Assembly: GCA_017302015.1 (NCBI GenBank)
Contig: JAFLEE010000006.1
Coordinates: forward strand, 1-64,000
Length of the DNA: 64,000 nt
Source: Spirochaetota bacterium
GTDB lineage: Bacteria; Spirochaetota; UBA12135; COTS27; JAFLEE01
Direction: 5' to 3'
Both the position numbers and the translations under genes were made by a program. This document shows, piece after piece, positions 1 through 64,000 of the stretch. Each line of letters opens with the position of its first letter. Within the stretch, counting starts at the first letter, position 1. The notes beneath the pieces were generated by a model, which did not search any database, was not told where the DNA came from, and saw only the letters and a list, made by a program, of their open reading frames with translations.

Positions 1-693
1 TTGATTGTCCGATGGCGCGGGGGGCGGGGTCAGGAGGGCGTTCTTGGCCGCTTCCTCCTCCGCCGCCTTCTTGGAACTGCCGCGACCGTCGCCCAGGCGG
101 GTTTCCCCGGCCCAGACCGAGACGCGGAAGACGCTCTTATGCCCGGGGCCCTCGACGGCGTCGACCCGGTATTCCGGGAGGGCGATGCCCCGCTTCAGGT
201 GGCTTTCCTGGAGGGCGCTCTTGGCGCTTCCCGCACGCTCTTCCCGGGCCAGGGCCTCGATCACGGGGGTGAAGAGCCGCCCCACGAGGCCGTGGGCGGC
301 CTCGAAGCCCTGGTCGAGGTAGACCGCGCCGACGATGGCCTCGAGGGCGTCTTCCAGGACCCTGGGGGTCACGGGGCCCATATGGCCGCGGCCCACGCGC
401 ACCCGGGTTTCGAGGCCGAGTTCGGCGGCGACGGACATCAGGGTGGGCCCGGAGACGGTCTTGGCCCGCAGCGAAGACAGGCGCCCTTCGGTGACATCGG
501 GAAAGAGGCGGTAGAGGTGGTCGCTGACGGAGAGGGCCAGCACGCTGTCGCCCAGGAACTCGAGGCGTTGGTTGCCGGGGCCGGCGGCCTTGCTCTCGTT
601 GGCGAGGCTCGGGTGCGTGAGGGCGGATTCGAGGAGGTGGGGGTCGGCGAAGCGCACGCCCAGGCGCGCCTCCAAATCCGTTCCCCCGGCCAC
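1..693 (-). CDS. rnc: Ribonuclease III, 3' end truncated by the window edge
   Basis: Minus-strand translation gives ...HPSLANESKAAGPGNQRLEFLGDSVLALSVSDHLYRLFPDVTEGRLSSLRAKTVSGP... This contains the RNase III signature ERLEFLGD and a C-terminal dsRBD-like tail. GTG start at 693 sits immediately next to the stop of the GNAT gene. No stop codon is reached before position 1. Confidence 0.8.
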   Translation of the reverse strand, partial: MAGGTDLEARLGVRFADPHLLESALTHPSLANESKAAGPGNQRLEFLGDSVLALSVSDHLYRLFPDVTEGRLSSLRAKTVSGPTLMSVAAELGLETRVRVGRGHMGPVTPRVLEDALEAIVGAVYLDQGFEAAHGLVGRLFTPVIEALAREERAGSAKSALQESHLKRGIALPEYRVDAVEGPGHKSVFRVSVWAGETRLGDGRGSSKKAAEEEAAKNALLTPPPAPSDNQ

Positions 694-695
694 GG

Positions 696-1166
696 TCAGA
701 GTTTGTGCGCGAGGCGGAAGATCTCCACCCCGGCGAGGAGGACGTCCTCCTCTTCCTTGAAGCTGAGTTTGAGGAGGATGGCCTTGGCGTTCTGCATGCG
801 GTGGTTGCCGGTGAAGATCACCTTGTGGTAGCCCTTTTCCTTGCAGAAGGCGTAGATCTTCTCCACGAGCTTGCGCCCCACCTTTTTGCCCCGCATATGG
901 GGGTGCACGAAAAGCCGGCGCATGAGGGCCGTCTTCCCGTCTTCTTCCTTCACGGCGGCGGTGCCCACGATCTTCCCGTCCATCTCGGCGACGAAGAACT
1001 CGTTGCGAGCCCCGGCGTAGATGCTCTCGATGTCGCGCAGGTCGGCGAGGTAATGCTCGGGGGGGAGATCCTTGAACTCGGTGGTCAGGATCGAAAGGAT
1101 GAGGCCGTAGACTTCTTCGCGATCTTCGGGCTTGAACTCGCGGATGGTGAGACGGGCTTGGGACAT
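696..1166 (-). CDS. GNAT family N-acetyltransferase
   Basis: 156 aa ORF. Contains the motif RRLFVHPHMRGKKVGRKLVEKIYAFCKEKGYHKVIF, which is typical of the acetyl-CoA-binding region of GNAT enzymes. Confidence 0.7.
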   Translation of the reverse strand: MSQARLTIREFKPEDREEVYGLILSILTTEFKDLPPEHYLADLRDIESIYAGARNEFFVAEMDGKIVGTAAVKEEDGKTALMRRLFVHPHMRGKKVGRKLVEKIYAFCKEKGYHKVIFTGNHRMQNAKAILLKLSFKEEEDVLLAGVEIFRLAHKL

Positions 1167-1228
1167 GGGTGGCTCCGAGGCCGAATCTTACCATCCGGCC
1201 CCGGGGGGGTGAACCGGGCCGGGGTCCC

Positions 1229-2698
1229 CTAGAGGCCTTTCCCGGTCTCCCGGTAATAGCGCCGCAGGAAGGGGTTTTCCACCAGGTCCAGGGGGATCTT
1301 CTTCCCTTCCCGCTTGGCGGCATCGATGCGGGCTTGCACGGCGCGGGCCCGGTCGTAGCGCGCGCGGTTTTCCGGGCTGCGCGCCACGTTGGCCTGGATG
1401 AGGGCGTTGATCTGCTCCTCCATCGTTTGGCAGGCCTCCTCCGCGGAGGTGACCTTGGAGAAATAGGCGTCGACGGCGTTGCGCTCCACCTTCTGGTACG
1501 GGTTATAGGCGACGAAGGGCGAGTACTCGCTGGGCGTGCCCAATTCGCTGGATTTTTCCTTGTAGACGCGGTGGGCGTTCCACTCGTTGGGCCAGGCCGG
1601 GGGCTTCCTGAAGGCGTCGCGTTCGCGGAACGAGGGGATGGGCGGCATCTGGTCGCCGTTCTCGGCGATCTCGAGGTTGTGCGGCTCGCTGGTGAGGTAG
1701 AGGAGGAAGTAACGGGCGAGTTTGTGGTTGGCGCTGCCGCTATAGAGGGCGGTGGCGTAGGTGCGGGAGACGGAATTGCGGTAGCCGCCGCTGGGGCACT
1801 CCGCGATGCCGAGGTCCACCGGCCCCGCGCACTCCCGGAGCGAGATGAGGATGGGCAGTCCGCTCCAGACCAGGGCCTGGGTGCCGTTGTGGAACAGGGA
1901 GGTCCAATTGCCTCCGCCCTTGCCCGATTCCACGCTGATGGATTCCGCCTCGGCCCGGGTGGCGAGGAAATGCTCGGTGTAGGTCCAATCGAAGATCTTC
2001 TTGAGGAGGGCGACGTGCTCCGGGCGGTTGAGGGCGCAGGCGGTGAGGGTTTCGTTGAAATAGCTCACTCCGTAGGACCGACGGAAGGTTTCCCGGTCGA
2101 CGTAGTTGATGAAGAAACTCCGCTGGGAGACCTTGCGGTCGCGGTTGGCCTTCTCGACATAGGCGCGCCCGTAGGCCTCGAACGCCTCGACCGTCCAGCG
2201 CTCGGGGGGCGGGGGCATGCCGATCTTGCGGAGCCAGGTGAGGTTGACGAAATAATAGCTCGTCCCGGCGTTCTGGGAGAAGCCCATGCGCTTCCCGGCG
2301 GCGAAGAGTTCGTTGCTGACCGTGGGGTCGTGGTTTTCGGGGGGCACCTTGAGGTCGGCCATGAGATCGTCGAGGGGCTGGACCATCCCGATCTGGTTGA
2401 GGTAGTGGAGATCCCAGCCGAAGAGGTTCATGATATCGGGGCCGACGCCCGCGGCGCCCTGGATGACGAGCTTCTGGAGGGAGCCGTTGATGTTGTCGAC
2501 CTTCACGTCCATGTCGGGGTAGCCGTTCTTCTTCAGCCACACCCGGTACTTGTCGACGGTGACCTGGCGGGTGATGTTATTGTCGGTGGCCCAGTAGAGC
2601 ACGGGAAGGCCGCCGGCCGCGCCGGAGGTGCGCTGGTAGACCATGAACTGGGAGAAGATGACGAGGATCGCCAAGAGGGCGAGGAACGCGTTTTTCAT
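1229..2698 (-). CDS. Extracellular solute-binding protein (ABC SBP family 1-like), paralog A
   Basis: 489 aa with an N-terminal TM/signal segment. The ...GPDI... region and size are typical of MalE-like SBPs. It is a tandem paralog of the next gene (collinear similarity along the whole length). Confidence 0.5.
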   Translation of the reverse strand: MKNAFLALLAILVIFSQFMVYQRTSGAAGGLPVLYWATDNNITRQVTVDKYRVWLKKNGYPDMDVKVDNINGSLQKLVIQGAAGVGPDIMNLFGWDLHYLNQIGMVQPLDDLMADLKVPPENHDPTVSNELFAAGKRMGFSQNAGTSYYFVNLTWLRKIGMPPPPERWTVEAFEAYGRAYVEKANRDRKVSQRSFFINYVDRETFRRSYGVSYFNETLTACALNRPEHVALLKKIFDWTYTEHFLATRAEAESISVESGKGGGNWTSLFHNGTQALVWSGLPILISLRECAGPVDLGIAECPSGGYRNSVSRTYATALYSGSANHKLARYFLLYLTSEPHNLEIAENGDQMPPIPSFRERDAFRKPPAWPNEWNAHRVYKEKSSELGTPSEYSPFVAYNPYQKVERNAVDAYFSKVTSAEEACQTMEEQINALIQANVARSPENRARYDRARAVQARIDAAKREGKKIPLDLVENPFLRRYYRETGKGL

Positions 2699-2715
2699 CT
2701 CGGGGTCTCCTCGGG

Positions 2716-4188
2716 TCAGATGCCGGCGCCGGTGTCTTTATAGTAGCGGTAGAGGAAGGGGTTCTGGACGAGGTTTAGGGGGATCTTCTTCCCCTCCTTC
2801 TTGAACTGGTCGATGCGCGCCTGTACTTCGAGCGCCTTGGCGCGGCGCGCGCGCAATTCGGCGCTGCGTTGGCAGGCCCGGGCGATGAGGTCGTTGATGC
2901 GCTCCTCGGCCTGGGCGCAGGCGGCTTCGGCGGTGGCCACGCGTGAGATGAAGGTATCCCAGGCCTTGTACTCCTCTTTTTGGGTCGGCGCATAGGCGAC
3001 CCAGGGGCTGTACTCGCTGGGGATGCCGAGTTCCTTCGCCTTGTCTTTGTACTGGCGGTGGGCGTCCCATTCGTTGGGCCAGGCGGCGGGCTTCAGGAAC
3101 GCGTCGCGTTCCCGGAAGGCGGGGATGGGGGGCATCTGGTCGCCGTTGTCGGCGATCTGCAGGTTATGCGGCTCGCTGGTGAGGTAGAGGAGGAAATAGC
3201 GGGCGAGTTTTTGGTTGCGGCTGCCGGAGTAGAGGGCGGCGGCGTAGGTGCGCGAGACCGAATTGCGGTAGCCGAGGTTGGGGCATTCGGCGATGCCCAG
3301 GTCGACGGGGGGCTGGATATCCCGCAGCATGATGAGGATGGGCAGGCCGCTCCACTGCATGGCGAAATAGCCGCGGTGGAAGAGCTGGGTGTAATTCCCC
3401 CCGCCCTTGCCCGCCTCCACCGAGAACGAGGCGGATTCGGCGGCGGTGGGGATGAACTTCTCGTCGTACATCCAGCGGTAGATGCGCTTGTAGAGGGCGA
3501 CGTACTCCGGCCGGTTCAGGGTGCAGGCGGTGAGGGTCTCATTGAAGATGCTGATGCCCGCGGAACGCCGCAGGGTTTCGCGGTCGACGGTGTTGATCAG
3601 GAAGGAGCGGACCTTCTCTTTGCGCCCCCGATTGGCCTTCGCCACGTATTCGCGGCCGTAGGCCTCGAACTGGTCGGGCGTCCACGATTCGGGGGGCATG
3701 GCCATGCCGATGGACCGCAGCCAGGTGCGGTTGACGAAATAGTACGAGGTGCCCGCGTTCTGGGAGAACCCGAGGCGCGCCGAGCCTTCCCAGAGGTCGT
3801 TGGAGACCATGGGGTCGTGGTTCTCCGCGGGAACGGGGAGGCCGGCGAACACGGGCCCGAGGTCGGCGATCATGCCGGTTTGGTTGAGGAATTTGAGGTC
3901 CCAGGCGAAGGCGTTGATGATGTCGGGGCCGACGCCGGCGACCCCCTGGATGACGAGCTTCTGGAGGGTGCCGTTGATGTTGTCGACCTTCACGTCCATG
4001 TCGGGGTAGCCGTTCTTCTTGAGCCAGGCCCGGTAGAGGTCGACGGTGCGCTGGCGGGTATTATTATTGTCGGTGGCCCAATAGAGGACCGGGATGCCCC
4101 CGGCGGCCGCGGCGGGCCGCGTCCGGTAGACGACCACCTGGGAGAACGCGACGAGGGCCGTCAGGATGGACAGGAACATGATGCGCAT
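2716..4188 (-). CDS. Extracellular solute-binding protein (ABC SBP family 1-like), paralog B
   Basis: 490 aa with an N-terminal signal/TM. The LPVLYWATDNN...DMDVKVDNING...LTSEPHNL blocks are shared with the 1229..2698 gene. Confidence 0.5.
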   Translation of the reverse strand: MRIMFLSILTALVAFSQVVVYRTRPAAAAGGIPVLYWATDNNNTRQRTVDLYRAWLKKNGYPDMDVKVDNINGTLQKLVIQGVAGVGPDIINAFAWDLKFLNQTGMIADLGPVFAGLPVPAENHDPMVSNDLWEGSARLGFSQNAGTSYYFVNRTWLRSIGMAMPPESWTPDQFEAYGREYVAKANRGRKEKVRSFLINTVDRETLRRSAGISIFNETLTACTLNRPEYVALYKRIYRWMYDEKFIPTAAESASFSVEAGKGGGNYTQLFHRGYFAMQWSGLPILIMLRDIQPPVDLGIAECPNLGYRNSVSRTYAAALYSGSRNQKLARYFLLYLTSEPHNLQIADNGDQMPPIPAFRERDAFLKPAAWPNEWDAHRQYKDKAKELGIPSEYSPWVAYAPTQKEEYKAWDTFISRVATAEAACAQAEERINDLIARACQRSAELRARRAKALEVQARIDQFKKEGKKIPLNLVQNPFLYRYYKDTGAGI

Positions 4189-4357
4189 GGAACCTCCAGG
4201 GGTCGCGGGGGGACATAAGCGGCGGGGGGTCTCGACGGGGCATCATACCCTTCGGCCAGGATCCCCTGCTTCCATTATGGTCCCGTTTGCCGAGGGGCGT
4301 CTTTGGCGTTTTGGCCCCGCCCTTTGCGCTTTAGGGCGGGAACGCATCGGGCGCGCC

Positions 4358-5911
4358 TCAGCCGACGGGCTTCCCGAAGAGGAGTTCGATGACCCGTTCG
4401 AGGGAAGGCTCCGTGCTCCGATAGGTATTGATCACCGTATCCATCGCGGCCTCGTATTCGGCGTGGACGTAGGGGTGGAAATGGCTGATGAAGACCACCG
4501 GCGTGCCGAGGCGCATCCAGCCCTGCATCATATTGCGCGCCACCGCCCCGTGGAGGCGGATGACGTTGACGCCGTAGGAGGCCCCGTTGCCGATGGAGCA
4601 GATGATGGCGTCCCAGCGGCCCTCCCCGACCTCCGCGAAGAGCCGGTCGGGGCCGGGATCGATGAGTTCCTCCACGCCCCCATGGCGCGCCCGCAGGAGT
4701 TCGGTGAAGCGGGAGAGGATCTTCTGGTTGGCCGCGAGGTCGTTGGTGAGGACGAGGTGGAGGATCTTCGAACCGGGGGGGATCCCGAGGGGGAGGGTGG
4801 CGGGGCGGTCGCGCACCACCTCGACGGCCCGCACGGCCATCTCCTTGGCCCAGGCGGCGTGGGCCCCGCGGTCGGCCGCATCGGGGGGCGCCCCGGTCCC
4901 GCCGCCCAAGCCCATCTGGGATTTCAGGGCGAGGATGCGCGCGGCCCGATGGCGCAGGGTGGGGAGTGTGAGGAGGCCGCTCTCCAGGCGCCGCTCCATC
5001 TCGTCGTAGAAGCGCCCGTCCATCTTGGGGAAGAGGAGGCAATCGCCCCCGCGCTCGAAGAAGGCGGCGCAGGCGTCCCAATAATTGAGGTAATTCACCA
5101 CGCCGCCCATATTGATGGCGTCGGAGACGACGAGGCCCCCGAAGCCCAATTCCCCGCGCAGGAGGTCGATCATGAGTTTGCGGGAGAGGGTCGCCGGCGG
5201 GAAGAGGCCGCGGGCGTCGGCGTCGTCGAAGGCGGGCAGCGCGATGTGCCCCGGCATGATCGCCATCACCCCCGCCTCGATGAGGCGCCGGAAGACCCGG
5301 CCCGATCCCAGCCGCCACGCCTCGCGGCCCAAGGGGTTGATGGAGGTGGTGAGGTGCTGGTCGAAGAGGCTGAAGCCGTCCCCCGGAAAATGCTTGGCGG
5401 TGGCCGCCATGCCGTGCTCCTGCATGCCGCGCACATAGGCGGAGGTGATGGCGATGACCTTCTCCGGGTCGCTCCCGGCGGAGCGGTAACTGACGATGGG
5501 ATCCTCGATCTCGCCGAGGAGGTCGGCGCAGGGGGCCAGGGACCAATTGAAGCCGACCTCCCGGCCTTCGAGGGCGGCGGCCTTCCCCATCTTCCACGCC
5601 AAATCCTCGTCGCCCACGCGCCCGCAGGCGAGCATGGAGGGGAAGCGGGTGCCGTCGGTGATCATGTTCCCCGGGCCGGCTTCCATGTCGGTCGTGACGA
5701 GGGGGGGGATCCGGCAGGCTTTCCGGAACGCCTCGATGCGGCGGCGGAGGTTCTCTCCGGGAGCGGGGTGGAAGAAGGCCGCCCCGTATTCCCGCTCCGG
5801 CACCGCGTCCCCGGCGAAATTGGGGCAGCAGACCTGATCGAGGAGCGCGTGGACCCCCATGGCCTCGGCCTGCGCGCGGTGGGTTTCATTCGGGGTGATC
5901 TGGAATTTCAT
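4358..5911 (-). CDS. Glycoside hydrolase family 3 protein (NagZ/beta-glucosidase-like), cytoplasmic
   Basis: 517 aa with the KHFPGDG motif of the GH3 N-terminal domain and a GLVVSDA block. No signal peptide. Confidence 0.7.
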   Translation of the reverse strand: MKFQITPNETHRAQAEAMGVHALLDQVCCPNFAGDAVPEREYGAAFFHPAPGENLRRRIEAFRKACRIPPLVTTDMEAGPGNMITDGTRFPSMLACGRVGDEDLAWKMGKAAALEGREVGFNWSLAPCADLLGEIEDPIVSYRSAGSDPEKVIAITSAYVRGMQEHGMAATAKHFPGDGFSLFDQHLTTSINPLGREAWRLGSGRVFRRLIEAGVMAIMPGHIALPAFDDADARGLFPPATLSRKLMIDLLRGELGFGGLVVSDAINMGGVVNYLNYWDACAAFFERGGDCLLFPKMDGRFYDEMERRLESGLLTLPTLRHRAARILALKSQMGLGGGTGAPPDAADRGAHAAWAKEMAVRAVEVVRDRPATLPLGIPPGSKILHLVLTNDLAANQKILSRFTELLRARHGGVEELIDPGPDRLFAEVGEGRWDAIICSIGNGASYGVNVIRLHGAVARNMMQGWMRLGTPVVFISHFHPYVHAEYEAAMDTVINTYRSTEPSLERVIELLFGKPVG

Positions 5912-5944
5912 CGGGGCTCCTGGGGCGATGGGCAGGGGGGTTAT

Positions 5945-7234
5945 TCAAAGCGGGGACGTTCGGGCCGGATCCGCGGCGGGGGCGCCCGCGCGCTCGCGGG
6001 AGGTTCGCGCGATCGACGCGTTGAAGCGGCGGACGAAGAGTTTCAATTTGTAGAGGTCGAGGGTGTTCTGGGTATCCGTGCGGATGACCTGGCTACTGGC
6101 CTTGGGATCCATGCGCACGGGGTCGCCGACGTCGAGGGCCGTGCGGTTGAGGACCATGGCGTGGTGCGCGACGATCGCCTTCTGCTTGCGCGCATGGGTG
6201 AGGACGAAGGAGGCCGAGTTGAGGAACTTGAAAAAAGTGTCGCCCGGGAGCCCGACCATGAGGTCGATCTTGTAGCGGATCGACGACCCGTCGAGTAGGC
6301 GCAGCCCCTCCTTGGTCTTTTCCGCGTCCCAGGGCCGGCCGCAGCGGCGCAGGACCTCCCCATCGGTGGATTGGAGCCCCAATTCGGCCCACACGGTGAA
6401 AGAGAAGGATTCCAGGATGGCGACGGTTTCCCGATCGATAAACTCGGGCTTGAGTTCCATGGACACGCGAAGCGGGCCCCGACGGTGGCGCTCGATCATG
6501 CCCAAGATCGCGCGCATGCGCCCCTTGTCGAGGTTGAAATTGGCGTCGAGGAGGGTCAGGTTCGGGAAGGTGAAATGCTCGAACAGGTAGGCGATCTGAT
6601 CCTCCAAAACGGGCAGGGAGACGCATCGGGTGGGGACTTGCGCATAGTAGCAATACGCGCAAGGAAAGGGGCAGCCCCGGGCCGTCTCCAATTTGACGAC
6701 GGCATAGCGCTTCTTCCCCCCCTGGCGGTAGGGGACGGGCAGGGCGTCGAGATCTTCGATGGGGCGCTCGGGGTTACGGCGCACGGCCCCGTTCTCCAGC
6801 CAAATCAGGTTTCGCACCTCGGAGGAGGCGCGTCGTCCCAGGAGATGCTCGAGGAGTTCGGCGAACGCGGCCTCGCCTTCCCCCTGGATGACGAAATCGA
6901 AGGCCGAGATGGCCCGCTCGTCCGCTTCGGGGCCGCCGAGCACCAGGCGGATCCCCGGTCTCAGGGCCCGGATCGCGCGGGCCACGTTGCGGATGATCTG
7001 GATGCTCCAGATATAGCCGGCGAACCCGACGAGATCCGGTTCCTTGAGGAGGATCCAGGAGATGGCCTTCTGTTCGACGCTCAGGTTGGTGTTATGGCTG
7101 AAGCGGCTCCCGTACGGGAATTCCTTGCACTCGATCTGGACGTCGAGCCGGCTTTGGGCGTATCCCTTGAGGGAGGCGAGGCCGAGCGGGAAGGAGTCTT
7201 CCTGGACGCTAAAGCTGAGCAATGCGATTTTCAT
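5945..7234 (-). CDS. B12-binding domain radical SAM protein
   Basis: 429 aa. The N-terminal Rossmann-like cobalamin-binding region is followed by ARGCPFPCAYCYY, which contains the CxxxCxxC radical SAM cluster motif. Confidence 0.75.
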   Translation of the reverse strand: MKIALLSFSVQEDSFPLGLASLKGYAQSRLDVQIECKEFPYGSRFSHNTNLSVEQKAISWILLKEPDLVGFAGYIWSIQIIRNVARAIRALRPGIRLVLGGPEADERAISAFDFVIQGEGEAAFAELLEHLLGRRASSEVRNLIWLENGAVRRNPERPIEDLDALPVPYRQGGKKRYAVVKLETARGCPFPCAYCYYAQVPTRCVSLPVLEDQIAYLFEHFTFPNLTLLDANFNLDKGRMRAILGMIERHRRGPLRVSMELKPEFIDRETVAILESFSFTVWAELGLQSTDGEVLRRCGRPWDAEKTKEGLRLLDGSSIRYKIDLMVGLPGDTFFKFLNSASFVLTHARKQKAIVAHHAMVLNRTALDVGDPVRMDPKASSQVIRTDTQNTLDLYKLKLFVRRFNASIARTSRERAGAPAADPARTSPL

Positions 7235-7640
7235 CGTCCAACCATGCTTGCAGTTCGGGTTCCACGCGCTCGATCGGCCGGGGCGTGAACCCCTCGCCCC
7301 GGTAGGCGCACCAGGGCGCGAGCCGGCACGCCCCGCATTCGGCGAAGGCGCGCGTTCCCCGCTCCTTCCTGAAAATCTCGACCATGTGCTGGATCTCGCC
7401 TTGGCAGAAGGGGATGCCCTGGGTGAGGGGATAGATCTCGTTGACGAGGAGTTCGGCGAAGAGATCGGGGAGGGTGTGGAGGAGACGATCGTCGCGGAAG
7501 CCGAGGATAAAGGATTCCTTCGGGAGGCGGCCTAAGTCGAAGGACTCGATGGGGATGGGATCGGGGAGCAACGGCGGTTCCGCGGGTCGTCTACGCGTCG
7601 CCCAAGCATACCCCTCCGCCGCGTCTTTATCAATGCCCAT
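7209..7640 (-). CDS. Hypothetical Cys-motif protein with a partial SPASM/twitch-like motif, overlapping the rSAM start
   Basis: 144 aa from ATG 7640. The C-terminal region reads GIPFCQGEIQH...FAECGACRLAPWCAYRGEG, which gives CX2CX5C plus one upstream Cys. The 3' end overlaps the rSAM start by 26 nt in a different frame. The longer annotated ORF up to 7940 is an antisense artefact over the divergent gene. Confidence 0.45.
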   Translation of the reverse strand: MGIDKDAAEGYAWATRRRPAEPPLLPDPIPIESFDLGRLPKESFILGFRDDRLLHTLPDLFAELLVNEIYPLTQGIPFCQGEIQHMVEIFRKERGTRAFAECGACRLAPWCAYRGEGFTPRPIERVEPELQAWLDDENRIAQL

Positions 7641-7682
7641 CCGCCATGCGACACTCCACGGGCCGCCCGACGCGCCCCCGCC

Positions 7683-9308
7683 ATGACCCAAAAATTGCTC
7701 GCGCTGCTGGTGGTCAATCTGCTCTGGGGCCTCATCCCCTGGCCGGCGGCCGAACTCTTCGGCGCCTATTCCTCCTTCCTCATCGTCTATGCGCGCTTCG
7801 TCTACTCCGCCCTCGCGCTCTTGGCCGCCACGGCCTTCCTCATCGTCTGGGTCAACCGCTGCGCCAAGGCGCCCATCACCGGGGGGACCCTCGCGCGGTA
7901 TCTGGCGGCGAGAAACGACGATTTCTTCGGCCTGCCCCAATGGGTCTACCTCCTCCTCGTCGCCGTCGTCGGGTTCAACGCCCAGATCGTGCTGTTCTTC
8001 TGGTGCCTCAAGACCCTCGGGGCCATCGCCACCTCGATCGGCTTCGTGCTGGCCCTCCTCATCGCGGCGGTGGTCAATTGGGGCGCGGGGAAGGAGGACA
8101 TGTCGCGGTTCAAAGTCCTCTACCTGGGGACCCTCTTCCTCGCCACGATCATCCTCGGGGCGATGAGTCCGACCACCGCGCCGGGGGGCTCCTTCGGGCC
8201 CGGGAACCTCCTGGTGCTCCTCGTCTTCGGCGCGGTCTACGGTTTCTTCTTCGTCACCAGCGCCGCCGATCGGATGGCCCCGGAGGAATACCGGTTCCTG
8301 CGCGACGCGCCGCGCTGGGTGCTCGTGCGCACCGTCTTCAAGATCGCCGTCATTTTCCTCGTGGCCGCGCTCACGCTGCCGCCGATCGTCTGGGCCCTGA
8401 AGGCGGCGGGGCTGCGGCCCGACCTCACCGCCGAGGCGGCCCGCTTCTTGCGGGAGTGGCCCCAGTGGTGGCGCCTGGGGGTGTCGGGCAGCGGCGTGGT
8501 GCTGATCGTGCTCTGCACCATCCTCCCGACCCTCTGGTTCTACGCGTTGGCCACCTCATGGCCCAAGCAATCCTCCTTCGACCTGTGGGCGGGGGTGCTG
8601 GCGACCACCGAACCGATGCTCAACATGGTCCTCGGGCTCCTCGTCCTCCACGAGGCGTTCCCCCTGCCCTGGCTTCTCGTCGCCATGGCCCTCATGGCCA
8701 TCTCGATCCTCACCCGCTACCTCAGCGAAACCGAATCGCAGGTTTCGGGCGTGGCCCTCATCGACGCCCGCTACGATCGCGGGCGGGCGCTGATGGAGCA
8801 CCTCTACGCCCTCGGGCCGGTTCGCCGGGTGGCGAGCCTCTTGGGCGAGCACGACCTCATGGTCGAGACGCTGTGCGCCTCCTCCCGCGAGTGGGGCGGG
8901 GCGATCCAGGAGATCGCGCGGTCCCCCGGCCTCGCGGCCCAGCGGACGCTCCTGTTGACCCGAATCGAATTCGACCGAGTCGTGCCCGACGCGCAGAAAG
9001 GCGTTTCGCCGCGGACTCGGAGCGCCCGGCGCGGGGCGAACCCGGCCACTGAGGAGGATGGCATGCCCGTTCGCATCGCGAGTTTCTTGAAGGTCGAAAG
9101 CGGGGCGACCGCGGGCGCCGTCGCCGCGCTCCGGGCCCTGCCCGAGGCCGTGCGCGTGCTCTCGATCACGGGGGAATACGACATCATCGTCGAGTTCGAG
9201 GCGCCCACGCCCGAGGATCTCAACGAGGTGCTCGTGAAGCGGGTCGAGGCCATCCCCGGCATCCTCGAACTCCGCTCCCATTTCGTGACGGCCGAGTGGG
9301 AGAAATGA
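7683..9308 (+). CDS. EamA/DMT-type membrane transporter fused to two C-terminal Lrp/AsnC ligand-binding (RAM) domains
   Basis: 541 aa. Residues ~1-340 are multi-pass hydrophobic with an EamA-like duplicated 5-TM pattern. The C-terminus carries two regions (VALIDARYDRG...LLTRIEF and VRIASFLKVESG...LRSHFVTAEWEK) with the AsnC-type RAM fold signature. Confidence 0.55.
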   Translation: MTQKLLALLVVNLLWGLIPWPAAELFGAYSSFLIVYARFVYSALALLAATAFLIVWVNRCAKAPITGGTLARYLAARNDDFFGLPQWVYLLLVAVVGFNAQIVLFFWCLKTLGAIATSIGFVLALLIAAVVNWGAGKEDMSRFKVLYLGTLFLATIILGAMSPTTAPGGSFGPGNLLVLLVFGAVYGFFFVTSAADRMAPEEYRFLRDAPRWVLVRTVFKIAVIFLVAALTLPPIVWALKAAGLRPDLTAEAARFLREWPQWWRLGVSGSGVVLIVLCTILPTLWFYALATSWPKQSSFDLWAGVLATTEPMLNMVLGLLVLHEAFPLPWLLVAMALMAISILTRYLSETESQVSGVALIDARYDRGRALMEHLYALGPVRRVASLLGEHDLMVETLCASSREWGGAIQEIARSPGLAAQRTLLLTRIEFDRVVPDAQKGVSPRTRSARRGANPATEEDGMPVRIASFLKVESGATAGAVAALRALPEAVRVLSITGEYDIIVEFEAPTPEDLNEVLVKRVEAIPGILELRSHFVTAEWEK

Positions 9309-9318
9309 GGAGCCCGCC

Positions 9319-9579
9319 ATGGTGAGCATCCTGAGTTTTATGGTCGTGCGCGTGGGCGCCACGGAATCGGTGACCGAGGCGCTGCGGGCGATCCCCCAGG
9401 TCTCCGACGTCTACTCCATCACCGGCAAGTACGACCTCGCGGTGCGCCTCGAGGGGCGCACCAGCGAGGAGATCTTCGGGATCTTCACGGATTCCATCGA
9501 GAAGATCGAGGGGATCGTCGTGTTCGAATCGCACCTCATCATGCAGCATTGGGCGCGGGGGAGCGCTCCGGTCCGCTGA
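9319..9579 (+). CDS. Stand-alone Lrp/AsnC ligand-binding (RAM) domain protein
   Basis: 86 aa: MVSILSFMVVRVGATESVTEALRAIPQVSDVYSITGKYDLAVRLEGRTSEEIFGIFTDSIEKIEGIVVFESHLIM. This is a typical AsnC C-terminal domain with no HTH. It lies 10 nt after the previous gene. Confidence 0.65.
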   Translation: MVSILSFMVVRVGATESVTEALRAIPQVSDVYSITGKYDLAVRLEGRTSEEIFGIFTDSIEKIEGIVVFESHLIMQHWARGSAPVR

Positions 9580-9627
9580 GCCCCGCCCGCGCCGCGACCG
9601 CTCCCACGCGCGGCCATCGGCGCCGCG

Positions 9628-10404
9628 TCAGAAGGCCTGGTCCTGCGGCGATTGCCAAACGCGCACCCAATCGATGAGGAAGGAGTCGGGCAGGGCGGCG
9701 GTCGCGATGTCTCCGCCCCATTTGCCGACCTCCAACGAAAAGATGAGGTGGGAGCGGACTTCGGAGACGGGACCTTCCAGCCGCCCGGTCTCCTGCTCGT
9801 CCACGAAGAAGCGGTACCCCTCCCGGGTCCAGAGCATCGCGAAGGTATGCCAGCCCGAGTCGATACCGGCGACGACGGTATGGACGTTAGTGGATTGGTG
9901 CCCGCTCCCGTAGCCGCCCCAGTGGAGCGTGTGGTTGGCGACTCGGTCCAATTTGCCGTTGCGCAGGTACTCGAAAATATCCAACTCGACCCCGCCCGTT
10001 TGCGGCGGGAGGGCCTTGTCCATGCGATGCGGCATCATCCAGAAGGCGGACCAATGGCCGGGCTGGGTTTGGGGGCGCGCGCGGCACTCGAAGTACCCGC
10101 GGATGAAACCTTTCCTCCCGGCGGAGCTCACCCCGCCCGTGACATAGCAGTCCCCCTCCCGCCGCGTCGTGATGGCGAGGTTCCCGTTCCCGTCGAGGGC
10201 CGCGGCGTCCGCTTGATTCACGGCGTCTCGGCGCGGCCCCGGCGCCCAAGAGGACCACGCATTGGTATCAAACGAGCCGCCTGCGGGGCCCTCGAACTCA
10301 TCGGCGAAGACGAGGCGGTAATCGAGGCCTCGGATCGCCGGGGGCGGGAGGGATACGGCGGGCGCGCTGCATAACAGGACGAGGAGCGGTAGGGTGCGTG
10401 CCAT
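9628..10404 (-). CDS. Glycoside hydrolase family 16 (secreted beta-glycanase)
   Basis: Signal peptide MARTLPLLVLLCSAPAVS. GH16 catalytic motif ELDIFE (ExDxxE) plus a WSAFWMM block. An alternative start at 10434 is possible. Confidence 0.8.
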   Translation of the reverse strand: MARTLPLLVLLCSAPAVSLPPPAIRGLDYRLVFADEFEGPAGGSFDTNAWSSWAPGPRRDAVNQADAAALDGNGNLAITTRREGDCYVTGGVSSAGRKGFIRGYFECRARPQTQPGHWSAFWMMPHRMDKALPPQTGGVELDIFEYLRNGKLDRVANHTLHWGGYGSGHQSTNVHTVVAGIDSGWHTFAMLWTREGYRFFVDEQETGRLEGPVSEVRSHLIFSLEVGKWGGDIATAALPDSFLIDWVRVWQSPQDQAF

Positions 10405-10458
10405 CGGAGATCCTTTCGGTTGTCGCGGTCTCATCGGCTGGTTTTTTTAAGCGCGAGC

Positions 10459-11979
10459 TCACATCCCCTGCATCGGCCGGTTGAGGAACCCCGTCTCCCG
10501 CCAATCCGCCGCCCAATAGCCGCTGCCGGGCTTATAGCGCGCTTTGATGCGCTCGACCAGGTCGGGCCGGCCCAACTTCTCATAGTGCTCCACGACGCGA
10601 TCGAGGCGGCCGCGCAGGTGGTAGGCCCCGCCCTCCTCGATCACCCGCATGAAGGGGTCTTCCTTCCGGTCCGATTTGAGGATCTGCTCATCGACCCATC
10701 CCTGGAGTCTCGCCAGGCCCTCGTGGACGCGTTCGGGCATCGACGGGGCCAGGTCGGCGAGCTCGTGGGGGTCGGTGTTGCGGTTGAAGAGCAGGTGCTC
10801 GGGGAACTCGCGTACGGGATCGCGGTAGGTCTTGATGAGGATGTTTTCTCCCCAGATCACCGCCCGCATGGAACTCCAAGCCGAGTTGGAAATGACCAGC
10901 GACTCCCGCCCCGCTTCCCGGCCGGCGAGGAAGGCGTCCTTGAAACCCACGGCGTCCCACTTTTCGGGCACCCGCATGCCCAGGAGTTCGACGACGGTGG
11001 CCGTGAGGTCGAATTGATAATGGAGCCCGGCGTCGACCCGGGGTTTTAAACCGGGCCATTTCACGATCATGGGCACCCGATTGGTGATGAGGTCGGCGGT
11101 CTGGTGGTCGCCGTAGATGCCCAGTTCACCCTGGTTTTCGCCGTGGTCGGAGGAGATGATGATGGCCGTCTCATCGTAAATACCCAGTTTTTTCAGGTGG
11201 GCGACGACTTTCCCCACCGCCTCGTCGGCGAACCGGATGCCGGTGTCGTAGCCGTCGATATGGCGCTTGTAATCCGCGAGGGTCTTGATCTCCCGCACTA
11301 CCCGCGGGTAGTTCTTGTAATAGTCTTCGCTGGGCCAATCGGTGAGGCGGCTCGCGGCGCAATGCTGGCCGAAATTGCCGTAGTCGCGGTCGATGCGGTC
11401 TTGGGTGATCCAGGGGGCCACGGGATCGCCAGTGAACGGGTTTCCGTAGTCAGCGGGGGTGCGGTAGGGGGTGTGGGGATCCCAGATATTGAAGTGGAGG
11501 TAGAAGTCTTTCTTGCCTTTCAGGCGGTCGAGCATGCCCAGGGCCGTGGGGGTGACCTCGGTCTGGATCTCCATGCCCCCCTTGCCGCAATCGTAGACCT
11601 CGTGGAAGCCGGCGAGGTACCACCACGAATCGTGGCGGCCGGCGAAGGAACTCACGAGGGCGTTATAGGAGCCCGCCTGCTTGAGCACCTGCACGAACTT
11701 CTTGTAGGCGTAGGTATTCCCGAAGGCGCGCCCCGGGCCCTCGGGGTAGGGATCGGCGAAGGTGCCCCCGTGGTTGAGGGCCCCGTTATGGATGCCGAAG
11801 CGCCCGTGGTGGAGCGCCGAGCGCGAGGGCAGGCAGGGCGCATCGGGGACGAAGCAGGCGTCGAAACGCACCGCCTCTTTCGCGACGGCGTCGATGTGCG
11901 GCGAGGTGTTGCGGTGGTAGCCGTAGCAGCCCAGATGGTCGGGGCGCAGGGTATCGATATCGATATAGACGATCTTCAC
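10459..11979 (-). CDS. Cys-type sulfatase (formylglycine-dependent), no signal peptide
   Basis: Begins VKIVYIDIDTLRPDHLGCYG... and carries the sulfatase signature CLPSRSALHHGR (CxPxR). The ORF N-terminal extension to 12513 overlaps the whole IclR gene and is rejected. The GTG start overlaps the IclR TGA stop as GTGA. Confidence 0.8.
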   Translation of the reverse strand: MKIVYIDIDTLRPDHLGCYGYHRNTSPHIDAVAKEAVRFDACFVPDAPCLPSRSALHHGRFGIHNGALNHGGTFADPYPEGPGRAFGNTYAYKKFVQVLKQAGSYNALVSSFAGRHDSWWYLAGFHEVYDCGKGGMEIQTEVTPTALGMLDRLKGKKDFYLHFNIWDPHTPYRTPADYGNPFTGDPVAPWITQDRIDRDYGNFGQHCAASRLTDWPSEDYYKNYPRVVREIKTLADYKRHIDGYDTGIRFADEAVGKVVAHLKKLGIYDETAIIISSDHGENQGELGIYGDHQTADLITNRVPMIVKWPGLKPRVDAGLHYQFDLTATVVELLGMRVPEKWDAVGFKDAFLAGREAGRESLVISNSAWSSMRAVIWGENILIKTYRDPVREFPEHLLFNRNTDPHELADLAPSMPERVHEGLARLQGWVDEQILKSDRKEDPFMRVIEEGGAYHLRGRLDRVVEHYEKLGRPDLVERIKARYKPGSGYWAADWRETGFLNRPMQGM

Positions 11980-12731
11980 GGGAGGGCTCCTTCGGCCCGT
12001 TTGCGGGCCAGTTCGAGGATTTCGACGATGTGCTTGCGGTGGGAGGGCGAGTCGTTGGCGGGGACGGCCGCCTCGGCGATGGCGTAGAGGAACGTCGCCC
12101 CGCCCGCGCGGGGGGCGACGGCGATGGCGTAGCGGCGGATGCCGTTGGCGTTCCCTCGCTCGTCGAACACCACGGCCTCGGGGTCGGTGGCCTCGATGCG
12201 GCGGCGCGCCTGGTCCCAGGTGAGGGGATCTTTCATGGCGAGGATGCCCCGGAAACGGGCCGTGTCGAGGGTGCGTTCGATGGCCTCGGGGGGCATGCGG
12301 CGGAGCATGAGCCGCGCGGGCGCGTCGAGTTCTTGGAGGGTGCGCAGGAACCCGGGTTGGGCGAGGATGCGCACCGCCTGGTCCTCGGGTTCGAGTTTGT
12401 CGTACCAGTAGAGGTCGGTGCCGCGGCGGGTGAGGAGCTCGGCGGCTTGGCCCGTGCGCGTGGCGAGGACCGTAAGTTGGGCGCGCAGAAACGCGATGAC
12501 CTCTTCGCCCCATGGGAGGTCTTTCTCGAGGCGGAAGAGGGGCCGGTAGCGCTTCCCGGCGTCGCGCAGCACGTAGCCTCGGCGTTCCAAGGTCCGCAGC
12601 ATGCGCAGGAGGGTGGCGGCCGGGAGCCCGGTTTTTTCCCTGATTTCGGCATGGGTCGCCCCGGAGCCAGGCAGGAGGCCCAGGGCTTCCAGAAGCGTGA
12701 GGAGTTTATCGGAGGGTTCGCTAGATTCCAT
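11976..12731 (-). CDS. IclR family transcriptional regulator
   Basis: 251 aa with an N-terminal HTH (LLTLLEALGLLPGSGATHAEIREKTGLPAATLLRMLRTLERRGYV) and an IclR-type effector domain. Confidence 0.8.
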   Translation of the reverse strand: MESSEPSDKLLTLLEALGLLPGSGATHAEIREKTGLPAATLLRMLRTLERRGYVLRDAGKRYRPLFRLEKDLPWGEEVIAFLRAQLTVLATRTGQAAELLTRRGTDLYWYDKLEPEDQAVRILAQPGFLRTLQELDAPARLMLRRMPPEAIERTLDTARFRGILAMKDPLTWDQARRRIEATDPEAVVFDERGNANGIRRYAIAVAPRAGGATFLYAIAEAAVPANDSPSHRKHIVEILELARKRAEGALP

Positions 12732-12760
12732 ATATGGAATAAAAAATACTGTATATGAAA
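12728..12760. promoter_or_regulatory. AT-rich palindromic element at the iclR start (candidate operator/promoter)
   Basis: CCATATATGG is a perfect 10-bp palindrome overlapping the iclR ATG. It is followed by AATAAAAAATACTGTATATG (inverted CATATA/TATATG) in an otherwise 70% GC context. Confidence 0.3.
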
Positions 12761-12885
12761 TTATAGGTCACTGCGAAACCTCTGTCAAGGCAACGGCTCG
12801 GGCGCTGGGCCGATTTCGAATCGTGCCGTACGGAGGGGGGCCACCTCGGATCCCGGGTGGAGAGGAGGCCCCTGGGGGGCGCCGT

Positions 12886-13563
12886 TTAAACCGCTTCGAT
12901 CCGCGGGGCGAACAAGGTTCCCATGAGCGTGCGCACCCGCGTCAGGAACCAATAGGCCCACAGGGCCGGGGATTCTGTCTCGGCCATGCGGGCGGCGACT
13001 TCGGCCTGGGGCAATTCGATCGTCTGGGTGGCGGTGATGCCGCGGCGGATCTCGGTCTGGAGGGAGGCCACCCAAGCCCCGCCCTTGGGGGCGAAGGCCG
13101 GCAGGCGATCGTGCATGAGGTGATTGCGGGCGAGGCGGAGATCGGAAGCCAGGCCCTCGTGGAGATAGGGGAGCACCCGGTGGAACTTGGCCATGGAACC
13201 CAATTGGAAAAGGTTGAGCCGGGCGAGGTCTTCCGCGTCGCGGATGGACCGCACGCCCCCCGCCGCGTGGGGATCGCGTACGGAGAGGCTCCCGTCCTTT
13301 TCCATCTTCTCCTCGAGGAGGAGCAGGAGCGATTGCTCATAGAGCACTCCGCTGACGACGCAGCAGGCTTCCCATAGGCCGAAATAATAGTTCTGGTGGG
13401 CGTGGAAGAGGAGGTCGAGGATGCGTTTGACGCGCGGGTGGGAGTCGGCGCCCACCTTCAGCCGGCCATGGGCGAGTTTGCTGCGGCGCTCCTCGGCGCG
13501 GGCGAGGGCCGCCGCATCGTAGCGCTCAGCGAGGGGGACGGGATTGGGCGGGGATTCGGCCAT
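12886..13563 (-). CDS. Hypothetical protein co-transcribed downstream of the flotillin-like gene
   Basis: 225 aa from ATG 13563 (MAESPPNPVPLAERYDAAALARAEERR...). No recognisable domain. There is a 20-bp gap after the SPFH gene stop. The longer ORF to 14154 is an antisense artefact. Confidence 0.4.
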   Translation of the reverse strand: MAESPPNPVPLAERYDAAALARAEERRSKLAHGRLKVGADSHPRVKRILDLLFHAHQNYYFGLWEACCVVSGVLYEQSLLLLLEEKMEKDGSLSVRDPHAAGGVRSIRDAEDLARLNLFQLGSMAKFHRVLPYLHEGLASDLRLARNHLMHDRLPAFAPKGGAWVASLQTEIRRGITATQTIELPQAEVAARMAETESPALWAYWFLTRVRTLMGTLFAPRIEAV

Positions 13564-13583
13564 GGGGTCGTGGTCGGCGGGGC

Positions 13584-15656
13584 TCAGGCCCCCGCCTCCG
13601 GGGTCGCGCCCTCTTTTACGGGCGCTTTCCTGACGCCGGAGATCTTGTCGGTGAGGAACGCCGAGAGGAGGCCGCCGAGGTTCTCGCCGCCCTGCACGAG
13701 GAAGTCGGGGGTGACCTTCACTTTGCCCGCGGCCACCTGCTTGGCGATCTCGATGGCCGTGACGCCCTGGGCGCCGACGGCCTTGTTCTGGAGTTCGTAG
13801 GCCTTGGCCGTCGCCTCGCCGATGGCGAGGATCTTGGAGCCCTCGGCGTCGCCCTTGGCCTTGATGCCCTTCGCCTCGCCCTCGGCGCGCAGCCGGATGC
13901 CCTCGGCGTCGCCCTCGGCCGTGCGGATGACCTTCTGCTTGTTCTGGTCGGCGATCTTCACCCCGATCTCGGCCTCCACCAGGTTCTTCTGCTGCTCGGC
14001 CTCGGACCGCGTCTTCTCGGTGGCGATGCGGGATTGCTCGGCCTTCTGCTGCTCCTGGTACATCGCCTGCTGCTGCTGGGCGATGATCTTCATGGTCTGG
14101 GTGTCCATGAGTTCCTGGGGCAGGTTGATCTGGCAGATGAGGACCGAGACGCATTCGACGTGGTACTTCTCGAGTTCCGCGCGGGTGCGCTCCTCCGCCT
14201 TCTTCTGCTCCGCCTGGCGGTCCTGCATGAAGTTCATGGCGGAGGTGGAGGAGGCCTGGTTGCGGAAGCTGGAGTCGATCATGGGGTGGATGACGTGCTG
14301 GATGAGGCCGTCGATGCTGCCGATTTTGGCCACCATATAGGGGGCCTGGTCGGGGCGCACGCGGATGATCACCTTCACCGAGACGCTGATCTCGAAGCCG
14401 TCCCGGGAGACGACCTTGAGGGGGTCGAAGCGGGTCTCCTCGCCGCCGTCCCAGTCGATGGTGATATTGGTGGTATCGATGATGTAGACGATGAAGGCGC
14501 GGCGGTTGAGGTAATAGATGCCCGGCCCGGCGACCTCCTGCTGGATGCCCCGGTAGCCCTTGGGCACGACGTAGCGCTCGATGCCCACGGAGAAGCGGCG
14601 CTCGGGCGACTCGGGCACTTCCCCCGAGGGGCGCACCTTCTCGCGGGCGGCCGTCTCGTCCACCAATTTCTTCACGTCGGCCGGCTCGTCGCCCACGTTC
14701 GAGACCACGACCGCGACCTGGCCGCGCTCCACCACCGCCACGTCGTCGAGTTCGACCTGGAACATCATCGGGTTGATGTAGTAGGTGCCCGGCTTCAGCA
14801 CGTCGAATTGGGGCCCGCGCTGGCCGCCGGAGGCGAGGAAGGCCGAGGCGTTCTGGAAATCGGCGTGCTTGGCCACCGTCTTGGCCACGTACTCGGTCTC
14901 GGGGAGGGGCTCCCCGTCGCGGGCCGTCACCAGGCCGACCTTGCCGGCGGGGATGATGACCGCGTCGCGCACCTCGACTTTAAAGAGATCGGTATTGATG
15001 CGGTAGGTGCCGGGGAGCAGGATATCGATCTGGGGGCCCTTCTGCCCCCCGTTGCGCAAGAAGGCCTCGCCGTTCTCGAAATTGGCGTGGCCCTCGGCCT
15101 TCTTGGCCAGCAGGCGCCCGGAGGCGATCGCCTGGCCGTCCATGGCGGTGACCACGCCGATCTTCCCCGTATCGATGACGATGCAGGGTTCGATGCGCAC
15201 CTTGAAGAGCGCGGGGTTGATGCGGTAATTGCCGGGGGGGAGGATCTCGATCTGGGGGCCCTTCTCGCCCCCGTTCTTCAGGAACGCCTCGCCGTTCTGG
15301 AAGGAGGCGTGGTCCTTGGCTACGGCGGCGAAGATCTTGCCCGGAGGGATGGGGTTGCCGTCGATGGACTCGAGGATGCCGATCTGGGTTTCGTTCACCT
15401 TCGTGAAGGCGACCTTCCACGATTTATAGATGAAGGGGATGACGAAATGCAGCCCCGGCCCGAGGGTGCTCGCTTGCACGCCCACTTCGCCGGCCATGGC
15501 CATCACGCGCCCCCGGGGCATGCCCTTGCCGATCCAGCGGCGCTCCAAGACCGCGATCTCCTGCCCGCCCACCACGACGAAGGACTTCAGGAGGATGATG
15601 AACAGGCCCAGGCCGATCGCGCCGTAGAAGAGGACACCGCCAACTTCAAAACCCAT
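13584..15656 (-). CDS. SPFH/band-7 flotillin-like protein with three inserted ~74-aa tandem repeats
   Basis: 690 aa. An N-terminal TM helix is followed by the SPFH core. The C-terminus is a flotillin-type EA/coiled-coil tail (…AEGDAEGIRLRAEGEAKGIKAKGDAEG…). Residues ~112-335 contain 3 repeats of the form ...F(Q/E)NGEAFL.NGG.KGPQI(D/E)IL.PG.YRIN..LFKV... Confidence 0.75.
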   Translation of the reverse strand: MGFEVGGVLFYGAIGLGLFIILLKSFVVVGGQEIAVLERRWIGKGMPRGRVMAMAGEVGVQASTLGPGLHFVIPFIYKSWKVAFTKVNETQIGILESIDGNPIPPGKIFAAVAKDHASFQNGEAFLKNGGEKGPQIEILPPGNYRINPALFKVRIEPCIVIDTGKIGVVTAMDGQAIASGRLLAKKAEGHANFENGEAFLRNGGQKGPQIDILLPGTYRINTDLFKVEVRDAVIIPAGKVGLVTARDGEPLPETEYVAKTVAKHADFQNASAFLASGGQRGPQFDVLKPGTYYINPMMFQVELDDVAVVERGQVAVVVSNVGDEPADVKKLVDETAAREKVRPSGEVPESPERRFSVGIERYVVPKGYRGIQQEVAGPGIYYLNRRAFIVYIIDTTNITIDWDGGEETRFDPLKVVSRDGFEISVSVKVIIRVRPDQAPYMVAKIGSIDGLIQHVIHPMIDSSFRNQASSTSAMNFMQDRQAEQKKAEERTRAELEKYHVECVSVLICQINLPQELMDTQTMKIIAQQQQAMYQEQQKAEQSRIATEKTRSEAEQQKNLVEAEIGVKIADQNKQKVIRTAEGDAEGIRLRAEGEAKGIKAKGDAEGSKILAIGEATAKAYELQNKAVGAQGVTAIEIAKQVAAGKVKVTPDFLVQGGENLGGLLSAFLTDKISGVRKAPVKEGATPEAGA
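14651..15325 (-). repeat. Three tandem in-frame repeats of ~222 bp within the flotillin-like gene
   Basis: The protein-level triple repeat is mirrored by three consecutive plus-strand shadow ORFs of identical 222-nt spacing (14785, 15007, 15229), all beginning MPG..IS.WGP. Confidence 0.7.
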
Positions 15657-15826
15657 ATCTGGCTCCCGGCGTCGGGTCGCGGTTTGCGGCCCGTAAAGCG
15701 ACGCCTAGAGCTATTTAATGTTGGAAGGCCCGCGCCGTCAATGCTCGGGACACTCCCGATCGCAAGGAGTCTGGATCGAGGCGGTTTCGGTCGCGATCCG
15801 CTGCCCGCGCCTTCCCCGCGGGGGGC

Positions 15827-17077
15827 CTATTTCGCGCTGCGCCCGATCACCAGCACCTGACCCGCATAGTAGGAGAGCCCTTCGGGGAGGGTCTTCACCG
15901 TCAAGACCGCCGTATGCTCGCCGGGGGCCTGCTCGGGCAGGTAGAAAAACCGCGCGTAGCGCCGGATTTTTTCGGTCTGGGGACGCTTCACCACGATGGG
16001 CGCGCCGCCGTCGATGGAGACCTCGACCTCCATGCCTTCGCCGTGGGGGATGTCGCTGAAGCCCAGCGTCAGGCCGTTCCACTTCACGGTGAGGGTCTCG
16101 CCGGCCTTCCCGCATTTCAAGGCGCCCCGCAGCATGCTGTGGGTGCGGCCGAAATCTTCCCGGTAGATGGCGTCTTTTTCTTTGTCGACGGGCGCCCAAC
16201 CGGCGCTATGGGCGAGGTTGGAGGCGGGCAGGAGCATGGCGGATTCCCAGGCGCGCGCTTCGAGGGGGGCGGGCAGGGCGTGGGGCGCGAGCTTCCCCTC
16301 GGCCTTCATCACCAGGAAGGAGCGCGCGAGGATGTCGCGGTAGATCTCGTGGCCGGCGTCGCCCGGGTGGGTGCCATCTTTCGAGAAGACGATCTTGCCC
16401 TCGACCTCGACGTTGGATTTGAAGATCAGGCTGCCGGCCTGCTCGCGCTTAAAAATTTCGACCCCGAAGTCGATGGAGGGGATGCCGTAGGCGTTGGCGA
16501 GGTTCTCCATGATGGCGCCGAACCAGGGGCTCTTGCCCGCGGCGAAATCTTTCAGCATGGGCTGGTGGATGGTGTAGACGAGGCAGATATCGATGCGGGG
16601 ATCCTTCTTCCAGATCTGGCGCATGATGCCTTCGGCGGATTTGGCCTCGTAACCGCCGCCGCCGTTGACCCGGTGCTCCATGAAGACGAGGTCGGGATTC
16701 TTTTCGAGCACGTCGCCGGCCAGGCGGCACGCGCCGTAATCGGAACCGGTGCCCGAGATCGCCGCATTGATCTCGACGGGCTCGGCCTTGGGGAATTGGG
16801 CCTTGAACCAGGCGAGGGTCTTGGGCCGCCAGCCGTTGGCCGCGGTGATGCTCCCGCCGAGGTAGGCGATGCGCACCGGGCCGCCGGCCTCCATTTTAGC
16901 GAAAAAATGGGGCAGGCCGCGGCGCACGCGTAGTTCTTCGGGAACTTTCGGATCGTAGGCGACCACGAGGCCGCCGGTGCCCTTTCCTTTTTCCATGGAT
17001 GCTCCTGCCATCTCCCCCGCGGCGAACAACCCCGCGCTGGCGAGGATCAGGCCGAATAACGCTGTGGAAGGCTTCAT
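15827..17077 (-). CDS. SGNH/GDSL-type hydrolase (carbohydrate esterase-like), secreted
   Basis: Signal peptide MKPSTALFGLILASAGLFAA. GDSL-block IAYLGGSITAANGW. C-terminal beta-rich domain. Confidence 0.6.
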   Translation of the reverse strand: MKPSTALFGLILASAGLFAAGEMAGASMEKGKGTGGLVVAYDPKVPEELRVRRGLPHFFAKMEAGGPVRIAYLGGSITAANGWRPKTLAWFKAQFPKAEPVEINAAISGTGSDYGACRLAGDVLEKNPDLVFMEHRVNGGGGYEAKSAEGIMRQIWKKDPRIDICLVYTIHQPMLKDFAAGKSPWFGAIMENLANAYGIPSIDFGVEIFKREQAGSLIFKSNVEVEGKIVFSKDGTHPGDAGHEIYRDILARSFLVMKAEGKLAPHALPAPLEARAWESAMLLPASNLAHSAGWAPVDKEKDAIYREDFGRTHSMLRGALKCGKAGETLTVKWNGLTLGFSDIPHGEGMEVEVSIDGGAPIVVKRPQTEKIRRYARFFYLPEQAPGEHTAVLTVKTLPEGLSYYAGQVLVIGRSAK

Positions 17078-17315
17078 GGGTATGTCCGGGGGCGATGTGC
17101 CGCAATATTTTACGCTGAAGGTCTCGGGGGGATCGGGGTGGATGATTGGCGCGGGGCCGCCCATGTGGGGCGTCGAAGCTCGGCAAACCCGCCTTGATTC
17201 TCGGGATCCGCGGAGGTATACTGCTTGGTAGCGGTAAGAACAACCGCTTCAATAGAGAGGTTCCCGTGGGAGGGCATCGGAAAATCCGCCGGATTCGCTT
17301 CGGGAGCCCTCGCCC

Positions 17316-18449
17316 ATGAAACGGCGCAAGACCCAAGGCCGCCCCGGACGGCAACCGGGCACCGACGCATCCTCATTGCGCCACGCCTGGCTCGGCCGGG
17401 AACTCGAGGCCGAACTCGATCGCACCAAGCCGTCCCCCCATGCGCCCTTCCTCTCCGAAACGATTATCCGAACGCGCTACGATGTCAGCCTCCAGACGGT
17501 GAGGCGGGCTCTCCTCGACCTGGAGCGCCAGGGCCTGGTCTACCGGATCCCGAGCCGGGGCACCTTCGTCGCGCCCCCCCGCAAGCGCCGCCGGCTCCTC
17601 CTCTTCATCCCCCGCATGGCGCCCACCGACCGAAGCTGGATCTCCGGTTCGGGCGGCGAGATCGCTTTTTTCCTCAATGCCCTCGACCGGGCCGCGGCCC
17701 CCGACCTCCCCTTCGAATTGGTCTTCGAGGCCAGCCGGGAATCGCTCCTGGCCCGTTGCGAAGAGGTCGCCTACGGGCAGCCGGGGGTCTCCGCGGTGGT
17801 GGTCTTCCGCGACTACACCGTGCTCGATGCCCTGGCCGTTGCGCTCAAGGAGAAGGGCGTGCCGCTCCTCTTCTACGGCTCTTCCGCCCAGCGGGAGCGT
17901 GTCTCGGGTATCTCCTCGCTCCTCTACGACGAGGGCCGCGTCACGCGCTTGGCCCTCGAGCACCTCCACCAACTCGGGCATCGGCGCATCGGTTGCGTGT
18001 GGGTCCCCGAGCAGCACGCCCAGGCGGCGCGCCATGAAGCCTGGCGGGCGTGGATGGCCGAAAAGAAGCTCGCCATCGACCCGGATTGGGAAGTGCCGGT
18101 CGCGTTTCCCACCGCCGCCGACACGGTGGCCTTCCGCGACGGCGAATTGCGCCGCCAGGGGCGGGCGTGGACGGCCCTCTACGCCGCCGCCGACCAGTAC
18201 CTCCCCCAGGTCTTCCGCATACTACGCGCCCAAGGGCGATCGATCCCGGGGGATTTGAGCGTGGTCGGAGTCGACAATTCCGCCGCGGGGGTTTGGAGCG
18301 ACCCCCCGGCCACGGTGATCGACCTCCCCCTCGATGCCGACGGCCGGCGCATCGTGGAACTCGCGGCCCTGGCCGTGAAGGGCGAGCGGTTCTCCTGGGA
18401 GAGCGCGGTGACCTTGGTGGTCCGTGAATCGACCCACTCAGTGGGGTAG
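17316..18449 (+). CDS. Transcriptional regulator with a GntR-type HTH N-terminus fused to a LacI/periplasmic-binding-like sugar-binding domain
   Basis: 377 aa. The HTH reads TIIRTRYDVSLQTVRRALLDLERQGLVYRIPSRGTFV. The C-terminal domain resembles LacI-family effector domains (…SAVVVFRDYTVLDALAVALKEKG…VVGVDN…). Confidence 0.65.
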   Translation: MKRRKTQGRPGRQPGTDASSLRHAWLGRELEAELDRTKPSPHAPFLSETIIRTRYDVSLQTVRRALLDLERQGLVYRIPSRGTFVAPPRKRRRLLLFIPRMAPTDRSWISGSGGEIAFFLNALDRAAAPDLPFELVFEASRESLLARCEEVAYGQPGVSAVVVFRDYTVLDALAVALKEKGVPLLFYGSSAQRERVSGISSLLYDEGRVTRLALEHLHQLGHRRIGCVWVPEQHAQAARHEAWRAWMAEKKLAIDPDWEVPVAFPTAADTVAFRDGELRRQGRAWTALYAAADQYLPQVFRILRAQGRSIPGDLSVVGVDNSAAGVWSDPPATVIDLPLDADGRRIVELAALAVKGERFSWESAVTLVVRESTHSVG

Positions 18450-18834
18450 GAGTCGACAGGCCCGGGCGGAAGCCATTCAAAGGCCGATGGCGTTGGATGG
18501 AACTTCGGTGGAGGGTCACGCCATTGGGGCGACTCCCATTTGACCGTCCAAAGAAACGGTGGTCCTGACCCTTAACCGAACTCTGAAAAATGAATTCGGG
18601 TTGCGTCATTTTTAGAAAATATGGATCCGCTTCTTTACACAGAAGGGGAGTTTTTGTTCCGGGACCGATTGAGATCCAGGTGGGATGGGGAAGACGTGGG
18701 GCGAATATGGCATTCGGTAACTTCTAAGGGTTGTCCTTCCCCGCCCAAGTTTCGGGATGCCTACAAATGAGGGCCCTTCGCGGAGAGTCGATCCGTTCGT
18801 GGAACGATCCTAAAATTGAAGTGTTATACCCATT

Positions 18835-19074
18835 ATGCGAATTGGCGCCGTTGTATTTACCCTGCGGAAGAAGAAGGGTCTGACCCAGGAACAACTCGCC
18901 TGGAAGGCCGACATCGCGCGTTCGCTGCTCCAGAGCATCGAGCGCGGCCGCCGAAAAGATTTCAAGATCTCGACCCTCCTGAAATTGTGCAAGGGCCTGG
19001 GCACTTCCCCCGTCGAGTTCTTCAAGATCTTCGGCGACGGCAACGGCCACCGCGACCCCGACTCGAATTCCTGA
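18835..19074 (+). CDS. XRE-family helix-turn-helix transcriptional regulator
   Basis: 79 aa: LRKKKGLTQEQLAWKADIARSLLQSIERGRR, a Cro/C1-type HTH. It sits in a locally AT-rich patch. Confidence 0.75.
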   Translation: MRIGAVVFTLRKKKGLTQEQLAWKADIARSLLQSIERGRRKDFKISTLLKLCKGLGTSPVEFFKIFGDGNGHRDPDSNS

Positions 19075-19115
19075 TTCCTTCCCACAACCGGTCCGCCCGC
19101 GCAAGGGCCTGTGAT

Positions 19116-19152
19116 GCCTCCTCGGGGACCGCCCCGCCGTCTTTTTTCAGGA
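19116..19152 (+). terminator. Candidate intrinsic terminator after the XRE gene
   Basis: CGGGGACCGCCCCG hairpin (5-bp GC stem, 4-nt loop) followed by CCGTCTTTTTT. Confidence 0.4.
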
Positions 19153-19245
19153 CAAAATAGGGCGCCGGCGCGCACCTGGCTGGCCCGGCCATCCCCCCGA
19201 CTCTTTCTTCTTTATTCGACCGGAATATTTTCGAGGCTCCCCGAT

Positions 19246-21684
19246 ATGCGTCTCCCCGCCATCCTTCTGCTCACCGCCTTCTGCGCGGCCCCCCTTGTCG
19301 CCGAACGTTCCCCCGTCAGCATCGATGGGATCAAACTCAAGCCGTGGAGCGGCCGCCTCGCCCTGACGAACCTCCCCTGGGACGCCCTGATCCAGGAAGC
19401 CGCCACCGACCCCGATGCTGGAAATCGTTTCGCCGATTGGAAGAAGCAGGCGACCGCCTGGGCGGCGGGGGATCTCATCCGCCGCCCCAAGACTTTGGAG
19501 GAGATCCCGATGGGACGCCTGGATCGCCGCGCGGGGGCCTGCGGACCGAACGCCCGACGTTTCGCCCTGGCCATGGATGACCAGGCGGTGTGGGGGATGC
19601 TGGGAAGGCAACTCATCCCGGCCGCCCTGGTGGTGCGCCGCAGCGGCGACAAGGCGGCCTTGGATTACCTTAGCCGCCAACTCGCGGAGATCGCCCAGTG
19701 GTGGCCCCTCCAAAGGCCCGGCTGGAGCCTCGACGCGCCGGATTCAAAACTCACGGGGGAGCACGACGGCCCCGCGCTCGCCGAAGGTTTCGCCATGGGG
19801 AGCCTCGCCTTCGCCATCGACATCCTGGGCGCGCGCCTCGACGGCAAGAACCGCGCCGAGCTCCGTTCCCTCCTCCAGAAGGAAATCGATTGGATCGCCC
19901 GCGCCTGGAAGGAGAAAATCCCCCGGTACGTGGGGGCCAAGGCCTATGGCGAGACCCTTTGGGCCCTTCCCAGCGCCGCCCTGGTCTTGGGATGCCTGGC
20001 CTTGGGAGAGGAAAAAAACCGCGCGGCCTACGAACTCGGCGCGGAGAACTTGGCCAAATGGCTGGCGGCCCAGGGAGAGGACGGCAGTTTTTCGGGGGGG
20101 TACGCGTATGCGGGACAGGCCATGGACTACGTATTCCCAGCCCTTTGGGCGATGGAACGCGCCGGCGACCGCCGCCTGGGCACCGCGCCCTTCCTGAAGC
20201 GCTACGCCTTTTGGTTCCACCAGCAGACCTTTCCGGGGATGACCGTGGTGAACCACGGAGATTGCGGGACGACCTGGGTGGCGTCGACCCCGGCGCGGCA
20301 TCTGATGCTCGCGACCCTCCTCTCGAGGGATCCCGGCGATCTTTGGGCGATGGAGCGGTTCTATCCGACCTTCGATCTGGCCGATCCGTTCTCCATCCTC
20401 TATCGCGTCGAGGCGCGGAAACTTCCCCCGTCGCGCGCGCCCCTTCCCCTCTCCGCCTTCTTCCCCAAAACGCAATTGGCCGTGTGGCGCAGCGATTGGG
20501 ACCTCGGGAACGCCATGGCCCTTTGGGCCAAGGGCGGCAGCCCCGCCGAACCCCGCCCCCACAACGATCAGGGGCAGGTGGTGGTGATGAACGGCGAAGA
20601 GCCCGTCCTCATCGACGCGGGCGCGGTGGTGGGCGGCGCGCCTGGCGAAGACGAGCGGTTCGCCTGCAGCGAAAGCCATAGCGTGATCCAGACCCCCTCG
20701 GGACCCAAGCGGCTCAAGCAGGGGGTGCGCGCGACTCTTTCCATCGAGCGCATGGACGCCTCAGGCGGGCTCCTTCGCATCGACGCGAGCGGTTGCCAGC
20801 CCGAGGTGAAATCGTGGCAGCGGCGCCTCGCGTGGACGGCAGAGGGGCGCGTTACGGTAGTCGACGAAGCCGAACTCTTGGAGGGGAAGCGGGCCGGGGA
20901 CGAGTGGTTCCGCTGGCAGACCGGGGCGCTCCAAGCCCCGCGCATCGCAGGCAGCGGCAAGCTCTGGTCCGCGACCTGGGGGAGCAACCGGCTCGATCTG
21001 GAGGCGGATCGCCCCATCGCGGTCTCCAGCGTGCGATGGACGAGCGCGCTCCTTAAGGAGCACTTCGCGGTGGTCGTGAAGGCCGCCGAACCCGGCGTGG
21101 CGCTTCGCCTCAGCACCGTGGTCTCCTTCGCCCGCAAGGTCGCCAAACCCCCGACCACACGGATTCCTTATCTCGAATACTTGAAGGGCCGCCTTCCCGG
21201 CGCCCCGGGAGAGCCCATCGTCCTCCAGGGGGAAGACATGCTGCCCCCGGGATCGGGAATGCGGGTGGCGACCGATAAGGTCGGCGCCAAGAACGCGGTC
21301 ACGGGGTGGGACGCCCTGGGCGCCCGCCTCGAGAAGGAAGTGGCGGTGGCGGAGGAAGGCTGGTACTTCATCGGGGCGAAGTACTGCACCCCCCTCGCGG
21401 CGCTGCGCGCCGTGGAGATCGACGGGGAGGTGCCCTTCGCCGAGGCCGACCGCATACCGCTTCCCGCGACGCTGCCCTTTCCCGATAGCGACGGTTTCGC
21501 CAATCACGCAGACGATTGGAGTTTCGCCCTCTTGGGGGCCCGCGCCGATCGGCCGGGGCTCCTCTTCAAATTGGGGGCGGGCAAGCACCGCATCGCCTTC
21601 ATCAACCGGGGCAACCCGTGCGAGCTCGATTATTTCGCCCTCATCCCCGAGGGGCAGACCCGCCTGGATTTGATGGACCGCTGA
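19246..21684 (+). CDS. Secreted heparinase II/III-like polysaccharide lyase family protein
   Basis: Signal peptide MRLPAILLLTAFCAAPLVA. The central region carries an H-x-x-D-x-G...D-x-G block (RPHNDQGQVVVMNGEEPVLIDAGAV) as in the Hepar_II_III domain. The N-terminus is alpha-rich and the C-terminus is an extra beta domain. Confidence 0.5.
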   Translation: MRLPAILLLTAFCAAPLVAERSPVSIDGIKLKPWSGRLALTNLPWDALIQEAATDPDAGNRFADWKKQATAWAAGDLIRRPKTLEEIPMGRLDRRAGACGPNARRFALAMDDQAVWGMLGRQLIPAALVVRRSGDKAALDYLSRQLAEIAQWWPLQRPGWSLDAPDSKLTGEHDGPALAEGFAMGSLAFAIDILGARLDGKNRAELRSLLQKEIDWIARAWKEKIPRYVGAKAYGETLWALPSAALVLGCLALGEEKNRAAYELGAENLAKWLAAQGEDGSFSGGYAYAGQAMDYVFPALWAMERAGDRRLGTAPFLKRYAFWFHQQTFPGMTVVNHGDCGTTWVASTPARHLMLATLLSRDPGDLWAMERFYPTFDLADPFSILYRVEARKLPPSRAPLPLSAFFPKTQLAVWRSDWDLGNAMALWAKGGSPAEPRPHNDQGQVVVMNGEEPVLIDAGAVVGGAPGEDERFACSESHSVIQTPSGPKRLKQGVRATLSIERMDASGGLLRIDASGCQPEVKSWQRRLAWTAEGRVTVVDEAELLEGKRAGDEWFRWQTGALQAPRIAGSGKLWSATWGSNRLDLEADRPIAVSSVRWTSALLKEHFAVVVKAAEPGVALRLSTVVSFARKVAKPPTTRIPYLEYLKGRLPGAPGEPIVLQGEDMLPPGSGMRVATDKVGAKNAVTGWDALGARLEKEVAVAEEGWYFIGAKYCTPLAALRAVEIDGEVPFAEADRIPLPATLPFPDSDGFANHADDWSFALLGARADRPGLLFKLGAGKHRIAFINRGNPCELDYFALIPEGQTRLDLMDR

Positions 21685-21744
21685 GCGGACGGTTCCCCCG
21701 GGGGACGAGGAGATTTTGAGGCTAGAATCCTCCCAGGAGCCCCC

Positions 21745-22527
21745 TTGGAAATCTTCCTCGCCACCGTCGCCCTCGAAAAAAACCGTTGGAGCACCCGCGT
21801 GCCGAGTGTCCGGGTTTCCGAATACCTGCCGCGCATCCGGGAGGCGGGCTTCGACGGGATCGAACTCTGGGAGAACCACAGCGAATCGGTCCCGGCGGAC
21901 GAACGCGAAGCGCTCGGCGCCATCCCCGTGGGCATCTTCAATTCTTATTGCGACTTCACCGACGCGGGGGCCGACGCGAGATCCCGCGCGCTCAAGGCTT
22001 GCGCCGATTTCGGGAGCGGGGGCCTGAAGTGGAACGTGGGCAAGGAAGCCGAGCGCCGCGGGGAGTTCCTGCGCCATGCGGCCGCCATGGCCCGCGCCCT
22101 TCCCCGGGAATTCCGCTTCCTCTGCGAATGCCACCCCGGTACGATCCTCGAGGCGCCCGCCGAGGCCAAGCGGTTCCTCGATGAACTCGAGGCGGCGACG
22201 GAAGGCAGCGCGGTGCGCATCGGGTCCATCGTCCACCCCTTCAACATCGAGGAAGGCGCCTTGGAGGCTTGGTTCGACGCCTTGGGAGCCCGCATCGACC
22301 ATGCCCACGTCCAACCGCGCGACGCCAAGGGCCGGGTCCTCGCGCTGAAGTTCGACGAGGCGCGCGTGCGCCGCCGGCTCGCGGCGATGAAGGCGCGCGG
22401 CTTTGGGGGCACCTGGACGATCGAGTTCGTCGAGGGCACGGGCCAGCCCGGGGAAAATCCGGAGAGCCTCTTCCGCCAGGCCCGGGAAGACCACGACCTG
22501 CTGCGCGCCTGGTGGGAACGTCCATGA
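21745..22527 (+). CDS. Sugar phosphate isomerase/epimerase (xylose isomerase-like TIM barrel)
   Basis: 260 aa with GFDGIELWENH and CECHPGTILE blocks typical of AP endonuclease 2/xylose isomerase-like TIM barrels. Confidence 0.7.
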   Translation: MEIFLATVALEKNRWSTRVPSVRVSEYLPRIREAGFDGIELWENHSESVPADEREALGAIPVGIFNSYCDFTDAGADARSRALKACADFGSGGLKWNVGKEAERRGEFLRHAAAMARALPREFRFLCECHPGTILEAPAEAKRFLDELEAATEGSAVRIGSIVHPFNIEEGALEAWFDALGARIDHAHVQPRDAKGRVLALKFDEARVRRRLAAMKARGFGGTWTIEFVEGTGQPGENPESLFRQAREDHDLLRAWWERP

Positions 22528-23540
22528 CGCGGCCGGCCTTCCTCTACCTGCCGGAGAAGCAGGTGAACGAGCGGATCCTCCCCGGGCCCATGGTCGAAGC
22601 GCTCCGTTCCCGGGGAGACCTGAGGGTGGTCGAGGGGGCCGCCGCGCTCCCCGAGTCGGAGCGGGCGGGCCTCATCCGGGAGTGCGAGGTGCTCTTTTCG
22701 GGATGGGGATCCGCCCCCGTGCCGGCTTCGCTGGCCGCCAATCCCGGCCGACTCAAATGGGTGTGCCAGATCACGGGGGAACTCAAGAAAACGATCCCCA
22801 TCGAGCTCGTGCGCGCCGGGATCGCCGTGACCAATTGGGGGGATACGCCGGCCCATGCCGTCGCGGAGGGGGCCCTCGCGCTGCTCCTGGCCGCGCTGAA
22901 GGACCTCCACCACCAGATCCAGCACCAGCGGGAGGGACGGCGTCCCGCGGACCCGCGCTATTCCTTCTACACCCTCGGCGAACTCCGCCTCGGCGTCTAC
23001 GGCCTCGGGGTGATCGGGCGGCGCTTCCTCGAACTGCTCGCGCCGTTTCGGCCGACGGTGCGGGTCTTCGACCCCTATCTCAAGGATCTCCCCCCCGGGT
23101 GCGAGCGCTCAGGCAGCCTGGAAGATCTCTTCTCCAACGCCGATGCCATCGCCATCCACGCCGGGCAGACCCCCGAGACCGTGGGCACGGTGTCGGCGGC
23201 GCTCCTCGAGCGCTTGCCCGATGGCGCCCTGGTGATCAATACCGCCCGGCCCCTCATCATCGACCAGGAGGCGCTCTTCGCGGAACTATCCCGGGGCCGC
23301 CTGCGCGCGGGCCTCGACGTCGTGAACCACGACGAGATCCCCGCGGAGCATCCCATCCGGCGCTGCGAGAATCTCATCTGGACGGGCCACCGCATCTCCA
23401 GCGAATGGCCGAGCGACGGGAAGCCCGTGACGCGCCTGCGGGCCATGCACCGCACCGCGCTGGCCAATCTCGACCGCTACCTCGCCGGCGAGGAACTCCT
23501 GTTCCGGATGGACGAGACGCGCTACCTGCGCAGCACCTGA
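22524..23540 (+). CDS. D-isomer-specific 2-hydroxyacid dehydrogenase family protein (NAD-binding)
   Basis: ATGA overlap with the previous gene. NAD-binding GxGxxG in LGVYGLGVIGRRF and a catalytic-region ...HAG... block. Confidence 0.7.
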   Translation: MTRPAFLYLPEKQVNERILPGPMVEALRSRGDLRVVEGAAALPESERAGLIRECEVLFSGWGSAPVPASLAANPGRLKWVCQITGELKKTIPIELVRAGIAVTNWGDTPAHAVAEGALALLLAALKDLHHQIQHQREGRRPADPRYSFYTLGELRLGVYGLGVIGRRFLELLAPFRPTVRVFDPYLKDLPPGCERSGSLEDLFSNADAIAIHAGQTPETVGTVSAALLERLPDGALVINTARPLIIDQEALFAELSRGRLRAGLDVVNHDEIPAEHPIRRCENLIWTGHRISSEWPSDGKPVTRLRAMHRTALANLDRYLAGEELLFRMDETRYLRST

Positions 23541-23564
23541 GGCGCCCGGGGAGCGTCGCCCCCG

Positions 23565-25385
23565 TTATTCGCTTTCCGAGACGAGTTTCAGGTCGTCGAG
23601 ATAGCAGATGGCTTCGGCATCGTTGTAGAGGATCAGCCCGAGCCAATGGACGGCGCTGAAGCCGGTGTTTTTGTGCGGGAGCCGGAAAACCTGCGTCTTC
23701 TCGCCGGCCGGGGTGAGTTCGAGGCCGCAGTCCTTCGACGGGGCGCCCGGGGTGAAGGTCAGTTTCACGCGCGTCCACGATCCATTTTTAAGCATCGGGA
23801 GCGCGAGGCCCCCGGCGACGACCTTGCCGTCTTTTTGGAACTCGAGGATGGGCCCGGTCTGGTATTGTTTCTGGCTATTGTCGCGGAGTTCGACGGTGAA
23901 TTGGGCGGGCTTGGTGGCGTGGTTCATGAAGGCGAAGGAGAGGGTGACCTTCCCATTGGTGAGGGCCCGGGCCCCGGAGAATTTGAACTCGCGAAGCGGT
24001 TCCCAAGCCTTGGCCAACCCGGGGGCATCGGCGAATTTCAGGGAAGCCTTGCCGCCGGCGGCGGCCTCTTCGCTCACGGCGATGGTGGCGCCCTTCTCGG
24101 GCGCGGCGCCGACGACGCCGATGGGGACGGATCCCGCCACGCGGCCCTCGTTGTTCTCGTCGATGAGGATCCGGCGGCCGGCGGGGGCGGCGGCGAGGGG
24201 GGCGCGCTCGACGTGCTCGCTGCTGGCGAGGAGGCCCCGCTTGTCCACGAGGTTGAGGAAGAAGACGGTGGCCTCGGGGGGGATCTCGGCGACGGCGCGC
24301 TTGCCCGCCTCGTCGAGGCGGGCGCCTGTGGACATCCACCAGCGGTGCTCCCAGACGCCCGAGTCGGTGGTGTAATTGAGTTCGGCCTCGGCCATGGGCA
24401 CGGGGGACGCCCAGGTCGCCCAGGCTTCCTTGGCGTCGTGGCCCTGGCCGGTGAGCTTGGTGAGGGCGGGCTTGCCGCTAAAAAGGCTCTCGGTGAAGGC
24501 GGCGATCTCGTTGGGCGCCCATCCCGCGGTGTGGCTATGGGGCATGTTCACCCGCAGGGCGAGGGCGCGGGGCCCGGAGGGGAGGCGGTAGGATTTCTGG
24601 AGGGAGGGCATGGGGAAGAAATGGTCCCCCGTGCCGCTCACCCAGAGCATGGGCATGGCGGCTTTCGCGAGGTGCTGGGACGCGTCGAACCGCGAAAGCC
24701 ACAGGGCCCCCTTCTCGCCCAGGTCCTTGAGCTTGCCCGTCCAGGCGCTGTCCTCCCCGTAAAAGCCGCAGCCATAGACGGGGATGGCGCATTTGAAACG
24801 GGAATCGACCCCCGACACCACCGAGGTGAGGTAACCGCCCCAGGAAATGCCGGTGACGCCCACGCGCTCCACATCGACCTCGGGGAAGGAGCGCAGGAGC
24901 GAGTGGGCGCGGACCACCGCGGCCACCGCGTGATAGGGCCATTGGTCCGCCATCACGTCGTCGACCTGGTCGAAGCCGCCCCAGCCATTGGGGCCCGCGG
25001 CGTCGTGGCGCACGCGTTTGGCGCTGGCGGTATTGCCCTGCGGGGTGCACCCGGTGGTGTCCATGGCGATGGCCGCGTAACCGCGCTTGTTCCAGAGTTG
25101 GACCCATTCCGCGAACGCCGTTCCCCCGCCGCCGTGGATGACGACCATGGCGGGGTACTTCTTGCCCGTCCCGTAGGCGGGGGCGCCGTACCAGGCGAAA
25201 ACCTTGGTGGGCTTCCCCTTGTAGGGGAGCCCCTCGATGAACCAGGCCGTCAGCCCTTCGTTGGTGAAACCGTCGGCCCGCGCGGCCTTGGGCGTGGGGA
25301 AGAGTTCGGCGGTGTTCCAGATCGGGGCGGCGAAAGCCAGGGAACCCGAGAGGAGGAGAGCGGCGGCAAGGATCGGTTTGGCCAT
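23565..25385 (-). CDS. Secreted alpha/beta-hydrolase (acetyl xylan esterase/dienelactone hydrolase-like) with a C-terminal beta-sandwich domain
   Basis: Signal peptide MAKPILAAALLLSGSLAFA. Nucleophile elbow GISWGG (GxSxG). VVIHGGGG oxyanion region. Confidence 0.6.
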   Translation of the reverse strand: MAKPILAAALLLSGSLAFAAPIWNTAELFPTPKAARADGFTNEGLTAWFIEGLPYKGKPTKVFAWYGAPAYGTGKKYPAMVVIHGGGGTAFAEWVQLWNKRGYAAIAMDTTGCTPQGNTASAKRVRHDAAGPNGWGGFDQVDDVMADQWPYHAVAAVVRAHSLLRSFPEVDVERVGVTGISWGGYLTSVVSGVDSRFKCAIPVYGCGFYGEDSAWTGKLKDLGEKGALWLSRFDASQHLAKAAMPMLWVSGTGDHFFPMPSLQKSYRLPSGPRALALRVNMPHSHTAGWAPNEIAAFTESLFSGKPALTKLTGQGHDAKEAWATWASPVPMAEAELNYTTDSGVWEHRWWMSTGARLDEAGKRAVAEIPPEATVFFLNLVDKRGLLASSEHVERAPLAAAPAGRRILIDENNEGRVAGSVPIGVVGAAPEKGATIAVSEEAAAGGKASLKFADAPGLAKAWEPLREFKFSGARALTNGKVTLSFAFMNHATKPAQFTVELRDNSQKQYQTGPILEFQKDGKVVAGGLALPMLKNGSWTRVKLTFTPGAPSKDCGLELTPAGEKTQVFRLPHKNTGFSAVHWLGLILYNDAEAICYLDDLKLVSESE

Positions 25386-25452
25386 GTTTACCTCGAATCT
25401 CGGGGGGTGAAGCGCGCGGGGACGGCCCCCTCGGGCGCCCCCCGGCGTCGCC

Positions 25453-28400
25453 TCATTTCGTTTTCTCGACCTCGTACTTCAGGTTGTCGAGCCACAGGGC
25501 GGTGCGCGCCTGGGCCATGGCCGACCAGATGATCATTTCACAGGCGGCCCAATCGGAAGAGCCGTTTCGCAGGCCGCTCCACTCTTCCCGCGCCCCGCCT
25601 TCGGGGGTGATGGCGAGGTCCCAGGTGCCCGCGGGTTTCCCGTCCTGCATGGCCGACATCTCGACGTGCAGCCATTTTTTCTTCGGGAAGGAGGCGAGCT
25701 TGCGCTTGTCCACTTCCAGGGAGCCGTCGGCCAAAATTTTGAACGAGGGGCCGATCCGGTAGGGATTGCCGGCGGTCTCCCGCCACTCGTGCCAGAAGAC
25801 GGCCTCGTCCTCCATCCAAAGGTCGAAGGAGGCCTTGAGGCGGCCCTTGAGGAATTTGTTGGCGAAATTGAGGTGGGGCTTCCATTCGGGGCCGAGATTC
25901 ACGTCGTCCTGGAACTTGAGGCTATAGGTACCCTTGGCGTGGGTGCCGTCGGTGAGGATGCCGGCGTCGTAGCCGCCGAAGGAGGGCGGCACGCCCGGGG
26001 CGATGGCGTCGAAATCCTCGGCGAAGAGGCTGCGGCGGCTGGTGGCTTTCGGCGCCTCGGGGGGCTTGGTGTCGGGGTTCACGCCCCGGGGGGTGTAACG
26101 GGCGGGGAGTCTCGTCCATTCCGCCGCGCCGTAGAGCCCGGCCTTGGCGATCTCGTCGAGGAAGGGCTCGAAGCCGAGTTTGGCCGCGGGGGAGCCGGCC
26201 TTGAGGCGGAAATCGTACTTGGCCGCGTTCTCGAAGAGCGGGTCGGCCACGCGGCCGTTCTTGTCGAAGCCCTCTTCGGCCTGCCACTCCGGGAAGGTGA
26301 TGCCCGAGAAGCTGTAATTCGAGGTGGAGGCGTCCTTCAGATCCCAATAGAGGTTCTTGTCGAAGCGGAACTCCGGGTTCTTGAACCCCTTATTGACCGC
26401 GAACGAATTGGTGGTGAGGACGATATTTCGCTCGAAGATGAAGCTCTTGTTCTTGTCGTCGCCGCGCTTGGAGATCACGTTGCCCTCGGCGGCGAAGGCG
26501 AAGATATTGTTGCGGATGAGGTTATTGCTGCCGTAATGCTGGTGGAACCCGCCGCTTTTGGTGTTGTAGACGAGGTTCTTCTCGAGAAGCACGTCGCTCG
26601 AGCCCTCGTCGGTGTAGAGCCCCCAGCCCCCGTAGGAATAGGCCCACACGTCGTGCACGTGGTTATAGCGCTCCACCGTCCCCGGGGAGATCCCCAGGGT
26701 GTAGATGCCCGCCATGTCCGAGAGTTCGCCGAGGCCGAAATGGTGGAGATGGTTGTGCTCGAAGAGGTTCCCCTGCACGCCCGACGGGGTGTTGAAGCCC
26801 CAGGTCCAGCCGGCCCCGATGGGGGAATAGTCGAGGTCGCTGATCTCGTTATGGGTGATTTTATTGAAGGAACTCTTGCCGATCCACACCCCGTGGGCGC
26901 CGTGGAGGATGAGGTTGACCTTGTGGATGAACGAGTTGTCGACGGTGATGCGCTCGGTGCGCTGGCCGGGGTCGGGGCTATAGCCCGTGTCGCCGATATA
27001 CACGCCGCCGCCGCCGTGGTCGTAGATATGGCATTGGCGCAGGGCCACGTCGAAGCAGCCCTTCTCGATCCAGATGGCGTGCAGGTTGCCGTGGGAGAAC
27101 TCGCAATCGGTGAAAGAAGCGTTCTTCAGGCCGGTGGCCCAGAACATGGCCTTGCGCACGCCGACGAAGGCCTGGCCGTCGATTTTTTCGGTGGGATCGA
27201 AATCGCGGTCGGTGTGGAGGAAACGGAGGCCGCTGACCTCGAGATGCTCCACGTAGGCGCCCGCCTTCGGGTCGCCTTGCACGTCGATGAGGCTGGTGGC
27301 GAAGGGGGCGATGACCTCGAGTTTGTTGGGGTCTTCCCCGGGCTTGGGGAGATAGGAGAGTACGCCGCTGGTGCGGTCGAGGTACCATTCGCCCGGGGCA
27401 TCGAGGGCCTCGCGGACGTTCTCGAAATAATAGCGCGCATCGCCCCATTTGCCGAACGGGTACCCCGAGGGATTTTGGAAGACGAGGCGGCGCTCGCCGG
27501 GGATCGCCAGGGCGAGGCCGTGGACGGAGGCCGTCCAGGAATGGTAGACCCAGGCGTCGATATCCTGGAAATTCGCCCACTGGGGATTCACATCGCCGGG
27601 CTTGTAGATCAGGGCCGTGTTGGGGGCGTCCTTCGGGTTGGACTCGGGGCGGAAGAAGCCCGTGTTCGGGTGGCGGCTGCGCTGGGCGCGCTCCCCGCCG
27701 ACCCAGAGGGCCTTGAAGTACCATTCGCCGCTCTTCACCGCGGGGATCGTGGTTTGCCAAAGTTCGCCGACCTTCGTCCATCCGGTGATCGGCCGGCCGC
27801 CGCTGAGGGTGGCCGCGCCGGGGGTCTCGGCGACGATGCGCAGGGGCTTGCCCGGGGTGCCCGAGATGTCGGGGGTGAGGAGGATGGGCCCGGAAATCCG
27901 GTAGGTGCCGTTCTTCACCACGATCTGGGCGCCGTCCTTGCCTTGCCCCTTGGCCCGCAGGCCGCGGATCATCTCGAGGGCCCCGTTCACCGAGGCGAAG
28001 GGCCCGTCGCTCTTCTGGGCGTTCGGGGCGGGGAGCGTCCCGGTGAAGCGGTCGTCGCCATCGGGCGCCACGTAATAGGTGGCGGCGGCCTTGAGGTTTT
28101 GGGTCCGGGTGCGCGGGGTGTAGCCCGTGGGGCCCGAGGGCACCTTGGGTTCCTTCGGGGGCTTCGCGACGGCCCGGGACTCGGAGGCGATCTCGTCGGC
28201 GGAGAGGGCCCGCTTCCACAGGCGGACCTCGTCGACGCTGCCGATGATGTTCTGCCAGCTGCTGCCGATGGTCAGCGGCTTGTCGCTTAGGTATTGGATG
28301 CCGGCGGCGGTCCCGAGATTCCCCTCGCCTTCCGGGGCGCCGTCGACGTACCAGCGGAGTTTGCCCGCGCCGCGATCGAAGACCATGGCGATGTGGGCCC

Positions 28401-29550
28401 ATTTCTTGGGGGTCAGCTTGGCCTGGGACCGCTGGTTGAGCCCCATCTTCTCCGTGTCGGTCTTGGCGCCGGTCTCGAATTGGAGCGTGCCGTCTTCCAG
28501 CACGTCGATGACGCCGTAGACGGCGGGCCAATTGTCGACGAGGGCGGCGAGGCGCCGCCGCTTGTCGGCCCCCGGTGCGGTGAAGTCGTCGATCTTCGCC
28601 CGGCAGGAGAAGGTGAAGGAGGAGAGGCCGATCTGGTTCTCCCGGGGAAGGGCGAGGGCCACGGTCTCCTTGGAATCGCCCTTCATGCCGACCCCGTAGC
28701 CCGACCAACCGGCGGCCCATTGGGCGTTCACGATGGCGGCGGCGCCCCGGGCGTCGCGGGCGGCTTTGCCGCTGCCCTCCTCGAAGGAGAGGCTGATGTC
28801 CGGGCCGCCCGCGCCCGGGGCGCCTTCGGCGGCTTGGCCGGCCGCCTTCATCTCTGCGGAAATCTCCTGGGCGCCGAGGGCGGCGCGCCACAGCTTGAAC
28901 TCGTCGAGGGCGCCCTTGAAGTTCTGCCAGGAACTCCCGAGGGTCATGGGCTTGTCGAGGACGAGGTCGGGATCCCAGCCGTTCTCGATGGGGGCGGAGG
29001 CATCGGCCTGGCCATCGAGGTAGAGGGTGGCCTTGCGGGCGCTGCGGTCGACCACGAGCGCCACGTGGGTCCAGCGGTTCTCGGCGAGGGGGGTCTTTCC
29101 CTTGACGTTGAGGGTGCGCATGGTCTCGCCGTCTTTATAGCCGCTTTGGAACTCGAGGAGGCCGGTGGTGCGCACATCCAGCACGGTCCATTGCTTGGGA
29201 TAGGCCTCCAAGCCGAAGAGCCGGCGGCGATTATCCTTGGCTTCGATGGCGAGGGAAGTGGGGTTCGCCCAGAACGCCAGCGTGAAGGAGGCCTTGCCGA
29301 ATTGCTTGTCGCCCATCGCCTTGAGCGAGACGAACTTGGCCGCGGTGCCGTCGAGCCAGACGGCGCCCCCGGATTTTCCGTTGGTGAAGGCGCCGGCGTA
29401 CTCCACGGGCACCGCGCCGGCGGAATCCTTCAGTGCGGCGGCGCTCCCCTCGTCGAAGCTGAGCCGGATGATCGGGGCAGGCGCGGCGGCGGGGGTGACG
29501 GCCCCGAGCAGAAGGGCCAAGGCCATGAACCGGAAACGTGGTAGGCGCAT
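25453..29550 (-). CDS. Giant secreted protein with 3 LamG/ConA-like domains, a right-handed parallel beta-helix and C-terminal beta domains
   Basis: 1365 aa from ATG 29550 (MRLPRFRFMALALLLGAVTPAAA). It has three repeated blocks ending ...LDEFKLWRAALGAQEIS / VDEVRLWKRALSADEIA, which are LamG-type. The region YYVAPDGDDRFTGTLPAP...NGTYRISGPILLT is typical of pectate-lyase-fold beta-helix proteins. Confidence 0.55.
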   Translation of the reverse strand: MRLPRFRFMALALLLGAVTPAAAPAPIIRLSFDEGSAAALKDSAGAVPVEYAGAFTNGKSGGAVWLDGTAAKFVSLKAMGDKQFGKASFTLAFWANPTSLAIEAKDNRRRLFGLEAYPKQWTVLDVRTTGLLEFQSGYKDGETMRTLNVKGKTPLAENRWTHVALVVDRSARKATLYLDGQADASAPIENGWDPDLVLDKPMTLGSSWQNFKGALDEFKLWRAALGAQEISAEMKAAGQAAEGAPGAGGPDISLSFEEGSGKAARDARGAAAIVNAQWAAGWSGYGVGMKGDSKETVALALPRENQIGLSSFTFSCRAKIDDFTAPGADKRRRLAALVDNWPAVYGVIDVLEDGTLQFETGAKTDTEKMGLNQRSQAKLTPKKWAHIAMVFDRGAGKLRWYVDGAPEGEGNLGTAAGIQYLSDKPLTIGSSWQNIIGSVDEVRLWKRALSADEIASESRAVAKPPKEPKVPSGPTGYTPRTRTQNLKAAATYYVAPDGDDRFTGTLPAPNAQKSDGPFASVNGALEMIRGLRAKGQGKDGAQIVVKNGTYRISGPILLTPDISGTPGKPLRIVAETPGAATLSGGRPITGWTKVGELWQTTIPAVKSGEWYFKALWVGGERAQRSRHPNTGFFRPESNPKDAPNTALIYKPGDVNPQWANFQDIDAWVYHSWTASVHGLALAIPGERRLVFQNPSGYPFGKWGDARYYFENVREALDAPGEWYLDRTSGVLSYLPKPGEDPNKLEVIAPFATSLIDVQGDPKAGAYVEHLEVSGLRFLHTDRDFDPTEKIDGQAFVGVRKAMFWATGLKNASFTDCEFSHGNLHAIWIEKGCFDVALRQCHIYDHGGGGVYIGDTGYSPDPGQRTERITVDNSFIHKVNLILHGAHGVWIGKSSFNKITHNEISDLDYSPIGAGWTWGFNTPSGVQGNLFEHNHLHHFGLGELSDMAGIYTLGISPGTVERYNHVHDVWAYSYGGWGLYTDEGSSDVLLEKNLVYNTKSGGFHQHYGSNNLIRNNIFAFAAEGNVISKRGDDKNKSFIFERNIVLTTNSFAVNKGFKNPEFRFDKNLYWDLKDASTSNYSFSGITFPEWQAEEGFDKNGRVADPLFENAAKYDFRLKAGSPAAKLGFEPFLDEIAKAGLYGAAEWTRLPARYTPRGVNPDTKPPEAPKATSRRSLFAEDFDAIAPGVPPSFGGYDAGILTDGTHAKGTYSLKFQDDVNLGPEWKPHLNFANKFLKGRLKASFDLWMEDEAVFWHEWRETAGNPYRIGPSFKILADGSLEVDKRKLASFPKKKWLHVEMSAMQDGKPAGTWDLAITPEGGAREEWSGLRNGSSDWAACEMIIWSAMAQARTALWLDNLKYEVEKTK

Positions 29551-29777
29551 GCGGGTCTCCTGATGGTCGGCCCCTCGGGCGGGACTCCCAGCGAAATCTG
29601 CCTCTATTATATGAAGAGACTTGGCCGAACAGAATACGCGCAAAAGGAATGGGCATTCGCGAAACCTGCCCCCCGGGGTTAGAATACCCGGTAGAAGCCG
29701 GAATGCAAGCCGATCGCCCACGCGAAAGCGCCCATATCGACCCGTCGAGCGACCATCGGGTTTTTCCCGAATCCTCC

Positions 29778-30581
29778 ATGGCCCTCCTCGGGCTCGCCGA
29801 CCTGGGGATCTTCGCGCTCGGTCATGCCGTGCTGCGCAAGCGTTTCGAGATCTACCGGGAGCGGGCTTCCTACCATGTCGGCTTCTACACCCTCGCCGGG
29901 GAAGGATGGATCGAGGGCGGGGGGAAGCGGGAGCGCCTGCTGCCCGGGAACGTCACCCTCACCGCCACCGGCGCGGGGCATCGCTACGGCAGTTCACGAA
30001 CTTGGGAAAAGATCTGGTTCCATCTGCGACCCGGGGAGCGCTGGCAGGCGCCCGTGGCGGGCGAAGGCTGGATCCACCGGAAGGCCCATGCCTTGGAGGG
30101 GGTCCGCCGATTGGTGGAGGGGCTCTTCTGGGAGGAGAACTTCGGCCTCGAGAGCCGGCCCGCGGCGCTGCGCGCCTACGGGGAACTCCTGAGGCTCTAT
30201 CTGCTGCGCGAATGGGGACGCCAGGGCGAGGGGCGCCGCCACGAAACCCAATTGGCCCTCTCCGAACTCTTCGGCCGCGTCGAACGGGAGCCGGGCCGGC
30301 GTTGGACGATGAACGATCTGGTGCCCCTCTTCCCGCGGCCCGTCTCGGCCAACCACCTCTACAAACTCTGCGTCAAGCACCACGGGATGCCCCCGCTTCG
30401 GCGCATCACCCAATTGAAGATGCGCCGGGCGGAGGAACTCCTGCGCCAGACCCGCTATCCCATCGACCGCATCGCGGCCCTCATGGGCTACGCCAGCCCC
30501 TTCGCCTTCTCCGCGGCCTTCAAGCGCGAGACGGGGAGTTCCCCCTCGCTGGCCCGGGAGCGGGCCGAACGGCGGGCATGA
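29778..30581 (+). CDS. AraC family transcriptional regulator (cupin N-domain + HTH)
   Basis: C-terminal AraC HTH (…LYKLCVKHHGMPPLRRITQLKMRRAEELLRQTRYPIDRIAALMGYASPFAFSAAFKRETGSSPS…). Divergent from the giant LamG gene. An alternative start at 29703 is possible. Confidence 0.75.
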   Translation: MALLGLADLGIFALGHAVLRKRFEIYRERASYHVGFYTLAGEGWIEGGGKRERLLPGNVTLTATGAGHRYGSSRTWEKIWFHLRPGERWQAPVAGEGWIHRKAHALEGVRRLVEGLFWEENFGLESRPAALRAYGELLRLYLLREWGRQGEGRRHETQLALSELFGRVEREPGRRWTMNDLVPLFPRPVSANHLYKLCVKHHGMPPLRRITQLKMRRAEELLRQTRYPIDRIAALMGYASPFAFSAAFKRETGSSPSLARERAERRA

Positions 30582-30686
30582 ACTCCACAGAATTGGCACA
30601 TCGGCGATGGCCCTTGCGGAATCGGGCCGGGGAAAGCAAACTGGGCGGCCCCGCCGCGCCCCCCCAGGCGGGAAGGACGTCCCGGC

Positions 30687-31898
30687 ATGCGCGCAATCGT
30701 TCTCTGGCTTTTCCCATGGGTTCTCTTCGCGGGTCTCATGCCGGCCTCGCCCCTCTCCCCCGGCGAACTCTCCGAGGTGCTCTCCTACCAGAGGACCGAG
30801 CACGTGGTCTACGGCAATCCGGCCTTCCGCCAGTCGTATCTCCAGACGGCCCCGGGGGACCGCATGGGCCCCAGCATCATGCAGCGCTCGGGCCGCCGGC
30901 GCCTCTACGACCATAACCTGGTGCTCCGGGCCGTCTTCAAGGGCTCCCTCAGCCACCACCGCGACGGGAACCTGAAGCGGGTGTTCGAGGATCCCGTGTT
31001 CGTGGACATCGGCAGCGCGATCCTCAACGGCGAGGGCGCGCCCACCTGCCGCGATCTCTACGAAGACGAGGGGGTCTTCCCCTTCCTCCACCGCCTGGTG
31101 GCCACCGACATCAACGACCCGGCCAGCCGCTACGTCGACACCTATTTCCGGACCCGCAATAACCTGCCCTTCTACGTGCGGGCCGTCCCCCTGGAACTCG
31201 ACACCGCGGAGAAACTGGACGGGATCGTGCGGGACCGCATCCATCCCCTGATCCTGCGCTCGGCCAATTCCGGGCCCGACCTGTACTATTCGCCCGAACT
31301 CCTGCGCCAGCATTTCCAGGTCGTCGTCGATTACGCGGGTCGGCGCCCCGCGCTCTATTTCTTTGGCATGTACCTCCTTTATAAGCCCGCCGCCGAGCGC
31401 GCGATGGAGGTCCTGGGCACCGTGGATTACGACATCGGCTTCAACCACCGGTGGGCCGCGTGGACGGCGGTGAACTGGGGCGCCCGAACAGCCCGCGCGG
31501 CCCTCTCCATCCGCGACGGGCGGCTCTCCTGGGTCGACGCCGAACGGTCGCGGGAGGAGACGGGACTCGCCATCGCGGCGAACGCCGCGCCGGCGCCTTG
31601 CCCGAAGGAAGCCGAGCGGATCGAGGCGGCGCGAAACCGCGCCCTCGCCTACAAGAGGGCCTCCGATTGGCAGAAGAAGGCCGACGCCAACCTCGAGGCT
31701 TGGGAGATGGAGGCCGACCGGCTCCTCGCCGAGGGCCTCACCGACGTGGCCGGCGCCTACGCGGGCCTCTACGGCAAGGCGCCCGCGGACCTCGGTGCCC
31801 TCGCCAAGTTCGCGCTCCTCTTCATGAGGTACGATTACCGGCGGCTGGACCGGCTGCGGTGGAATCCAGCGGGCGCGCGGGTGGAGGTGGGGCCGTGA
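30687..31898 (+). CDS. Hypothetical secreted/membrane-anchored protein
   Basis: 403 aa with an N-terminal hydrophobic segment MRAIVLWLFPWVLFAGLM. No recognisable domain. Confidence 0.4.
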   Translation: MRAIVLWLFPWVLFAGLMPASPLSPGELSEVLSYQRTEHVVYGNPAFRQSYLQTAPGDRMGPSIMQRSGRRRLYDHNLVLRAVFKGSLSHHRDGNLKRVFEDPVFVDIGSAILNGEGAPTCRDLYEDEGVFPFLHRLVATDINDPASRYVDTYFRTRNNLPFYVRAVPLELDTAEKLDGIVRDRIHPLILRSANSGPDLYYSPELLRQHFQVVVDYAGRRPALYFFGMYLLYKPAAERAMEVLGTVDYDIGFNHRWAAWTAVNWGARTARAALSIRDGRLSWVDAERSREETGLAIAANAAPAPCPKEAERIEAARNRALAYKRASDWQKKADANLEAWEMEADRLLAEGLTDVAGAYAGLYGKAPADLGALAKFALLFMRYDYRRLDRLRWNPAGARVEVGP

Positions 31899-32335
31899 AT
31901 CCGAGGACCTTCGCGGCGGCGGGCGCGGCGCTCCTCGCGCTCCTTTCGTGCGGCAAGATCGCGGAAATCCTCCCGACGCGGCTCGGGGGCGCCCCGGCGA
32001 CGAACGCGTGCGAGACCGCGAAAGCCGAGCGCGTGGTGGCGGAGGTCGAAGCGGAGAATTTGCGCGATTCCTACCGGGCCGAAAGCCGACTCCAGGGGGG
32101 CCGGAAAGAGGCCATCAACCGGCTGAGCCTCGATGCCATGAATCTCCGCGTGCAGGCCCACCGCCGCCTCCACGGCAAACCGCACCTCGGTCTGGCCCAG
32201 GTGGTCCAGATCCTCCCGTCCCCCGCCGTCGATATCTTCAGCGGGAAGAACGCGATCGCCTCCAACCGGGACGCCACGGGGGGCTGGTGGTGGAACGAGA
32301 AAACTCAGTTCCTCGAGCATAATCCCCTCGAGTAA
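31895..32335 (+). CDS. Hypothetical lipoprotein
   Basis: GTG start overlapping the upstream TGA (GTGA). Lipobox-like AALLALLSCG. 146 aa. Confidence 0.35.
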   Translation: MNPRTFAAAGAALLALLSCGKIAEILPTRLGGAPATNACETAKAERVVAEVEAENLRDSYRAESRLQGGRKEAINRLSLDAMNLRVQAHRRLHGKPHLGLAQVVQILPSPAVDIFSGKNAIASNRDATGGWWWNEKTQFLEHNPLE

Positions 32336-32390
32336 GGGGCCACCCGCGGGTCGCCCCGAGGGCCCCGAAAGAACCTATAATTCCTGGGCC

Positions 32391-34190
32391 ATGCTGCAGC
32401 GCCTCTACCAGATCCTGGGCTCGCCCATCGCGCCGATCATCGCCGCCCTGGCATGGACCCTGCTGCTGGGGGCCTCGTATTCCTGGAATGCGGGCCGGGA
32501 GCGGGGCGCCGCGGTGGCGCTGGCCCGGCAAGAAGCACTGGGGAGTTTCCAGAAGGATCTCGTCTACCGCCGCTGGGCTTCTATGCACGGGGGCCTGTAC
32601 GTGCCCGCGACCTCGAACACCCCTCCCAACCCGTACCTGGCCAGGGTGGAATCCCGCGAGATCGTGGGGCCCCAGGGGCGGGTCTACACGCTGCTGAACC
32701 CGGCCTACATGACGCGGCAGGTGCACGAATTGGCCCGGGAACAATATGACAACCGCGGGCACATCACGAGCCTGCATCCGATCCGTCCCGAGAACCGCCC
32801 CGATCCGTGGGAAAGCAACGCCCTCCTGTGTTTCGAAACGGGCGCGGCGGAACGGAGCGAGGTGGCCCTCTTGGGCGGGGCGCGCTGGCTGCGCTTCATG
32901 CGGCCCCTCGTCACGGAGGCCTCCTGCCTCCGCTGCCATGCGGACCAGGGCTACCGCGCCGGCCAGATCCGGGGCGGCATCAGCGTTTCGGTCCCCATGC
33001 GCCCCTACGAGTCGATCGCCGAGGAGAATATCCGCGCGTCCCGGGTCATCCATCTCGGGGCTTGGGCGCCGGTGCTGGCCCTGTTCTTCGCGAGTTGGTT
33101 CACCGGCACGCGGCGCCAGCGCGATCAAGAGGTCGCGGCGCGGATCTTGATGCAGAGCGAGGGGAAGTTCCGCTCGTGGATCGAGAAGGCCCCGGAGGGC
33201 ATCCTCGTCATCGGTCCGGACGGCCGCATCACCGACGGGAACCCCGCCGCGGAATCGCTCACCGGCCTGGCGGTCGACGGGCTCCGCCGCCTCTCGGGCG
33301 CCTCCCTGATCCAGGAGCCCATGGGGAAGGCCCCGCGGGAAGGGGAATCCATCCACCTCCCCGAACGGCATCTCTTGCGGAAAAACGGCGCCGCGATGCC
33401 CGTCATGGTCGACCGGGTGCGCCTGGGCGACGACCATGAACTCTGGTTCCTGCGCGACCTCACCGAGCACCGCCGCCTGGAGCAGGACCTCGTGCACCGG
33501 GAAAAACTGGCGGCGGTGGGTTCCCTGGCCGGCGGCGTCGCCCACGAGTTCAATAACCTTCTCTCCGTCATCCGCCTCCAGGCCCAGCAGCTCCTCTCGT
33601 CGGCGCCCCTCCCCGTGGAACGCCAGCAGGCGCTCCTCGCGGAAGTGATCCAGCAGACGCGCCGCGGCGCCTCGATCACCTCCGGCATGCTCGCCATCTC
33701 GCGCCCCCCCAAGGGCAAGGTCGAGCCGTGCCGCCTGGAGTCGCTCCTCGACGAGGTCCTCGATTTCCAGGCCCCGGCCTTCGCCCAGGAGCGCATCGCG
33801 GTGGAGCGCGATTACCGTTCGACGCGGCCCATCATGGCCGACCGGGACCAGCTCGTCCAGGTCTTCCTCAATCTCACCATCAACGCGCGCCACGCCATGC
33901 GGGCGCGCGGCGAGGGAACCTTGCGCGTCTCCACCCGGGATTTCCCGGGCGAGGCGGGGGCCCTCATCGCCGATACGGGCATCGGCATGACGACCGCGAC
34001 CCAGGAAAAACTCTTCACGCCCTTCTTCACCACCAAGGGGGCCTACGCCCAGGACGGCCTGGGCATCCAGGGCACCGGGCTCGGGTTGGCCGTGAGCGCG
34101 CGGGTCGTGGCCCAGTTCGGGGGCCGCATCTCCGTGGAGAGCCGGGAAGGCGTCGGCACGACGTTCACCGTGACCTTCCCCATTGCCTAG
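32391..34190 (+). CDS. Sensor histidine kinase with periplasmic CxxCH (heme c-type, DUF3365-like) sensor domain, PAS, HisKA and HATPase
   Basis: 599 aa. The periplasmic region carries TEASCLRCHADQGYR (CXXCH), followed by a TM segment and a PAS region. The H-box reads AAVGSLAGGVAHEFNNLL. HATPase G-boxes are DTGIGM and GTGLGLAV. Confidence 0.8.
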   Translation: MLQRLYQILGSPIAPIIAALAWTLLLGASYSWNAGRERGAAVALARQEALGSFQKDLVYRRWASMHGGLYVPATSNTPPNPYLARVESREIVGPQGRVYTLLNPAYMTRQVHELAREQYDNRGHITSLHPIRPENRPDPWESNALLCFETGAAERSEVALLGGARWLRFMRPLVTEASCLRCHADQGYRAGQIRGGISVSVPMRPYESIAEENIRASRVIHLGAWAPVLALFFASWFTGTRRQRDQEVAARILMQSEGKFRSWIEKAPEGILVIGPDGRITDGNPAAESLTGLAVDGLRRLSGASLIQEPMGKAPREGESIHLPERHLLRKNGAAMPVMVDRVRLGDDHELWFLRDLTEHRRLEQDLVHREKLAAVGSLAGGVAHEFNNLLSVIRLQAQQLLSSAPLPVERQQALLAEVIQQTRRGASITSGMLAISRPPKGKVEPCRLESLLDEVLDFQAPAFAQERIAVERDYRSTRPIMADRDQLVQVFLNLTINARHAMRARGEGTLRVSTRDFPGEAGALIADTGIGMTTATQEKLFTPFFTTKGAYAQDGLGIQGTGLGLAVSARVVAQFGGRISVESREGVGTTFTVTFPIA

Positions 34191-35425
34191 TTTTTCGGGG
34201 GCCCCTCGGGACCGTCATAATTCCGGAGCTGGGGCCATTTGGCGATGATCACGCCGGTGACGACCATGGTGGCGAGGCCGCCGCTGACGATGGCGAAGGG
34301 CACCCCGAAGGCGCTGGCCACGGCGCCCGCCTCGACCTCGCCGAGCTGGGGCCCGCCCTGGAAGAAGAGTTGGGAGACCCCGGTCATGCGGCCGCGCATG
34401 GAGTCGGGCGTGTTGAGTTGGCGGATGGTGTTGCGCACGATGGTGCTCACGGCGTCGGCCGCGCCCACGAAGATGAGCGCCGCGAGGGAGAGGGCGAAGT
34501 TCCGCGAGAGGCCGAAGACCACGGTGGCCGCCCCGAAGGCGAGGACGGCGGCGAGGAAGACCGGGCCCTGGCGCCGCAGGGCGCGCACCTGGGAAAGGAG
34601 CGCGGCCGCCGTCACCGACCCGATGGACTGGGCGGCGACGAGCCAGCCGTAGCCGACGGTGCCCACCTTGAGCAGATCGCGGGCCACGATGGGCATGAGC
34701 GTATTGGCCGAAGCGAAGAAGGTGGCCGAGAAATCGAGGAGCATGGTGGAGAGCATGATGGGCCGGGTGAAGATGAAGCGGAACCCGTCGGCCATGGCGG
34801 AGAGGCCGAGTTTGGCCCCGTGGCGGATCTCCTGCGGCAGGGGCCCGATGAGGGAAAGCGCGAGGAGCACCGCGAGGAACGAGAGGGCGTTGAAGAGGTA
34901 GGCCCACCCCTGGCCGAGGGTGGCGATGACCACGCCCGCCAGCACGGGCCCGAGGATCGCCCCGGTATTGGCCGCGATGGACTGCATGGTGAAGGCGTTG
35001 GCGAGGACCGAGCGGGGCACGAGGTTGGGCACCATGGCCTGGCGGGCGGGCAGGTCGAAGGCCGTGGCGACAGCCTGCAGCGCGGTAAGCAGGTAGAGAT
35101 GCCAAAGCGCGATGGTCCCCGTGAAGGTCAGGAGGGCGAGGACCCCCGCGCAGACCGCCATGGCCGATTGGGTGATGAAGACGATGCGCCGGCGGTCCGT
35201 GGCGTCGGCCAGCGGCCCGGCGATGGGCGAGCAGAGGAAGACGGGGAGGATGCGCGCCAGGCCGATGCCGCCGAGGGCCATGGGGTTGGCCGTCACGGTG
35301 AGGTCGCGGATATGCCAGTGCAGGGCGGCGAGTTGGAGTTGGGACCCCGCCATGGAGACGATCATCCCCGTCCAGAAGAGGCGGTAGGGACGTTCCCGGA
35401 GGGCCGGGGGGATGCGCAGTCGCAA
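34187..35425 (-). CDS. MFS transporter (EntS/YbdA-like)
   Basis: 412 aa, 12 predicted TM segments. Begins MRLRIPPALRERPYRLFWTGMIVSMAGSQLQ, as is typical of MFS_3. Confidence 0.75.
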   Translation of the reverse strand: MRLRIPPALRERPYRLFWTGMIVSMAGSQLQLAALHWHIRDLTVTANPMALGGIGLARILPVFLCSPIAGPLADATDRRRIVFITQSAMAVCAGVLALLTFTGTIALWHLYLLTALQAVATAFDLPARQAMVPNLVPRSVLANAFTMQSIAANTGAILGPVLAGVVIATLGQGWAYLFNALSFLAVLLALSLIGPLPQEIRHGAKLGLSAMADGFRFIFTRPIMLSTMLLDFSATFFASANTLMPIVARDLLKVGTVGYGWLVAAQSIGSVTAAALLSQVRALRRQGPVFLAAVLAFGAATVVFGLSRNFALSLAALIFVGAADAVSTIVRNTIRQLNTPDSMRGRMTGVSQLFFQGGPQLGEVEAGAVASAFGVPFAIVSGGLATMVVTGVIIAKWPQLRNYDGPEGPPKN

Positions 35426-35438
35426 CGTGGGCGTCTGG

Positions 35439-35909
35439 TTATTTCGGAGCGCCGCCGAAAGCCTTCACCAAACCGCCGTGGAGGCTATGGGGGAAGGGGG
35501 TCCCGGGGAGGAACATGAAGGGGCAGGTGCCGCTGATATAGTCGATGCCCTTCCCCGCGCAGATTCCCGGGGCCTCGAGGGCGGCGAGGTTTTTTTTGAG
35601 TGCGGAATGCACCCAGACCCGCTTCACGCCGGATTCGGCGCATTCCCGTACGGCCCCGTCGATCTTGCCAGCGGGGAGCAGCACGATGACCCCTTCCACG
35701 GCGGGGGCGACCTCTTTGATGCTGGCCTTGCAGGCCACCCCGTCGACCTCGCCCACCGCGGGGTTCACCGGCACGACGTCGTACCCCTTCTTGCGTAGCG
35801 CGCTGAAGAGCATGCGGCTATAATCGCCCCCCTTGCGTGAGACGCCGATGATCGCGAGGCGTTTGGCGGCGTAGAAGCCGTCGAGGGAGGCCTTGGAAGC
35901 GGGGGTCAT
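35439..35909 (-). CDS. CoA-binding domain protein (YccU-like)
   Basis: 156 aa from ATG 35909. Contains KRLAIIGVSRKGGDYSRMLFSALRKKGYDVVPVNP, the Rossmann-type CoA_binding_2 signature. Confidence 0.65.
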   Translation of the reverse strand: MTPASKASLDGFYAAKRLAIIGVSRKGGDYSRMLFSALRKKGYDVVPVNPAVGEVDGVACKASIKEVAPAVEGVIVLLPAGKIDGAVRECAESGVKRVWVHSALKKNLAALEAPGICAGKGIDYISGTCPFMFLPGTPFPHSLHGGLVKAFGGAPK

Positions 35910-36144
35910 GGTGGGCTCCTGTATTTCGGGGATCGCCGATGGCCCGATGCGGGCGGGGAGATTCTCGCATCGAGTTCCGGATGGATGAAGGGGGGATTTC
36001 CGCTCCAAATTGTTGGGATCGTGTTCGGGAGCCAGTTGACATGCGCCGACCCGATGGGGATTTTATACAAGCAGTAGGATCGCCCGTACGCCCGGCATCG
36101 GTGCACCTTTGTTGGACGTGGAGTGCCATCCCCGAGGAGCCGCG

Positions 36145-37065
36145 ATGAATGAAGTGACCCCCTTTACCGTATCCAGGACCTTCCAGGCCCCGAGGGCCAT
36201 CCTCTTCCAGGCCCACTCCGATACCGCGCACCTCTCCCGATGGATGGGCTCGGCCGGTGAGACGGTGCTCAAGGCCGAGATCGATTTCCGGGAGGGGGGC
36301 GAGCATCATTACGGCACGCGCCAGGCGGACGGATCCGAAGTATGGGGCAAGCAGGTGTTCCGGGAGATCCGCATCCCCGGAAAGATCGTGCTCCTGCAGT
36401 CGTTCTCCGATGCGGGCGGGGGGCTCGTTCGCCATCCCTTGGCCCCGACCTGGCCATTGGAGATGCTTTCGACCACGACTTTCCGGGATGCAGGCCCGGG
36501 AGAGACCGAACTCACGGTTAATTGGCGGCCTTGGAACGCCAGCGAGGAGGAATGCCGTACCTTCGACAAGGCGCGGGAAGGGATGAAGGGCGGCTTCGCG
36601 GGCAGCTTCGGGAAACTCGAGGCCTACCTCAAGGCCAGCGAGCGCCTCCTCCTCAACTCGCGCCTGGTGGATGCGCCGCCCGAACGGGTTTGGCGGGCCC
36701 TCACGGATCCGAACGAGGTGAACGCCTGGTGGGGTCCCGATGGATTCAAGAATACCGAAGTCACCCAGGATGTGCGCGTGGGCGGGCAGTGGCGCTTCAA
36801 GATGATCGGCCCCGATGGCGCCGTCTATCCGAACCTGAGCACCTATGTTGAATTGTCGAAACCGAAGCGCCTCGTCTATGATTGCGGCGACGGGGAGCGC
36901 GTGCATTTCCGCGGCGTCATCGCCCTCCAGGATCTGGGCGGGAAGACTTTGGTCAGTCTCTCTGTCGAAGCCCCGACGCGCGAGGCCCGCGATGCCTTCC
37001 TCGCGCACAACGCCCTCGAAGGCGGGCGGCAGACGCTGGGGAAGCTGGCCGCGTTCATGAAGTGA
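36145..37065 (+). CDS. Tandem SRPBCC (AHSA1/activator-of-Hsp90-ATPase-like) domain protein
   Basis: Two consecutive ~145-aa units, each starting ...FQAPRAILFQAHSD / ...VDAPPERVWRALTDPNEVNAWWGP, typical of AHSA1/SRPBCC. Confidence 0.65.
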   Translation: MNEVTPFTVSRTFQAPRAILFQAHSDTAHLSRWMGSAGETVLKAEIDFREGGEHHYGTRQADGSEVWGKQVFREIRIPGKIVLLQSFSDAGGGLVRHPLAPTWPLEMLSTTTFRDAGPGETELTVNWRPWNASEEECRTFDKAREGMKGGFAGSFGKLEAYLKASERLLLNSRLVDAPPERVWRALTDPNEVNAWWGPDGFKNTEVTQDVRVGGQWRFKMIGPDGAVYPNLSTYVELSKPKRLVYDCGDGERVHFRGVIALQDLGGKTLVSLSVEAPTREARDAFLAHNALEGGRQTLGKLAAFMK

Positions 37066-37248
37066 GGAACGGCCGGGGGCCATGCCCGCGGCGCGGCCCT
37101 AGGAGAGGTCCAAGCAACGACCGTCCGGTCAATCGACCTGAGGTCTGCTTGCGAGTTTCCGCCCCATGGGGGATTCCGGCCCGTCGGAATTCCGAGTCCT
37201 GAACGCCTCGGCGTGCGAAGGGGCTGCGGGGGTCGTCGTTCGACCCGC

Positions 37249-38961
37249 TCATTTTTGGTTTCCGATCCTCCGGATCTCCGTCGCAACGCGGGAGGGGCCG
37301 GATTCCTCCGGCGCGGCGATGGCCCGGTCCATGCGGATTTTGAATTGCGCCACCAGGGCATTGAGTTCCTCGGCCTGGGAGGAGAGTTCTTCCGTCGCCG
37401 CGGCGGCCTCCTCGACGAGGCTCGAGTTCATCTGGGTATTCTGGTCGAGGGAGAGGATCGTCTTGTTGATCTGCTCCACCCCGTCCCATTGCTCGCGGCT
37501 GGCGGAGGCGATCTCGGCGATGAGATCCTTTACCTTGGTGACGGCGGCGTTGATCTCGCCGAGGCTGCCCCCCGCGCGCTTGGCCAGATCGGATCCGGCC
37601 TCGACCCTGCGGATGCTGTCGCCGATGAGGGCGGCGATCTCGCGGCTGGCCTCGTCGCTCCGTTGGGCGAGCTTGCGCACCTCGACGGCCACCACGGCGA
37701 ATCCGCGGCCCTGCTCGCCGGCCCGGGCGGCCTCGATGCTCGCGTTGAGCGCCAGGAGGTTGGTCTGGAAGGCGATCTGGTTCATCACTTCGATGATCTG
37801 GCGCATCTTCTGGCTGGACTGGGTGATGCCTTCCATGGCTTCGACGACTTCGCCGACGATGCCGACGCCTTCGCCGGCCTTCCCCGCGGCCTCGAGGCTC
37901 AGCGCATTGGCCTCCTGGGCGCCCTGGGTATTGCCCTTGATGCTCGACGACATCTCCTCCATGCTGGCGGCGGTTTCCTCCACCGAGGCGGCCTGGGCTT
38001 CGGTGCGGCGGGAAAGGTCTTGGTTGCCCTGGGCGAGTTGGGAGGAGGCCGCCCCCACCTGGCCCGAGGCGTCGCGGATCATGGCGAAGGTGTTCCCGAG
38101 TTTTTCCGCGCCCTCAACCAGGGCGCGGGCCATGACGCCGAACTCATCGCGGGAGCGGGAGCGCACGGCGGCGGTGAGGTCGCCCCGGGCCAGGGCGCCG
38201 GCGAAATGCACCGCGTCGTTGACCGTGGCCTGGATGGGGCGGAAGATCCAGGCGACCGCGGCGAAGATGAGGGCGATGATGGCCAGGGTCGCCAGGATGA
38301 CGAGCACGGTGCTACGCCGCATTTGCCGATCGACGTCGTGCATGGGCGCGAGGATCTCGAAGGCGCCGTGGCGTTCCCCCACCTTCCAATTCTCCATGGG
38401 GCCGCCGGTGATGTCGCGGCCGTCGTCCCGTCCCCAGAGCGCGCGGCTGGTGGCGGGGTCCCCGTGGCAGGCCATGCATTCGGCGGTGAGCTTGATGGAC
38501 CGGAAAATGCGGATGGCGTTGCGCTCCCGGTCCATCCCCCAGACCTGGTCGAGGTTCTCCCGTTCCATGCGGTTGAGCATGGCGAGTTCGAACGCGTCGG
38601 GTTCGTTCTCCGGGTTGCGGGGGCTGGTCTTGGGAACGCGGAAAATGTAGTTGCCCTCGTTGGTCCGCGCGCGCAACGTGTTCATGGCGGTGAGCACGGG
38701 CACGGCCTGGAGGATGCGGTATTTACGCCGTTCGGGGTCGGGATCCTGGATGGTGCGGAGGTCGGTGAGGATGCCCAGTTTGTATTTTTCTCCCATCTGG
38801 ATGCGGCTCTCCTCCGCGAGCGCGAGCAGGGCTTGGCCCTTCTCGAGTTTTTGCCGTTCGGCCTCTTTCCGCAAGTTCGTAAGGAAGACCGCCGCGAGGG
38901 TCGCCGAAAGCGAGATGAGGGCCAACCCGAGGATGAGGAAGATCTTCGAACGGAATTTCAT
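37249..38961 (-). CDS. Methyl-accepting chemotaxis protein with periplasmic CxxCH (DUF3365-like) sensor domain, HAMP and MCP signalling domain
   Basis: 570 aa. The periplasmic domain carries TAECMACHGDP (CXXCH). A TM segment and HAMP follow, then a conserved MCP hairpin region (…QTNLLALNASIEAARAGEQGRGFAVVAVEVRKLAQRS…). Confidence 0.85.
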   Translation of the reverse strand: MKFRSKIFLILGLALISLSATLAAVFLTNLRKEAERQKLEKGQALLALAEESRIQMGEKYKLGILTDLRTIQDPDPERRKYRILQAVPVLTAMNTLRARTNEGNYIFRVPKTSPRNPENEPDAFELAMLNRMERENLDQVWGMDRERNAIRIFRSIKLTAECMACHGDPATSRALWGRDDGRDITGGPMENWKVGERHGAFEILAPMHDVDRQMRRSTVLVILATLAIIALIFAAVAWIFRPIQATVNDAVHFAGALARGDLTAAVRSRSRDEFGVMARALVEGAEKLGNTFAMIRDASGQVGAASSQLAQGNQDLSRRTEAQAASVEETAASMEEMSSSIKGNTQGAQEANALSLEAAGKAGEGVGIVGEVVEAMEGITQSSQKMRQIIEVMNQIAFQTNLLALNASIEAARAGEQGRGFAVVAVEVRKLAQRSDEASREIAALIGDSIRRVEAGSDLAKRAGGSLGEINAAVTKVKDLIAEIASASREQWDGVEQINKTILSLDQNTQMNSSLVEEAAAATEELSSQAEELNALVAQFKIRMDRAIAAPEESGPSRVATEIRRIGNQK

Positions 38962-39273
38962 GCGTGGTCTCCCGATCGCCGGTTTTTCGCACCGGCATTC
39001 ACGACAATAAAATGGGCGAAGGGGTGCATAAAGGAAAGGATCTTATCCCGTTCCGCGAAGAATGAGGCGCAAATCGGACCCGTGATGTGGGCGATGTCCA
39101 AGATGGACACGCGATGATGGAACGCAAATCTTTCCGCCCGTACGCCGACGTTCCCGGCACGCGCGAGCGTTTTCCGATTCGAGACCGCGCGATGAATCTC
39201 AGCGGGTCGCATGCGGACTTGCGGAAGAGATTGATTTTTCATCCGACCGATCGCAAGATTACGCTATCCACAC

Positions 39274-39831
39274 ATGAAAACCTCCCAGCTCCCCGTTCTG
39301 TTCGGCTTCGCCTTGATCCTGGCCCTGTCCTCCTGCCATCGCCGCCACGTCCCTGCCGGGCCCCTTGCTTCCCTACGCTTGGGAATCGCCGTGCTTAGTC
39401 CAACCGCCGGGCAGAAAGCCCATGGCACCGTGCAATTCGAGCAGACGGGAACCCAGGTGCACGTCACCGCCGACATCGAGGGCCTCGCGCCGGGGCAAAA
39501 GCACGCCATGCACATCCACCAATTTGGCGACCTCAGCGCCGCCGACGGGATGGCCACGGGCGGGCATTATAATCCGGCGAACCAGCCCCATGGCTTGCCC
39601 GATGCCGCCCAGCACCACGCCGGTGATCTGGGGAATCTCGAAGCCGATGCGAACGGCAAAGCCCACCTCGAACTCACCCTCGAGAACACCGCCATCGCCT
39701 CGGGAAAGAATCCGATCCTCGGCCGGGCCGTCATCATCCACGCCAAGAAGGATGACGGGAGCCAACCCGTGGGCAACGCCGGCGGCCGCATCGCCCAAGG
39801 CGTCATCGGCGTGGCGAAACAGGGGAAATAG
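39274..39831 (+). CDS. sodC: Cu/Zn superoxide dismutase, lipoprotein
   Basis: Lipobox LALSSC. Cu/Zn ligand motifs HAMHIHQFGD, GGHYNP, HHAGDLGN and GRAVIIHAKKDD. Confidence 0.9.
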   Translation: MKTSQLPVLFGFALILALSSCHRRHVPAGPLASLRLGIAVLSPTAGQKAHGTVQFEQTGTQVHVTADIEGLAPGQKHAMHIHQFGDLSAADGMATGGHYNPANQPHGLPDAAQHHAGDLGNLEADANGKAHLELTLENTAIASGKNPILGRAVIIHAKKDDGSQPVGNAGGRIAQGVIGVAKQGK

Positions 39832-40049
39832 CCCGCGACCACCCAGGGAGGCGCACCGGCGGCTCCGTCCAGCCCCGGGGGGGCCCGCGCGGTGCGGTCT
39901 CATCGCCGCGCGATTCGGGCGAGTACGTCACCGAGCCGAATGGAGCGCGAATACTCGAATGAATGGCGCCTTTTACGGTCGCCCCGATCCCTTCCCGCTT
40001 CCGGAGGCGATTTGCCGTTCTGTCCCGTAGAGCGTACATTACTCCGCGG

Positions 40050-40739
40050 ATGAAAACCTTGACGCGCCCCTTCCTCGCAACCTTCGCGCTCCTTTGCGGC
40101 GTATTCGCCCAGTCGGTGAGGGATCCCGGCATCCCCCATGGCGAGTTCGCCGAATACCGGGTCGTCACCGGGAATAAGACCAATCGATCCACCCAGAGGG
40201 TGCACCGGCAGCGGGAAGGCGGCCTCGACGCCTACGTCATCGACAACTTTTCCGAAGAGATGGACCTCCATGTGGTGGCCGCCCGGTCCAACCTCTTCGC
40301 CTACCAATCGCGGACCATCCAAAAGGGGCGCGACGCACGGGTGATCCGGGAGACCCGCTTCGAGGACGTCCGGATCGCCCCCCGACCCGGCACCATCGAC
40401 CTCCTCGACTTCACGGGCATCGACCTGCTCTTCCGGGGCCTCCTTTTCGAGGGAAAGAAATCGGCCGCCCTGCGCTTCGTGGGCGCGGGCAGCGATAGCC
40501 CCTTCAAGATCGAGATCCAGGACGCCGGCCCCGAGACGCTGCGCATCAATGATCGGGATTATGCGTGCAATAAGGTGCAATTGACCCTCGCCGGCATCTG
40601 GTCGGCGTTCATCCCCAAGAGCACCTTCTGGTACGAGGCGAAGGCGCCCCACGTGCTGGTGAAATACGACGGCCAGCAGGGGCCGCCGGGCTCACCGCGG
40701 CGGGTGATGGAACTCGTGAAATACGGCGTGCAACCCTAG
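40050..40739 (+). CDS. Hypothetical secreted protein
   Basis: Signal peptide MKTLTRPFLATFALLCGVFAQS. 229 aa, beta-rich, no recognisable domain. Confidence 0.4.
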   Translation: MKTLTRPFLATFALLCGVFAQSVRDPGIPHGEFAEYRVVTGNKTNRSTQRVHRQREGGLDAYVIDNFSEEMDLHVVAARSNLFAYQSRTIQKGRDARVIRETRFEDVRIAPRPGTIDLLDFTGIDLLFRGLLFEGKKSAALRFVGAGSDSPFKIEIQDAGPETLRINDRDYACNKVQLTLAGIWSAFIPKSTFWYEAKAPHVLVKYDGQQGPPGSPRRVMELVKYGVQP

Positions 40740-40979
40740 GGAAGCGCGAGCGGAGCCGCCTTGCCGGCGAGGATGAAGGTGCGCTAGTACCTGAAGCATC
40801 CCCATGGCGCCCACGGAACGGGCGCGGCAAGGGCGTCAATGATCCGGCGGCGCCGCGGCGGCCAATTCCGGGAGAGGACTGCGGGCGGAAGCCTTGGGGG
40901 GTGTCCGAATCGCGCGGCTTCGATCCGATCGAGTTTTCATGGCAGCATCCGTGTTCCCATTCCCCGATAGGAGCCTTCG

Positions 40980-41990
40980 ATGATCCATGCCCTCCGCGCG
41001 GGCGCCTTCGTCCTCGCCATCGGTTTTTCCTTCCTCTCCGGCGCGGCGGCCTTTCCGAGGGGGATCTTCGTCAGCGGGCCGCCGGCCTCCGCGCGATCGA
41101 CCTCGGTGCTCCCTTCATTGGCGGGGAAGGACTTCGTCGCGGGTTATCTTGTCCGGATCGATTGGGCTTCCCTGGAGCCCGAAGAGGGGCGTTGCGACAT
41201 GGCGCTCCTCGACCGGGAACTGGCGGCGGCCCGGGCGGTCGGGAAACAAGTCGCCTTGGCCGTGGTCAATGGCGCCCATGTGCCGCCCTGGCTTTGGGAT
41301 CGGGGGGCCGCCTCGGTGCAGGTTCCGGTCCGGGGACGCGGCGTGCAGCGTATCGCTCTTCCGTGGGATGAGGTCTATCTGGCCGCGTGGTGCCGTTTCG
41401 TGGGGCAACTCGGCAAGCATGCCGCGAGCCATCCATCCTTGGTCCTCGTCCATATCACCCATGCGACCCTCAACGGGTTTGAGATGCAGCTCGCCTTCTC
41501 CCCGACTGAGGAGGCTGCATGGCGGGAGGCCGGCTATACCGCCGCGAAGCACCTCGCCTCCTGGCAGCGGGTGGTGGCGACGTTCGGCGCCGCTTTCCCG
41601 ACCCTTCCCCTGGACGTGGAAGTGCACCCGGTTCTCGGCGATGATGCGATCGCCCGGGGCGTGGTCGCCTTCGGGCGGCGGGAGCTCGGCGAGCGCTTCG
41701 GAGTCTTCGGCGCCTGGTGGAGCCCGCGCAACGCGGAAGTCTACGCGGGCATGTTCGCCCTCTTGCAGGAAGCCGCCGCCGCGCGGCGAGGGACCGCGCA
41801 ACTCGTCGCGAGCGAAACACCCAACCGGTGGAATCCCCGCGGGGGACTCGGCGAGGGCGGCTTGGGGAAAGCCCTCGATTTCGGGCTGGAAAAGGGGCTG
41901 CGCTATTTTGAAGTTTGGGAGACGGACCTGCTCAACGCGGGCTTAGAAGCGAAAATGACGGAAGTCGCGAAGCGTTGTGGGGAGCCTTAG
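40980..41990 (+). CDS. Hypothetical secreted protein (possible TIM-barrel glycosidase-like)
   Basis: 336 aa with N-terminal signal MIHALRAGAFVLAIGFSFLSGAAA. Weak resemblance to glycoside-hydrolase-like TIM barrels. No catalytic motif confirmed. Confidence 0.3.
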   Translation: MIHALRAGAFVLAIGFSFLSGAAAFPRGIFVSGPPASARSTSVLPSLAGKDFVAGYLVRIDWASLEPEEGRCDMALLDRELAAARAVGKQVALAVVNGAHVPPWLWDRGAASVQVPVRGRGVQRIALPWDEVYLAAWCRFVGQLGKHAASHPSLVLVHITHATLNGFEMQLAFSPTEEAAWREAGYTAAKHLASWQRVVATFGAAFPTLPLDVEVHPVLGDDAIARGVVAFGRRELGERFGVFGAWWSPRNAEVYAGMFALLQEAAAARRGTAQLVASETPNRWNPRGGLGEGGLGKALDFGLEKGLRYFEVWETDLLNAGLEAKMTEVAKRCGEP

Positions 41991-42108
41991 AGGGCATCGA
42001 CTTCGATCTTCCGTCGTCGCCCAGGCCCGCTCCGAAGAGCCTTGGCTTTGTTCCATATGAAAATGGGGGGATGATCCGCCTTGTCACGACGTTTCCCCCG
42101 TGGGTCCA

Positions 42109-43206
42109 ATGAAGATCCTCGCCGCTTCCGATTTCCATCTGGGGATGAAGTTCCGCCATTATCCCGAGGTTTCCGATCGCCTCATCGCCGCCCGGTTCAC
42201 GGCCCTGGAGAAACTCGTGGAGGCGGGGAATCGGGAGGGCTGCGACCTCTTCATCCTCGCCGGCGATCTTTTCGACACGACCAGCGTGCCCAAGGCCACG
42301 GTGCTGAAGGCGCGCGCCATCCTCGACCGCTTCGCCGGAAAATTGGTGGCGGTGCTCCCTGGCAACCACGATTTTTACGTCCCCCAGGGGAAGGACCTTT
42401 GGGAGACTTTCATCGGCGAGGGCCGGGGCAATGTGCTGGTGCTCACGGAAGGCGCTCCGGTGCCCTTGGCCGCCGACTGGCAACTCGATGCCTGCCTCTA
42501 TCCCGCCCCGTGCTTCGCCAAGCATTCCCAGGCGAACGGGCTCGCCTGGATGGCGGCGGCGCCCCGGCCCGCGTGCGCGATCCACATCGGCGTGGCCCAC
42601 GGGAGCGTGGAGGGGATCTCGCCCGATATGGATGGGCGCTATTACCCCATGACGCGCGGCGAGATCGACCGCCTCGGTATGGATGCGATGTTCATCGGGC
42701 ATACCCACGCGCAACGGGTGGAGGGGACCCTCTTCATTCCCGGCACCCCCGAACCCGATGGCTTCGATTGCGCCCACGACGGGGCGGGGCTCCTCGTCGA
42801 ACTACAGCGGGGGAAGGCGCCCAGGGCGACCCCGGTGCCCAGCGGCACCTATACCTGGCGCCACGAAACGCATCTCCTTTCCGAGGCATCGGCGGTGGAC
42901 CGCCTTCAGGAAAAACTATCCCAGCCGGCCTACCACACGCGCCTATTGAAATTGCGCCTCGAGGGGCGCCTCGCCGCCGACGCGTTCCAAAAAACGCGCG
43001 AATGGGGGGCCGTGCTCCGCGAAAAGTGCTTCCACCTGGCTTCGTTCGAGAACCAGATCGGGCTGCTCATCGGAAAGGCCGACATCGATGCCCGGTACGC
43101 GCCCGGATCCTTCGCCCATGAACTCTTGACGGAACTCGCCCGGGCTCCCGAAGATGTCCCGGCGCTGCAGAAGGCATGGGATCACTTGGGCGGGGGGCGT
43201 CCGTGA
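42109..43206 (+). CDS. SbcD/Mre11-family metallophosphoesterase (YhaO-like nuclease subunit)
   Basis: MKILAASDFHLG, GDLFD and GNHD calcineurin-like phosphoesterase motifs. Confidence 0.75.
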   Translation: MKILAASDFHLGMKFRHYPEVSDRLIAARFTALEKLVEAGNREGCDLFILAGDLFDTTSVPKATVLKARAILDRFAGKLVAVLPGNHDFYVPQGKDLWETFIGEGRGNVLVLTEGAPVPLAADWQLDACLYPAPCFAKHSQANGLAWMAAAPRPACAIHIGVAHGSVEGISPDMDGRYYPMTRGEIDRLGMDAMFIGHTHAQRVEGTLFIPGTPEPDGFDCAHDGAGLLVELQRGKAPRATPVPSGTYTWRHETHLLSEASAVDRLQEKLSQPAYHTRLLKLRLEGRLAADAFQKTREWGAVLREKCFHLASFENQIGLLIGKADIDARYAPGSFAHELLTELARAPEDVPALQKAWDHLGGGRP

Positions 43207-45629
43207 GATTGGAGCGCATCCGCCTCGAGCCCTTCGGCGCCTTCGGGAACCGGGAACTCGCGTTTTCCCCCGGGCTCCAGGTCGTGCTGGGCCCCAACGA
43301 GGCGGGTAAATCGACCTTTTGGAACGCGCTCTACGAAGTCTTATTCCGTCCCGTCCTCATCGACAAACGGAAAACGGCGGACCGCGAGGCGGTGGCGCGC
43401 TTCCTTCCCATCGGGAGCGGAAACCATTCCCGCGTCTCCCTCGCCTTTTCGATCGGCGGGGATTCCTGGGTCCTGGAAAAGCAATGGCAAACGGGGGCAA
43501 AAGCCGCGCTGACCCAAGCCGGGGGCGCGGCCCTGATCGGGGACGAAGAGGTGCGGGAGAAACTCCAGGCCCTCTTCCCCGTGACGCCGGCGGTGCTCCA
43601 AACGGTGCTCCTCTCCAGGCAGGGTCAACTCTCCCGCACGCTCGAGGAGGTCAAGGCCGGACCGGCGCTCGGAACGCTCTCCGACCTGCTGCGGGCATCC
43701 CTCCAGGATCCCGGCGGCGTTTCGGTGGACGCCTTCATGAAGGAGCTCGAGGCGGAGCATGAAAACGCCCTCCTGAATTGGGACTTGGCCGCAAGCGGCC
43801 CCAAAGACGGGAAACTTCTCTCGAATCGCCGCAAGGTGAACTTGGGCGCGGTGCTCAAGGCCTATTACGCGGAGCAGGAAGCGTCCCTCGCCGTGGCGGA
43901 AGCGGAAGCCTTCGAGAGCCGGCTCGATCTACTCAACGGCGAGAGGCGCACCGCCCAGGAGGCCTTCGACCGCAACCAGCGTTTTTTGGACGAGAACGGG
44001 CCCCTGGAAAAAGGCGCGCGTTCCCGCAGAGAATTGGAAGTGGAATGTTTGGATGGACGGCGGGTCCTCGAGGAACTCACCGCCGTCTGCGACGATTGGC
44101 CCGTCCGCAAGAGCGAAATCCAACGATTGGAGGCGGCCTTGCCCGCGCTCCACGCTCAGGTCTCCCGTCTGGCGGAGGAACTCGACCGGGCGAAACGGGG
44201 GGAGGAAACCCGGCCACTTCGCGAGCTCCTGAAGCGCGCCCGTCCCGAATGGGTCCACTTGGGGGAACTTCGGGAATCCTCGCGCCGTATGAAGGCCGTT
44301 TCGAAGGCGGAGGTGGAGGCCCTGCGCCGAACGGAAGACCAGGCGAAGCGCGGCCGTCTCGCGGTGGAAGCCGGGCAGATGCAGATCGCCTTCCTCGCCC
44401 GCACAGCCCAAAAACTCGGGGTGATCCGGGACGGGTCCGCGGAAGAAGCGCGCGAGGTCGCGGCGGGATCCGCGTTGAAGACGGCCGCGGTGGCGAGCCT
44501 GCGCCTCGAACATCCCGACTGGTCCCTCTCCATCGGTTCCGGATCCGCCGATGCCAAGGCGCTCCTCGACCGGCTGAGCGATGCGGAAGCCGCCCTGGGC
44601 GCGGCCCTGGCGAAGCTCGGCGTGGCGAGTTTGGAGGAGGCGGCGTCCCTGGAGGCCGCCTCCCACGCGGCCCAGATCGCATTCGAGAAGCAGCAGGGCA
44701 AACTCGAGGCGCTGCTGGCGGGCAAGGACTTCGAAGAACTCGAGGCGAAACTCGCGCTGGCTCCCCCCGAGGAAAGCTTCCGCCCGGTCGCGGATCTCGC
44801 CGTGGAGAAAAGCAGGGCGGAATCCGCCGTCGCCCAGGCCGAGACGGCCAAAAAGGAGGCGGAGGAGAAGATCGCGGCCTACCAGTCGAAGTACGGCGAA
44901 CGGACGGGGCTCTACCACCGCGTCGGGGAGGCGACCAAGAAGGTGGCCGATCTCCAGGCGGAACTCGATGCCCTTCCCTCCCTCCCGGAAGGGATCAAAG
45001 ACCCAAAGGCTTTCCTCGACGAAATGGACCGCGCCCGGGAACGATCCCGGGGCCTGCAGGCCGAGGTGTCACGCTTGGAAATTGAGCGCGCGGCCCACAT
45101 CGGGTCCATCGAGCGCAGCTCGGCGGATGAACTGCGGGCCGAACATCGCGAGGCCGCGGAGGCCTTCCGATCATGCCTGACGGAGGCCCGCGTGCTCGAT
45201 CGCATCCTCGCCGCGGCCCGGGCCGTGAAGGAGCGGGGGGCCTCCCGCCCCCTCGACGGGCTCCAGGCGACGTTCCAGGAATACCTCGCGACGATGACCC
45301 GGGGAAATTACAGCGCCACGGCGGTCGAGGAAGGCCTCCCCACGGGAGTGCGCCGCGGCGACGGCGAAGTCCTCCCCTACGAACTCCTCTCCGCGGGCAC
45401 CCAGGATCAATTCGCCCTAGGCCTGCGCCTCGCCATGGCCCATTATTTTTTGGAGGGCAAAGAGGCCTTCCTGGTGATGGACGATCCCCTCGTCGACATG
45501 GATCCCGAGCGCCAGAAGGGCGCGGCCGCGGCGCTTCGGGCCTTCGCCGAGCGCCAGCAACTCATCGTCTTTACCTGCCATCCTTCCCACGCGGATCTCT
45601 TCGGCGGGCGAAGGATCGAACTCGCCTGA
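43203..45629 (+). CDS. SbcC/Rad50-like AAA ATPase with long coiled coil (YhaN-like)
   Basis: GTG start overlapping the upstream TGA. The N-terminus reads VRLERIRLEPFGAFGNRELAFSPGLQVVLGPNEAGKST (Walker A). A ~500-aa coiled coil follows. The C-terminus reads LSAGTQDQFALGLRLA...AFLVMDDPLVDMD (signature/Walker B/D-loop). Confidence 0.7.
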   Translation: MRLERIRLEPFGAFGNRELAFSPGLQVVLGPNEAGKSTFWNALYEVLFRPVLIDKRKTADREAVARFLPIGSGNHSRVSLAFSIGGDSWVLEKQWQTGAKAALTQAGGAALIGDEEVREKLQALFPVTPAVLQTVLLSRQGQLSRTLEEVKAGPALGTLSDLLRASLQDPGGVSVDAFMKELEAEHENALLNWDLAASGPKDGKLLSNRRKVNLGAVLKAYYAEQEASLAVAEAEAFESRLDLLNGERRTAQEAFDRNQRFLDENGPLEKGARSRRELEVECLDGRRVLEELTAVCDDWPVRKSEIQRLEAALPALHAQVSRLAEELDRAKRGEETRPLRELLKRARPEWVHLGELRESSRRMKAVSKAEVEALRRTEDQAKRGRLAVEAGQMQIAFLARTAQKLGVIRDGSAEEAREVAAGSALKTAAVASLRLEHPDWSLSIGSGSADAKALLDRLSDAEAALGAALAKLGVASLEEAASLEAASHAAQIAFEKQQGKLEALLAGKDFEELEAKLALAPPEESFRPVADLAVEKSRAESAVAQAETAKKEAEEKIAAYQSKYGERTGLYHRVGEATKKVADLQAELDALPSLPEGIKDPKAFLDEMDRARERSRGLQAEVSRLEIERAAHIGSIERSSADELRAEHREAAEAFRSCLTEARVLDRILAAARAVKERGASRPLDGLQATFQEYLATMTRGNYSATAVEEGLPTGVRRGDGEVLPYELLSAGTQDQFALGLRLAMAHYFLEGKEAFLVMDDPLVDMDPERQKGAAAALRAFAERQQLIVFTCHPSHADLFGGRRIELA

Positions 45630-45693
45630 GGAGGGGCGCCGTCGCCCATCGCCGCCGTCGATTCGGGCGCGGCGGCCGGCCAGGACGTTCGAC

Positions 45694-46785
45694 TCAGCGC
45701 TCGATATTCCCCAATTGGCGCTTCTCCAATTCCCCTTTTTCCGCGGGGGAGAGGGAGCCGCCCGCATAGGACGCGGCGAGCAGCAGGCTCACCTTCGGCA
45801 GGGTCAGGGCCTCGTCGAAATACAGCCCGAAGCGGTTCTCGGGGGGGCCCTTGTGGGGCTCGTCCCAGATCTCGTAGAAGAGGACGGCTTCGAGGTTCGC
45901 GCGGGTCTGGCCGAGGAGTTCCTTCAGATGCTTGTCCAGGGAGCGGAAGCCGGCCTCGGTCACCGGATCGTCGGCGGCGTTGGCGTAATCGGGGAGGGTC
46001 GGGCGGGAGGGCCGCCCGGAATAGATCTCGCCGGCGTTGAACTCGTTGAGCCGGATGGGCCGGTCGAAACGGGCGAGCTGCCCGAGGGGCCCCCCGGGCC
46101 CGAACCAGGGATCGGCGTCGAGGGGCTTATGGTTCTCCCATGGATAAATATGGTAGCCCACCACGTCGAAGACGACCCCCTGCTCCAGGAAAAAATCGAG
46201 GAGAGCGAAACTCCGGTCGGTGGTGCCGAGAATGATGCGAAGCGGCGTGGCGGCTTCTTTGCCGACGTCGCGGACGGCCTTGGACATGCCGCGCAGCACC
46301 GCCGCCTGGAGGCGGCCGCAGGGGGTGTCGAAGTCGGCGGCCCGCTCCCCGGTGGAACCCGCGGCCTTGATGCCCCTATAGAGGGAGATCTCGTTCTGCA
46401 GTTCGAAATCGCGGAGGAGGTCGCGGCTCCTCTCGATCTGGGGGCGGGTGCCCTCGTAGGCCGTGCGCTCCACCTCGACGAGGTCCGCCTCGAGGTCCTG
46501 GTGGCGCGCCTGGCCGGCGGAGAATTTGGAGTAGATCACCGCTTCGATCTTGATCCCCTTCTTCACGAGGAATTCCCCCGCAACGCGGAAGCGGGCCAGA
46601 TATTTCGGATCGTTGCCCCAAAGGTCCATGCGCACGCAGGTCAGCTTCCGCTCGGCGAGTTTGGCGGCCAGGGTCTCGGGATCTTTGCCCCCGCTGTGGA
46701 TATTCACGCCCCATTCGAGGGGCCCGGCGGCGAGGGGAAGGCAGAGAAGGATCGGTAGGAGGATGCGTGGGCGGTTTAAGTTCAT
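45694..46785 (-). CDS. Secreted glycoside-hydrolase-like TIM-barrel protein
   Basis: 363 aa from ATG 46785 (MNLNRPRILLPILLCLPLAAG). Contains an ...IRLNEFNAGE... block, a possible NE-type catalytic pair. The family is not resolved. Confidence 0.4.
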   Translation of the reverse strand: MNLNRPRILLPILLCLPLAAGPLEWGVNIHSGGKDPETLAAKLAERKLTCVRMDLWGNDPKYLARFRVAGEFLVKKGIKIEAVIYSKFSAGQARHQDLEADLVEVERTAYEGTRPQIERSRDLLRDFELQNEISLYRGIKAAGSTGERAADFDTPCGRLQAAVLRGMSKAVRDVGKEAATPLRIILGTTDRSFALLDFFLEQGVVFDVVGYHIYPWENHKPLDADPWFGPGGPLGQLARFDRPIRLNEFNAGEIYSGRPSRPTLPDYANAADDPVTEAGFRSLDKHLKELLGQTRANLEAVLFYEIWDEPHKGPPENRFGLYFDEALTLPKVSLLLAASYAGGSLSPAEKGELEKRQLGNIER

Positions 46786-46993
46786 CGGGGAGCCTCGGGA
46801 TCTTGTGCCAAGCGGCGCGGAAGCGGTCGGTCTTCCCGCCGCGGGGCCACTATAACCCGCGGCCGTGTGATTTTCAACGTGCTGTCGGCCGTCGATGGAT
46901 CGGTGATAGGGCACGCGCTTCGCGGCCGGTACCGGCGCGGCGCGCGTTCCCAGCGCCACCGAGCCGTCCCCAAGCGGCGCGGGCCGACTCCGG

Positions 46994-47878
46994 TTACCCA
47001 ATCATCCCCTGGATCGCCGCGAGGCTTCGCCTAGCCGATCGGTCCAGGTTCTCTTCGTTCCCGCCGCCGCGAAGGGGCGAACACATCTCATAAGCGACAT
47101 AGCCGTCGAACCCGCCATCCCGGAGGCCGCGCAGGAATGCAGCGTTGTCGATCACCCCATCACCCAGGGGTACGGCGCGCAGGGCGTCGGCTTCCCGGAC
47201 GTATTGGACGATATCGGGCTGGTATTTGAATCGGCGCAGGCGCACGTAGTCCGCGAGGGTCGTCTGGACCATCCGCGGCGCGAGCGAGCGTGCGGCGGCG
47301 TAGAGATCGTCGCCGTGGAGCGCGGGGGCCCAGGGATCGAACATGGCCTTGCAGGCCGGGTGGGCGACCTCCTCCAGAAATTCGGAATAGGCCTCGAAGG
47401 CCACGCCGAGATCGTGGTGGTTCTGGAGCCCGATGCAGACTCCATGGCGTTCGGCAATTTCGGCGCATTCACGCACGGCGGAAACGCAATCGGCCCATTC
47501 CTTCCCGTGGGAGCCCTCCGCGTGGCGGTAGCCCGTGAAGATGCGCACGATCTTCGCGCCCAGTTCTGCGGCCAAACGGCAAAGGGACTCGACATAAACC
47601 CATTGGATCTCGACGCAGGGCGTTCCCGCGGAGGCGGGCGCCGTGAAATCGGTATACGCCGCGACGGAGGCGATCTCGATCTGGCATTCCTGGGCGGTGC
47701 GCCGGACGCGCTGGGCCTCGGAAGGCGAGGTATCGATGGGGGAGAGGTGGGGACGCTTCCCCATCAGTTCCACCGCGCTATAGCCGAGGGCCGCGGCTTT
47801 TCGGATGAACGCATCCACCCCGAGGCGATGTTGGCCCCAGAGTCCGGCGTAGCTGACGGAGAAGAGCGTGGGTTTCAT
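46994..47878 (-). CDS. Sugar phosphate isomerase/epimerase (xylose isomerase-like TIM barrel)
   Basis: 294 aa with GYSAVEL...VRIFTG...GLQNHH blocks. Confidence 0.75.
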   Translation of the reverse strand: MKPTLFSVSYAGLWGQHRLGVDAFIRKAAALGYSAVELMGKRPHLSPIDTSPSEAQRVRRTAQECQIEIASVAAYTDFTAPASAGTPCVEIQWVYVESLCRLAAELGAKIVRIFTGYRHAEGSHGKEWADCVSAVRECAEIAERHGVCIGLQNHHDLGVAFEAYSEFLEEVAHPACKAMFDPWAPALHGDDLYAAARSLAPRMVQTTLADYVRLRRFKYQPDIVQYVREADALRAVPLGDGVIDNAAFLRGLRDGGFDGYVAYEMCSPLRGGGNEENLDRSARRSLAAIQGMIG

Positions 47879-47985
47879 GGGGATCCTCCGTGGATGGATG
47901 GTTTTTACTGCGGCGGCGCGGAGGATGGGATGCTTTCCCGGGTCCGCCTGTTCTTCGCGCCACCGAGCCGTCGCCCCGTGCCCGA

Positions 47986-49068
47986 TCAGCCCGCGGGGTG
48001 GCTTTGGATCGGGAGTCCCGCCTTTTCCCGGATGCGTTCGAGCACCGCGATGCGCCGGCGGATCTCAGCGGGCGGGATGGCCAACGGCAACCCGCGGGTG
48101 AGGCTCGCGTGGAGTTTGTCGTAGAAGGCGAGATCGTACTCGGGAGGGGGCGGAGCGCCCGCGCCCGCGGGGGCCGTTTCCGCCGCCCACGAGGCCGTCT
48201 GCCAATCGATCTTCTCGGAATTATAGGAGCGGTCGGGGGTCGGTCGGAGATCGAGGGGACGGGGGGGCATGGCGGCGAGGTCGGCCCATTTCCATTCCAG
48301 GCGCTGTTCGCTGCCGTGGAGGCCCCCGCTCGTGCCGCTGACGACCCAGCGGTCCTGGGGGTAGGCCCAGACATCGGTGAGTTCCACCTCGACGGTGGGA
48401 TGCCCGGCCCCGTAGAGGATGAACTTCAGGTGGTCCTCCGCGTCGCCGCTGCAGAGGTTCCGGCTGGCTTGGGCCCACACTTCCGGCTCCCCGTCGCCGA
48501 AGAGGCAGAGGGCGTGGTCGAGGGGATGGGGCCCATTATTATTGAGCGCGCCCCCGGCGAAGGCCCGGTCGGTTTGCCAGTCCCATCGCCGCTTGAATCC
48601 GTGCCAGCAGGTGCGCACGTGGACGATCCGCCCGAGGATGCCGGAGTCGAGGACCTCCTTCACCTTCAGGAAATCTTTCTGGAACCGGCGCTGCTGGAAG
48701 GGCGCCACGATTTTCCCGGCCCGGTCGGCGGCGGCCATGAGGCCGTCCACGTCGGCGACGGTGAGCCCGAAGGGCTTCTCGCAGAGCACGTGCTTCCCGG
48801 CCTCCAGGGCCTGGCGCGCGTGGAGAGCGTGCAAGTGGTTGAACGTGGCCACCACCACGAGTTCCACCTCCGCATCCGCCAGGAGCGAGGGGAGGTCGGG
48901 ATGGACCCGGCACCCCAAGGCCTCGGCGCTCTTGGCCGAGCGCTCGGGGACCGCGTCGGTGACGGAGACGATCTTGAACTGCTCGGGCCGCTGAAGCATC
49001 GCGTTGGCGTGGATGTCCCAACCGCTGCGGCCGAGGCCGATGATGCCGACTCGAATGGGTTTGCTCAT
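47986..49068 (-). CDS. Gfo/Idh/MocA family NAD(P)-dependent oxidoreductase
   Basis: N-terminal IRVGIIGLGRSGWDIHA Rossmann motif and EKPFGLTVADVD, the conserved Gfo/Idh/MocA block. Confidence 0.8.
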   Translation of the reverse strand: MSKPIRVGIIGLGRSGWDIHANAMLQRPEQFKIVSVTDAVPERSAKSAEALGCRVHPDLPSLLADAEVELVVVATFNHLHALHARQALEAGKHVLCEKPFGLTVADVDGLMAAADRAGKIVAPFQQRRFQKDFLKVKEVLDSGILGRIVHVRTCWHGFKRRWDWQTDRAFAGGALNNNGPHPLDHALCLFGDGEPEVWAQASRNLCSGDAEDHLKFILYGAGHPTVEVELTDVWAYPQDRWVVSGTSGGLHGSEQRLEWKWADLAAMPPRPLDLRPTPDRSYNSEKIDWQTASWAAETAPAGAGAPPPPEYDLAFYDKLHASLTRGLPLAIPPAEIRRRIAVLERIREKAGLPIQSHPAG

Positions 49069-49090
49069 GGGGGGTTCCTCCGGATTTCGC

Positions 49091-49933
49091 TTAAGGGATA
49101 TAGGCGCGGAGCACGGCCCCGACGCGTTTGGAAACGTCCAAGGCCGGCATCGACTCGAAAGGCTTCCAAAACGGCTCGCAGGAGACCGGGCCGTCGAAGC
49201 CCGTTTTTTTCAGCGCGTCGCAGAAGCCCGCGAGGTCGGCGACGCCCTCCCCGGGGAGGGCGCGCTCGAAGGCCACCTGCTCGGCGAGCGGCCGCTGCGG
49301 CGCATCGGCGAGGTGGGCGCTGACGATGCGGGAAGCGGGCAGGGCCGCCACGGCGCCGGGGGTCTCCCCCGCGCAATGCCAGTGGAAGCTATCCAAGAGG
49401 AGGCCCACATTGGGTGCGCCCGCCTCGTCCAGCAGCCGTAGGGTGCCCGCCATATCATAGAGGAACTCGTGCTTCTGCCCCGCGCGGCGGGTCGGTTGCG
49501 AGACGTATTCCACGCCGATGCGAATCCCAAAGGGAGCCAAGGCCGCTCCGGCTTGGCGCAGTCGCGCGAGGCTCAGGGCATAGCAGGCATCGAAGGCCAG
49601 GCACTCGTGGAAGGGCAGCATGACGATGAAGGTGCGCGTGAAGCCGAGTTCCTTCCCCAGCGCGGCCCGGGGCGCGAGGCAAGCGAGCAGGTCGTCCCAT
49701 TCCTTTTGCTCGGCGCTCAGGCGCACGGGGAGAAGCCCGCTTAAAAAACCGGGCTTCAGCCCGTATTCGGCCATGAGGCGCTTGACCGTACCGGGACCCT
49801 GGGCGGCCTCAAAATCCTGGACGGACTTCATGCTGAGGTCCAACCCCTCGAAACCCCCCTCTTTGGCCAGGGCGAATAGTTTTTCCAAGGGTTCCTTGAT
49901 ACCGAGCATGCCGGGGCTGAAACTTCGAAACAT
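49091..49933 (-). CDS. Sugar phosphate isomerase/epimerase (xylose isomerase-like TIM barrel)
   Basis: 280 aa with GFEGLDL...LLDSFHWHCAGE blocks. Confidence 0.7.
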   Translation of the reverse strand: MFRSFSPGMLGIKEPLEKLFALAKEGGFEGLDLSMKSVQDFEAAQGPGTVKRLMAEYGLKPGFLSGLLPVRLSAEQKEWDDLLACLAPRAALGKELGFTRTFIVMLPFHECLAFDACYALSLARLRQAGAALAPFGIRIGVEYVSQPTRRAGQKHEFLYDMAGTLRLLDEAGAPNVGLLLDSFHWHCAGETPGAVAALPASRIVSAHLADAPQRPLAEQVAFERALPGEGVADLAGFCDALKKTGFDGPVSCEPFWKPFESMPALDVSKRVGAVLRAYIP

Positions 49934-50034
49934 AAGGGTGCTTCCTTTGCTGGTTTATTTGTGAAGCGATAAATGAGTATGCTTCAAAACAACAGGGTTA
50001 ACAATAGGACAAATCTGAAAAAGGTGGTATATTT
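49934..50034. promoter_or_regulatory. AT-rich divergent promoter region between the isomerase/oxidoreductase operon and its AraC regulator
   Basis: A 100-bp stretch (…TTTATTTGTGAAGCGATAAATGAGTATGCTTCAAAACAACAGGGTTAACAATAGGACAAATC…) of unusually low GC between two divergently oriented start codons. Confidence 0.45.
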
Positions 50035-50841
50035 TTGATCATGGAATCCCTCCCGTGCCTATTCCTCGATTGGGCGAAGCGTCGGCCATCCCTGGAGCAG
50101 ATCCACCGGGATAAGCGGTTTCCCGGCCATGAATACGCGTATAACGACCCCAATTGCCTGGCTATCATCCTCCACGATTGGGCGGGCGACGTCTGGCTCG
50201 ACGGGCGACACCATGCCCTAGCGCGTAGGACGGTGAGTCTCGTGCCGGTGGGGGTGCGTCGGGTGTTCCGCCCGCGGGAGGCGGGTTGGCATCGGGTGGT
50301 CAATTTCGCCGGCCTCCATGTCACGGAGCCGGTGTTCCTGGCCTTGGGCCCCGACTTCGACCGCCTCTGCCGGATCTACGACGAGAGCCTCTCCTGTTTC
50401 GGCTCCGAGCGGTCGCGCGCCGAACTCAAGGCATGGGAACTGCTCTGGGAACTCGCGGATGTGGCGGACCTCGGGGAAGGCGCGGGGGCGTCTTCGCACC
50501 TCGTGCGCCGGGTCCTCGGTGCCATCTCCCTGCGGCTATCGCAAGAGATCACGGTCGGGGGCCTGGCGAAGGAACTCGGGGTGTCCCACGCCCACCTCTG
50601 CCGGATCTTCCGCCGGGAACTCGGCATTTCCGTGGTCGCACATCTGCGCAACCGGCGCATGGACCTCGCGCGCCATCTGCTGACGCGCACCACCCAGCCG
50701 GTGCGCGAGGTGGCCGCGGTCTGCGGCATCCCCGATGCCCAGCATTTCAATAAGACCGTGCGCCGCAGTTTCGGCTGTTCGCCAAGCGCCTTGAGGCGTC
50801 GCGCTTTTCCGGCGCAAGGTGGCGCGGAAACGGTGACTTGA
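50035..50841 (+). CDS. AraC family transcriptional regulator
   Basis: C-terminal AraC HTH (…GGLAKELGVSHAHLCRIFRRELGISVVAHLRNRRMDLARHLLTRTTQPVREVAAVCGIPDAQHFNKTVRRSFGCSPS…). Confidence 0.8.
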   Translation: MIMESLPCLFLDWAKRRPSLEQIHRDKRFPGHEYAYNDPNCLAIILHDWAGDVWLDGRHHALARRTVSLVPVGVRRVFRPREAGWHRVVNFAGLHVTEPVFLALGPDFDRLCRIYDESLSCFGSERSRAELKAWELLWELADVADLGEGAGASSHLVRRVLGAISLRLSQEITVGGLAKELGVSHAHLCRIFRRELGISVVAHLRNRRMDLARHLLTRTTQPVREVAAVCGIPDAQHFNKTVRRSFGCSPSALRRRAFPAQGGAETVT

Positions 50842-51101
50842 AGCGAAAGGCTGTGGGCCACAGCGACCCATGGGAAAATAGCCCATGCCGATGGGGTCGA
50901 AAGGGATTCCAACCACGATCCGAGGCTAGGGACGGATGCGGAGGGTTGCCCCCTGAAGGCGCAATAGCCTCTCGAGTCGTCGAGCCCAGGCGAACGCTTC
51001 GGCGTTTTTGCATCGCGGCCGTCGGCCCCAAGTATCGCGGCGGGAACGGCCCATCCCATTCCCATCGTCCCGAGTTCTCCAAGAAAGGTAGGTGACCCTC
51101 C

Positions 51102-51554
51102 ATGACCACGGCGCAACATGATCCGTCGCTCCTCTTTCCCCCGTCCGTGGAGATCCGGAACTCGCCCATCGAGGGCCGCGGCGTCTTCGCGCGGGCGCGC
51201 ATCGCCGCCGGGGTGAGGCTCTTGGAATACACCGGGGAGGTCATCCTCTGGGCCGATGCGGCCCAGGACGAGGAGCACTTCTACGATTTCGAATTGGACG
51301 AGTCCCGCGTCCTGCGACCCCGGGAGAACGAGTGCACGGCGATGTATGTGAACCATTCCTGCGATCCCAATTGCGAGACCCACCAGGAGGGCGACCGCCT
51401 CTTCTACGAGACCCTCCGGGAGATCGCCCCGGGGGAGGAGCTCTCCGTCAATTATTTCGTTCAGATCGAGGGGGCGACCCTCGAGGAAGGGCTGCGGGAT
51501 TACGCCTGCCGCTGCGGTTCCCCGGCGTGCAAGGGGACGATGCTCGACGTCTGA
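51102..51554 (+). CDS. SET domain protein (putative protein-lysine methyltransferase)
   Basis: 150 aa with the core SET motifs GRGVFA, ELDESRVL and NHSCDPNC, plus a post-SET Cys cluster CRCGSPACKG. Confidence 0.8.
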   Translation: MTTAQHDPSLLFPPSVEIRNSPIEGRGVFARARIAAGVRLLEYTGEVILWADAAQDEEHFYDFELDESRVLRPRENECTAMYVNHSCDPNCETHQEGDRLFYETLREIAPGEELSVNYFVQIEGATLEEGLRDYACRCGSPACKGTMLDV

Positions 51555-51570
51555 GGGCCCCGGGGACCGC

Positions 51571-52359
51571 CTAGTCCGTCTCCCCGATGATCGAGTTCAT
51601 GAAGCGCTCGACGCCCGATGCCGCGGGATCCTCGGGGCCGATCTTGGGCAACCATCCCTTCCGCACATCCTCCAAACGGATGCCCTCGACCTTCAGTTTG
51701 GTGCGGATGGCGTTGAAGGGCCGCCCGGTCTGGAGGGCCACCTCTTTCAGCGGGGTTCCCTCGGCCAGGAGGCCCAGGGTGCGGGAGAGTTCTTCCGGCG
51801 TCCAGGGCTTCACTTCCGCTACTTTGCGCCGGCGCCCCCCTGCCCCCTTGATGGCGTAGACCTTCTTTTCTTTCGGACCCAACGTCTTGCGCAGTTCCCG
51901 GAGGCGGATGCCTTCCTGGAAGGCCCGCTGGCGCACGGCGGTCGCCTTGCGGCCCAGTTCGGCGGCGACCTCCTGGATGGTCTTCCCGGCCTGGAGGCTT
52001 TCTTTGAGCCGCGCGATTTCATCCGCGCGCCAAGCGTTCTTTCGTTGGGCGCGGTTTTCACGCGTCGCGCTCGGGCCAAATGCCTGCGCATCGGCTTCGT
52101 AGGCGCTCTTCAATGCCCGGATTTGCTCCGACATCCTGGCTTCGACCGCCCGGACGCGGGCCTGGGAGAGGGTTTGGATCTGCTTCTCTTCCTCTTCGAT
52201 GGTGAGGAGGAGTCCCTCGAGGGCCCGGGTGAGTTTGGAGACGCCCGCCTCTAATTTGAGGAGGCTTTTGCGCGTTCGGGCGGCGTTCAATTTGGATCTT
52301 CGAGGCAAAGGAGAACTCCTGGGCGCATGGTCAGGTTCGGGGTCGAAGCCGGGGCGCAT
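51571..52359 (-). CDS. Hypothetical DNA-binding protein with two GcrA-like (WT.EE...G....IA..LG....NAV..K...LG) HTH repeats
   Basis: The regions NAWRADEIARLKESLQAGKTIQEVAAELGRKATAVRQRAFQEGIRL and KPWTPEELSRTLGLLAEGTPLKEVALQTGRPFNAIRTKLKVEGIRL both follow the GcrA N-terminal DNA-binding pattern. The N-terminus is coiled-coil. Local GC is lower than in surrounding genes. Confidence 0.45.
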   Translation of the reverse strand: MRPGFDPEPDHAPRSSPLPRRSKLNAARTRKSLLKLEAGVSKLTRALEGLLLTIEEEEKQIQTLSQARVRAVEARMSEQIRALKSAYEADAQAFGPSATRENRAQRKNAWRADEIARLKESLQAGKTIQEVAAELGRKATAVRQRAFQEGIRLRELRKTLGPKEKKVYAIKGAGGRRRKVAEVKPWTPEELSRTLGLLAEGTPLKEVALQTGRPFNAIRTKLKVEGIRLEDVRKGWLPKIGPEDPAASGVERFMNSIIGETD

Positions 52360-52646
52360 CGCTCAAATTTTCACGGCGCCCATTGATAAAACTACGTTTG
52401 TGCCACATTTCTGGGCGTGGGTTAGGGGCGCAGGTCCTCCTAAGCATTCTTGTGCGCAGCCAAAACGGGGGCAGAAGAGCCCGGGCGTATCGAGACGGTA
52501 CGAAGTGCAGCTACAAAGAATCTACGCCATCTTCGAAATTATAATCTGAAGCAGGAAGGAAGGAAATCCGCGCCCAACAGGTCCGGGTGGCTCCGGTTCG
52601 ATCGGCCCGCGGAGCTTCCCCGCCCCGCAGGCGCGGGAGGGGCCGC

Positions 52647-54209
52647 TCAACGGTACGTCAGCCTGCAATGGGGGAACTTTTCCCGGATCGCGTCGGCCCC
52701 GGCGCGGGTGACCGAGGTCTCGATCAGCGTCATTTCTTCCATCTTGGCGGCGCGGAGCAGGAAATCCTTGATGCCGCCATCGGTGATGCCGGGGCAATTG
52801 CTGAAGAAGAAGTGCGGTTGCACGGCGAAGAAGGGCGCCACATTCGTCAAAAAATGGTCGGTGACCAAACCGCTGGTGACGCCGAAGAAGCGGAGGCCCG
52901 GATGGTTGGTGCAAAGGTAGAGGTAGGAGGCATCGGTGACCGCCGTGCCGAAGAACTCGATGCGCGGTGCCTGGGGGCGCTGGAGGCCCGCCTTCATGTG
53001 GCGGTTGGAAACCTCCGCGCCGAAGACGCGCAAGACGTCGTTGGATTCCATGCGCACGATGCATTGGGGCTGGAGGCTTCGGATGCGCTGGAGGGCCGCG
53101 GGGGAAAGGGGGTTCTCCGAGAGGTCGAGTTCGGAAAATCGCGCCGGCACCAGGCCGAGGATCGTGGCGAGGCAATCGCCGAGGAGGTTGCCGTCGAGAA
53201 CCAAGGTGCGGAGGCCGGGGTTCGCCCACAGGGCGGATGGGACTCCCTCGCAGGTGAGGAGGCACTCGTTGACCCCATTGCCGGAGCGCTTGAGGGTTTC
53301 CAGCCGGTTCAAGGATGCCACGCCGAGGGCGAAGGAGCGGTCGGAGGTGAACGTGCGCGAGAAGTCGAGGTAGCGCAGGTCCTTGTTCCGGGCGGTGACC
53401 GCGAGGATGACCGCATCGGAGAGATGGGCGCATTGGCTGAGATCGAGGGCGACGAGCTTCGTGTGGTTCTGGAGCCCGCCCAAGAAGCCCGCTTCGGAAA
53501 TCGCGGCGCCCGCGTGGAGGTCGAGTGCGGCGAGGTTGGTCATGCGCGCCAAGAGTTCGAGGGCGAAACGGTCGGTCAATCGGGCGTTACGCAGGCGGAA
53601 GGCCCGCAGGGTTTCCGGCGAGGGAATGGCGGCGAGGAGTTCCTCGTCGCCGAAGGGGCGATCGCCCAGGTCGACGTATTGGAGTTCGCCGCGGTCGAGG
53701 AAGGTCTTGGCGAGGTAGGCCGCGCTGTCCAGGGCGTTGAGGTCCTGGGCGGCCTTGCAGGCCTCGAGTTCCCGCGCGAGGCTCCCCGCGGACGCGGCCA
53801 GCGCGTCGAGCGTGGGCGCCGACCGCTCGGCGCGGGCGACCGTTTTCCCGGATTCCGCCTCGAGGAGCCGGGCGGCGAATTGGAAGGCGCCGTTCGACCG
53901 GGACAGGCTGGCTTGGAGGACGAAATTGGCCCCCATGAGTCTCCCGAAATAGGGCGCCCGGGAGGACGCCGGCGCGTTCGATGCGCGGTCCTCCAGGGAC
54001 CGCCACAGGGGTTCGAAGCCCCCACGGGGGTCCAGGGGCCGTATTTTATTTCCGGAAAGGAACTCCCCGCGCAAGCCCTCGCGGAACACGGACGCCTGGG
54101 CCCCGGGAAGATCCGCGGTGGATTGGATCCAGAGGATGGCCGAGGCATTTTGGCCGAAGGCGGCGGCGATGCAGAACGCCATCCCCATCGCGGTGCTTTT
54201 TGAGAACAT
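52647..54209 (-). CDS. Secreted leucine-rich repeat (LRR) protein
   Basis: Signal peptide MFSKSTAMGMAFCIAAAFG from ATG 54209. The central region has repeated L..L.L..C..L.D... units (…LAALDLHAGAAISEAGF…LVALDLSQCAHLSDAVI…LRYLDFSRT…LRTLVLDGNLLGD…LDLSENPLS…). Confidence 0.55.
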   Translation of the reverse strand: MFSKSTAMGMAFCIAAAFGQNASAILWIQSTADLPGAQASVFREGLRGEFLSGNKIRPLDPRGGFEPLWRSLEDRASNAPASSRAPYFGRLMGANFVLQASLSRSNGAFQFAARLLEAESGKTVARAERSAPTLDALAASAGSLARELEACKAAQDLNALDSAAYLAKTFLDRGELQYVDLGDRPFGDEELLAAIPSPETLRAFRLRNARLTDRFALELLARMTNLAALDLHAGAAISEAGFLGGLQNHTKLVALDLSQCAHLSDAVILAVTARNKDLRYLDFSRTFTSDRSFALGVASLNRLETLKRSGNGVNECLLTCEGVPSALWANPGLRTLVLDGNLLGDCLATILGLVPARFSELDLSENPLSPAALQRIRSLQPQCIVRMESNDVLRVFGAEVSNRHMKAGLQRPQAPRIEFFGTAVTDASYLYLCTNHPGLRFFGVTSGLVTDHFLTNVAPFFAVQPHFFFSNCPGITDGGIKDFLLRAAKMEEMTLIETSVTRAGADAIREKFPHCRLTYR

Positions 54210-54445
54210 CAGGTCGGATCCTTCGGTGGAATCGCCGCGTCTCGCCAAAAAGAGGTTGGGAAATTGTACGATGGCGGAATAGACCGGCTCCCTGGGGATG
54301 GGGAACCGCTTTCCGCGGCCTCGGACACGATTTCCGCGAAGACGAATCAACGCTTCCCGCGAAGGCCAGAAATTGACAGCGGGGCCGGTGGACCGTATGC
54401 TCTCCAGCGGGCCCGATCCGGGTGGAATCCCCAGGAATGATCTAG

Positions 54446-54973
54446 ATGAAAAACAGAATGAGTCTGACGACCTTCTCGCTCTTTTCCCTTCTTTTTTTCG
54501 CGTCAGCGGATTACCTGGTCGCCGGCGACTATTCCAAGGCCTACGAATACCTCCAGAAGGACCCCAAGAAGCACGAGGCCGAATTGCGCCTGATCCTCCC
54601 GACCCTCGATCCGGGGGATCGGATGGCCCTGTACGGTTTCGCCCAAAAAGATATCCTCCCGGGTTATCTGGTGAATTGGCTCCTCGGGTTGGGCATCGGT
54701 TCCTTCATGCAGGGCGACCCACTGGGCGGCGCCATCGGCTTGACGGGCGACCTCCTCTCCGTGGGCGCGATGGCGACCGGTGTCGCGCTCCTCACGCCCC
54801 CCTACGGCGGCGGAAATTTGACGGCGGCGGCGGTCTGCGCCAGCGCCGGCTTGGTGGTCTACCTCGTCTCCAAGGTCTACCAGATGTTCCGCCCGATCTA
54901 TTTCGTGCAGCGCTATAATGACCAATTGGCCAGGTTCCTCCTCAGCGAGGGAAAATTCCAATGGCGATTCTGA
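54446..54973 (+). CDS. Hypothetical membrane protein
   Basis: 175 aa with an N-terminal signal/TM and three further hydrophobic Gly-rich segments. AT-rich 5' end. Confidence 0.45.
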   Translation: MKNRMSLTTFSLFSLLFFASADYLVAGDYSKAYEYLQKDPKKHEAELRLILPTLDPGDRMALYGFAQKDILPGYLVNWLLGLGIGSFMQGDPLGGAIGLTGDLLSVGAMATGVALLTPPYGGGNLTAAAVCASAGLVVYLVSKVYQMFRPIYFVQRYNDQLARFLLSEGKFQWRF

Positions 54974-55052
54974 GGGCGCCATCCGCCGCGCTCGGGGACG
55001 AGCGCTCGTGCCGCCGCGGAAAGTCGCGCCGAAGCCATCGAGGAGGTCCGGC

Positions 55053-55211
55053 ATGCTCGGGGAAAAGCTTCTAAAATCGGGGATCATCACCCAGGCCCAA
55101 TTGGAGGAATGCCTCGCGGAGCAAGCGGCCTCCGGGAAGCGGATCGGGGAACTCCTCGTGGCCAAGGGCTACGCGACCCAAGCCCAGATAGATGCGGCGC
55201 TGGCGAAATAG
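55053..55211 (+). CDS. Minimal stand-alone MshEN-type (T2SS-E N-terminal, c-di-GMP-binding-like) domain protein
   Basis: 52 aa: MLGEKLLKSGIITQAQLEECLAEQ-AASGK-RIGELLVAKGYATQAQIDAALAK. This is two copies of the 24-residue (R/K)LGxxLLxxGhhxxxxLxxxLxxQ motif separated by a 5-residue spacer. A perfect AGGAGG RBS lies 7 nt upstream of the ATG. Confidence 0.55.
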   Translation: MLGEKLLKSGIITQAQLEECLAEQAASGKRIGELLVAKGYATQAQIDAALAK

Positions 55212-55214
55212 CCT

Positions 55215-55838
55215 TCAGCCCGCGATGCGGCAGAGGCAATAGATGAAGGCTTGTAGGGTTCCCGACGGCGTCTGGTGGGCCTCGCGCTGGGATTCCACCA
55301 GGCGGAACTCCGGACCGAATTCCCGGTGGGGCGCGTCGGGTTCATAGCGCATGACGGGCAGGCCGGAGCATTTGGCCGGGCCGTCCCCGGCGAAGGTCGC
55401 CACCAAGACGTAGCCGCCGGCGCGCACGGAGCGCGCGACTTGGGCGACGTAGCGCCGACGGTCCCCCTCGCTGGTGAGGAAGTGGAAGACGGCCCGGTCG
55501 TGCCAGACGTCGAAGGCATCGGCGGAAAGATCGGCTTCCAGGATATCCGCGCATCACCATTTCACGTCCTCGACCCGGTGCGCCAAGCGCGCCCGTGAGA
55601 CCGTGAGCGCCTCGTCCGCGAGGTCGAGAACGGTCAGGTCCGTGAACCCGGCCGCGGGGAGGCTGTCGACCCCCGTCGAAGCGCCCGCGCCCACATCGAT
55701 GACTGCGGCACGGGGCGAAGGGGCCACCCTGCGGATCAAGTCGAGGGGGAGGCGCGCTTCGGGCTGGTACCAACTGACTTCATCGGCTTTTTTGTGTTGG
55801 TAGACGCCTTGCCAATGCTTCGCTTGCTCGCCGGACAT
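55215..55838 (-). pseudogene. Class I SAM-dependent methyltransferase interrupted by an in-frame TGA
   Basis: A single frame encodes ...VIDVGAGASTGVDSLPAAGFTDLTVLDLADEALTVSRARLAHRVEDVKW-[TGA at 55554-55556]-CADILEADLSADAFDVWHDRAVFHFLTSEGDRRRYVAQVARSVRAGGYVLVATF... This is a continuous MTase fold (motif I DVGAGAS, motif II/III). The stop falls where the MTase fold continues uninterrupted. Confidence 0.6.
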
Positions 55839-55864
55839 GGGGGGGGGCTTTCGTCTGGGGAGGT

Positions 55865-57142
55865 TCAGTCCTTGAACTTCGAGAGCACGATGCAGGCGTT
55901 ATGTCCGCCGAAACCGAAGCTATTGGAGAGGACGTGGTCGACGGAGATCTCCCGGGCGCCGGGGGAGACGATGTCGAGGTCGATGCGGGGGTCCTTCTCG
56001 TGCAGGTGGATCGTCGGGTGCACGAGGCTCTCGTTGAGGGCTTGGAGGCAGGCGATGGCCTCGATGCCGCCGGCCGCGCCGATGAGGTGGCCCGTCATCG
56101 ACTTGGTGCTGTGCACGGGGATCGAGGCCGCCGCGGCGCCGAAGGCCTGGTGGATGCCGATGCATTCGGCCAGGTCGCCGATGGGCGTGGAGGTGCCGTG
56201 GGCGTTGATGAGGCCGATGGCCTCGGGGGCGAGGCGGGCGTCCTCGAGGGCGAAGCGCATGGCGAGGGCGGAGCCGCGGCCCTCGGGGTGGGGCGCCACG
56301 AGGTCGTGGGCGTCGCAGGACATGCCGAAGCCGGTGAGTTCCCCGTAGATGCGCGCGCCCCGGGCCTTGGCGTGGCCGAGTTCCTCGAGGCAGAGCACGC
56401 CCGCGCCCTCGCCCAGCACGAACCCGTCGCGGTCCTTGTCGAAGGGGCGGCTGGCCGTCTCGGGATCCACCGAGCGCCGGGAGAGGGCGAAGATGGCGTT
56501 GAACCCGGCGAAGCCCGCGGTATTCACCACGGCCTCCGAGCCCCCGGCGAAGATCACGTCGGCGAGGCCCGTGCGGATGAACGAGGCGGCCGTTCCGAGG
56601 GAATGGTTGGAGGTGGCGCAGGCCGAATTGATGGAGAAATTGGGCCCTTGGAGCCCCCGTTCCTTGGCGAAAAACCCGGAGAGGGTGTTGGGGATCACCC
56701 CGACGACGTAGAAGGGCGAGGTATGGTCCATGCCCTTGGTTTCGATCGTCTTGAAGGTCTCGTAGGTGAACCCGACCCCGGCGTCGCCGGTGCCGATGAT
56801 GGCCCCGTAGCGGTGGGGCGCCTTGGCGATGGCTTCGGCGTCGAGGTGGGAATCGTGGAAGGCTTCGGTGGCCGCCACCATCCCGAGGTGGACGAAGCGG
56901 TCCAGGCGCCGCATCATCTTCTTGGGGAGGTAGGGGGTCATATCCTCGGGGAGGTCGACCTCGCCCCCCACCTTGACGGGGAAATTCTCGGGGAGCGGGG
57001 TGCGCTGCACCCGGCGTACGCCGTTCTTTCCGATGGCGAGGTTGGCCCAGTACTCGGGGACCGAGCGGCCGAGGGGGTTGATGGTGCCGATTCCGGTGAT
57101 GACGACGCGCACGCTGGGGTTGATTCGATTCGATGGGGTCAT
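55865..57142 (-). CDS. fabF: 3-oxoacyl-[ACP] synthase II
   Basis: 425 aa. Active-site Cys region SINSACATSNHSLG. His motifs AHGTSTPIGD and SMTGHLIGAAG. C-terminus FGFGGHNACIVLSKF. Confidence 0.9.
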   Translation of the reverse strand: MTPSNRINPSVRVVITGIGTINPLGRSVPEYWANLAIGKNGVRRVQRTPLPENFPVKVGGEVDLPEDMTPYLPKKMMRRLDRFVHLGMVAATEAFHDSHLDAEAIAKAPHRYGAIIGTGDAGVGFTYETFKTIETKGMDHTSPFYVVGVIPNTLSGFFAKERGLQGPNFSINSACATSNHSLGTAASFIRTGLADVIFAGGSEAVVNTAGFAGFNAIFALSRRSVDPETASRPFDKDRDGFVLGEGAGVLCLEELGHAKARGARIYGELTGFGMSCDAHDLVAPHPEGRGSALAMRFALEDARLAPEAIGLINAHGTSTPIGDLAECIGIHQAFGAAAASIPVHSTKSMTGHLIGAAGGIEAIACLQALNESLVHPTIHLHEKDPRIDLDIVSPGAREISVDHVLSNSFGFGGHNACIVLSKFKD

Positions 57143-57330
57143 TCAGACTCTCCGAGGTGGGCAGGATCTATCGCGGCGATTTCGGGTGGAAGGGAGCGGT
57201 TCCGGGGCATGCCGATGGCGAGCTCCCCCGAAATCGACGGGAAAAGGAGTTTTGGGCGGTCTCCATCGGACCGGGGACCCGGAAATTGTAATATCAGAAG
57301 GAATCGGGGGGGAGCTGGGGCTCCTTTCCC

Positions 57331-58098
57331 TCAGAGGTCGGCCGCCAGGCGGAAGCCCACCGTGCTCCGCTCGAACCAGGGGGTGAGGGAGTTGCGCGCG
57401 GCGCATCGGCAAAGATCCCCGCTGCAGCCCCAGGATCCGCCCCGCACGATGCGCTCGTCGCCCCTGCCGGGGCCCATCGGATCGGTGAGGGGGGCGCGGG
57501 GGTAGGCTCCGAGGAAGTCGTGGCACCATTCCCAAACGTTTCCGTGCAGGTCGTACAAACCCCAGGGGTTGGCGGGATAGCGGCGCACGACGGTCGTTCC
57601 TTCCAAAGCCGGGCCCTTCTTCCCTTTCCCATAGGGGGCGCCGCCGTCGAAATTGGCGCGCCGCGAGTCGAGGGAGGGCCCGAAATGGAAAGCGGATCGG
57701 GTTCCCGCGCGGCAGGCGTATTCCCATTCGGCCTCGGTGGGCAGGCGAAACTCGCGGCCCACGCGGTCGGAGAGGGTTTGGCAGAACTCGAGGGCGGCGG
57801 CCCAACTCACCTGCTCCACGGGCTTCTCGCCGTCTTTGAAGAACGAGGGGTTGCGCCCCATGACGGCCTTGAACAAGGCTTGGGTGACGGGGGTCTCCCC
57901 GATCAGGAACGGCGTGGTCAGGGTGACCCGATGGCGGTGTTCGCCCCGATCGCGTTTTTTCTCGGTCTCCGGCGAACCCATCCAATAGGTGCCGGCCGGC
58001 AGTGCGATGAGTTTGAAGGGAACGCCGCGGACCTTGAAGAGCTGCGGCTGAAGCCGCGCCTTGGGCGCCGCAGGTTTTTTTTTCTTGGGGACGGCCAT
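57331..58098 (-). CDS. Formylglycine-generating enzyme family protein (sulfatase-modifying factor, SUMF1-type)
   Basis: Contains YWMGS, RLPTEAEWEYACRAG, GNVWEWC and RGGSW, the hallmark FGE-sulfatase blocks. No signal peptide. Confidence 0.85.
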   Translation of the reverse strand: MAVPKKKKPAAPKARLQPQLFKVRGVPFKLIALPAGTYWMGSPETEKKRDRGEHRHRVTLTTPFLIGETPVTQALFKAVMGRNPSFFKDGEKPVEQVSWAAALEFCQTLSDRVGREFRLPTEAEWEYACRAGTRSAFHFGPSLDSRRANFDGGAPYGKGKKGPALEGTTVVRRYPANPWGLYDLHGNVWEWCHDFLGAYPRAPLTDPMGPGRGDERIVRGGSWGCSGDLCRCAARNSLTPWFERSTVGFRLAADL

Positions 58099-58254
58099 GG
58101 GTTCCTCTGGGGTGCCTCCCGCGCGCAGAGCGAGCTCGTGCGCGGCGGGACCGGGGATTCGGACACTTTACACCCGCGGCGCGCGGAATACAAATGGCAA
58201 GTCGCTGGTATTTTAACGGCCCGTCGCGAGCCGTCGATGGGTCCGCGCGGCCGC

Positions 58255-60039
58255 TCAGCGACCCCGCCGCCATTCGACGTCCAGGCGGAATCGGCGGACG
58301 AGGACGGGCTTCCAGGCGAAGGAAAAATCGCAATGGTCCGCGAGGCCATGGCGCCACGAGGCGTTCTCGGCCGGGATCTCGATGCGCGCCTTTTTCCACA
58401 CGGCGGTCCCCGTGGTATAGAGATCGGCCACGATGCCGTACTGGCCCCCGACCCGGGATTCGGCGTCGGGCCTCAGGGAATGGCAGAGCACCTGGAATCG
58501 CTCCTCGCCCTCGTCGAGGTACTCGAAAGACAAGGCCGCCCGGTGCCAGGCGCCGCGCCAGGCCGCGCAAGATTCCTCGGAGACGGCTAGGCCCAGTTTG
58601 TCGCCGGTGTTCCATGCTTGATCGCTTTGGGCGTCCGCCCGGCGCGATCCGTGGACCACCACCTCCAAGCCGGCGCCGGGGGCCTCTAGGCGCGCGGTTC
58701 GCAGCGGGGGCAGACTGGCGTCCAAAGCCTGCTTCGCCGATTGGGCGCGGGCGAGGGTGGCGAGGGCCGGGGCCCCTTCTCCCCGGCCCAATTGGCCCGC
58801 GGCCTGGTCGAGGAGCGCCTCGAAATCGGCGGCTTCCAGGCCGCAACGGCGGAAGGTTTCCCGGGCGAGGCGGAATTGGTGGAGGCGCTCCGGCAGGGCC
58901 AGGAGGGAGGGCTCTACGGCAGGGAGGCCCTTGAAGGCGCGGGCGTGCCGCTGGGTGGACTCGAGGTCGGCGAGGCCGCGTTCCAGCGTGGGTTCGATGC
59001 CGCTCGATTCGGTGTAGTCGTTCCACGTGGCGATGAATGCGATCCGGAAGAAATCCCGGTGATCCACCGCGAAGCGCCACATGCCCTCGAGGAGGGCGCC
59101 CTCGTCGCGCCCCAGGGCGTGGAGGGTCCGACCCCACCCCGCGCAGGGGCGATTGTCTTCTCCCGGGGTGACCACGGTCATGGGGTACGGGTAGAGCCCG
59201 GGTTCGGCGGCCTGTTCCTTTCGGATATGCTCGAGGTAGGCCAGCGCGTCTGCCGTCGTGGCGTGATGGTCCCAGTCGGGATGGGCCGCGTCGCGTGGGC
59301 GCAGGCGCGGCGGGATCCATGGCTGGAAGCCGACCCGCCGCTGGCGCCATTCCTGGAGAGTGGCGAGGGATTGAAAGACGGGATTTTCGCCCTCCATGCG
59401 GCCGGTGAGGAGGGACCAGTAATAATAGAGGGGGCGGGGCGAGAGCGCCTGATCGAATGCCGCCATGGCGTCGAAGAGGGGGATGGAGGTGGCCCATGCG
59501 AACACCAGGGGGGCGCCGTCGAGGCGCGGCCAGGTGGGGGCCTCCAGTTCAGCGTAGAAGGCGGGGGCGGCGAGTCGGAACGCGGCCAGCCTCGAAGCGG
59601 GGTCGGCCTTGGCCTGGGCGCGCTTGTTATTGAATGCGGCGAAGACGTGGAAGCCGTGCCGGGCGGCGATGGGCTTCATCGCCGCGAGGGCGGGGGTCTG
59701 GGAGTCTTCGATGAGGAAGGCGTCGATGCCGGCGAGTTTTGCGGAGAGGACGGCGTACTCCAAGTAGAGCGGATCGAGGGAGGAATAGGCGCCGACGCGG
59801 GGATGGGTCAGCGAGGCGAGGCCGCGCCGCCCGCCCTCGTCGACGAGATCGGATTGGTACAGGAACAAGCGGTTGGAGAACGAGGGGCTGAGGGCGGGGC
59901 GGCCCCGGGAACTCCAGACCCCGACGCGCCCGTCCAACGCGCGGGAGTAGCGGGGGTCGTGGAAATCGGCGATCACCCAGCGCGGGACCTGGGCGCCGGC
60001 GAGGAGCGAGGAAAGCAGGAGGATGAGGAAGATGCGCAT
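58255..60039 (-). CDS. Hypothetical secreted protein
   Basis: 594 aa from ATG 60039 with signal MRIFLILLLSSLLAGAQ. No recognisable catalytic motif. Confidence 0.4.
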   Translation of the reverse strand: MRIFLILLLSSLLAGAQVPRWVIADFHDPRYSRALDGRVGVWSSRGRPALSPSFSNRLFLYQSDLVDEGGRRGLASLTHPRVGAYSSLDPLYLEYAVLSAKLAGIDAFLIEDSQTPALAAMKPIAARHGFHVFAAFNNKRAQAKADPASRLAAFRLAAPAFYAELEAPTWPRLDGAPLVFAWATSIPLFDAMAAFDQALSPRPLYYYWSLLTGRMEGENPVFQSLATLQEWRQRRVGFQPWIPPRLRPRDAAHPDWDHHATTADALAYLEHIRKEQAAEPGLYPYPMTVVTPGEDNRPCAGWGRTLHALGRDEGALLEGMWRFAVDHRDFFRIAFIATWNDYTESSGIEPTLERGLADLESTQRHARAFKGLPAVEPSLLALPERLHQFRLARETFRRCGLEAADFEALLDQAAGQLGRGEGAPALATLARAQSAKQALDASLPPLRTARLEAPGAGLEVVVHGSRRADAQSDQAWNTGDKLGLAVSEESCAAWRGAWHRAALSFEYLDEGEERFQVLCHSLRPDAESRVGGQYGIVADLYTTGTAVWKKARIEIPAENASWRHGLADHCDFSFAWKPVLVRRFRLDVEWRRGR

Positions 60040-60060
60040 GGGAGGCGGGGGCCCTGTCAT

Positions 60061-60096
60061 AAAAAAACCCGGCCCAAAGGGCCGGGTTTCGTTTTC
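60061..60096 (-). terminator. Strong rho-independent (bidirectional) terminator downstream of the RRM gene
   Basis: AAAAAAA-CCCGGCCC-AAA-GGGCCGGG-TTTCGTTTTC. Perfect 8-bp GC stem, 3-nt loop, A-run on one side and T-run on the other. Lies 42 nt past the RRM stop codon. Confidence 0.8.
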
Positions 60097-60137
60097 GGTT
60101 ATGGAAAACATGCCCCCGGGAATCCGGGGACGTTTCG

Positions 60138-60449
60138 TCAGTAACGACCGCCGCGATCGCCGCCGCCGAAACCGCCGCGGTCACGACCGCCGCCGCCACC
60201 GCCGCCCGTCTTCGGTTGGCTTTCGTTGATGCGAAGAGCGCGACCGCCGACTTCCTTGCCGTTGAGGCCGGCAATGGCTTTCTCGCCTTCTTCACGGTTC
60301 GCCATTTCGACGAAACCGAAACCGCGCGATTGGTTGGTGAACTTGTCGACCACGATTTTGGCCGAGGTCACCGTTCCGAATTGAGAAAACTCGGAACGAA
60401 GGGATTCTTCGGTGGCCGAGTAGGCGAGGTTGCCCACGTAGATATTCAT
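60138..60449 (-). CDS. Glycine-rich RNA-binding protein (single RRM)
   Basis: MNIYVGNLAYSATEESL (RNP-2), RGFGFVEM (RNP-1), C-terminal GGGGGGGRDRGGFGGGDRGGRY tail. Confidence 0.9.
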   Translation of the reverse strand: MNIYVGNLAYSATEESLRSEFSQFGTVTSAKIVVDKFTNQSRGFGFVEMANREEGEKAIAGLNGKEVGGRALRINESQPKTGGGGGGGRDRGGFGGGDRGGRY

Positions 60450-60680
60450 GCGAACTCCAAGAGAGAGATTTTGATCGGAAGAGGGTGATACTTGACCAGG
60501 ACGAGAAGTTGTTCGACTCTACGTGGTTAAGGCAGACTCCGCCTTTCTAGAAGGAATTGTTGCATGAAACGGGGAACCCTGCCAAAAAAAGGCGCGATTT
60601 CCTGGATGGACGGGTTTTTTTTAGGTTTTCCACCTGGAATCGTTTGAAAAAGGCGTAAAAATCCACGGATCTTGCCGAAT

Positions 60681-62810
60681 TCAAGGCCCAAGCAATTCCA
60701 AAAGTTTCCCGGCGCAGGCGCGCCCGACCTGCTCGCAACCGAAAGAATTCGGGTGGCAATAATCGCCGCTCCACTGGGCATCGGCGCGCTCGATGCGAAG
60801 GCGCGCCCCGACGGGCGGCGGAGAATGGAAGAAGACGAGGCGCATGGGGTCTTTCACCTCGCCGGGGCGGTGGTAGCCGGAAGTGGTGAACTCCAAGTCC
60901 TTCCCCGTTTTCCCCGGCGTGACGCAATAATGCCAGCCCCCGAAGATGGCGGCGGATTTTCCGTAGAGGTCGACCCCGTCCACCAGGACGCGGAAGCCCT
61001 GGTGGTAACCCGTCCAGGGCAGGGCATATTCGCTGGCTCCGGTGGCCTCGAGTTCGCAGGCGTTCTCGGGTCGCTTTCCGGAGATCGCGGCGTCTTCGGC
61101 CGCCATGAGCGCCGGCGCGGTGTCGAAGACCGAGACCCCGCTGCGCGCGGCCGCCACCCGGGCCAGGGCTTCGGGGTATCCCCAAAGATCCCGCAGGCCC
61201 GCATTGGCGTAGCAGAGATTCATGAGCACGAGTTTCGTCCCCGGGCTCGCCCCGCGGAAGAGGTCGACGAGTTTGGTGATGTTCTCCTGGTAATTGGAGA
61301 GGCTTCGCACCGAGAACTCCTCCCCCGCCAAGTCTTCCAGGCGCCGGCGGCCGGCGAACTCGGAGACCGCCAGCGGCTTCTTCCAGGCGAGCCTCCCCGA
61401 GGCGGGATCGAAGGATTCGATCTCGCGCACGGCGGTGAAGCGGCGGTCCCCGGTGACCGTGCCGATGCGCACGAAGTAGCCGGGGAGGATGCCCTGGGCG
61501 CCGGCGAGCTGGGAGGAGTCGAGGGTGGTCGGGGTGAGCGCGCGGATGAGGCCGGCCTTCTTCACCGCGGTGAAGGTGCCGTCGGCCTCGAGTTTCGCCG
61601 AGGAGAGGTCGAGGGAGGGAAGGCGGCGCAGCGCGGCTTCGGTGAGCCCCGTCAGGCGCCGTTCGACGAAGCGCTTCCCCTCGATCCAATCGTCGTTGGG
61701 GGCGAGGGCGAGGAAGAGGACATCGGGGCGGGCGCCCTCCAGGGCGTGCTTCCACGAGCGGCGGCCCGTATCGTTGAGGAAGAGCGGGGCGGTCCACCCG
61801 CCGATGCCCGCGTTGACCAATTGGTGGAAGCGGCTGCTGGCGAAGTTCACGGCGAGGTAGGGGTCTTGCCCCCCGCGGATCGTGACGCGGATGCGCCGTT
61901 TGGCGCTCCCCGGGAAGCGGTGCACGAAGAAGGCCCCGGCGTCGATGCGCCGGAAATCGAGGCCCGAACTCAGGAAGGAAGGGCGCGCCGGGTCGAAACT
62001 CACGGACGAATTGCCGTAGGGGCTCTCGAGTCGGGATTCGTCCTCGAGGCCGCCCACGGTGGAGGCGGTATGGGCCACCACGCGGCCGAAGCGGTAGCGG
62101 GCCTCGAGGCGCGATCCGGCGGGGGGCGGGGCCGGGAAGAAGAGCGCGTGCACCACCTGCCCGTTCGACCCGTACTTGCGGATGACGAGGTACTCGTAGC
62201 CCGGGAAATAGGAGAAGGGGGGCTTGCTCATGTAGGAGCCCGTATTGAGCCCCCCGCGGAGTTCCCGCCCGTCGAGGGTCACGGCGTGGCCGTAGGTGAA
62301 GCACCGGTCGAGATCGAAGAGCACGGATTTGCCGTCGGCGACGAAGCTCGCTTCGCCGCGGCCCAGGGTGGGGTTGCGGTTGGTGAAGGCGCCGAGGCGC
62401 GCGCCGTCGGCGCTCACCTCGAGTTCGGCCCAGCGTTCGCCGCGGCGCAGGGTGTGGCAGAGGGCGAGGCTGTCGCCCTCCAGGTCGAACTCCACCGAGG
62501 CGCCGAGGCCCTCGAGCACGGCGGAGCGCCCCAGGTACTGCAGGGGATTGGTGAAGACCCCCGGGGTCACGGGCTTGCCCCCGGCGTCGAAGAAGCGCAT
62601 GCCGTCGGGGAGGACCGTGCGCGCCAGGCGGTTCTTGAGTTCGTGATCGAGCACGGCGACGAACGAGTTCTCGTCGAGGAGGCCGTTGCCCCAGGTGGTG
62701 GAATCCCCGGCCATGACGATGGTGAGGTCGCGGGCGGGGACTTGGGCGGGAAGGAGCGTCGGGGAGAGCCCCGAGAGCAGGGCGATAAGGGAGGCGCCGG
62801 TTCGGTTCAC
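60681..62810 (-). CDS. Secreted tandem SGNH/GDSL hydrolase-domain protein
   Basis: GTG start 62810 overlapping the upstream TGA. Signal ASLIALLSGLSPTLLPAQ. The N-terminal SGNH block is IVMAGDSTTWGNG. The second SGNH domain has KLVLMNLCYANAG and a catalytic DxxH in GDYCHPNSFG. The longer ORF to 63203 overlaps the upstream gene and is rejected. Confidence 0.6.
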   Translation of the reverse strand: MNRTGASLIALLSGLSPTLLPAQVPARDLTIVMAGDSTTWGNGLLDENSFVAVLDHELKNRLARTVLPDGMRFFDAGGKPVTPGVFTNPLQYLGRSAVLEGLGASVEFDLEGDSLALCHTLRRGERWAELEVSADGARLGAFTNRNPTLGRGEASFVADGKSVLFDLDRCFTYGHAVTLDGRELRGGLNTGSYMSKPPFSYFPGYEYLVIRKYGSNGQVVHALFFPAPPPAGSRLEARYRFGRVVAHTASTVGGLEDESRLESPYGNSSVSFDPARPSFLSSGLDFRRIDAGAFFVHRFPGSAKRRIRVTIRGGQDPYLAVNFASSRFHQLVNAGIGGWTAPLFLNDTGRRSWKHALEGARPDVLFLALAPNDDWIEGKRFVERRLTGLTEAALRRLPSLDLSSAKLEADGTFTAVKKAGLIRALTPTTLDSSQLAGAQGILPGYFVRIGTVTGDRRFTAVREIESFDPASGRLAWKKPLAVSEFAGRRRLEDLAGEEFSVRSLSNYQENITKLVDLFRGASPGTKLVLMNLCYANAGLRDLWGYPEALARVAAARSGVSVFDTAPALMAAEDAAISGKRPENACELEATGASEYALPWTGYHQGFRVLVDGVDLYGKSAAIFGGWHYCVTPGKTGKDLEFTTSGYHRPGEVKDPMRLVFFHSPPPVGARLRIERADAQWSGDYCHPNSFGCEQVGRACAGKLLELLGP

Positions 62811-64000
62811 ATCCTTCTCCAAACCCACAGGGTCAGGCCCTGGCCGGGTTGCTTCAGGCGGATTTTTCCATCCGCCAGGGTGTTCTTTTCGATGGTCGGT
62901 TCCCCCAATGCCCGGTCGGGGAGGAGGGTCCAGGCCGTGCGCTCCCACGTTCCCGCGCCGAGGCCGGGGAGTTCCACGGACAGGTCCACCGAGTCGACGA
63001 GGGGCTCGTCGGTGGTGGCGAGGAGGGAGAAGCCGCGGCCATCCGCGTGGCGGCAGGCGCTGGCCGTGAGTTTCGGGTCGGAGGCGGTCACGGGCAGCCA
63101 GGCGGCGTTCTTGAAGCGCCCCAGGGCCGCGTGCATGCGGAAGGCGTGATAGGCCGGGCGGGGCTTTCCCGAAGGGGCGATGATCCCGATGGCGTCCATC
63201 CAATCGTAGATGGAGGCGCGATCGACCCGGTTCTCCATGAGGCTATGGAGGGCGCGGGCGGCGTACACGGCCCCGCGGAAGCTGTTCATGAGGGGCTCGC
63301 CCGTCACGCTGGAGGAGAGTTGGTACTCGGCGACGTAGACGGTCTTGCGCAGTCCCCGCGAGGCGAGGGCCGCGCGCAGCCCGGCCAAGTGCTTGGTGAA
63401 ATCCTCGTTCCCGTAGAGATTGAACGAGAAATCGTCGATCTCGGCCCCGCAGGCGTCGAGGAATCCCTCCATCCACGGCGCTTTGCGGTCGGGGAAGGCC
63501 TTGGCGAAGAGGTCGGCCAGGTCGGGCCCGCTCACCTTGATGGAGGGGTCGGCCGCCCGCATCGCCTTGGCGCCCGCCTTCCAATAGGCCGCGAACTCGG
63601 GGAGCGTCCCCTGCACCCAATAGCGGTCGGGGTTATCGGGCTCGTTGCCCAATTGCCAGAAGGGGATGCGAAAACCCTTCTCGATGTTCCAGTGGCGCAC
63701 GAGGCCGGCGATGAGGGCGCCCCATTTCTCGTTGTCCTTGGGCGGGGCGCGGTGGATCATCCACAGGCCCGAGTAGACCTTGCTGGGGCGTTGGGTGGAG
63801 AGCCACGGCGGGCAATAGAGGCCGACCATGGGCATCACGCCGATGCCCAGTTCGCGGATGAGGGTCTCGAGGAACGCATCGGCCATCCCGTAGCGGGGCG
63901 GGACCCCCTCGGCGGGGGAGATCGGGTCCTCCAGGTTCGTGGTGCCGGCGTTGCGCCCGACGTCGAAGACATTGGCCAGATAGACGCGGAAAAAAGTGAT
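62807..64000 (-). CDS. Glycoside hydrolase, clan GH-A-like (GH39/GH5-type), 5' end beyond the window
   Basis: Contains FWQLGNEPDNP (NEP acid/base motif). The frame stays open upstream of the annotated Met to the window edge (…FDVGRNAGTTNLEDPISPAEGVPPRYGMADAF…). Confidence 0.55.
   Translation of the reverse strand: MTFFRVYLANVFDVGRNAGTTNLEDPISPAEGVPPRYGMADAFLETLIRELGIGVMPMVGLYCPPWLSTQRPSKVYSGLWMIHRAPPKDNEKWGALIAGLVRHWNIEKGFRIPFWQLGNEPDNPDRYWVQGTLPEFAAYWKAGAKAMRAADPSIKVSGPDLADLFAKAFPDRKAPWMEGFLDACGAEIDDFSFNLYGNEDFTKHLAGLRAALASRGLRKTVYVAEYQLSSSVTGEPLMNSFRGAVYAARALHSLMENRVDRASIYDWMDAIGIIAPSGKPRPAYHAFRMHAALGRFKNAAWLPVTASDPKLTASACRHADGRGFSLLATTDEPLVDSVDLSVELPGLGAGTWERTAWTLLPDRALGEPTIEKNTLADGKIRLKQPGQGLTLWVWRRM

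Follow-up and report, generated by a model that had tools for sequence, protein, structure and literature searches.

A small gene overlapping a B12-binding radical SAM gene is related to the C-terminal half of HxsC-like enzymes and conserved in Woesearchaeota-like archaea and bacteria

Introduction

Cobalamin-dependent radical SAM (rSAM) enzymes form a large group, the members of which mostly have no assigned function. On the minus strand of the 64,000-nucleotide stretch of Spirochaetota DNA analysed here (hereafter called the window), a gene for a putative enzyme of this group is overlapped at its start by a small upstream ORF that encodes a four-cysteine motif. This layout raises the question of whether the small ORF is a partner gene in its own right, and if so of what origin and with what role, or a piece of the enzyme that was split off by a frameshift. 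The original prediction, made from the letters of the window, had allowed for both and likened the cysteine motif to half of a SPASM/twitch module.

Results

As judged from its sequence, the 429-aa product of the larger gene (5945–7234, minus strand, ATG at 7234; NCBI MBN8215561.1) is a class-B (cobalamin-binding) rSAM enzyme of the CysS/TokK-like kind. Its N-terminal part (residues 9–128, nucleotides 6851–7210) matches the B12-binding, Rossmann-like domain PF02310 with an E value of 1.1e-12 and 48.3 bits against a cut-off of 32.1, while residues 183–342 (nucleotides 6209–6688) match the Radical SAM core PF04055 above the gathering score (E=3.5e-14). The SAM-cluster motif CPFPCAYC, located at residues 188–195 (nucleotides 6650–6673), has the CX3CX2C spacing, and its three cysteines (C188, C192 and C195) are invariant in 27 orthologues. 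The nearest solved relatives found with the rSAM profile are CysS (9n1b, E=8e-33) and TokK (7kdx, E=7e-27), with which, as with KedN5 (NF033712, matched at 2e-23), the window enzyme shares an N-terminal B12-binding domain followed by a CX3CX2C rSAM core. An enzyme of this design would bind cobalamin and transfer methyl groups. However, CysS, TokK and KedN5 are 620–680 aa long, so the window enzyme, with only 429 aa, is without their large C-terminal domain, and it scores 82–95 bits where the cut-offs for families of this type range from 251 to 700. Its top NCBIfam match is TIGR04013 (MJ_1487; 95 bits, cut-off 251), and all 26 of its NCBIfam hits to named B12-rSAM families (TIGR04013, KedN5, PhpK, ApyD, BchE, HpnJ/R and others) fall below cut-off. 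The next-closest relatives are B12-rSAMs of Nitrospirota (31–33% identity, E about 1e-53). To our knowledge, no overlapping small cysteine-protein partner has been described for CysS/TokK/KedN5 enzymes.

The small ORF ends with a TAG stop codon at 7209–7211 (minus strand) and, as originally noted, reaches 26 nt into the rSAM frame (7209–7234), a junction at which translation of the two genes is probably coupled. The described pattern of one upstream cysteine followed by CX2CX5C holds at the codon level. Within 7308–7406, a GIPFC element ending in C56 (codon 7406–7404; numbering of the 120-aa form) is followed after 22 residues by C79-x2-C82-x5-C88 (codons 7337–7335, 7328–7326 and 7310–7308), which makes this region a candidate site for a single Fe-S cluster. 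The start first given for the ORF, an ATG at 7640 (143 aa, previously counted as 144), is probably too long. Both NCBI (MBN8215562.1, hypothetical protein J0L75_02920) and JGI call a TTG at 7571, which yields a 120-aa protein from 7209–7571; no homologue aligns with the extension (7572–7640), the alignments beginning only at about residue 5 of the 120-aa form; a sigma-70-like promoter match upstream of the TTG (TTGATA-17-TATGCT, 7633–7605, minus strand; a consensus match only, with one such site observed and 0.2 expected in shuffles) falls inside the longer version; and from the ATG it is only 42 nt to the start of a divergent gene at 7683. The TTG is therefore the more likely start, and 7572–7640 is probably a 5' untranslated leader with a promoter rather than coding sequence. 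No riboswitch or other RNA element was found in 5500–8200.

The pair recurs, in the same order and with an overlap of 26 or 4 nt, in all 17 other distinct orthologous loci examined, which come from independent NCBI, JGI, ENA and Logan assemblies (L001–L004, L006–L011 and L096–L099, with one further JGI place that is listed without its DNA; L005 is a duplicate of L004). Two of the 17 are high-GC bacterial loci, the remainder being low-GC and Woesearchaeota-like. Conserved homologues of the small protein always adjoin the same rSAM, and this co-occurrence, which goes beyond chance, supports the earlier suggestion that the ORF is a genuine partner gene. A word-indexed homologue search had returned 2, then 8 relatives only; the family is visible only through rSAM-anchored loci combined with an exhaustive search of representative proteins. 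Among 1.84 billion (1.84e9) representatives it comprises 52 clusters, with lengths of 72–260 aa and no case of fusion to an rSAM; identity to the window protein is 61% in the second bacterium and 20–37% in about 50 clusters. Likewise, none of 76 loci with longer B12-rSAM relatives (600–730 aa, DUF4080 types; L012–L087) has a fused small domain, and such a partner lies upstream of the enzyme in two of these loci only, both from Nitrospirota. The pair is an uncharacterised unit of two genes, known mainly from tiny archaea of the Woesearchaeota, and a literature search returned no published description of the cassette. The initial impression that the layout fits no known family is supported as regards curated families, since the small protein has no Pfam or NCBIfam match and the scores of the rSAM stay well under all NCBIfam cut-offs.

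These comparisons bear on the alternative that the locus encodes one enzyme split by a frameshift, whether through an error in sequencing, through decay to a pseudogene or through programmed +1 ribosomal frameshifting that yields a fused Cys-domain/B12-rSAM. Such a reading can point to the 26-nt frame overlap around GAUGAAAAU, which is conserved across domains, and to the full-length relatives in which the Cys region sits within an rSAM polypeptide. In the overlap, the small protein ends in D-E-N-R-I-A-Q-L-stop and the enzyme begins with M-K-I-A-L-L-S-F-S, the rSAM frame being +1 relative to the small ORF, and joining the frames would thus take a +1 shift, not the −1 shift proposed originally. 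However, two ORFs are present in 17/17 other distinct loci from independent assemblies, and there is no fused homologue, orthologous rSAMs being 386–442 aa long and small-family proteins at most 260 aa. The 26-nt overlap is seen again in L001, L002, L004, L008, L009, L010, L096, L097, L098 and L099, but in L006, L007 and L011 the genes overlap by 4 nt only (ATGA) and in the other frame, so that no single shift site is conserved. The constant position of the partner stop codon is explained by the enzyme itself, whose conserved codons for F8-N9/S9 (TTTAA/TTTAG) create this stop. Moreover, the Cys domain of the full-length relatives belongs to a separate upstream rSAM and not to the B12 enzyme. 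A split enzyme is thus highly improbable, and largely refuted already; the comparison of loci indicates that the small ORF is truly a gene of its own.

The small family is defined by the motifs (F/Y)P(L/F)..G.P(F/L)C, H..E.F, CX2CX5C and F..(K/R)P(I/V), together with a gene position directly before, and overlapping, an orthologous B12-rSAM. All of the motifs are kept in the window protein (E=1.5e-31 against the A7 family profile). Across 42 Cys-bearing members, C56 and C82 never vary, conservation of C79 and C88 is at least 90%, and the exact four-Cys motif is found in 40 of the 53 family representatives. About 10 of the 53, between about a fifth and a quarter of the family, are missing the cysteine motif (the partners at loci L004, L006 and L008 among them), and these Cys-less members still keep motifs such as FAEL...YPL..G and H..E.F. 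An Fe-S cluster is therefore not essential to the common role of the family and, with about a quarter of its members devoid of the cysteines, we infer rather than assert a role for it. CX3CX2C is absent from every member, and without this SAM-cluster motif the small protein cannot itself catalyse radical SAM chemistry. The small protein is predicted to be compactly folded, as AF2 run with 42 sequences returned a model with a pLDDT of 92 and a pTM of 0.82; with only 8 sequences the model was unusable (pLDDT 53).

The small gene is under purifying selection. In a comparison with a 97%-identical strain, its pN/pS is 0.25–0.30 (5 synonymous and 5 non-synonymous changes), against 0.054 for the rSAM gene, and it changes faster than its neighbours, although on very small counts. 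Pfam and NCBIfam scans of the window protein and 42 family members gave no usable match; a DUF7837 match at E=0.04–0.05 and single stray matches were dismissed as noise, as were the chance matches to SAM synthetase (E about 0.7) obtained when PDB sequences were searched with the family profile.

A link to a known family is provided by Nitrospirota, in which a full-length HxsC-like rSAM gene lies upstream of, and overlaps, a related B12-rSAM gene. This Nitrospirota partner matches Radical_SAM in Pfam, and its best NCBIfam matches are HxsC4 (NF038332) and HxsC (TIGR03977), the latter at 2.8e-26 over profile positions 28–288 of 292. The small family is homologous to residues about 137–289 of this protein, that is, to its C-terminal half, with an hhalign value of 96.4% (E=1.2e-9, 119 columns) and of 88% in a separate hhalign comparison. 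With hmmsearch the match is at about 1e-10 (40 bits), and there are no other matches among 8,690 ORF translations from 99 loci. The hits are also reciprocal. The shared region corresponds to the last beta/alpha barrel units and the C-terminal cysteine domain of the HxsC-like rSAM, the four cysteines of the small protein aligning with C214, C245, C248 and C254. We also considered the long N-terminal extensions of archaeal partners as degenerate rSAM cores and found no similarity to the rSAM core. Descent from a truncated rSAM is therefore only one reading, the other being that a shared C-terminal module became attached to different N-termini.

HxsC is thus the best-named relative of the Nitrospirota partner to which the small protein is linked. 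Towards its C-terminus it carries a second 4Fe-4S domain (C342/C345), a region with a CxxC motif, mutation of which lowers activity (PMC13128918). HxsC works beside a second rSAM gene, a layout like that of the small protein. However, the window small protein is without the entire SAM-cluster core, and membership of HxsC is not supported by scores, since the HxsC cut-off is 268 bits, the Nitrospirota partner reaches 92, the window protein has no hit, and only 1 of 42 small-family members attains E=0.0023. The loci differ too, with no HxsA, HxsB or HxsD gene at the window or archaeal loci, and a B12-rSAM instead of HxsB as the partner enzyme in the window.

SPASM and twitch domains extend rSAM enzymes beyond the barrel; they are rich in cysteine, include CX2CX5C and bind additional [4Fe-4S] clusters. 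The SPASM signature has seven cysteines (CX9-15GX4C...CX2CX5CX3C...C), of which twitch domains keep a reduced set on the same beta-hairpin/helix topology. By contrast, the small protein has four cysteines and is free-standing, upstream of a different enzyme. The window protein has no match to TIGR04085 or PF13186 (SPASM) at E<=1, and of 42 family members one reaches TIGR04085 (E=0.12) and none PF13186. The proposed SPASM/twitch likeness survives as homology to the C-terminal half of an HxsC-like rSAM, CX2CX5C included, but is not supported as strict membership; that the small protein is a true SPASM or twitch domain made as a separate polypeptide is quite unlikely. The Pseudo-SAM/SPASM family (TIGR04347), which going by its NCBIfam name is rSAM-derived and has lost the SAM-binding cluster while keeping the C-terminal cluster domain, illustrates the same kind of degeneration as is proposed for the small protein. 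Unlike the small family, it keeps a full-length scaffold (390-position profile), and it matches only the core of the Nitrospirota partner (1.6e-13, 4.9e-10). PqqD and other RRE proteins are, like the small protein, short, encoded beside an rSAM and acting with it. RRE proteins act by binding precursor peptides and are devoid of a Cys cluster; they have no sequence similarity to the small protein, and there is no precursor gene at the window locus. Membership of PqqD/RRE or YkgJ (PF03692), which the original prediction had listed for checking, found no backing in Pfam at E<=1 for the window protein and 42 members.

The neighbours in the window encode a GH3 glycoside hydrolase, solute-binding proteins and RAM-domain proteins; they were correctly described as not being peptide-maturation genes, and the same holds in the archaeal loci, which have no conserved third gene in common. 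The GH3 gene (4358–5911, minus strand) lies 33 nt downstream of the rSAM gene on the same strand with no terminator-like site found between the two, and may be co-transcribed with it. The same gene order is seen in L001 and L098, this synteny being confined to bacterial loci and absent from archaeal ones. The window bacterium carries the short form of the cassette, which it probably gained or shared by inter-domain transfer, long enough ago for the GC content to have become host-like; a neighbour-joining tree built for the direction of transfer is star-like and gives no resolution.

Discussion

We consider it probable that this locus is a translationally coupled two-gene cassette in which a non-catalytic Fe-S accessory subunit is paired with a class-B cobalamin rSAM. 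The overlap of stop and start codons would keep synthesis of the small protein in step with that of the enzyme. The protein would bind the enzyme as an accessory subunit and, where the four cysteines are present, carry one [4Fe-4S] cluster that may assist in substrate positioning or electron delivery. The reaction of the B12-rSAM would be a cobalamin-dependent radical one, most likely a C-methylation. Since the cassette has no conserved neighbours in the small Woesearchaeota-like genomes, its substrate is likelier to be a common cellular component than a dedicated peptide.

Two other roles for the small gene have to be weighed against this. It could be the decaying remnant of a second rSAM gene, functionless at the protein level and kept because its translation delivers ribosomes to the rSAM start. 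The loss of the Cys motif in part of the family is compatible with this, as are the wide range of lengths with non-homologous N-termini, a pN/pS five times that of the rSAM, and a faster divergence between the two bacteria (61% identity, against 76% for the rSAM). Nevertheless, the ORF is intact at every locus in two domains of life, members that have lost the cysteines keep their other motifs, the alignment carries enough signal to support the confident fold prediction, and pN/pS is still clearly below 1, so we regard a mere remnant as unlikely. Alternatively, the small protein could be what the enzyme acts upon, a precursor protein or a modified RiPP-like peptide, as the original prediction had contemplated. 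The strict adjacency of the two genes would fit, the rSAM is weakly similar to RiPP methyltransferases (ApyD, 9.5e-18; rSAM_ocin_1, 5e-12), and HxsC-type enzymes do mature proteins (PMC13128918). Yet a compact, well-ordered fold is predicted for the small protein, its homology is to an enzyme domain and not to a leader or core peptide, and its conservation extends across the whole fold with no hypervariable core. RRE/PqqD, protease and transporter partners are absent, and the RiPP-family scores all lie far under their cut-offs. A substrate role is accordingly very unlikely.

The accessory-subunit reading can be taken further, as a tentative proposal that we hold to be possible but somewhat doubtful. 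The pair may be an undescribed heterodimeric cobalamin rSAM in which the surviving C-terminal half of another rSAM serves in trans as the auxiliary Fe-S domain, and which performs a housekeeping modification. If so, the loci would form a series from a two-enzyme cassette in Nitrospirota to an enzyme with a relic subunit in Woesearchaeota-like archaea and the window bacterium.

For annotation, the value of these findings is modest but real, a 120-aa "hypothetical protein" becoming linkable to the adjoining rSAM instead of being a suspected artefact. More broadly, a compact unit of two genes that curated families do not cover is delineated here; its small partner is obligate and can be traced in evolution to the C-terminal half of an HxsC-like rSAM. 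For expression, the copy from the high-GC bacterium is a more tractable source. If the partner does turn out to be an Fe-S subunit acting in trans, it would plainly exemplify how a catalytic enzyme can shrink to an accessory role, and class-B rSAMs would gain a new architecture. The persistence of the cassette without other conserved neighbours in Woesearchaeota-like genomes suggests that its modification reaction is one that reduced organisms retain; if the heterodimer reading is true, this modification would have been kept even in very small DPANN genomes and would have crossed the boundary between archaea and bacteria.

A small gene overlaps a B12-binding radical SAM gene

The B12-binding radical SAM (rSAM) gene occupies positions 5945-7234 of the minus strand, with an ATG at 7234, and encodes a protein of 429 aa in which Pfam recognizes a B12-binding domain (aa 9-128) and a Radical_SAM core (aa 183-342) carrying the motif CPFPCAYC, i.e., CX3CX2C. 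The small ORF upstream on the same strand ends with a TAG stop at 7209, 26 nt within the rSAM gene, and displays four cysteines, in GIPFC and, after a 22-residue gap, CGACRLAPWC. ORF and sequence reading thus find this overlapping four-Cys ORF as described in the original prediction, except for its start: the gene more likely encodes 120 aa from TTG 7571 than the 143-aa reading. This is the call of both NCBI (MBN8215562.1, "hypothetical protein J0L75_02920") and JGI. Homologue alignments begin only near this TTG, a sigma-70-like promoter match (7633-7605) falls within the longer reading, and the divergent neighbouring gene starts at 7683. The source record is a metagenome-assembled genome, listed at NCBI as "Spirochaetes bacterium," and the cassette (64% GC) sits in a window of 66.5% GC.

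Among solved structures, the rSAM profile finds its best relatives in CysS (E = 8e-33) and TokK (7e-27), two cobalamin-dependent methylases, with OxsB next, while NCBIfam matches (TIGR04013, KedN5, PhpK, and others) are all far under cut-offs. Judged by sequence, the protein is a class-B-type cobalamin rSAM, which at 429 aa is shorter than its characterised relatives.

The two genes recur as a pair

A direct search with the small protein returned no more than two relatives, at 96% and 61% identity, both encoded beside orthologous rSAM genes. Anchoring the search on the rSAM brought together 27 closely related orthologues (42-76% identity, 386-442 aa), several bearing Woesearchaeota or "archaeon" names. 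A homologue of the small protein is encoded directly upstream, overlapping the rSAM start, in 17 of 17 distinct readable loci. The loci counted include L001 and L098, which are bacterial, the Woesearchaeota-like L002-L004, L006-L011, L096, L097, and L099, and one JGI place listed without DNA; L005 repeats L004. The overlap is 26 nt, as in the window, in L001, L002, L004, L008, L009, L010, L096, L097, L098, and L099, and a 4-nt ATGA in the other frame in L006, L007, and L011. Since the 26-nt-type stop arises from the nearly invariant F8-N9/S9 codons of the rSAM itself (TTTAA/TTTAG), the conserved overlap needs no special explanation. At the junctions of the window (7209-7234) and of L001-L010, the rSAM N-terminus, MKI(L)LL.F(N/S), fixes through the overlap the conserved C-terminus of the partner, (D/E)EN....(F/L)-stop. 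In bacterial and archaeal loci alike, one reading frame limits what the other can encode.

When 1.84 billion representative proteins were searched exhaustively with a profile, the small family came to 52 clusters (72-260 aa), none of which contains an rSAM fusion or a CX3CX2C motif. Relative to a strain of 97% identity, 5 synonymous and 5 non-synonymous differences are seen in the small gene (pN/pS 0.25-0.30), and 24 and 4, respectively, in the rSAM gene (pN/pS 0.054). On these small counts, the small gene is under purifying selection, more relaxed than for the rSAM. Because the two-gene arrangement recurs in 17 loci, no fused homologue was found in the searched proteins, and the small gene is under purifying selection, we reject the proposal of one fused enzyme broken by a frameshift, which is extremely improbable. 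The -1 shift originally invoked was also of the wrong sign, as fusing the two frames would take +1. The small ORF is very probably a real, separate partner gene. These findings establish two separate, co-conserved, overlapping genes, which encode a partner without the SAM cluster and a cobalamin-type rSAM.

The small protein shares ancestry with the C-terminal half of an HxsC-like enzyme

The next-closest relatives of the window rSAM are found in Nitrospirota (31-33% identity, E about 1e-53). The gene directly upstream of, and overlapping, this B12-rSAM encodes a full-length rSAM of ~286 aa with CNNKCLYC and GGEPTLR motifs. It has a Pfam Radical_SAM match, and its best NCBIfam matches, HxsC4 and HxsC, are below cut-offs, the latter covering profile positions 28-288 of 292. 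When the small family was compared with the C-terminal half of this Nitrospirota partner, hhalign gave 88% with small alignments and 96.4% (E = 1.2e-9, 119 columns) with 42 versus 5 sequences. When the ORF translations of 99 loci (8,690 in all) were searched by hmmsearch with the 42-sequence profile, the sole hits were the eight Nitrospirota partners, all of them matched at residues ~137-281 (E about 1e-10, 40 bits); the reverse search, from the Nitrospirota side, also recovers small-family members. The aligned region comprises two barrel strands, a helix, and a (Y/W)xLTxG(I/L)PFC motif, followed by a helix with H..E.(F/Y), CX2CX5C, and an F.P motif, and all four cysteines correspond. According to a 2026 paper (PMC13128918), HxsC carries close to its C-terminus a second 4Fe-4S domain whose mutation lowers activity.

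Consequently, the order and overlap of the two window genes are matched by their homologues in a Nitrospirota cassette, the upstream gene of which encodes a complete enzyme. Because the shared module includes barrel strands, we favor the reading that the small protein would be a truncated full rSAM enzyme; it is possible, alternatively, that one C-terminal module was joined to different N-termini. Archaeal partners are mostly 180-230 aa, and no rSAM-core similarity was found in their N-terminal extensions. Short, window-like forms (100-130 aa) also occur in low-GC lineages. An example is the 115-aa partner of L099 (25% GC), where the rSAM is more closely related to the bacterial pair than any other. 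What all the forms share is thus a C-terminal module of ~100-120 aa.

The Nitrospirota-type contigs (L012, L017, L088-L093) have a conserved four-gene arrangement, including a HAD-type phosphatase, the HxsC-like rSAM (~286 aa), and the B12-rSAM (~436 aa; KedN5-like, 2.6e-55, under cut-off). The fourth gene, in L090 and L091, encodes a protein of ~550 aa whose N-terminus resembles, by eye, a BadF/BcrA-type ATPase.

Genomic neighbourhood and distribution

The window and the two related bacterial loci share the order RAM-domain membrane protein (divergent), small gene, rSAM, GH3, and solute-binding proteins. The membrane protein (7683-9308, plus strand, 541 aa), for which Pfam gave no transporter family at E<=0.001, has a multi-pass hydrophobic N-terminal part and, at its C-terminus, an Lrp/AsnC ligand-binding (RAM) domain (aa 470-536). 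Next comes a stand-alone RAM-domain protein (9319-9579, plus strand, 86 aa), and the same gene pair adjoins the cassette in L001 and L098. No terminator-like site was seen between the cassette and GH3, which may be co-transcribed with it; apart from this, nothing ties the glycan genes functionally to the cassette. An RNA element was searched for at the locus and none was found.

Polysaccharide-use genes are abundant in the window (1229-5911, 9628-12513, and 25453-29721), including two solute-binding proteins, GH3, GH16, a sulfatase, and a 1,422-aa Laminin_G_3/GH141/beta-helix protein, which marks the host as a glycan degrader. The longest sulfatase ORF (10459-12513, minus strand, 684 aa) opens with ~170 Arg/Pro-rich residues that look non-coding. 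As the Pfam Sulfatase domain begins at aa 181 and the calls in L098 and L001 are 506 aa, its true start is probably well downstream.

Archaeal loci have no conserved third gene, their neighbours being varied housekeeping genes. Peptidase_U32 genes adjoin the cassette in two of them (L007, 4101-5348; JGI place xHkgR1uw, 2105-4309). Oxygen-independent hydroxylases of RNA and of quinones belong to this family; with two loci in housekeeping-dense genomes, this is at most a weak hint at an RNA-modification context.

True rSAM orthologues in GTDB species genomes are limited to three Woesearchaeota MAGs and one unclassified archaeon MAG. The cassette lies almost exclusively on low-GC (25-46%) Woesearchaeota-like contigs (L002-L011, L096, L097, L099), the exceptions being two high-GC (65-66%) bacterial lineages in which its GC is in line with that of the host. 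Such a distribution implies that the cassette crossed between domains long ago; a quick, star-like NJ tree gives no direction for this transfer.

Possible role of the small protein

When the window protein and 42 family members were scanned individually, no Pfam or NCBIfam model covered any of them, the proposed SPASM, PqqD/RRE, and YkgJ included; a true stand-alone SPASM/twitch domain is quite unlikely. The exact CX2CX5C motif is present in 40 of 53 representatives, with variant spacing in two. The cysteines are absent altogether in ~10, as they are at L004, L006, and L008, and one more representative is a fragment without the C-terminal region. The family's common role thus cannot strictly depend on a cluster. 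A relic kept solely for translational coupling is unlikely. It is very unlikely that the rSAM acts on the small protein as its substrate, since the AF2 model of the small protein (42-sequence alignment) is confident and compact (pLDDT 92, pTM 0.82), which argues against a leader/core peptide. For an Fe-S accessory subunit, we consider the case evenly balanced.

As originally supposed, no curated family with this layout was found in Pfam or NCBIfam; a search of the literature found no paper describing it either. The parts are of known kinds, a class-B rSAM and an rSAM-derived Cys domain; their arrangement was not found described. The scheme that we consider fairly probable as a whole is that the overlap would couple translation, so that both proteins are made together, and that the small protein would be an accessory subunit bound to the rSAM. 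In forms with all four cysteines, such as that of the window, it would hold one [4Fe-4S] cluster aiding substrate positioning or electron delivery, and the rSAM would carry out cobalamin-dependent radical methylation of a common cellular substrate.

Follow-up and report, generated by a model that had tools for sequence, protein, structure and literature searches.

Why should RAM domains, which Lrp/AsnC factors carry together with a winged helix-turn-helix (HTH), sit on a membrane transporter and in a small protein encoded beside it, with no HTH on either? We addressed this question for a two-gene locus in a 64-kb stretch of DNA (hereafter the window), which carries bacterial genes (FabF, MCP, histidine kinase) and comes from a MAG labelled Spirochaetota by NCBI. 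NCBI annotates the larger protein (MBN8215563.1) as 'Lrp/AsnC ligand binding domain-containing protein', nothing more. Rfam and tRNA scans of the 64-kb window were empty. The features of the locus and its neighbours are:

4358-5911, GH3 gene, then two solute-binding proteins, after the radical SAM gene
5945..7234, minus strand, neighbouring gene for a B12-binding radical SAM (rSAM) enzyme, 429 aa
7209..7571, minus strand, neighbouring gene for a 120-aa Cys-motif protein (C-x22-C-x2-C-x5-C), with a 26-nt overlap with the rSAM start
7572..7682, no strand, divergent intergenic region, 111 bp
7683..9308, plus strand, DMT-RAM1-RAM2 fusion gene, 541 aa
7683..8738, plus strand, transporter domain, aa 1-352, ten TM helices, predicted DMT fold
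8739..8966, plus strand, RAM1, the tethered RAM domain, aa 353-428
8967..9062, plus strand, linker between RAM1 and RAM2, aa 429-460, low confidence (pLDDT 46-53)
9051..9065, plus strand, fossil translation start inside the fusion: Shine-Dalgarno-like GAGGAGG 9051-9057, 5 nt, ATG 9063-9065 (Met461)
9063..9305, plus strand, RAM2, aa 461-541, ortholog of SARM-A
9307-9312, plus strand, Shine-Dalgarno-like GAGGAG of the RAM3 gene, overlapping the stop codon of the fusion gene
9309-9318, plus strand, 10-nt spacer between the stop TGA (9306-9308) and the ATG at 9319
9319..9579, plus strand, stand-alone RAM gene (RAM3), 86 aa, NCBI MBN8215564.1, ortholog of SARM-B

The 10-nt spacer and the Shine-Dalgarno-like GAGGAG overlapping the stop codon indicate that the fusion gene and the RAM3 gene form an operon with translational coupling. 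Both ORFs have a GC3 of 0.92, as do the adjacent genes. The conserved start of the transporter is MTQKLL/VTRKLL; the longer N-terminus called for P0002 (MRHS...) was rejected, since the ATG that corresponds to it in the window (7646) is out of frame.

A sequence-only reading of this DNA had placed two HTH-less RAM domains on the C-terminus of the transporter and a third in the protein encoded 10 nt downstream, and both claims held. Both ORFs were confirmed. Pfam AsnC_trans_reg (PF01037; gathering score 25) matched two stretches of the 541-aa protein (E 1.1e-15) and, with 42.6 bits (E 5.7e-11), the 86-aa protein, in which the RAM spans aa 1-79 and is the sole domain. Scored alone, the RAM2 segment (aa 447-541) reached 47.3 bits against the same gathering score of 25, and the RAM1 segment (aa 353-446) fell under it, with 18.4 bits and an E of 0.002. 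A family profile over RAM1 matched DM1, STS042 and FL11 at 9e-11 to 3e-10, and the model predicts for RAM1 the beta-alpha-beta-beta-alpha-beta fold by which a RAM domain is recognised; on these two grounds we accept RAM1 as a RAM domain despite its sub-threshold Pfam score. HTH families gave no match in the 541-aa or the 86-aa protein, and the N-terminus of the former is embedded in the membrane at the place where Lrp/AsnC factors carry their winged HTH. The JGI name given to relatives, 'DNA-binding Lrp family transcriptional regulator', is therefore a misannotation.

The earlier description of the remainder as a 10-TM EamA-type transporter stood for the ten-helix DMT fold and failed for the protein's own EamA match. 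With Pfam EamA (PF00892; gathering score 28.2) the TM part reached only 9.9 bits (E=1.2), in a weak alignment that spans aa 5-158, one whole repeat. Hydropathy nevertheless gave about ten segments in the 541-aa protein, and an AF2 model of the fusion protein, built from the alignment of 35 family members, contains ten long helices whose pLDDT mostly exceeds 90 and has the DMT fold in its transporter domain. EamA matched 19 of the 35 full-length family members at E<=0.01 (best 3e-11), and these members are related to the TM domain of the window with E down to 1.9e-83. No solved DMT transporter showed a significant sequence match to the TM part in a family-profile search. The ten-TM transporters of the YddG/EamA/RhtA type (YddG 5I20, LicB 7B0K, TPT 5Y78, SLC35B1) have no C-terminal RAM, whereas the window transporter has, besides its RAM domains, extra conserved helices in loops 2-3 and 6-7 (aa 67-75 and aa 200-208, in loops inferred to be cytoplasmic) and in the TM7-TM8 loop (aa 246-267). 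Judged by its predicted fold and its relatives, the TM part appears to be a very divergent member of the DMT superfamily, and both of its ends are probably in the cytoplasm. In the model the TM10 helix comprises aa 328-352 and strand 1 of RAM1 starts at aa 354, two residues past its end; the junction motif R345-Y346-x-x-E349 is kept in the family. The sequence-only reading called the protein an exporter, which is one possible direction: exporters, importers and exchangers all occur among DMT proteins. Our best guess, by analogy, is an amino-acid-like substrate and a 'safety-valve' export role.

To place the locus among its relatives, we used the TM part as query in an exhaustive HMMER search, which recovered 55 clusters among 1.84 billion representatives; a word-indexed protein search, with a single sequence or a family profile, returned only 2 relatives. 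Full-length members are 417-478 aa long and consist of ten TM helices and one RAM, with a Pfam RAM match in 26 of 35 and a mean identity of about 25%. All organism-labelled members besides the window are Asgard archaea. Searching with an alignment of seven closer members, we then fetched 24 loci (L001-L024), each of which holds a complete DMT-RAM gene. The Asgard operon consists of this gene and one or two stand-alone RAM genes. Two such genes lie downstream in eleven Loki-type loci (L004-L012, L022, L024), one is found at L013-L017 and L019, and one lies upstream at L020 and L021; L023 has one, after which the contig ends. The stand-alone RAM gene directly adjoins the DMT-RAM gene in 23 of the 24 loci, the exception being L018, where it is 3.5 kb away. 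Since a stand-alone RAM gene is present at 24 of 24 loci, upstream or downstream, the pairing outlasts changes in gene order. Other neighbours at the distant loci vary (FGGY kinase and MazG, amidohydrolase, aspartate kinase, ClC). The two-RAM fusion is a local peculiarity, the family norm being one tethered RAM with free RAM proteins.

The RAM domains themselves suggest how the fusion arose. Neighbour-joining (NJ), the only method used for our trees, resolved three RAM clades, namely tethered, A and B. RAM2 of the window belongs to clade A and RAM3 to clade B, each as sister to the archaeal L004 sequence of its clade, and RAM2 and the first stand-alone RAM of the Asgard operons (SARM-A) are each other's best phmmer scores. 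RAM2 is thus the ortholog of SARM-A, and RAM3 that of the second stand-alone RAM gene (SARM-B). RAM2 was once a separate gene, fused through loss of the upstream stop codon. The linker is the old C-terminal tail of an archaeal-type DMT-RAM protein, plus intergenic spacer turned coding; its tail motif, D-R-x-x-P-x-x-x-K-G-x-S, is shared with L004, L005 and L008. Likewise, the ATG of Met461 is where the RAM-A gene began when it still stood alone. AAGGAGG-5 nt-ATG is found at the same site in the 77%-identity relative L001 and also before the free RAM gene of archaeal L004, and a Shine-Dalgarno-like motif precedes only 2.9% of the internal in-frame ATGs of window genes.

As the MAG is bacterial and the labelled relatives of the module are all Asgard archaeal, the module was probably acquired whole from a Loki-type archaeon. 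The window falls inside the Loki-type clade in 200 of 200 NJ bootstraps (Kimura-corrected p-distances); its position next to L004 as sister is supported at 68%, and deeper nesting within that clade only weakly. Given the host-like GC3, the transfer is most likely so old that codon usage has since come to match that of the host.

Direct allosteric control of a transporter, by a soluble metabolite-binding protein or by a fused ligand-binding domain, has precedents in other systems. The ammonium channel AmtB is encoded in the same operon as GlnK, a small sensor protein of ferredoxin-like fold, and fused cytoplasmic sensor domains include CBS in ClC, MgtE and OpuA, RCK in K+ systems and STAS in SulP. 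The window family shows the operon linkage of transporter and small sensor seen for AmtB-GlnK, and differs from all of these systems in its sensor fold (RAM rather than PII, CBS, RCK or STAS) and in its transporter family. A different kind of control is exerted by Lrp/AsnC regulators, which act on the transcription of neighbouring EamA or amino-acid-exporter genes; in P. aeruginosa, PA2577 represses the divergent EamA-like gene PA2576 (PMC8707732). That pair resembles our locus in combining a RAM sensor with an EamA/DMT transporter, presumably under the same logic in which the level of a metabolite sets transporter activity. However, RAM there belongs to a DNA-binding protein, whereas in the window it is part of the transporter and there is no HTH, so that control in the window module would be post-translational. 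The remark in the sequence-only reading that the architecture is not a described system agrees with our literature searches, which covered EamA proteins with RAM or AsnC domains, EamA in Asgard archaea, transmembrane Lrp-type RAM proteins and PF01037, and found no paper describing it.

On balance we lean towards a transporter that is controlled by a hetero-oligomeric RAM metabolite sensor, in other words a module of three RAM domains and one transporter, of Asgard-archaeal type and acquired from the Loki-type lineage. RAM domains act as dimers, which stack to form larger rings; amino acids or related metabolites are bound where two dimers meet. The tethered RAM1 would therefore be expected to have RAM2 as its partner, a pairing that the fusion suggests, and RAM3 dimers would be stacked against this pair at the cytoplasmic side of the transporter. 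A bound ligand would change the assembly, and the rigid TM10-RAM1 junction could then open or close the transport pathway, the outcome being a metabolite-gated transporter. The fusion of RAM-A to the transporter gene may, in the manner of a Rosetta stone, hint indirectly at physical binding of sensor and transporter.

Whether these RAM domains could bind a ligand was approached through the known binding site. In Grp, the G-x-x-D loop touches the amino group of the ligand and a T-x-T strand from the neighbouring dimer binds the carboxylate, the backbone-binding residues being D102, G99, T132 and T134 (PMC2504300). Each of the three window RAMs has G-x-x-D (LGEHD, TGEYD and TGKYD; G388-x-x-D391 in RAM1), and the loop is kept in nearly every copy of the tethered, A and B RAMs across the family. 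The T-x-T position reads Q-R-T in RAM1, L-R-S in RAM2 and F-E-S in RAM3; across the family the strand is T-x-T in single partner RAMs, S-x-S in most B, half kept in A and lost in RAM1. This asymmetry among RAM types is what a hetero-oligomer would show. With F-E-S in RAM3 and no T-x-T in RAM1, a canonical amino-acid site in the window RAMs is not guaranteed. One could accordingly picture the RAM domains as purely structural, holding or stabilising transporter subunits with no ligand sensing: they are obligate dimerisers, and some archaeal RAM proteins seem to bind no amino acid (PMC2995911). We consider this unlikely, as the G-x-x-D loop has persisted despite a mean identity of about 25%, partner RAMs retain T-x-T or S-x-S, and one or two additional soluble RAM genes in the operon would be needless for simple dimerisation. 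The reading that needs the fewest assumptions is direct control through a RAM assembly that binds a small molecule; it is strengthened by the adjacency at 23 of 24 loci and by the conservation of the loop in all three RAM types.

RAM2 and RAM3 are nearest in sequence and fold to the stand-alone modules DM1/PHS023 (Pyrococcus horikoshii), STS042 (Sulfolobus tokodaii) and TTHA0845 (Thermus thermophilus), with which they share a G-x-Y-D loop. By structure RAM2 matches DM1 (2e1a) with a TMt of 0.93, and the nearest solved relatives of RAM3 are TTHA0845 and DM1/PHS023. In the known modules amino acids bind between dimers and the oligomeric state changes; their physiological role has been called 'unclear' (PMC2995911). 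Unlike them, the window RAMs are genetically locked to a RAM-bearing transporter, and L-R-S and F-E-S replace T-x-T in RAM2 and RAM3. The only role proposed so far for stand-alone RAMs is in mixed oligomers, such as the hetero-octamers that DM1 and the full-length regulator FL11 build in vitro (PMC2995911). The transporter could be a signalling device, a transceptor or anchor whose tethered RAM1 captures or releases free RAMs according to transport state or ligand, so that the freed RAMs join full-length Lrp/AsnC regulators, alter transcription and make gene regulation the output. The strict linkage of free RAM genes to the transporter gene fits this scheme, and in the fused version the possible internal start could still supply free RAM-A. 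Yet the covalent fusion of RAM-A to a membrane protein is hard to square with a shuttle, no full-length Lrp/AsnC gene is present in the 64-kb window or beside the module in the loci examined, and the predicted rigidity of the TM10-RAM1 junction suggests a mechanical link with the transporter. There is thus only a small chance that signalling is the main function, and we retain gating of the transporter as the preferred reading.

Alternatively, the module might sense and export the product of the divergent B12-rSAM/Cys pair, to which the sequence-only reading had tied it across a spacing of 42 bp. That spacing assumed a Cys-protein start at ATG 7640. We rejected this start in favour of TTG 7571, because the amino-acid sequence shows no conservation with the 77%-identity relative ahead of 'IPIE', because a block kept in that relative and downstream of 7640 reads as a sigma70-like promoter on the minus strand (-35 TTGATA 7633-7628, -10 TATGCT 7610-7605), and because the NCBI record of the protein (MBN8215562.1) is 120 aa long; the spacing becomes 111 bp (7572-7682). 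A second conserved block in the intergenic region is CATGCGACACTC (7645-7656). The divergent arrangement is kept in the window's own lineage, in relatives of 99% and 77% identity (L001-L003), and the Cys protein equals the bacterial transporter in rarity and was found in no other lineages than these. However, synteny in two close lineages can be simple inheritance, and co-localisation with the rSAM/Cys pair does not extend across the transporter family: all 21 more distant loci (L004-L024) are devoid of homologs of the window's rSAM or Cys protein, and the module is self-contained there. An rSAM gene 4 kb from the L018 member has no detectable similarity to that of the window and was discarded as support. 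Moreover, a conserved promoter belongs to the rSAM pair itself, and GH3 and two sugar-binding proteins follow the pair, an arrangement that suggests an operon linked to carbohydrates. We list the Cys-protein and rSAM genes as neighbours of the transporter-RAM module and regard a role for their product as improbable, more so than either alternative above. The idea concerns the identity of the substrate and could coexist with a gating mechanism.

Finally, although all other family members carry a single RAM on the transporter, we rule out with near certainty that the fusion is a frameshift, an assembly error or a decaying pseudogene, since four independent contigs, which come from different samples and represent two lineages of 77% identity, carry it intact (541/562 aa), and its GC3 of 0.92 is host-like.

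Taken together, these observations allow a broader proposal, which we put forward tentatively and at slightly less than even confidence: DMT-RAM proteins and stand-alone RAMs may constitute an unrecognised class of metabolite-gated transporter or transceptor, ancestral and widespread in Asgard archaea. Stand-alone RAM modules would thereby gain a first physiological role, as regulatory subunits, and nature would have supplied, in the bacterial copy, a Rosetta-stone fusion that shows which RAMs pair, possibly with an internal start that still makes free RAM-A. That copy would also be a record of transfer from an archaeon to a bacterium, followed by gene fusion. Public annotation hides the transporter behind 'Lrp/AsnC ligand binding domain-containing protein', 'hypothetical protein' or the erroneous regulator name. 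Stand-alone RAM proteins have been crystallised repeatedly, and an operon with a RAM-bearing transporter offers them a concrete, testable function. If direct control is true, RAM would join the short list of cytoplasmic domains that directly control transporters (CBS, RCK, STAS, PII). As nearly all of the family belongs to Asgard archaea, among them the cultured Promethearchaeum syntrophicum and Lokiarchaeum ossiferum, the finding would bear on metabolite exchange in these amino-acid-fermenting, syntrophic organisms.

Both open reading frames proposed for the module are present in the window, and the stand-alone RAM gene follows the transporter-RAM gene after 10 nt, as had been read from the sequence:

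7683-9308, plus strand: 541-residue protein, a membrane part followed by two RAM (Lrp/AsnC ligand-binding) domains, RAM1 and RAM2
9319-9579, plus strand: 86-residue stand-alone RAM protein, RAM3

A GAGGAG motif overlaps the stop codon of the first frame, and third-position GC is 0.92 in both, the same as in the surrounding genes. The long protein matches the Pfam RAM model in two regions (E = 1.1e-15) and the short protein in a single region (E = 5.7e-11), while a Pfam scan of both proteins matched no helix-turn-helix family, which bears out the proposed absence of a DNA-binding domain. Scanned alone, RAM2 (residues 447-541) scores 47.3 bits and RAM1 (residues 353-446) 18.4 bits (E = 0.002), which falls short of the gathering score; a family profile over RAM1 matches the RAM proteins DM1, STS042 and FL11 at about 1e-10.

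The identity of the membrane part is less direct. It had been called an EamA transporter, and the Pfam EamA match itself is not significant (E = 1.2, 9.9 bits), with an alignment that covers residues 5-158 against nearly the entire model. Hydropathy indicates about ten hydrophobic segments in the N-terminal part. With residues 1-356 as query, HMMER was run exhaustively over 1.84 billion representative proteins and returned only 55 representatives at E <= 1e-3, whose full-length members (417-478 residues) consist of the membrane domain plus about 80-100 further residues. We aligned 35 full-length members and scanned each against Pfam: 26 match the RAM model and 19 match EamA (best 3e-11). From this alignment AlphaFold predicts the 541-residue protein with a mean pLDDT of 88.8 and a pTM of 0.76, in the following parts:

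membrane part: ten long helices and three short extra-membrane helices
residues 354-425: strands and helices of RAM1
residues 428-461 (approximately): linker, low confidence
residues 463-534: RAM2

In a Foldseek comparison with the PDB the top match is YddG (5i20), and next come SLC35B1, the CMP-sialic acid transporter and the triose-phosphate translocator; at the sequence level, the family profile of the membrane part matches no solved DMT (drug/metabolite transporter superfamily) protein. The transporter assignment thus stands through the predicted fold and the EamA-matching relatives and not through a direct match, and the protein is best described as a divergent, predicted DMT-fold transporter carrying two RAM domains. 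DMT proteins have an N-in/C-in topology, and the even-numbered loops hold nine Lys and Arg residues versus four in the odd-numbered loops; for these two reasons we assign the RAM domains to the cytoplasmic side.

When one genome per prokaryotic species was scanned, nine related loci came up, every one of them in an Asgard archaeon; among the carriers are Promethearchaeum syntrophicum MK-D1, Lokiarchaeum ossiferum, Harpocratesius repetitus, an Atabeyarchaeia genome and several MAGs. JGI metagenomes added seven archaeal-type loci and no further bacterial ones. Every other family member whose source names an organism carries the label Promethearchaeota or Lokiarchaeota, and the gene contexts of unlabelled members contain the archaeal or Asgard markers SepCysE, NAC, Arf/Roc/RagA GTPases, eIF2-gamma and SepSecS. 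The archaeal transporters carry a single RAM domain, and small RAM genes, located with an HMM built from the transporter-RAM family, are encoded separately:

Loci L004-L012, L022 and L024: two stand-alone RAM genes immediately downstream of the transporter-RAM gene
L013-L017 and L019: one stand-alone RAM gene
L023: one stand-alone RAM gene before the contig end
L020 and L021: one stand-alone RAM gene immediately upstream
L018: one stand-alone RAM gene 3.5 kb away

This pairing of a transporter-RAM with a free RAM is the one constant of the neighbourhood. The other neighbours vary between loci:

L004, L005, L009 and L010 (Lokiarchaeia): divergent FGGY-family sugar kinase upstream, convergent MazG-like gene downstream
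L006 (MK-D1): amidohydrolase upstream
L015 and L016: aspartate kinase about 3 kb upstream, AMP-binding enzyme downstream
Atabeyarchaeia locus: ClC channel

Two members of a distant subfamily, P0024 and P0040 (the latter at L020), have locus tags of one Promethearchaeota MAG (Kow0069_23030 and Kow0069_14460), so some Asgard genomes hold paralogous DMT-RAM systems.

A neighbour-joining tree resolves the RAM domains into three clades, corresponding to the tethered RAM1, the first free gene (A) and the second free gene (B). RAM2 of the window falls in clade A and the 86-residue protein in clade B, and in all three clades the archaeal contig L004 is sister to the window and its 77%-identity relative, L001; reciprocal phmmer scores agree with these assignments. 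The linker retains D-R-x-x-P-x-x-x-K-G-x-S, a motif from the C-terminal tail of the archaeal transporter-RAM proteins, and the start methionine of free RAM-A proteins aligns with Met461. These features indicate that the window's version of the module is a gene fusion. Four contigs, each from another sample, carry the fusion uninterrupted (the window, its 99%-identity relative L003, L001 and L002), and an assembly artefact was rejected as its source on this ground. The module's architecture, orthology and operon linkage can be taken as shown. A strong Shine-Dalgarno-like GAGGAGG stands 5 nt ahead of the in-frame ATG of Met461, the fossil start of the fused RAM-A gene (9051-9065); L001 has AAGGAGG 5 nt ahead of the equivalent ATG (7986-8000), with linker residues that differ from those of the window, and the free RAM-A gene of L004 has AAGGAGA at the equivalent position. 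Because such a motif is kept here and is rare at internal in-frame ATGs of the window genes (8/276, 2.9%), an internal start at Met461 may still yield free RAM-A.

The host of the window is a bacterium: NCBI records MBN8215562-64, which match the window proteins exactly, belong to a MAG with the label 'Spirochaetes/Spirochaetota bacterium', and among the other products of the window are a FabF equivalog, a chemotaxis receptor, histidine kinases, glycoside hydrolases, a sulfatase and IclR/GntR regulators. Within 5 kb, a Tll0287-like sensor domain serves as input to two signalling outputs, a histidine kinase (32391-34190, plus strand) and a methyl-accepting chemotaxis protein (37249-38961, minus strand). 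In neighbour-joining trees, that is, distance and not likelihood analyses, the membrane domain lies inside the Loki-type clade in 200/200 bootstraps and is sister to the L004 protein in 135/200. Apart from this bacterial lineage the family occurs only in Asgard archaea, so the parsimonious reading is that the lineage received it by transfer from a Loki-type archaeon, and the host-like third-position GC shows that the transfer was not recent. Just downstream of the RAM3 gene, a GH16 gene (9628-10434, minus strand) lies within an insertion of about 860 bp (~9590-10455) that is missing from L003 (8540-8570), and in L001 two other small genes occupy this position; the site therefore varies between strains.

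On the other side, the module is divergent from a radical SAM operon:

5945-7234, minus strand: B12-binding radical SAM protein
7209-7571, minus strand: Cys protein with C-x22-C-x2-C-x5-C; its gene overlaps the radical SAM start by 26 nt

The Cys motif may resemble an auxiliary Fe-S (SPASM/twitch-like) motif, as we presume. No NCBIfam family matches the radical SAM protein above cutoff (best TIGR04013, 95 bits versus a cutoff of 251). The divergent spacing had been put at 42 bp; it is 111 bp, because the most likely start of the Cys gene is TTG 7571, which is also the NCBI call (120 residues). Conservation with L001 begins at 'IPIE', and the intergenic region (7572-7682) holds two blocks conserved with L001, CATGCGACACTC at 7645-7656 and CAAGCATACCCC...TTATCAAT. 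The latter reads as a putative sigma70-like promoter on the minus strand:

7633-7628, minus strand: putative -35 element
7610-7605, minus strand: putative -10 element

The alternative start at ATG 7640 would leave this predicted promoter downstream of it, and was rejected on that ground together with the conservation boundary and the NCBI length.

That the module exports the radical SAM product, a proposal that would concern substrate identity in this one lineage, draws on the pair adjoining the module in both the 99%- and 77%-identity relatives; the Cys protein has just two homologs in 5.8 billion clusters, both in those lineages. However, the expected co-localisation across the family fails, as no other transporter-RAM locus contains a related radical SAM gene, and the operon continues into a GH3 gene and two solute-binding proteins, suggesting a separate carbohydrate-related operon. 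We consider the proposal improbable. L018 also has a radical SAM gene (891-2642, 583 residues) and a GH3 gene (1-823), about 3.5-5 kb upstream of its DMT-RAM gene; its radical SAM protein shows no phmmer similarity to that of the window, and the echo is probably a coincidence.

RAM domains dimerise through their beta-sheets, the dimers stack, often as octamers, and amino acids bind at the dimer-dimer interfaces, shifting conformation or oligomeric state (PMC2995911, PMC2504300). In Grp, the Asp of a G-x-x-D loop holds the ligand amino group, and the carboxylate is held by the Gly of that loop together with two Thr (T-x-T) contributed by the neighbouring dimer (PMC2504300). DM1, a stand-alone RAM, can assemble with a full-length regulator into mixed octamers, the role of such modules being otherwise called 'unclear' (PMC2995911). 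In our family the G-x-x-D loop is retained in essentially every RAM1, A and B copy. Single partner RAMs have the T-x-T strand intact, most B copies have S-x-S in its place, A copies keep half of it, and the tethered RAM1 has lost it. Such an asymmetry would be expected of a fixed hetero-oligomer whose ligand-forming interfaces are defined. RAM1 starts two residues past TM10, at a junction with conserved R345, Y346 and E349, and loops 2-3 and 6-7, placed in the cytoplasm, bear conserved extra helices that could act as a docking surface. Given this asymmetry, the junction and the loop helices, we lean towards a transporter controlled in its activity by a cytoplasmic assembly of RAM1:RAM2(A) and RAM3(B) that senses an amino-acid-like metabolite; the complex, its ligand, the gating and the direction of transport are what we infer.

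Our literature search found no description of a DMT/EamA-RAM fusion or of its operon with stand-alone RAM genes, in line with the sequence-only reading, which had not recognised the architecture as a described system. A survey of Asgard transporters names only 'uncharacterized DMT families' (PMC7997004). The nearest described arrangement, Lrp/AsnC regulators over adjacent EamA genes, uses the same two parts, but there the control is transcriptional (PMC8707732). Public names for family members are 'Lrp/AsnC ligand binding domain-containing protein', 'hypothetical protein' and 'DMT-like permease'. JGI calls P0002, P0026 and P0071 'DNA-binding Lrp family transcriptional regulator', yet they have ten TM helices and no helix-turn-helix, so the label is wrong; NCBI names them by the RAM domain alone or as hypothetical. 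The gene call for P0002 is also longer by 21 residues at the N-terminus, and in the window this extension is out of frame. Nearest in logic are AmtB-GlnK and the CBS-, RCK- and STAS-regulated transporters. The parts are known, as is the general idea of a cytoplasmic sensor domain on a transporter; what is new, for this one transporter-RAM family, is the way they are combined, the distribution of this combination among Asgard archaea, the constant pairing with stand-alone RAM proteins and the fusion in the bacterium.

Follow-up and report, generated by a model that had tools for sequence, protein, structure and literature searches.

A predicted SET-domain methyltransferase, a tandem helix-turn-helix protein and a predicted exported leucine-rich repeat protein as probable chance neighbours in a Spirochaetota genome

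RESULTS

Gene organization of the locus

The 64-kb window (the whole stretch of DNA analysed here) comes from a metagenome-assembled genome of 66% GC with the NCBI label "Spirochaetes bacterium". It contains three consecutive genes, whose ORFs were found exactly where the first-pass annotation had placed them. The SET gene (51102..51554, plus strand) encodes a protein of 150 aa with a Pfam SET match and is preceded by an intergenic gap (50842..51101, 62.7% GC) adjoining an AraC-family regulator gene (50035-50841, plus strand). The gene for a helix-turn-helix (HTH) DNA-binding protein, 245 aa long when counted from its likely TTG start, lies on the minus strand (51571..52308) and converges with the SET gene, with 16 bp between the two stop codons. 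The leucine-rich repeat (LRR) protein gene (52647..54209, minus strand; 520 aa from the NCBI start) is on the same strand as the HTH gene and 338 bp away from it, the gap between the HTH gene start and the LRR gene stop being 52309..52646. Other genes nearby are of sugar-metabolism, SbcCD-like, FGE-sulfatase, FabF and GDSL-lipase types.

Rfam searches of these two gaps returned no match. The RNA fold of the gap before the SET gene was no better than those of shuffled sequences (z +0.73), and the fold z-score of the gap between the HTH and LRR genes was +0.26. On direct reading, the latter showed a GC-rich hairpin immediately behind the LRR gene and, at 52538-52543 on the minus strand, the hexamer TATAAT, which we infer to be a putative promoter element; a consensus promoter scan called no promoter at this hexamer. 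Given that the SET and HTH genes converge, and that 338 bp including the GC-rich hairpin separate the LRR gene from the HTH gene, separate transcription of the genes is plausible.

Base composition and mobile-element signs

The region 50842-54445 had been described as a lower-GC patch with AT-rich intergenic stretches. Its GC content was 64.7%, compared to a window mean of 66.5%, which places it at the 9th percentile of windows of the same size, and its tetranucleotide distance was exceeded by 22% of windows. The per-gene GC z-scores of the three genes ranged from -0.2 to -0.8, and the GC3 values of the SET, HTH and LRR genes were 0.87, 0.79 and 0.84, respectively, against 0.843±0.052 for 45 genes of the window. 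Gene GC, GC3 and tetranucleotide usage thus all fall inside the spread of the window, and the description as a distinct patch was not borne out. The same was true of the two stretches flagged as AT-rich (50842-51101 and 52360-52646), whose GC contents of 62.7% and 59.2% are normal for the window, where the 23 intergenic gaps gave 63.0±7.7%.

No tRNA gene was found in the 64-kb window, and a Pfam scan of the genes between 40 and 63 kb detected no integrase or transposase family. A PADLOC search for defence systems gave no significant match.

The SET protein

The SET protein matched Pfam SET (PF00856) with 70.6 bits (gathering cut-off 22.4, E 1.7e-19), and the compact SET domain with a post-SET Cys cluster proposed from the first reading was confirmed, as both NHSCDPNC and CRCGSPACKG are present. 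The best solved structure was the MLL1 SET domain (E 2e-15), which aligned from SET-N through post-SET, with the S-adenosylmethionine-binding and catalytic motifs of the two proteins aligned to each other. The motifs GxGVFA, EYxG, NHSCxPNC, GEELxxxY and CxCGxxxCxG were invariant in 20 homologues and were all kept in the SET protein. In the S-adenosylmethionine-binding and catalytic motifs, the residues G25, G27, V28, F29, A30, N84, H85, C87, P89, N90, C91, G111, E113, L114 and Y118 are all present here and invariant in the 20 homologues. The post-SET zinc cluster (CxCx4C plus the Cys of NHSC) is formed by C136, C138 and C143 of CRCGSPAC together with C87, all invariant in the alignment. Judged from these motifs, the protein is a clear-cut stand-alone SET/post-SET protein-lysine methyltransferase, with its activity predicted.

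Pfam detected nothing beyond SET and post-SET in the 150 aa, and no N-terminal signal peptide was seen by inspection. The effector architecture of secreted SET nucleomodulins (NUE, RomA/LegAS4, BtSET) was not found in the SET protein: the NCBIfam model T4SS_AnkI/LegAS4 scored 16 bits against a cut-off of 550 bits, and over the SET core only. Compared with the small stand-alone SET proteins C. pneumoniae cpnSET, C. trachomatis NUE and Methanosarcina mazei Go1-SET (PF00856), it shares the SET core, the post-SET CxCx4C and all S-adenosylmethionine-binding and catalytic motifs, whereas it is without the secretion signals, nuclear localisation signals and ankyrin repeats of the effectors NUE, RomA and LegAS4.

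The SET domain had been taken to be rare in free-living bacteria. We found more than 1,378 homologues at E<=1e-3, with named sources including Chthoniobacterales, Kiritimatiellaeota, Dehalococcoidia and Betaproteobacteria, and SET genes have already been recorded in free-living and environmental bacteria (PMC3980110), so this view could not be upheld. The closest relatives were small bacterial proteins in housekeeping contexts rather than eukaryotic ones. In its length of about 150 aa and its single domain the SET protein matches hundreds of bacterial homologues at 40-51% identity, with none above 51% outside its own genome.

The SET protein would thus be cytoplasmic and belong to a family of SET/post-SET enzymes, about 150-170 aa in size, that is widespread in bacteria; it would use S-adenosylmethionine to methylate lysines on protein substrates. 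Endogenous DNA-binding proteins serve as substrates for Chlamydia cpnSET (Hc1) and Methanosarcina Go1-SET (MC1-alpha) (PMC3980110); by analogy with these two, the target is most likely an endogenous basic or DNA-associated protein.

The HTH protein

Three lengths can be given for the HTH protein: 245 aa from the TTG at 52308, 262 aa for the longest ORF with an ATG at 52359, and 239 aa in the NCBI call. The TTG is the likely gene start: it is preceded by AGGAG at a distance of 7 nt, and in an alignment it coincides with the initial Met of the four full-length homologues, three of which begin with MAR and one with MIR. The 245-aa protein carries 51 Lys and Arg residues (22 Lys, 29 Arg) and 32 Asp and Glu residues, with no Cys and no His at all.

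In the numbering of the 262-aa ORF, residues 21-93 (52081..52299, minus strand) form a long N-terminal alpha-helix, which is probably an oligomerisation or coiled-coil element. It is followed by two repeats of about 54 aa. Repeat 1 (residues 108-161; 51877..52038, minus strand) is a three-helix unit resembling the DNA-binding domain (DBD) of GcrA, with AF2 helices at 112-123, 128-135 and 139-148, and repeat 2 (residues 184-237; 51649..51810, minus strand) has AF2 helices at 188-199, 204-211 and 215-224. The repeats are joined by a basic, disordered linker that spans residues 159-183 and includes GGRRRK, and only about 25 residues, of low confidence in AF2, come after repeat 2. Nine repeat units could be aligned in register. 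The architecture of the protein is rare, as a search of 1.84 billion cluster representatives yielded only five full-length members. PHROG 323, annotated as "transcriptional regulator", matched the protein over two stretches (E 4e-16), and repeat 1 gave only generic, sub-threshold HTH matches in Pfam.

Two GcrA-type HTH repeats had been proposed for this protein. The repeats themselves stood, and in hhalign the repeat profile matched the Caulobacter GcrA DBD with 89-95% probability, while the controls Myb and sigma-70 region 4 gave 7% and 5%, respectively; a three-helix DBD of the kind found at the N terminus of GcrA is therefore present. Membership of the GcrA family as modelled in Pfam was not recovered. 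Failure to score against GcrA models had been named beforehand as a refutation, and exactly this was seen at E<=10 both for Pfam GcrA (PF07750) against the HTH protein and for the family profile against PDB, in which no GcrA chain was found. The full-length homologue P0127 reached 19.6 bits against Pfam GcrA, where the cut-off is 26.9.

The C-terminal domain of GcrA that interacts with sigma-70 region 2 carries a CCCH zinc finger (C118, C133, C143, H146), and its m6A methyl pocket involves R33, N34, I37 and G38 (PMC5887438). As the HTH protein has neither Cys nor His, such a zinc finger is impossible, and the sigma-interaction zinc domain is absent; a role as a GcrA-type sigma-70-tethered activator was rejected on this ground. 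At the positions of the methyl pocket, unit 1 has A, T, R and Q in the hhalign register and unit 2 has F, N, R and T when this register is extended through the repeat alignment, N34 being the sole residue kept, in unit 2 only. Since the pocket residues are not conserved in the repeats, nothing points to methylation reading, and the suggestion of a methylation-reading DNA binder found no support.

Compared with GcrA of Alphaproteobacteria (PF07750; PDB 5YIU, 5YIX and 7YE1), the HTH protein has two DBD-like units instead of one, adds the long N-terminal helix, and is without the linker and the sigma-interaction domain. Among tandem or bipartite HTH binders, its likeness to the Sulfolobus CRISPR-repeat-binding protein Cbp1 (PDB 2LVS), the Tc3 transposase DBD and Myb repeats was weak and generic, and all of these are without the long N-terminal helix. 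Foldseek gave no match for the HTH protein at E<=0.001. With its long helix and two GcrA-DBD-like units on either side of a flexible basic linker, the protein would most likely bind DNA via two or more recognition helices and act as a transcription regulator or a nucleoid-associated protein.

The LRR protein

The ORF of the LRR gene extends to 54350, beyond the NCBI start at 54209. From the NCBI start, residues 1-24 (54138-54209, minus strand) resemble a Sec-type signal peptide, with predicted cleavage between MFSKSTAMGMAFCIAAAFGQNASA and I as judged by eye with the -3/-1 rule. By inspection, MFSK is followed by a hydrophobic core of 12 residues and then by QNASA, with I after the cleavage point, which fits this rule. 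The N-terminal helical domain of 150 residues had no family match. Degenerate F-box-type LRRs occupy residues 176-383 (53061-53684, minus strand), with a second block at about 415-520, amounting to roughly 8+4 repeats of 25-26 residues.

The first-pass annotation had named a secreted LRR protein of 520 aa. The signal-peptide-like N-terminus, the best PDB match (FBXL2, E 2.9e-4, in three stretches) and a hydrophobic periodicity at lags of 25-26 (z about 2.7) speak for this identity, whereas the Pfam scores stayed below threshold (LRR_4 17.1 bits, cut-off 27; LRR_Zer-1 14). A regex for the strict LRR consensus found 2 units only, no more than in shuffled sequences, and the single-sequence AF2 model failed (pLDDT 36). 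Beyond the NCBI self-copy, only one weak homologue was present among 5.8 billion clusters; it is itself an LRR protein, and BLASTP aligned the two in several repeat registers.

The repeats share their length of 25-26 residues and the pattern LxxLDLSxCxxLSDxxL with cysteine-containing F-box-type LRR proteins such as FBXL2 and SKP2, but they are degenerate and under Pfam thresholds, and there is no F-box. A predicted export signal is a property that the protein has in common with many bacterial LRR proteins; matches to the Leptospira LRR proteins LIC12759 and LIC11098 were not significant (E 0.14-0.41). Once exported by the predicted Sec route, the protein may use its F-box-type LRRs as a surface for binding other proteins, either in the periplasm or on or beyond the cell surface.

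Gene neighbourhoods of homologues

A total of 10 homologue neighbourhoods, many of them on short contigs, were inspected (four HTH, six SET). Of the four HTH homologues, one adjoined a large uncharacterised protein, one a U32 peptidase with a GDSL lipase, one a phage integrase and one a protein without a Pfam match; none of the four had a SET or LRR gene beside it. The six distinct SET neighbourhoods differed from one another, and none had an HTH or LRR gene nearby. The best match of the neighbouring FabF among 185,579 species representatives had an identity of 48%, and the neighbourhood recurred at none of 80 loci in this genome collection.

DISCUSSION

We regard these as three chromosomal genes of native composition that function independently and are neighbours by chance, a reading to which we give a probability of about 0.7. 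Their ordinary composition, together with the finding that they are neighbours in none of the 10 homologue contexts inspected, argues for chance adjacency rather than an acquired module. The label "eukaryote-like" is often given to SET, HTH and LRR domains, and each of the three genes is either restricted to certain lineages or patchily distributed. Their joint presence speaks mildly against chance adjacency; the genes may also go back to an old acquisition that has since ameliorated.

The first-pass annotation had favoured an acquired module for chromatin or host-interaction functions, that is, a horizontally acquired lower-GC island for host interaction or nucleoid remodelling whose genes arrived together. 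The SET domain is most like those of the MLL and NSD histone methyltransferases, the LRRs are most like those of F-box LRR proteins, hardly any homologues exist for the HTH and LRR proteins, and GC is slightly under the window mean; however, the composition of the genes is normal for the window, no tRNA, integrase or transposase was found nearby, and the genes were together in none of the 10 homologue neighbourhoods. With the closest SET relatives being small bacterial proteins in housekeeping contexts, and the SET protein being without a signal peptide, ankyrin repeats or LegAS4-type features (16 vs 550 bits), we consider such an island improbable. An unlikely alternative is that, beside native SET and LRR genes, the HTH gene alone was left behind or carried in by a mobile element or is a prophage-type regulator. 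GcrA-DBD-like proteins occur in phages, PHROG 323 is a phage transcriptional regulator family matching the repeats, P0127 adjoins the phage-integrase gene, and the family is extremely sparse on contigs of 48-66% GC. Yet tblastn against 50,697 phage genomes gave no match, a scan of IMG/VR viral contigs gave nothing, no phage or integrase genes are nearby in the window, the GC3 of 0.79 is within one standard deviation of the window mean, and three of the four homologue contexts are without mobile genes.

A methyl-lysine writer beside a methylation-reading-type binder had further been singled out as an intriguing pairing. As a rival reading, the SET protein would methylate lysines of the basic DNA binder and thereby tune its DNA binding. 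The two genes are adjacent with closely spaced stop codons, the HTH protein is a chemically plausible substrate given its Lys/Arg-rich composition (51 of 245 residues) and disordered basic linker, and there is precedent for prokaryotic SET enzymes methylating their own DNA-associated proteins (PMC3980110). Against this, the SET-HTH adjacency recurred in none of the 10 neighbourhoods (0/4 HTH contexts, 0/6 SET contexts), and the convergent genes are not co-transcribed. As the SET homologues (more than 1,378) far outnumber the five members of the HTH architecture, SET proteins cannot generally depend on this HTH partner, and we think a functional pair very improbable. The fuller proposal, in which writer and substrate tune nucleoid or promoter binding and the HTH protein represents an undescribed GcrA-DBD-related class of nucleoid-associated proteins, is a long shot; were the adjacent HTH protein indeed methylated by the SET protein, the two would offer a tractable bacterial model of lysine-methylation control over a DNA-binding protein.

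Returning to the reading as chance neighbours, the locus is a reminder that where "eukaryote-like" domains cluster in an environmental genome, composition and synteny should be checked before a host-interaction island is proposed. We found no description in the literature of the biology of GcrA-DBD-like arrays. From an uncultured bacterium, the locus contributes a further SET methyltransferase of the small bacterial kind, an exported LRR protein that is an orphan and a rare DNA binder with more than one HTH unit, all as predicted here, and it presents the GcrA DBD fold as a repeat unit, in two copies in this protein and up to nine in remote relatives, well outside the GcrA context.

Gene content of the 50842–54445 segment

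ORF calling in the segment 50842–54445 reproduced the gene positions reported in the first-pass annotation: a SET gene (51102–51554, + strand), an HTH gene (longest ORF 51571–52359, − strand) and an LRR gene (longest ORF 52647–54350, − strand). They lie between a gene for an AraC-family regulator (50035–50841, + strand) and, divergent relative to the LRR gene, a gene supported by ORF calling and Pfam (54446–54973, + strand) for a 175-aa membrane protein. In Pfam, this protein matches the P13 porin family of Borrelia with E 2e-12; its NCBIfam P13_porin score of 48 bits is under the 100-bit cut-off. Identical NCBI proteins (locus tags J0L75_03095 and J0L75_03100) belong to a MAG labelled "Spirochaetes bacterium", where the contig is 112 kb long; the P13-like gene fits this label. 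Other genes around the segment encode Gfo/Idh/MocA, two xylose-isomerase-like TIM-barrel, SbcCD-like, FGE-sulfatase, FabF and GDSL-lipase-like proteins. The SbcD-like (Metallophos) and SbcC-like (AAA_23/SMC_N) pair, located at 42100–45629 (+ strand) upstream of sugar-metabolism genes, is ordinary chromosomal content.

Downstream, a small ORF (54918–55211, + strand) overlaps the P13-like gene at its 3ʹ end. Pfam gave nothing significant for it, and its C-terminal half resembles by eye the repeated helical motif of GspE/MshE N-terminal domains (GIITQAQLEECLAEQ...GYATQAQIDAALAK). A class-I SAM-methyltransferase-like gene (55215–55838, − strand) is broken into two reading frames near 55555, with the first frame stopping at ...VEDVKW* and the other carrying on as ADILEADLSADAFDVWHDRAVFHF...; this split is a frameshift, and the gene is a pseudogene or the assembly is in error here.

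Composition and gene neighborhoods

The segment had been read as a lower-GC patch, acquired as a module of three eukaryote-like genes. Its GC content is 64.7% vs 66.5% for the window, at the 9th percentile among windows of the same length, and 22% of windows lie farther than it does from the whole window in tetranucleotide distance. Among 45 window genes called by their period-3 GC pattern, GC3 was 0.843 ± 0.052 overall and 0.87, 0.79 and 0.84 for the SET, HTH and LRR genes, respectively, with gene GC z-scores of −0.5, −0.8 and −0.2. The intergenic stretches described as AT-rich, between the AraC and SET genes (50842–51101) and between the HTH ORF and the LRR gene (52360–52646), have ordinary GC contents of 62.7% and 59.2% vs a mean of 63.0 ± 7.7% for the 23 intergenic gaps of the window. 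There is no tRNA in the window, and Pfam revealed no integrase or transposase among the genes surrounding the segment. Taken together, these results leave the acquired lower-GC patch unsupported.

Lower GC than in either of these stretches was found in two other gaps. The 101-bp gap between divergent TIM-barrel and AraC genes (49934–50034) is, with 35.6% GC, far more AT-rich than any other spot of the window, and the 569-bp gap at 60112–60680 has 55.5% GC. The two stretches flanking the SET and HTH genes were considered as sites of a structured RNA or riboswitch, an idea that was dropped, as no Rfam family matched anywhere in the window, both gaps included, and the fold z-scores were +0.73 for the gap before the SET gene and +0.26 for the gap between the HTH and LRR genes. 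A defense system was likewise dropped, with PADLOC yielding only a 14.8-bit LeoBC match.

The gene arrangement also bears on the proposed module. The SET and HTH genes are convergent, with stops 16 bp apart, and the LRR and HTH genes are separated by 338 bp containing a GC-rich hairpin. Neither SET nor LRR genes occurred next to HTH homologues in any of four neighborhoods, and no HTH or LRR partner was found near SET homologues in six distinct neighborhoods. These six all differed, containing phosphoribosyltransferase and PfkB, PAP2, PALP, SDR and DUF2721, or cytochrome c and MFS genes, the sixth being a Pedosphaera locus. A tblastn search over all 94 loci confirmed that the partners were absent. 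Given the ordinary composition and the pairing in 0/4 and 0/6 neighborhoods, the idea of an acquired SET-HTH-LRR module is not supported. A FabF-anchored synteny search of 185,579 species representatives found a best FabF of 48% identity and no neighborhood in common.

In the Pedosphaera (Verrucomicrobiota) MAG locus L008 (10001–13974), a small SET gene lies downstream of FabF, 2.3 kb away, and the two genes have the relative orientation seen in the window. The intervening genes differ and include, by eye, a probable thymidine phosphorylase; the likeness, seen in 1 of 80 loci, is probably a coincidence.

The SET protein

Pfam SET matched the protein with 70.6 bits (E 1.7e-19), and the best solved structures were the SET domains of MLL1, MLL2, SET1 and NSD (E 2e-15 and weaker), with alignments that span SET-N to the CxCx4C cluster of the post-SET. 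The motifs GxGVFA, EYxG, NHSCxPNC, GEELxxxY and CxCGxxxCxG are invariant in 20 homologues and are all kept here, and the protein is predicted to be a catalytically competent enzyme. No effector architecture was detected in it (NCBIfam LegAS4, 16 bits vs a 550-bit cut-off).

Such domains had been considered rare in free-living bacteria. At E ≤ 1e-3 we found 1,378 homologues, most of them stand-alone proteins 145–190 aa long, from sources including Chthoniobacterales, Kiritimatiellaeota, Dehalococcoidia and Betaproteobacteria, and SET genes are known from free-living and environmental bacteria (PMC3980110), which contradicts that view. The proteins recorded as methylated by cpnSET and Go1-SET are chlamydial Hc1 and archaeal MC1-alpha, respectively (PMC3980110).

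The HTH protein

A TTG codon at 52308 has an AGGAG sequence 7 nt upstream, and in four homologues a Met start (MAR in three, MIR in one) lies at the aligned position; translation likely starts at the TTG, giving 245 aa. In the numbering of the 262-aa ORF, the AlphaFold2 model (mean pLDDT 68.7, folded parts 80–90) predicts a long helix (21–93) and two three-helix bundles (112–148 and 188–224) joined by a disordered basic linker. The N-terminal helix was examined for the heptad pattern of a coiled coil (p 0.09).

The two repeats had been described as GcrA-type. Pfam GcrA did not match the protein even at E ≤ 10, and the family profile retrieved only the tandem-HTH protein Cbp1 among solved structures (2LVS, E 3.5e-4), GcrA not being among the matches. 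In hhalign, a nine-unit repeat profile matched two GcrA DBDs with 95% probability and Caulobacter GcrA residues 1–54 alone with 89%, vs control probabilities of 7% (a Myb repeat) and 5% (sigma-70 region 4). At 1e-5, Pfam GcrA was passed by 59 of 102 scanned proteins, similar to Sigma70_r4_2 (62) and HTH_23 (59), and one relative, P0131, has three GcrA-DBD-like units fused to a complete GcrA. These comparisons support units of the GcrA-DBD type. The description thus stood as regards the DNA-binding fold (hhalign 89–95%), and the Pfam and solved-structure profile searches formally count against it.

GcrA has three parts, namely a DBD, a linker and a domain that interacts with sigma-70 region 2 and is built around a CCCH zinc finger, and it reads m6A with R33, N34, I37 and G38 (PMC5887438). 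The HTH protein, however, has no Cys or His at all, and at the pocket positions unit 1 carries A, T, R and Q (hhalign register) and unit 2 carries F, N, R and T (register extended via the repeat alignment). Judged by these residues, the protein is not a GcrA, and "GcrA-like" holds only for the DNA-binding fold. Depletion of GANTC as a sign of CcrM/GcrA-type methylation was also rejected: the window has 164 sites vs about 341 expected from dinucleotide content (observed/expected 0.48), but the non-palindromic GANTG (0.35), CTNTG (0.45) and CANTC (0.50) are depleted to a similar degree, so the deficit reflects overall sequence composition and carries no methylation or restriction signal.

The protein is rare. 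In 5.8 billion clusters, a word-indexed search retrieved only the protein itself and one relative, and two metagenome-contig scans returned no homologues. When 1.84 billion representatives were searched exhaustively with a HMMER profile, 440 proteins were retrieved, and only five of them have the full architecture: the window protein, P0002, P0125, P0126 (one repeat) and P0127. The remaining matches are tandem arrays of this HTH unit of about 50 residues, with up to nine matched stretches. P0128–P0272 form a large unnamed metagenomic set of such GcrA-DBD-like arrays with the pattern W-x2-E...EIA..LGR...AVR.RA..LG, for example P0129 (668 aa, 8 units) and P0147 (791 aa, 9 units).

The link to phages is weak. 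The protein matches PHROG 323, "transcriptional regulator" (E 4e-16), and the gene of the full-length homologue P0127 (L004, 102–2182) adjoins, in divergent orientation, a phage-integrase-family gene; neither tblastn against phage genomes nor an IMG/VR viral-contig scan gave a match. The P0127 contig comes from run SRR13786856, and run SRR13786854, two accessions away, has a contig identical to the SET locus of the window.

The LRR protein

Besides its NCBI copy, the LRR protein has one weak relative, itself an LRR protein (E 5e-4), which BLASTP aligned in several repeat registers. Pfam LRR models were sub-threshold, and a strict LRR consensus regex matched no more often than in shuffles. Other results favor LRRs. 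The best PDB match was FBXL2 (E 2.9e-4, three stretches). Residues 176–383 split into eight units of 25–30 residues of the form LxxLDLSxCxxLSD, and hydrophobic periodicity peaked at lags 25–26 (z 2.7), with none in the N-terminal domain. By eye, the N-terminus, MFSKSTAMGMAFCIAAAFGQNASA/I, resembles a signal-peptidase I signal. A single-sequence AlphaFold2 model was unusable (pLDDT 35.8).

Interpretation

The features noticed in the first-pass annotation are real and its domain calls good, with "GcrA-like" confined to the DNA-binding fold; the island or module interpretation is not supported. A relationship in which the SET protein methylates the HTH protein as its substrate is unsupported, and we regard it as very unlikely. 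Most likely, the three genes are independent and native: the SET protein would be a cytoplasmic lysine methyltransferase from a family common in bacteria, the HTH protein may be a rare oligomeric multi-HTH DNA binder, and the LRR protein would be exported.
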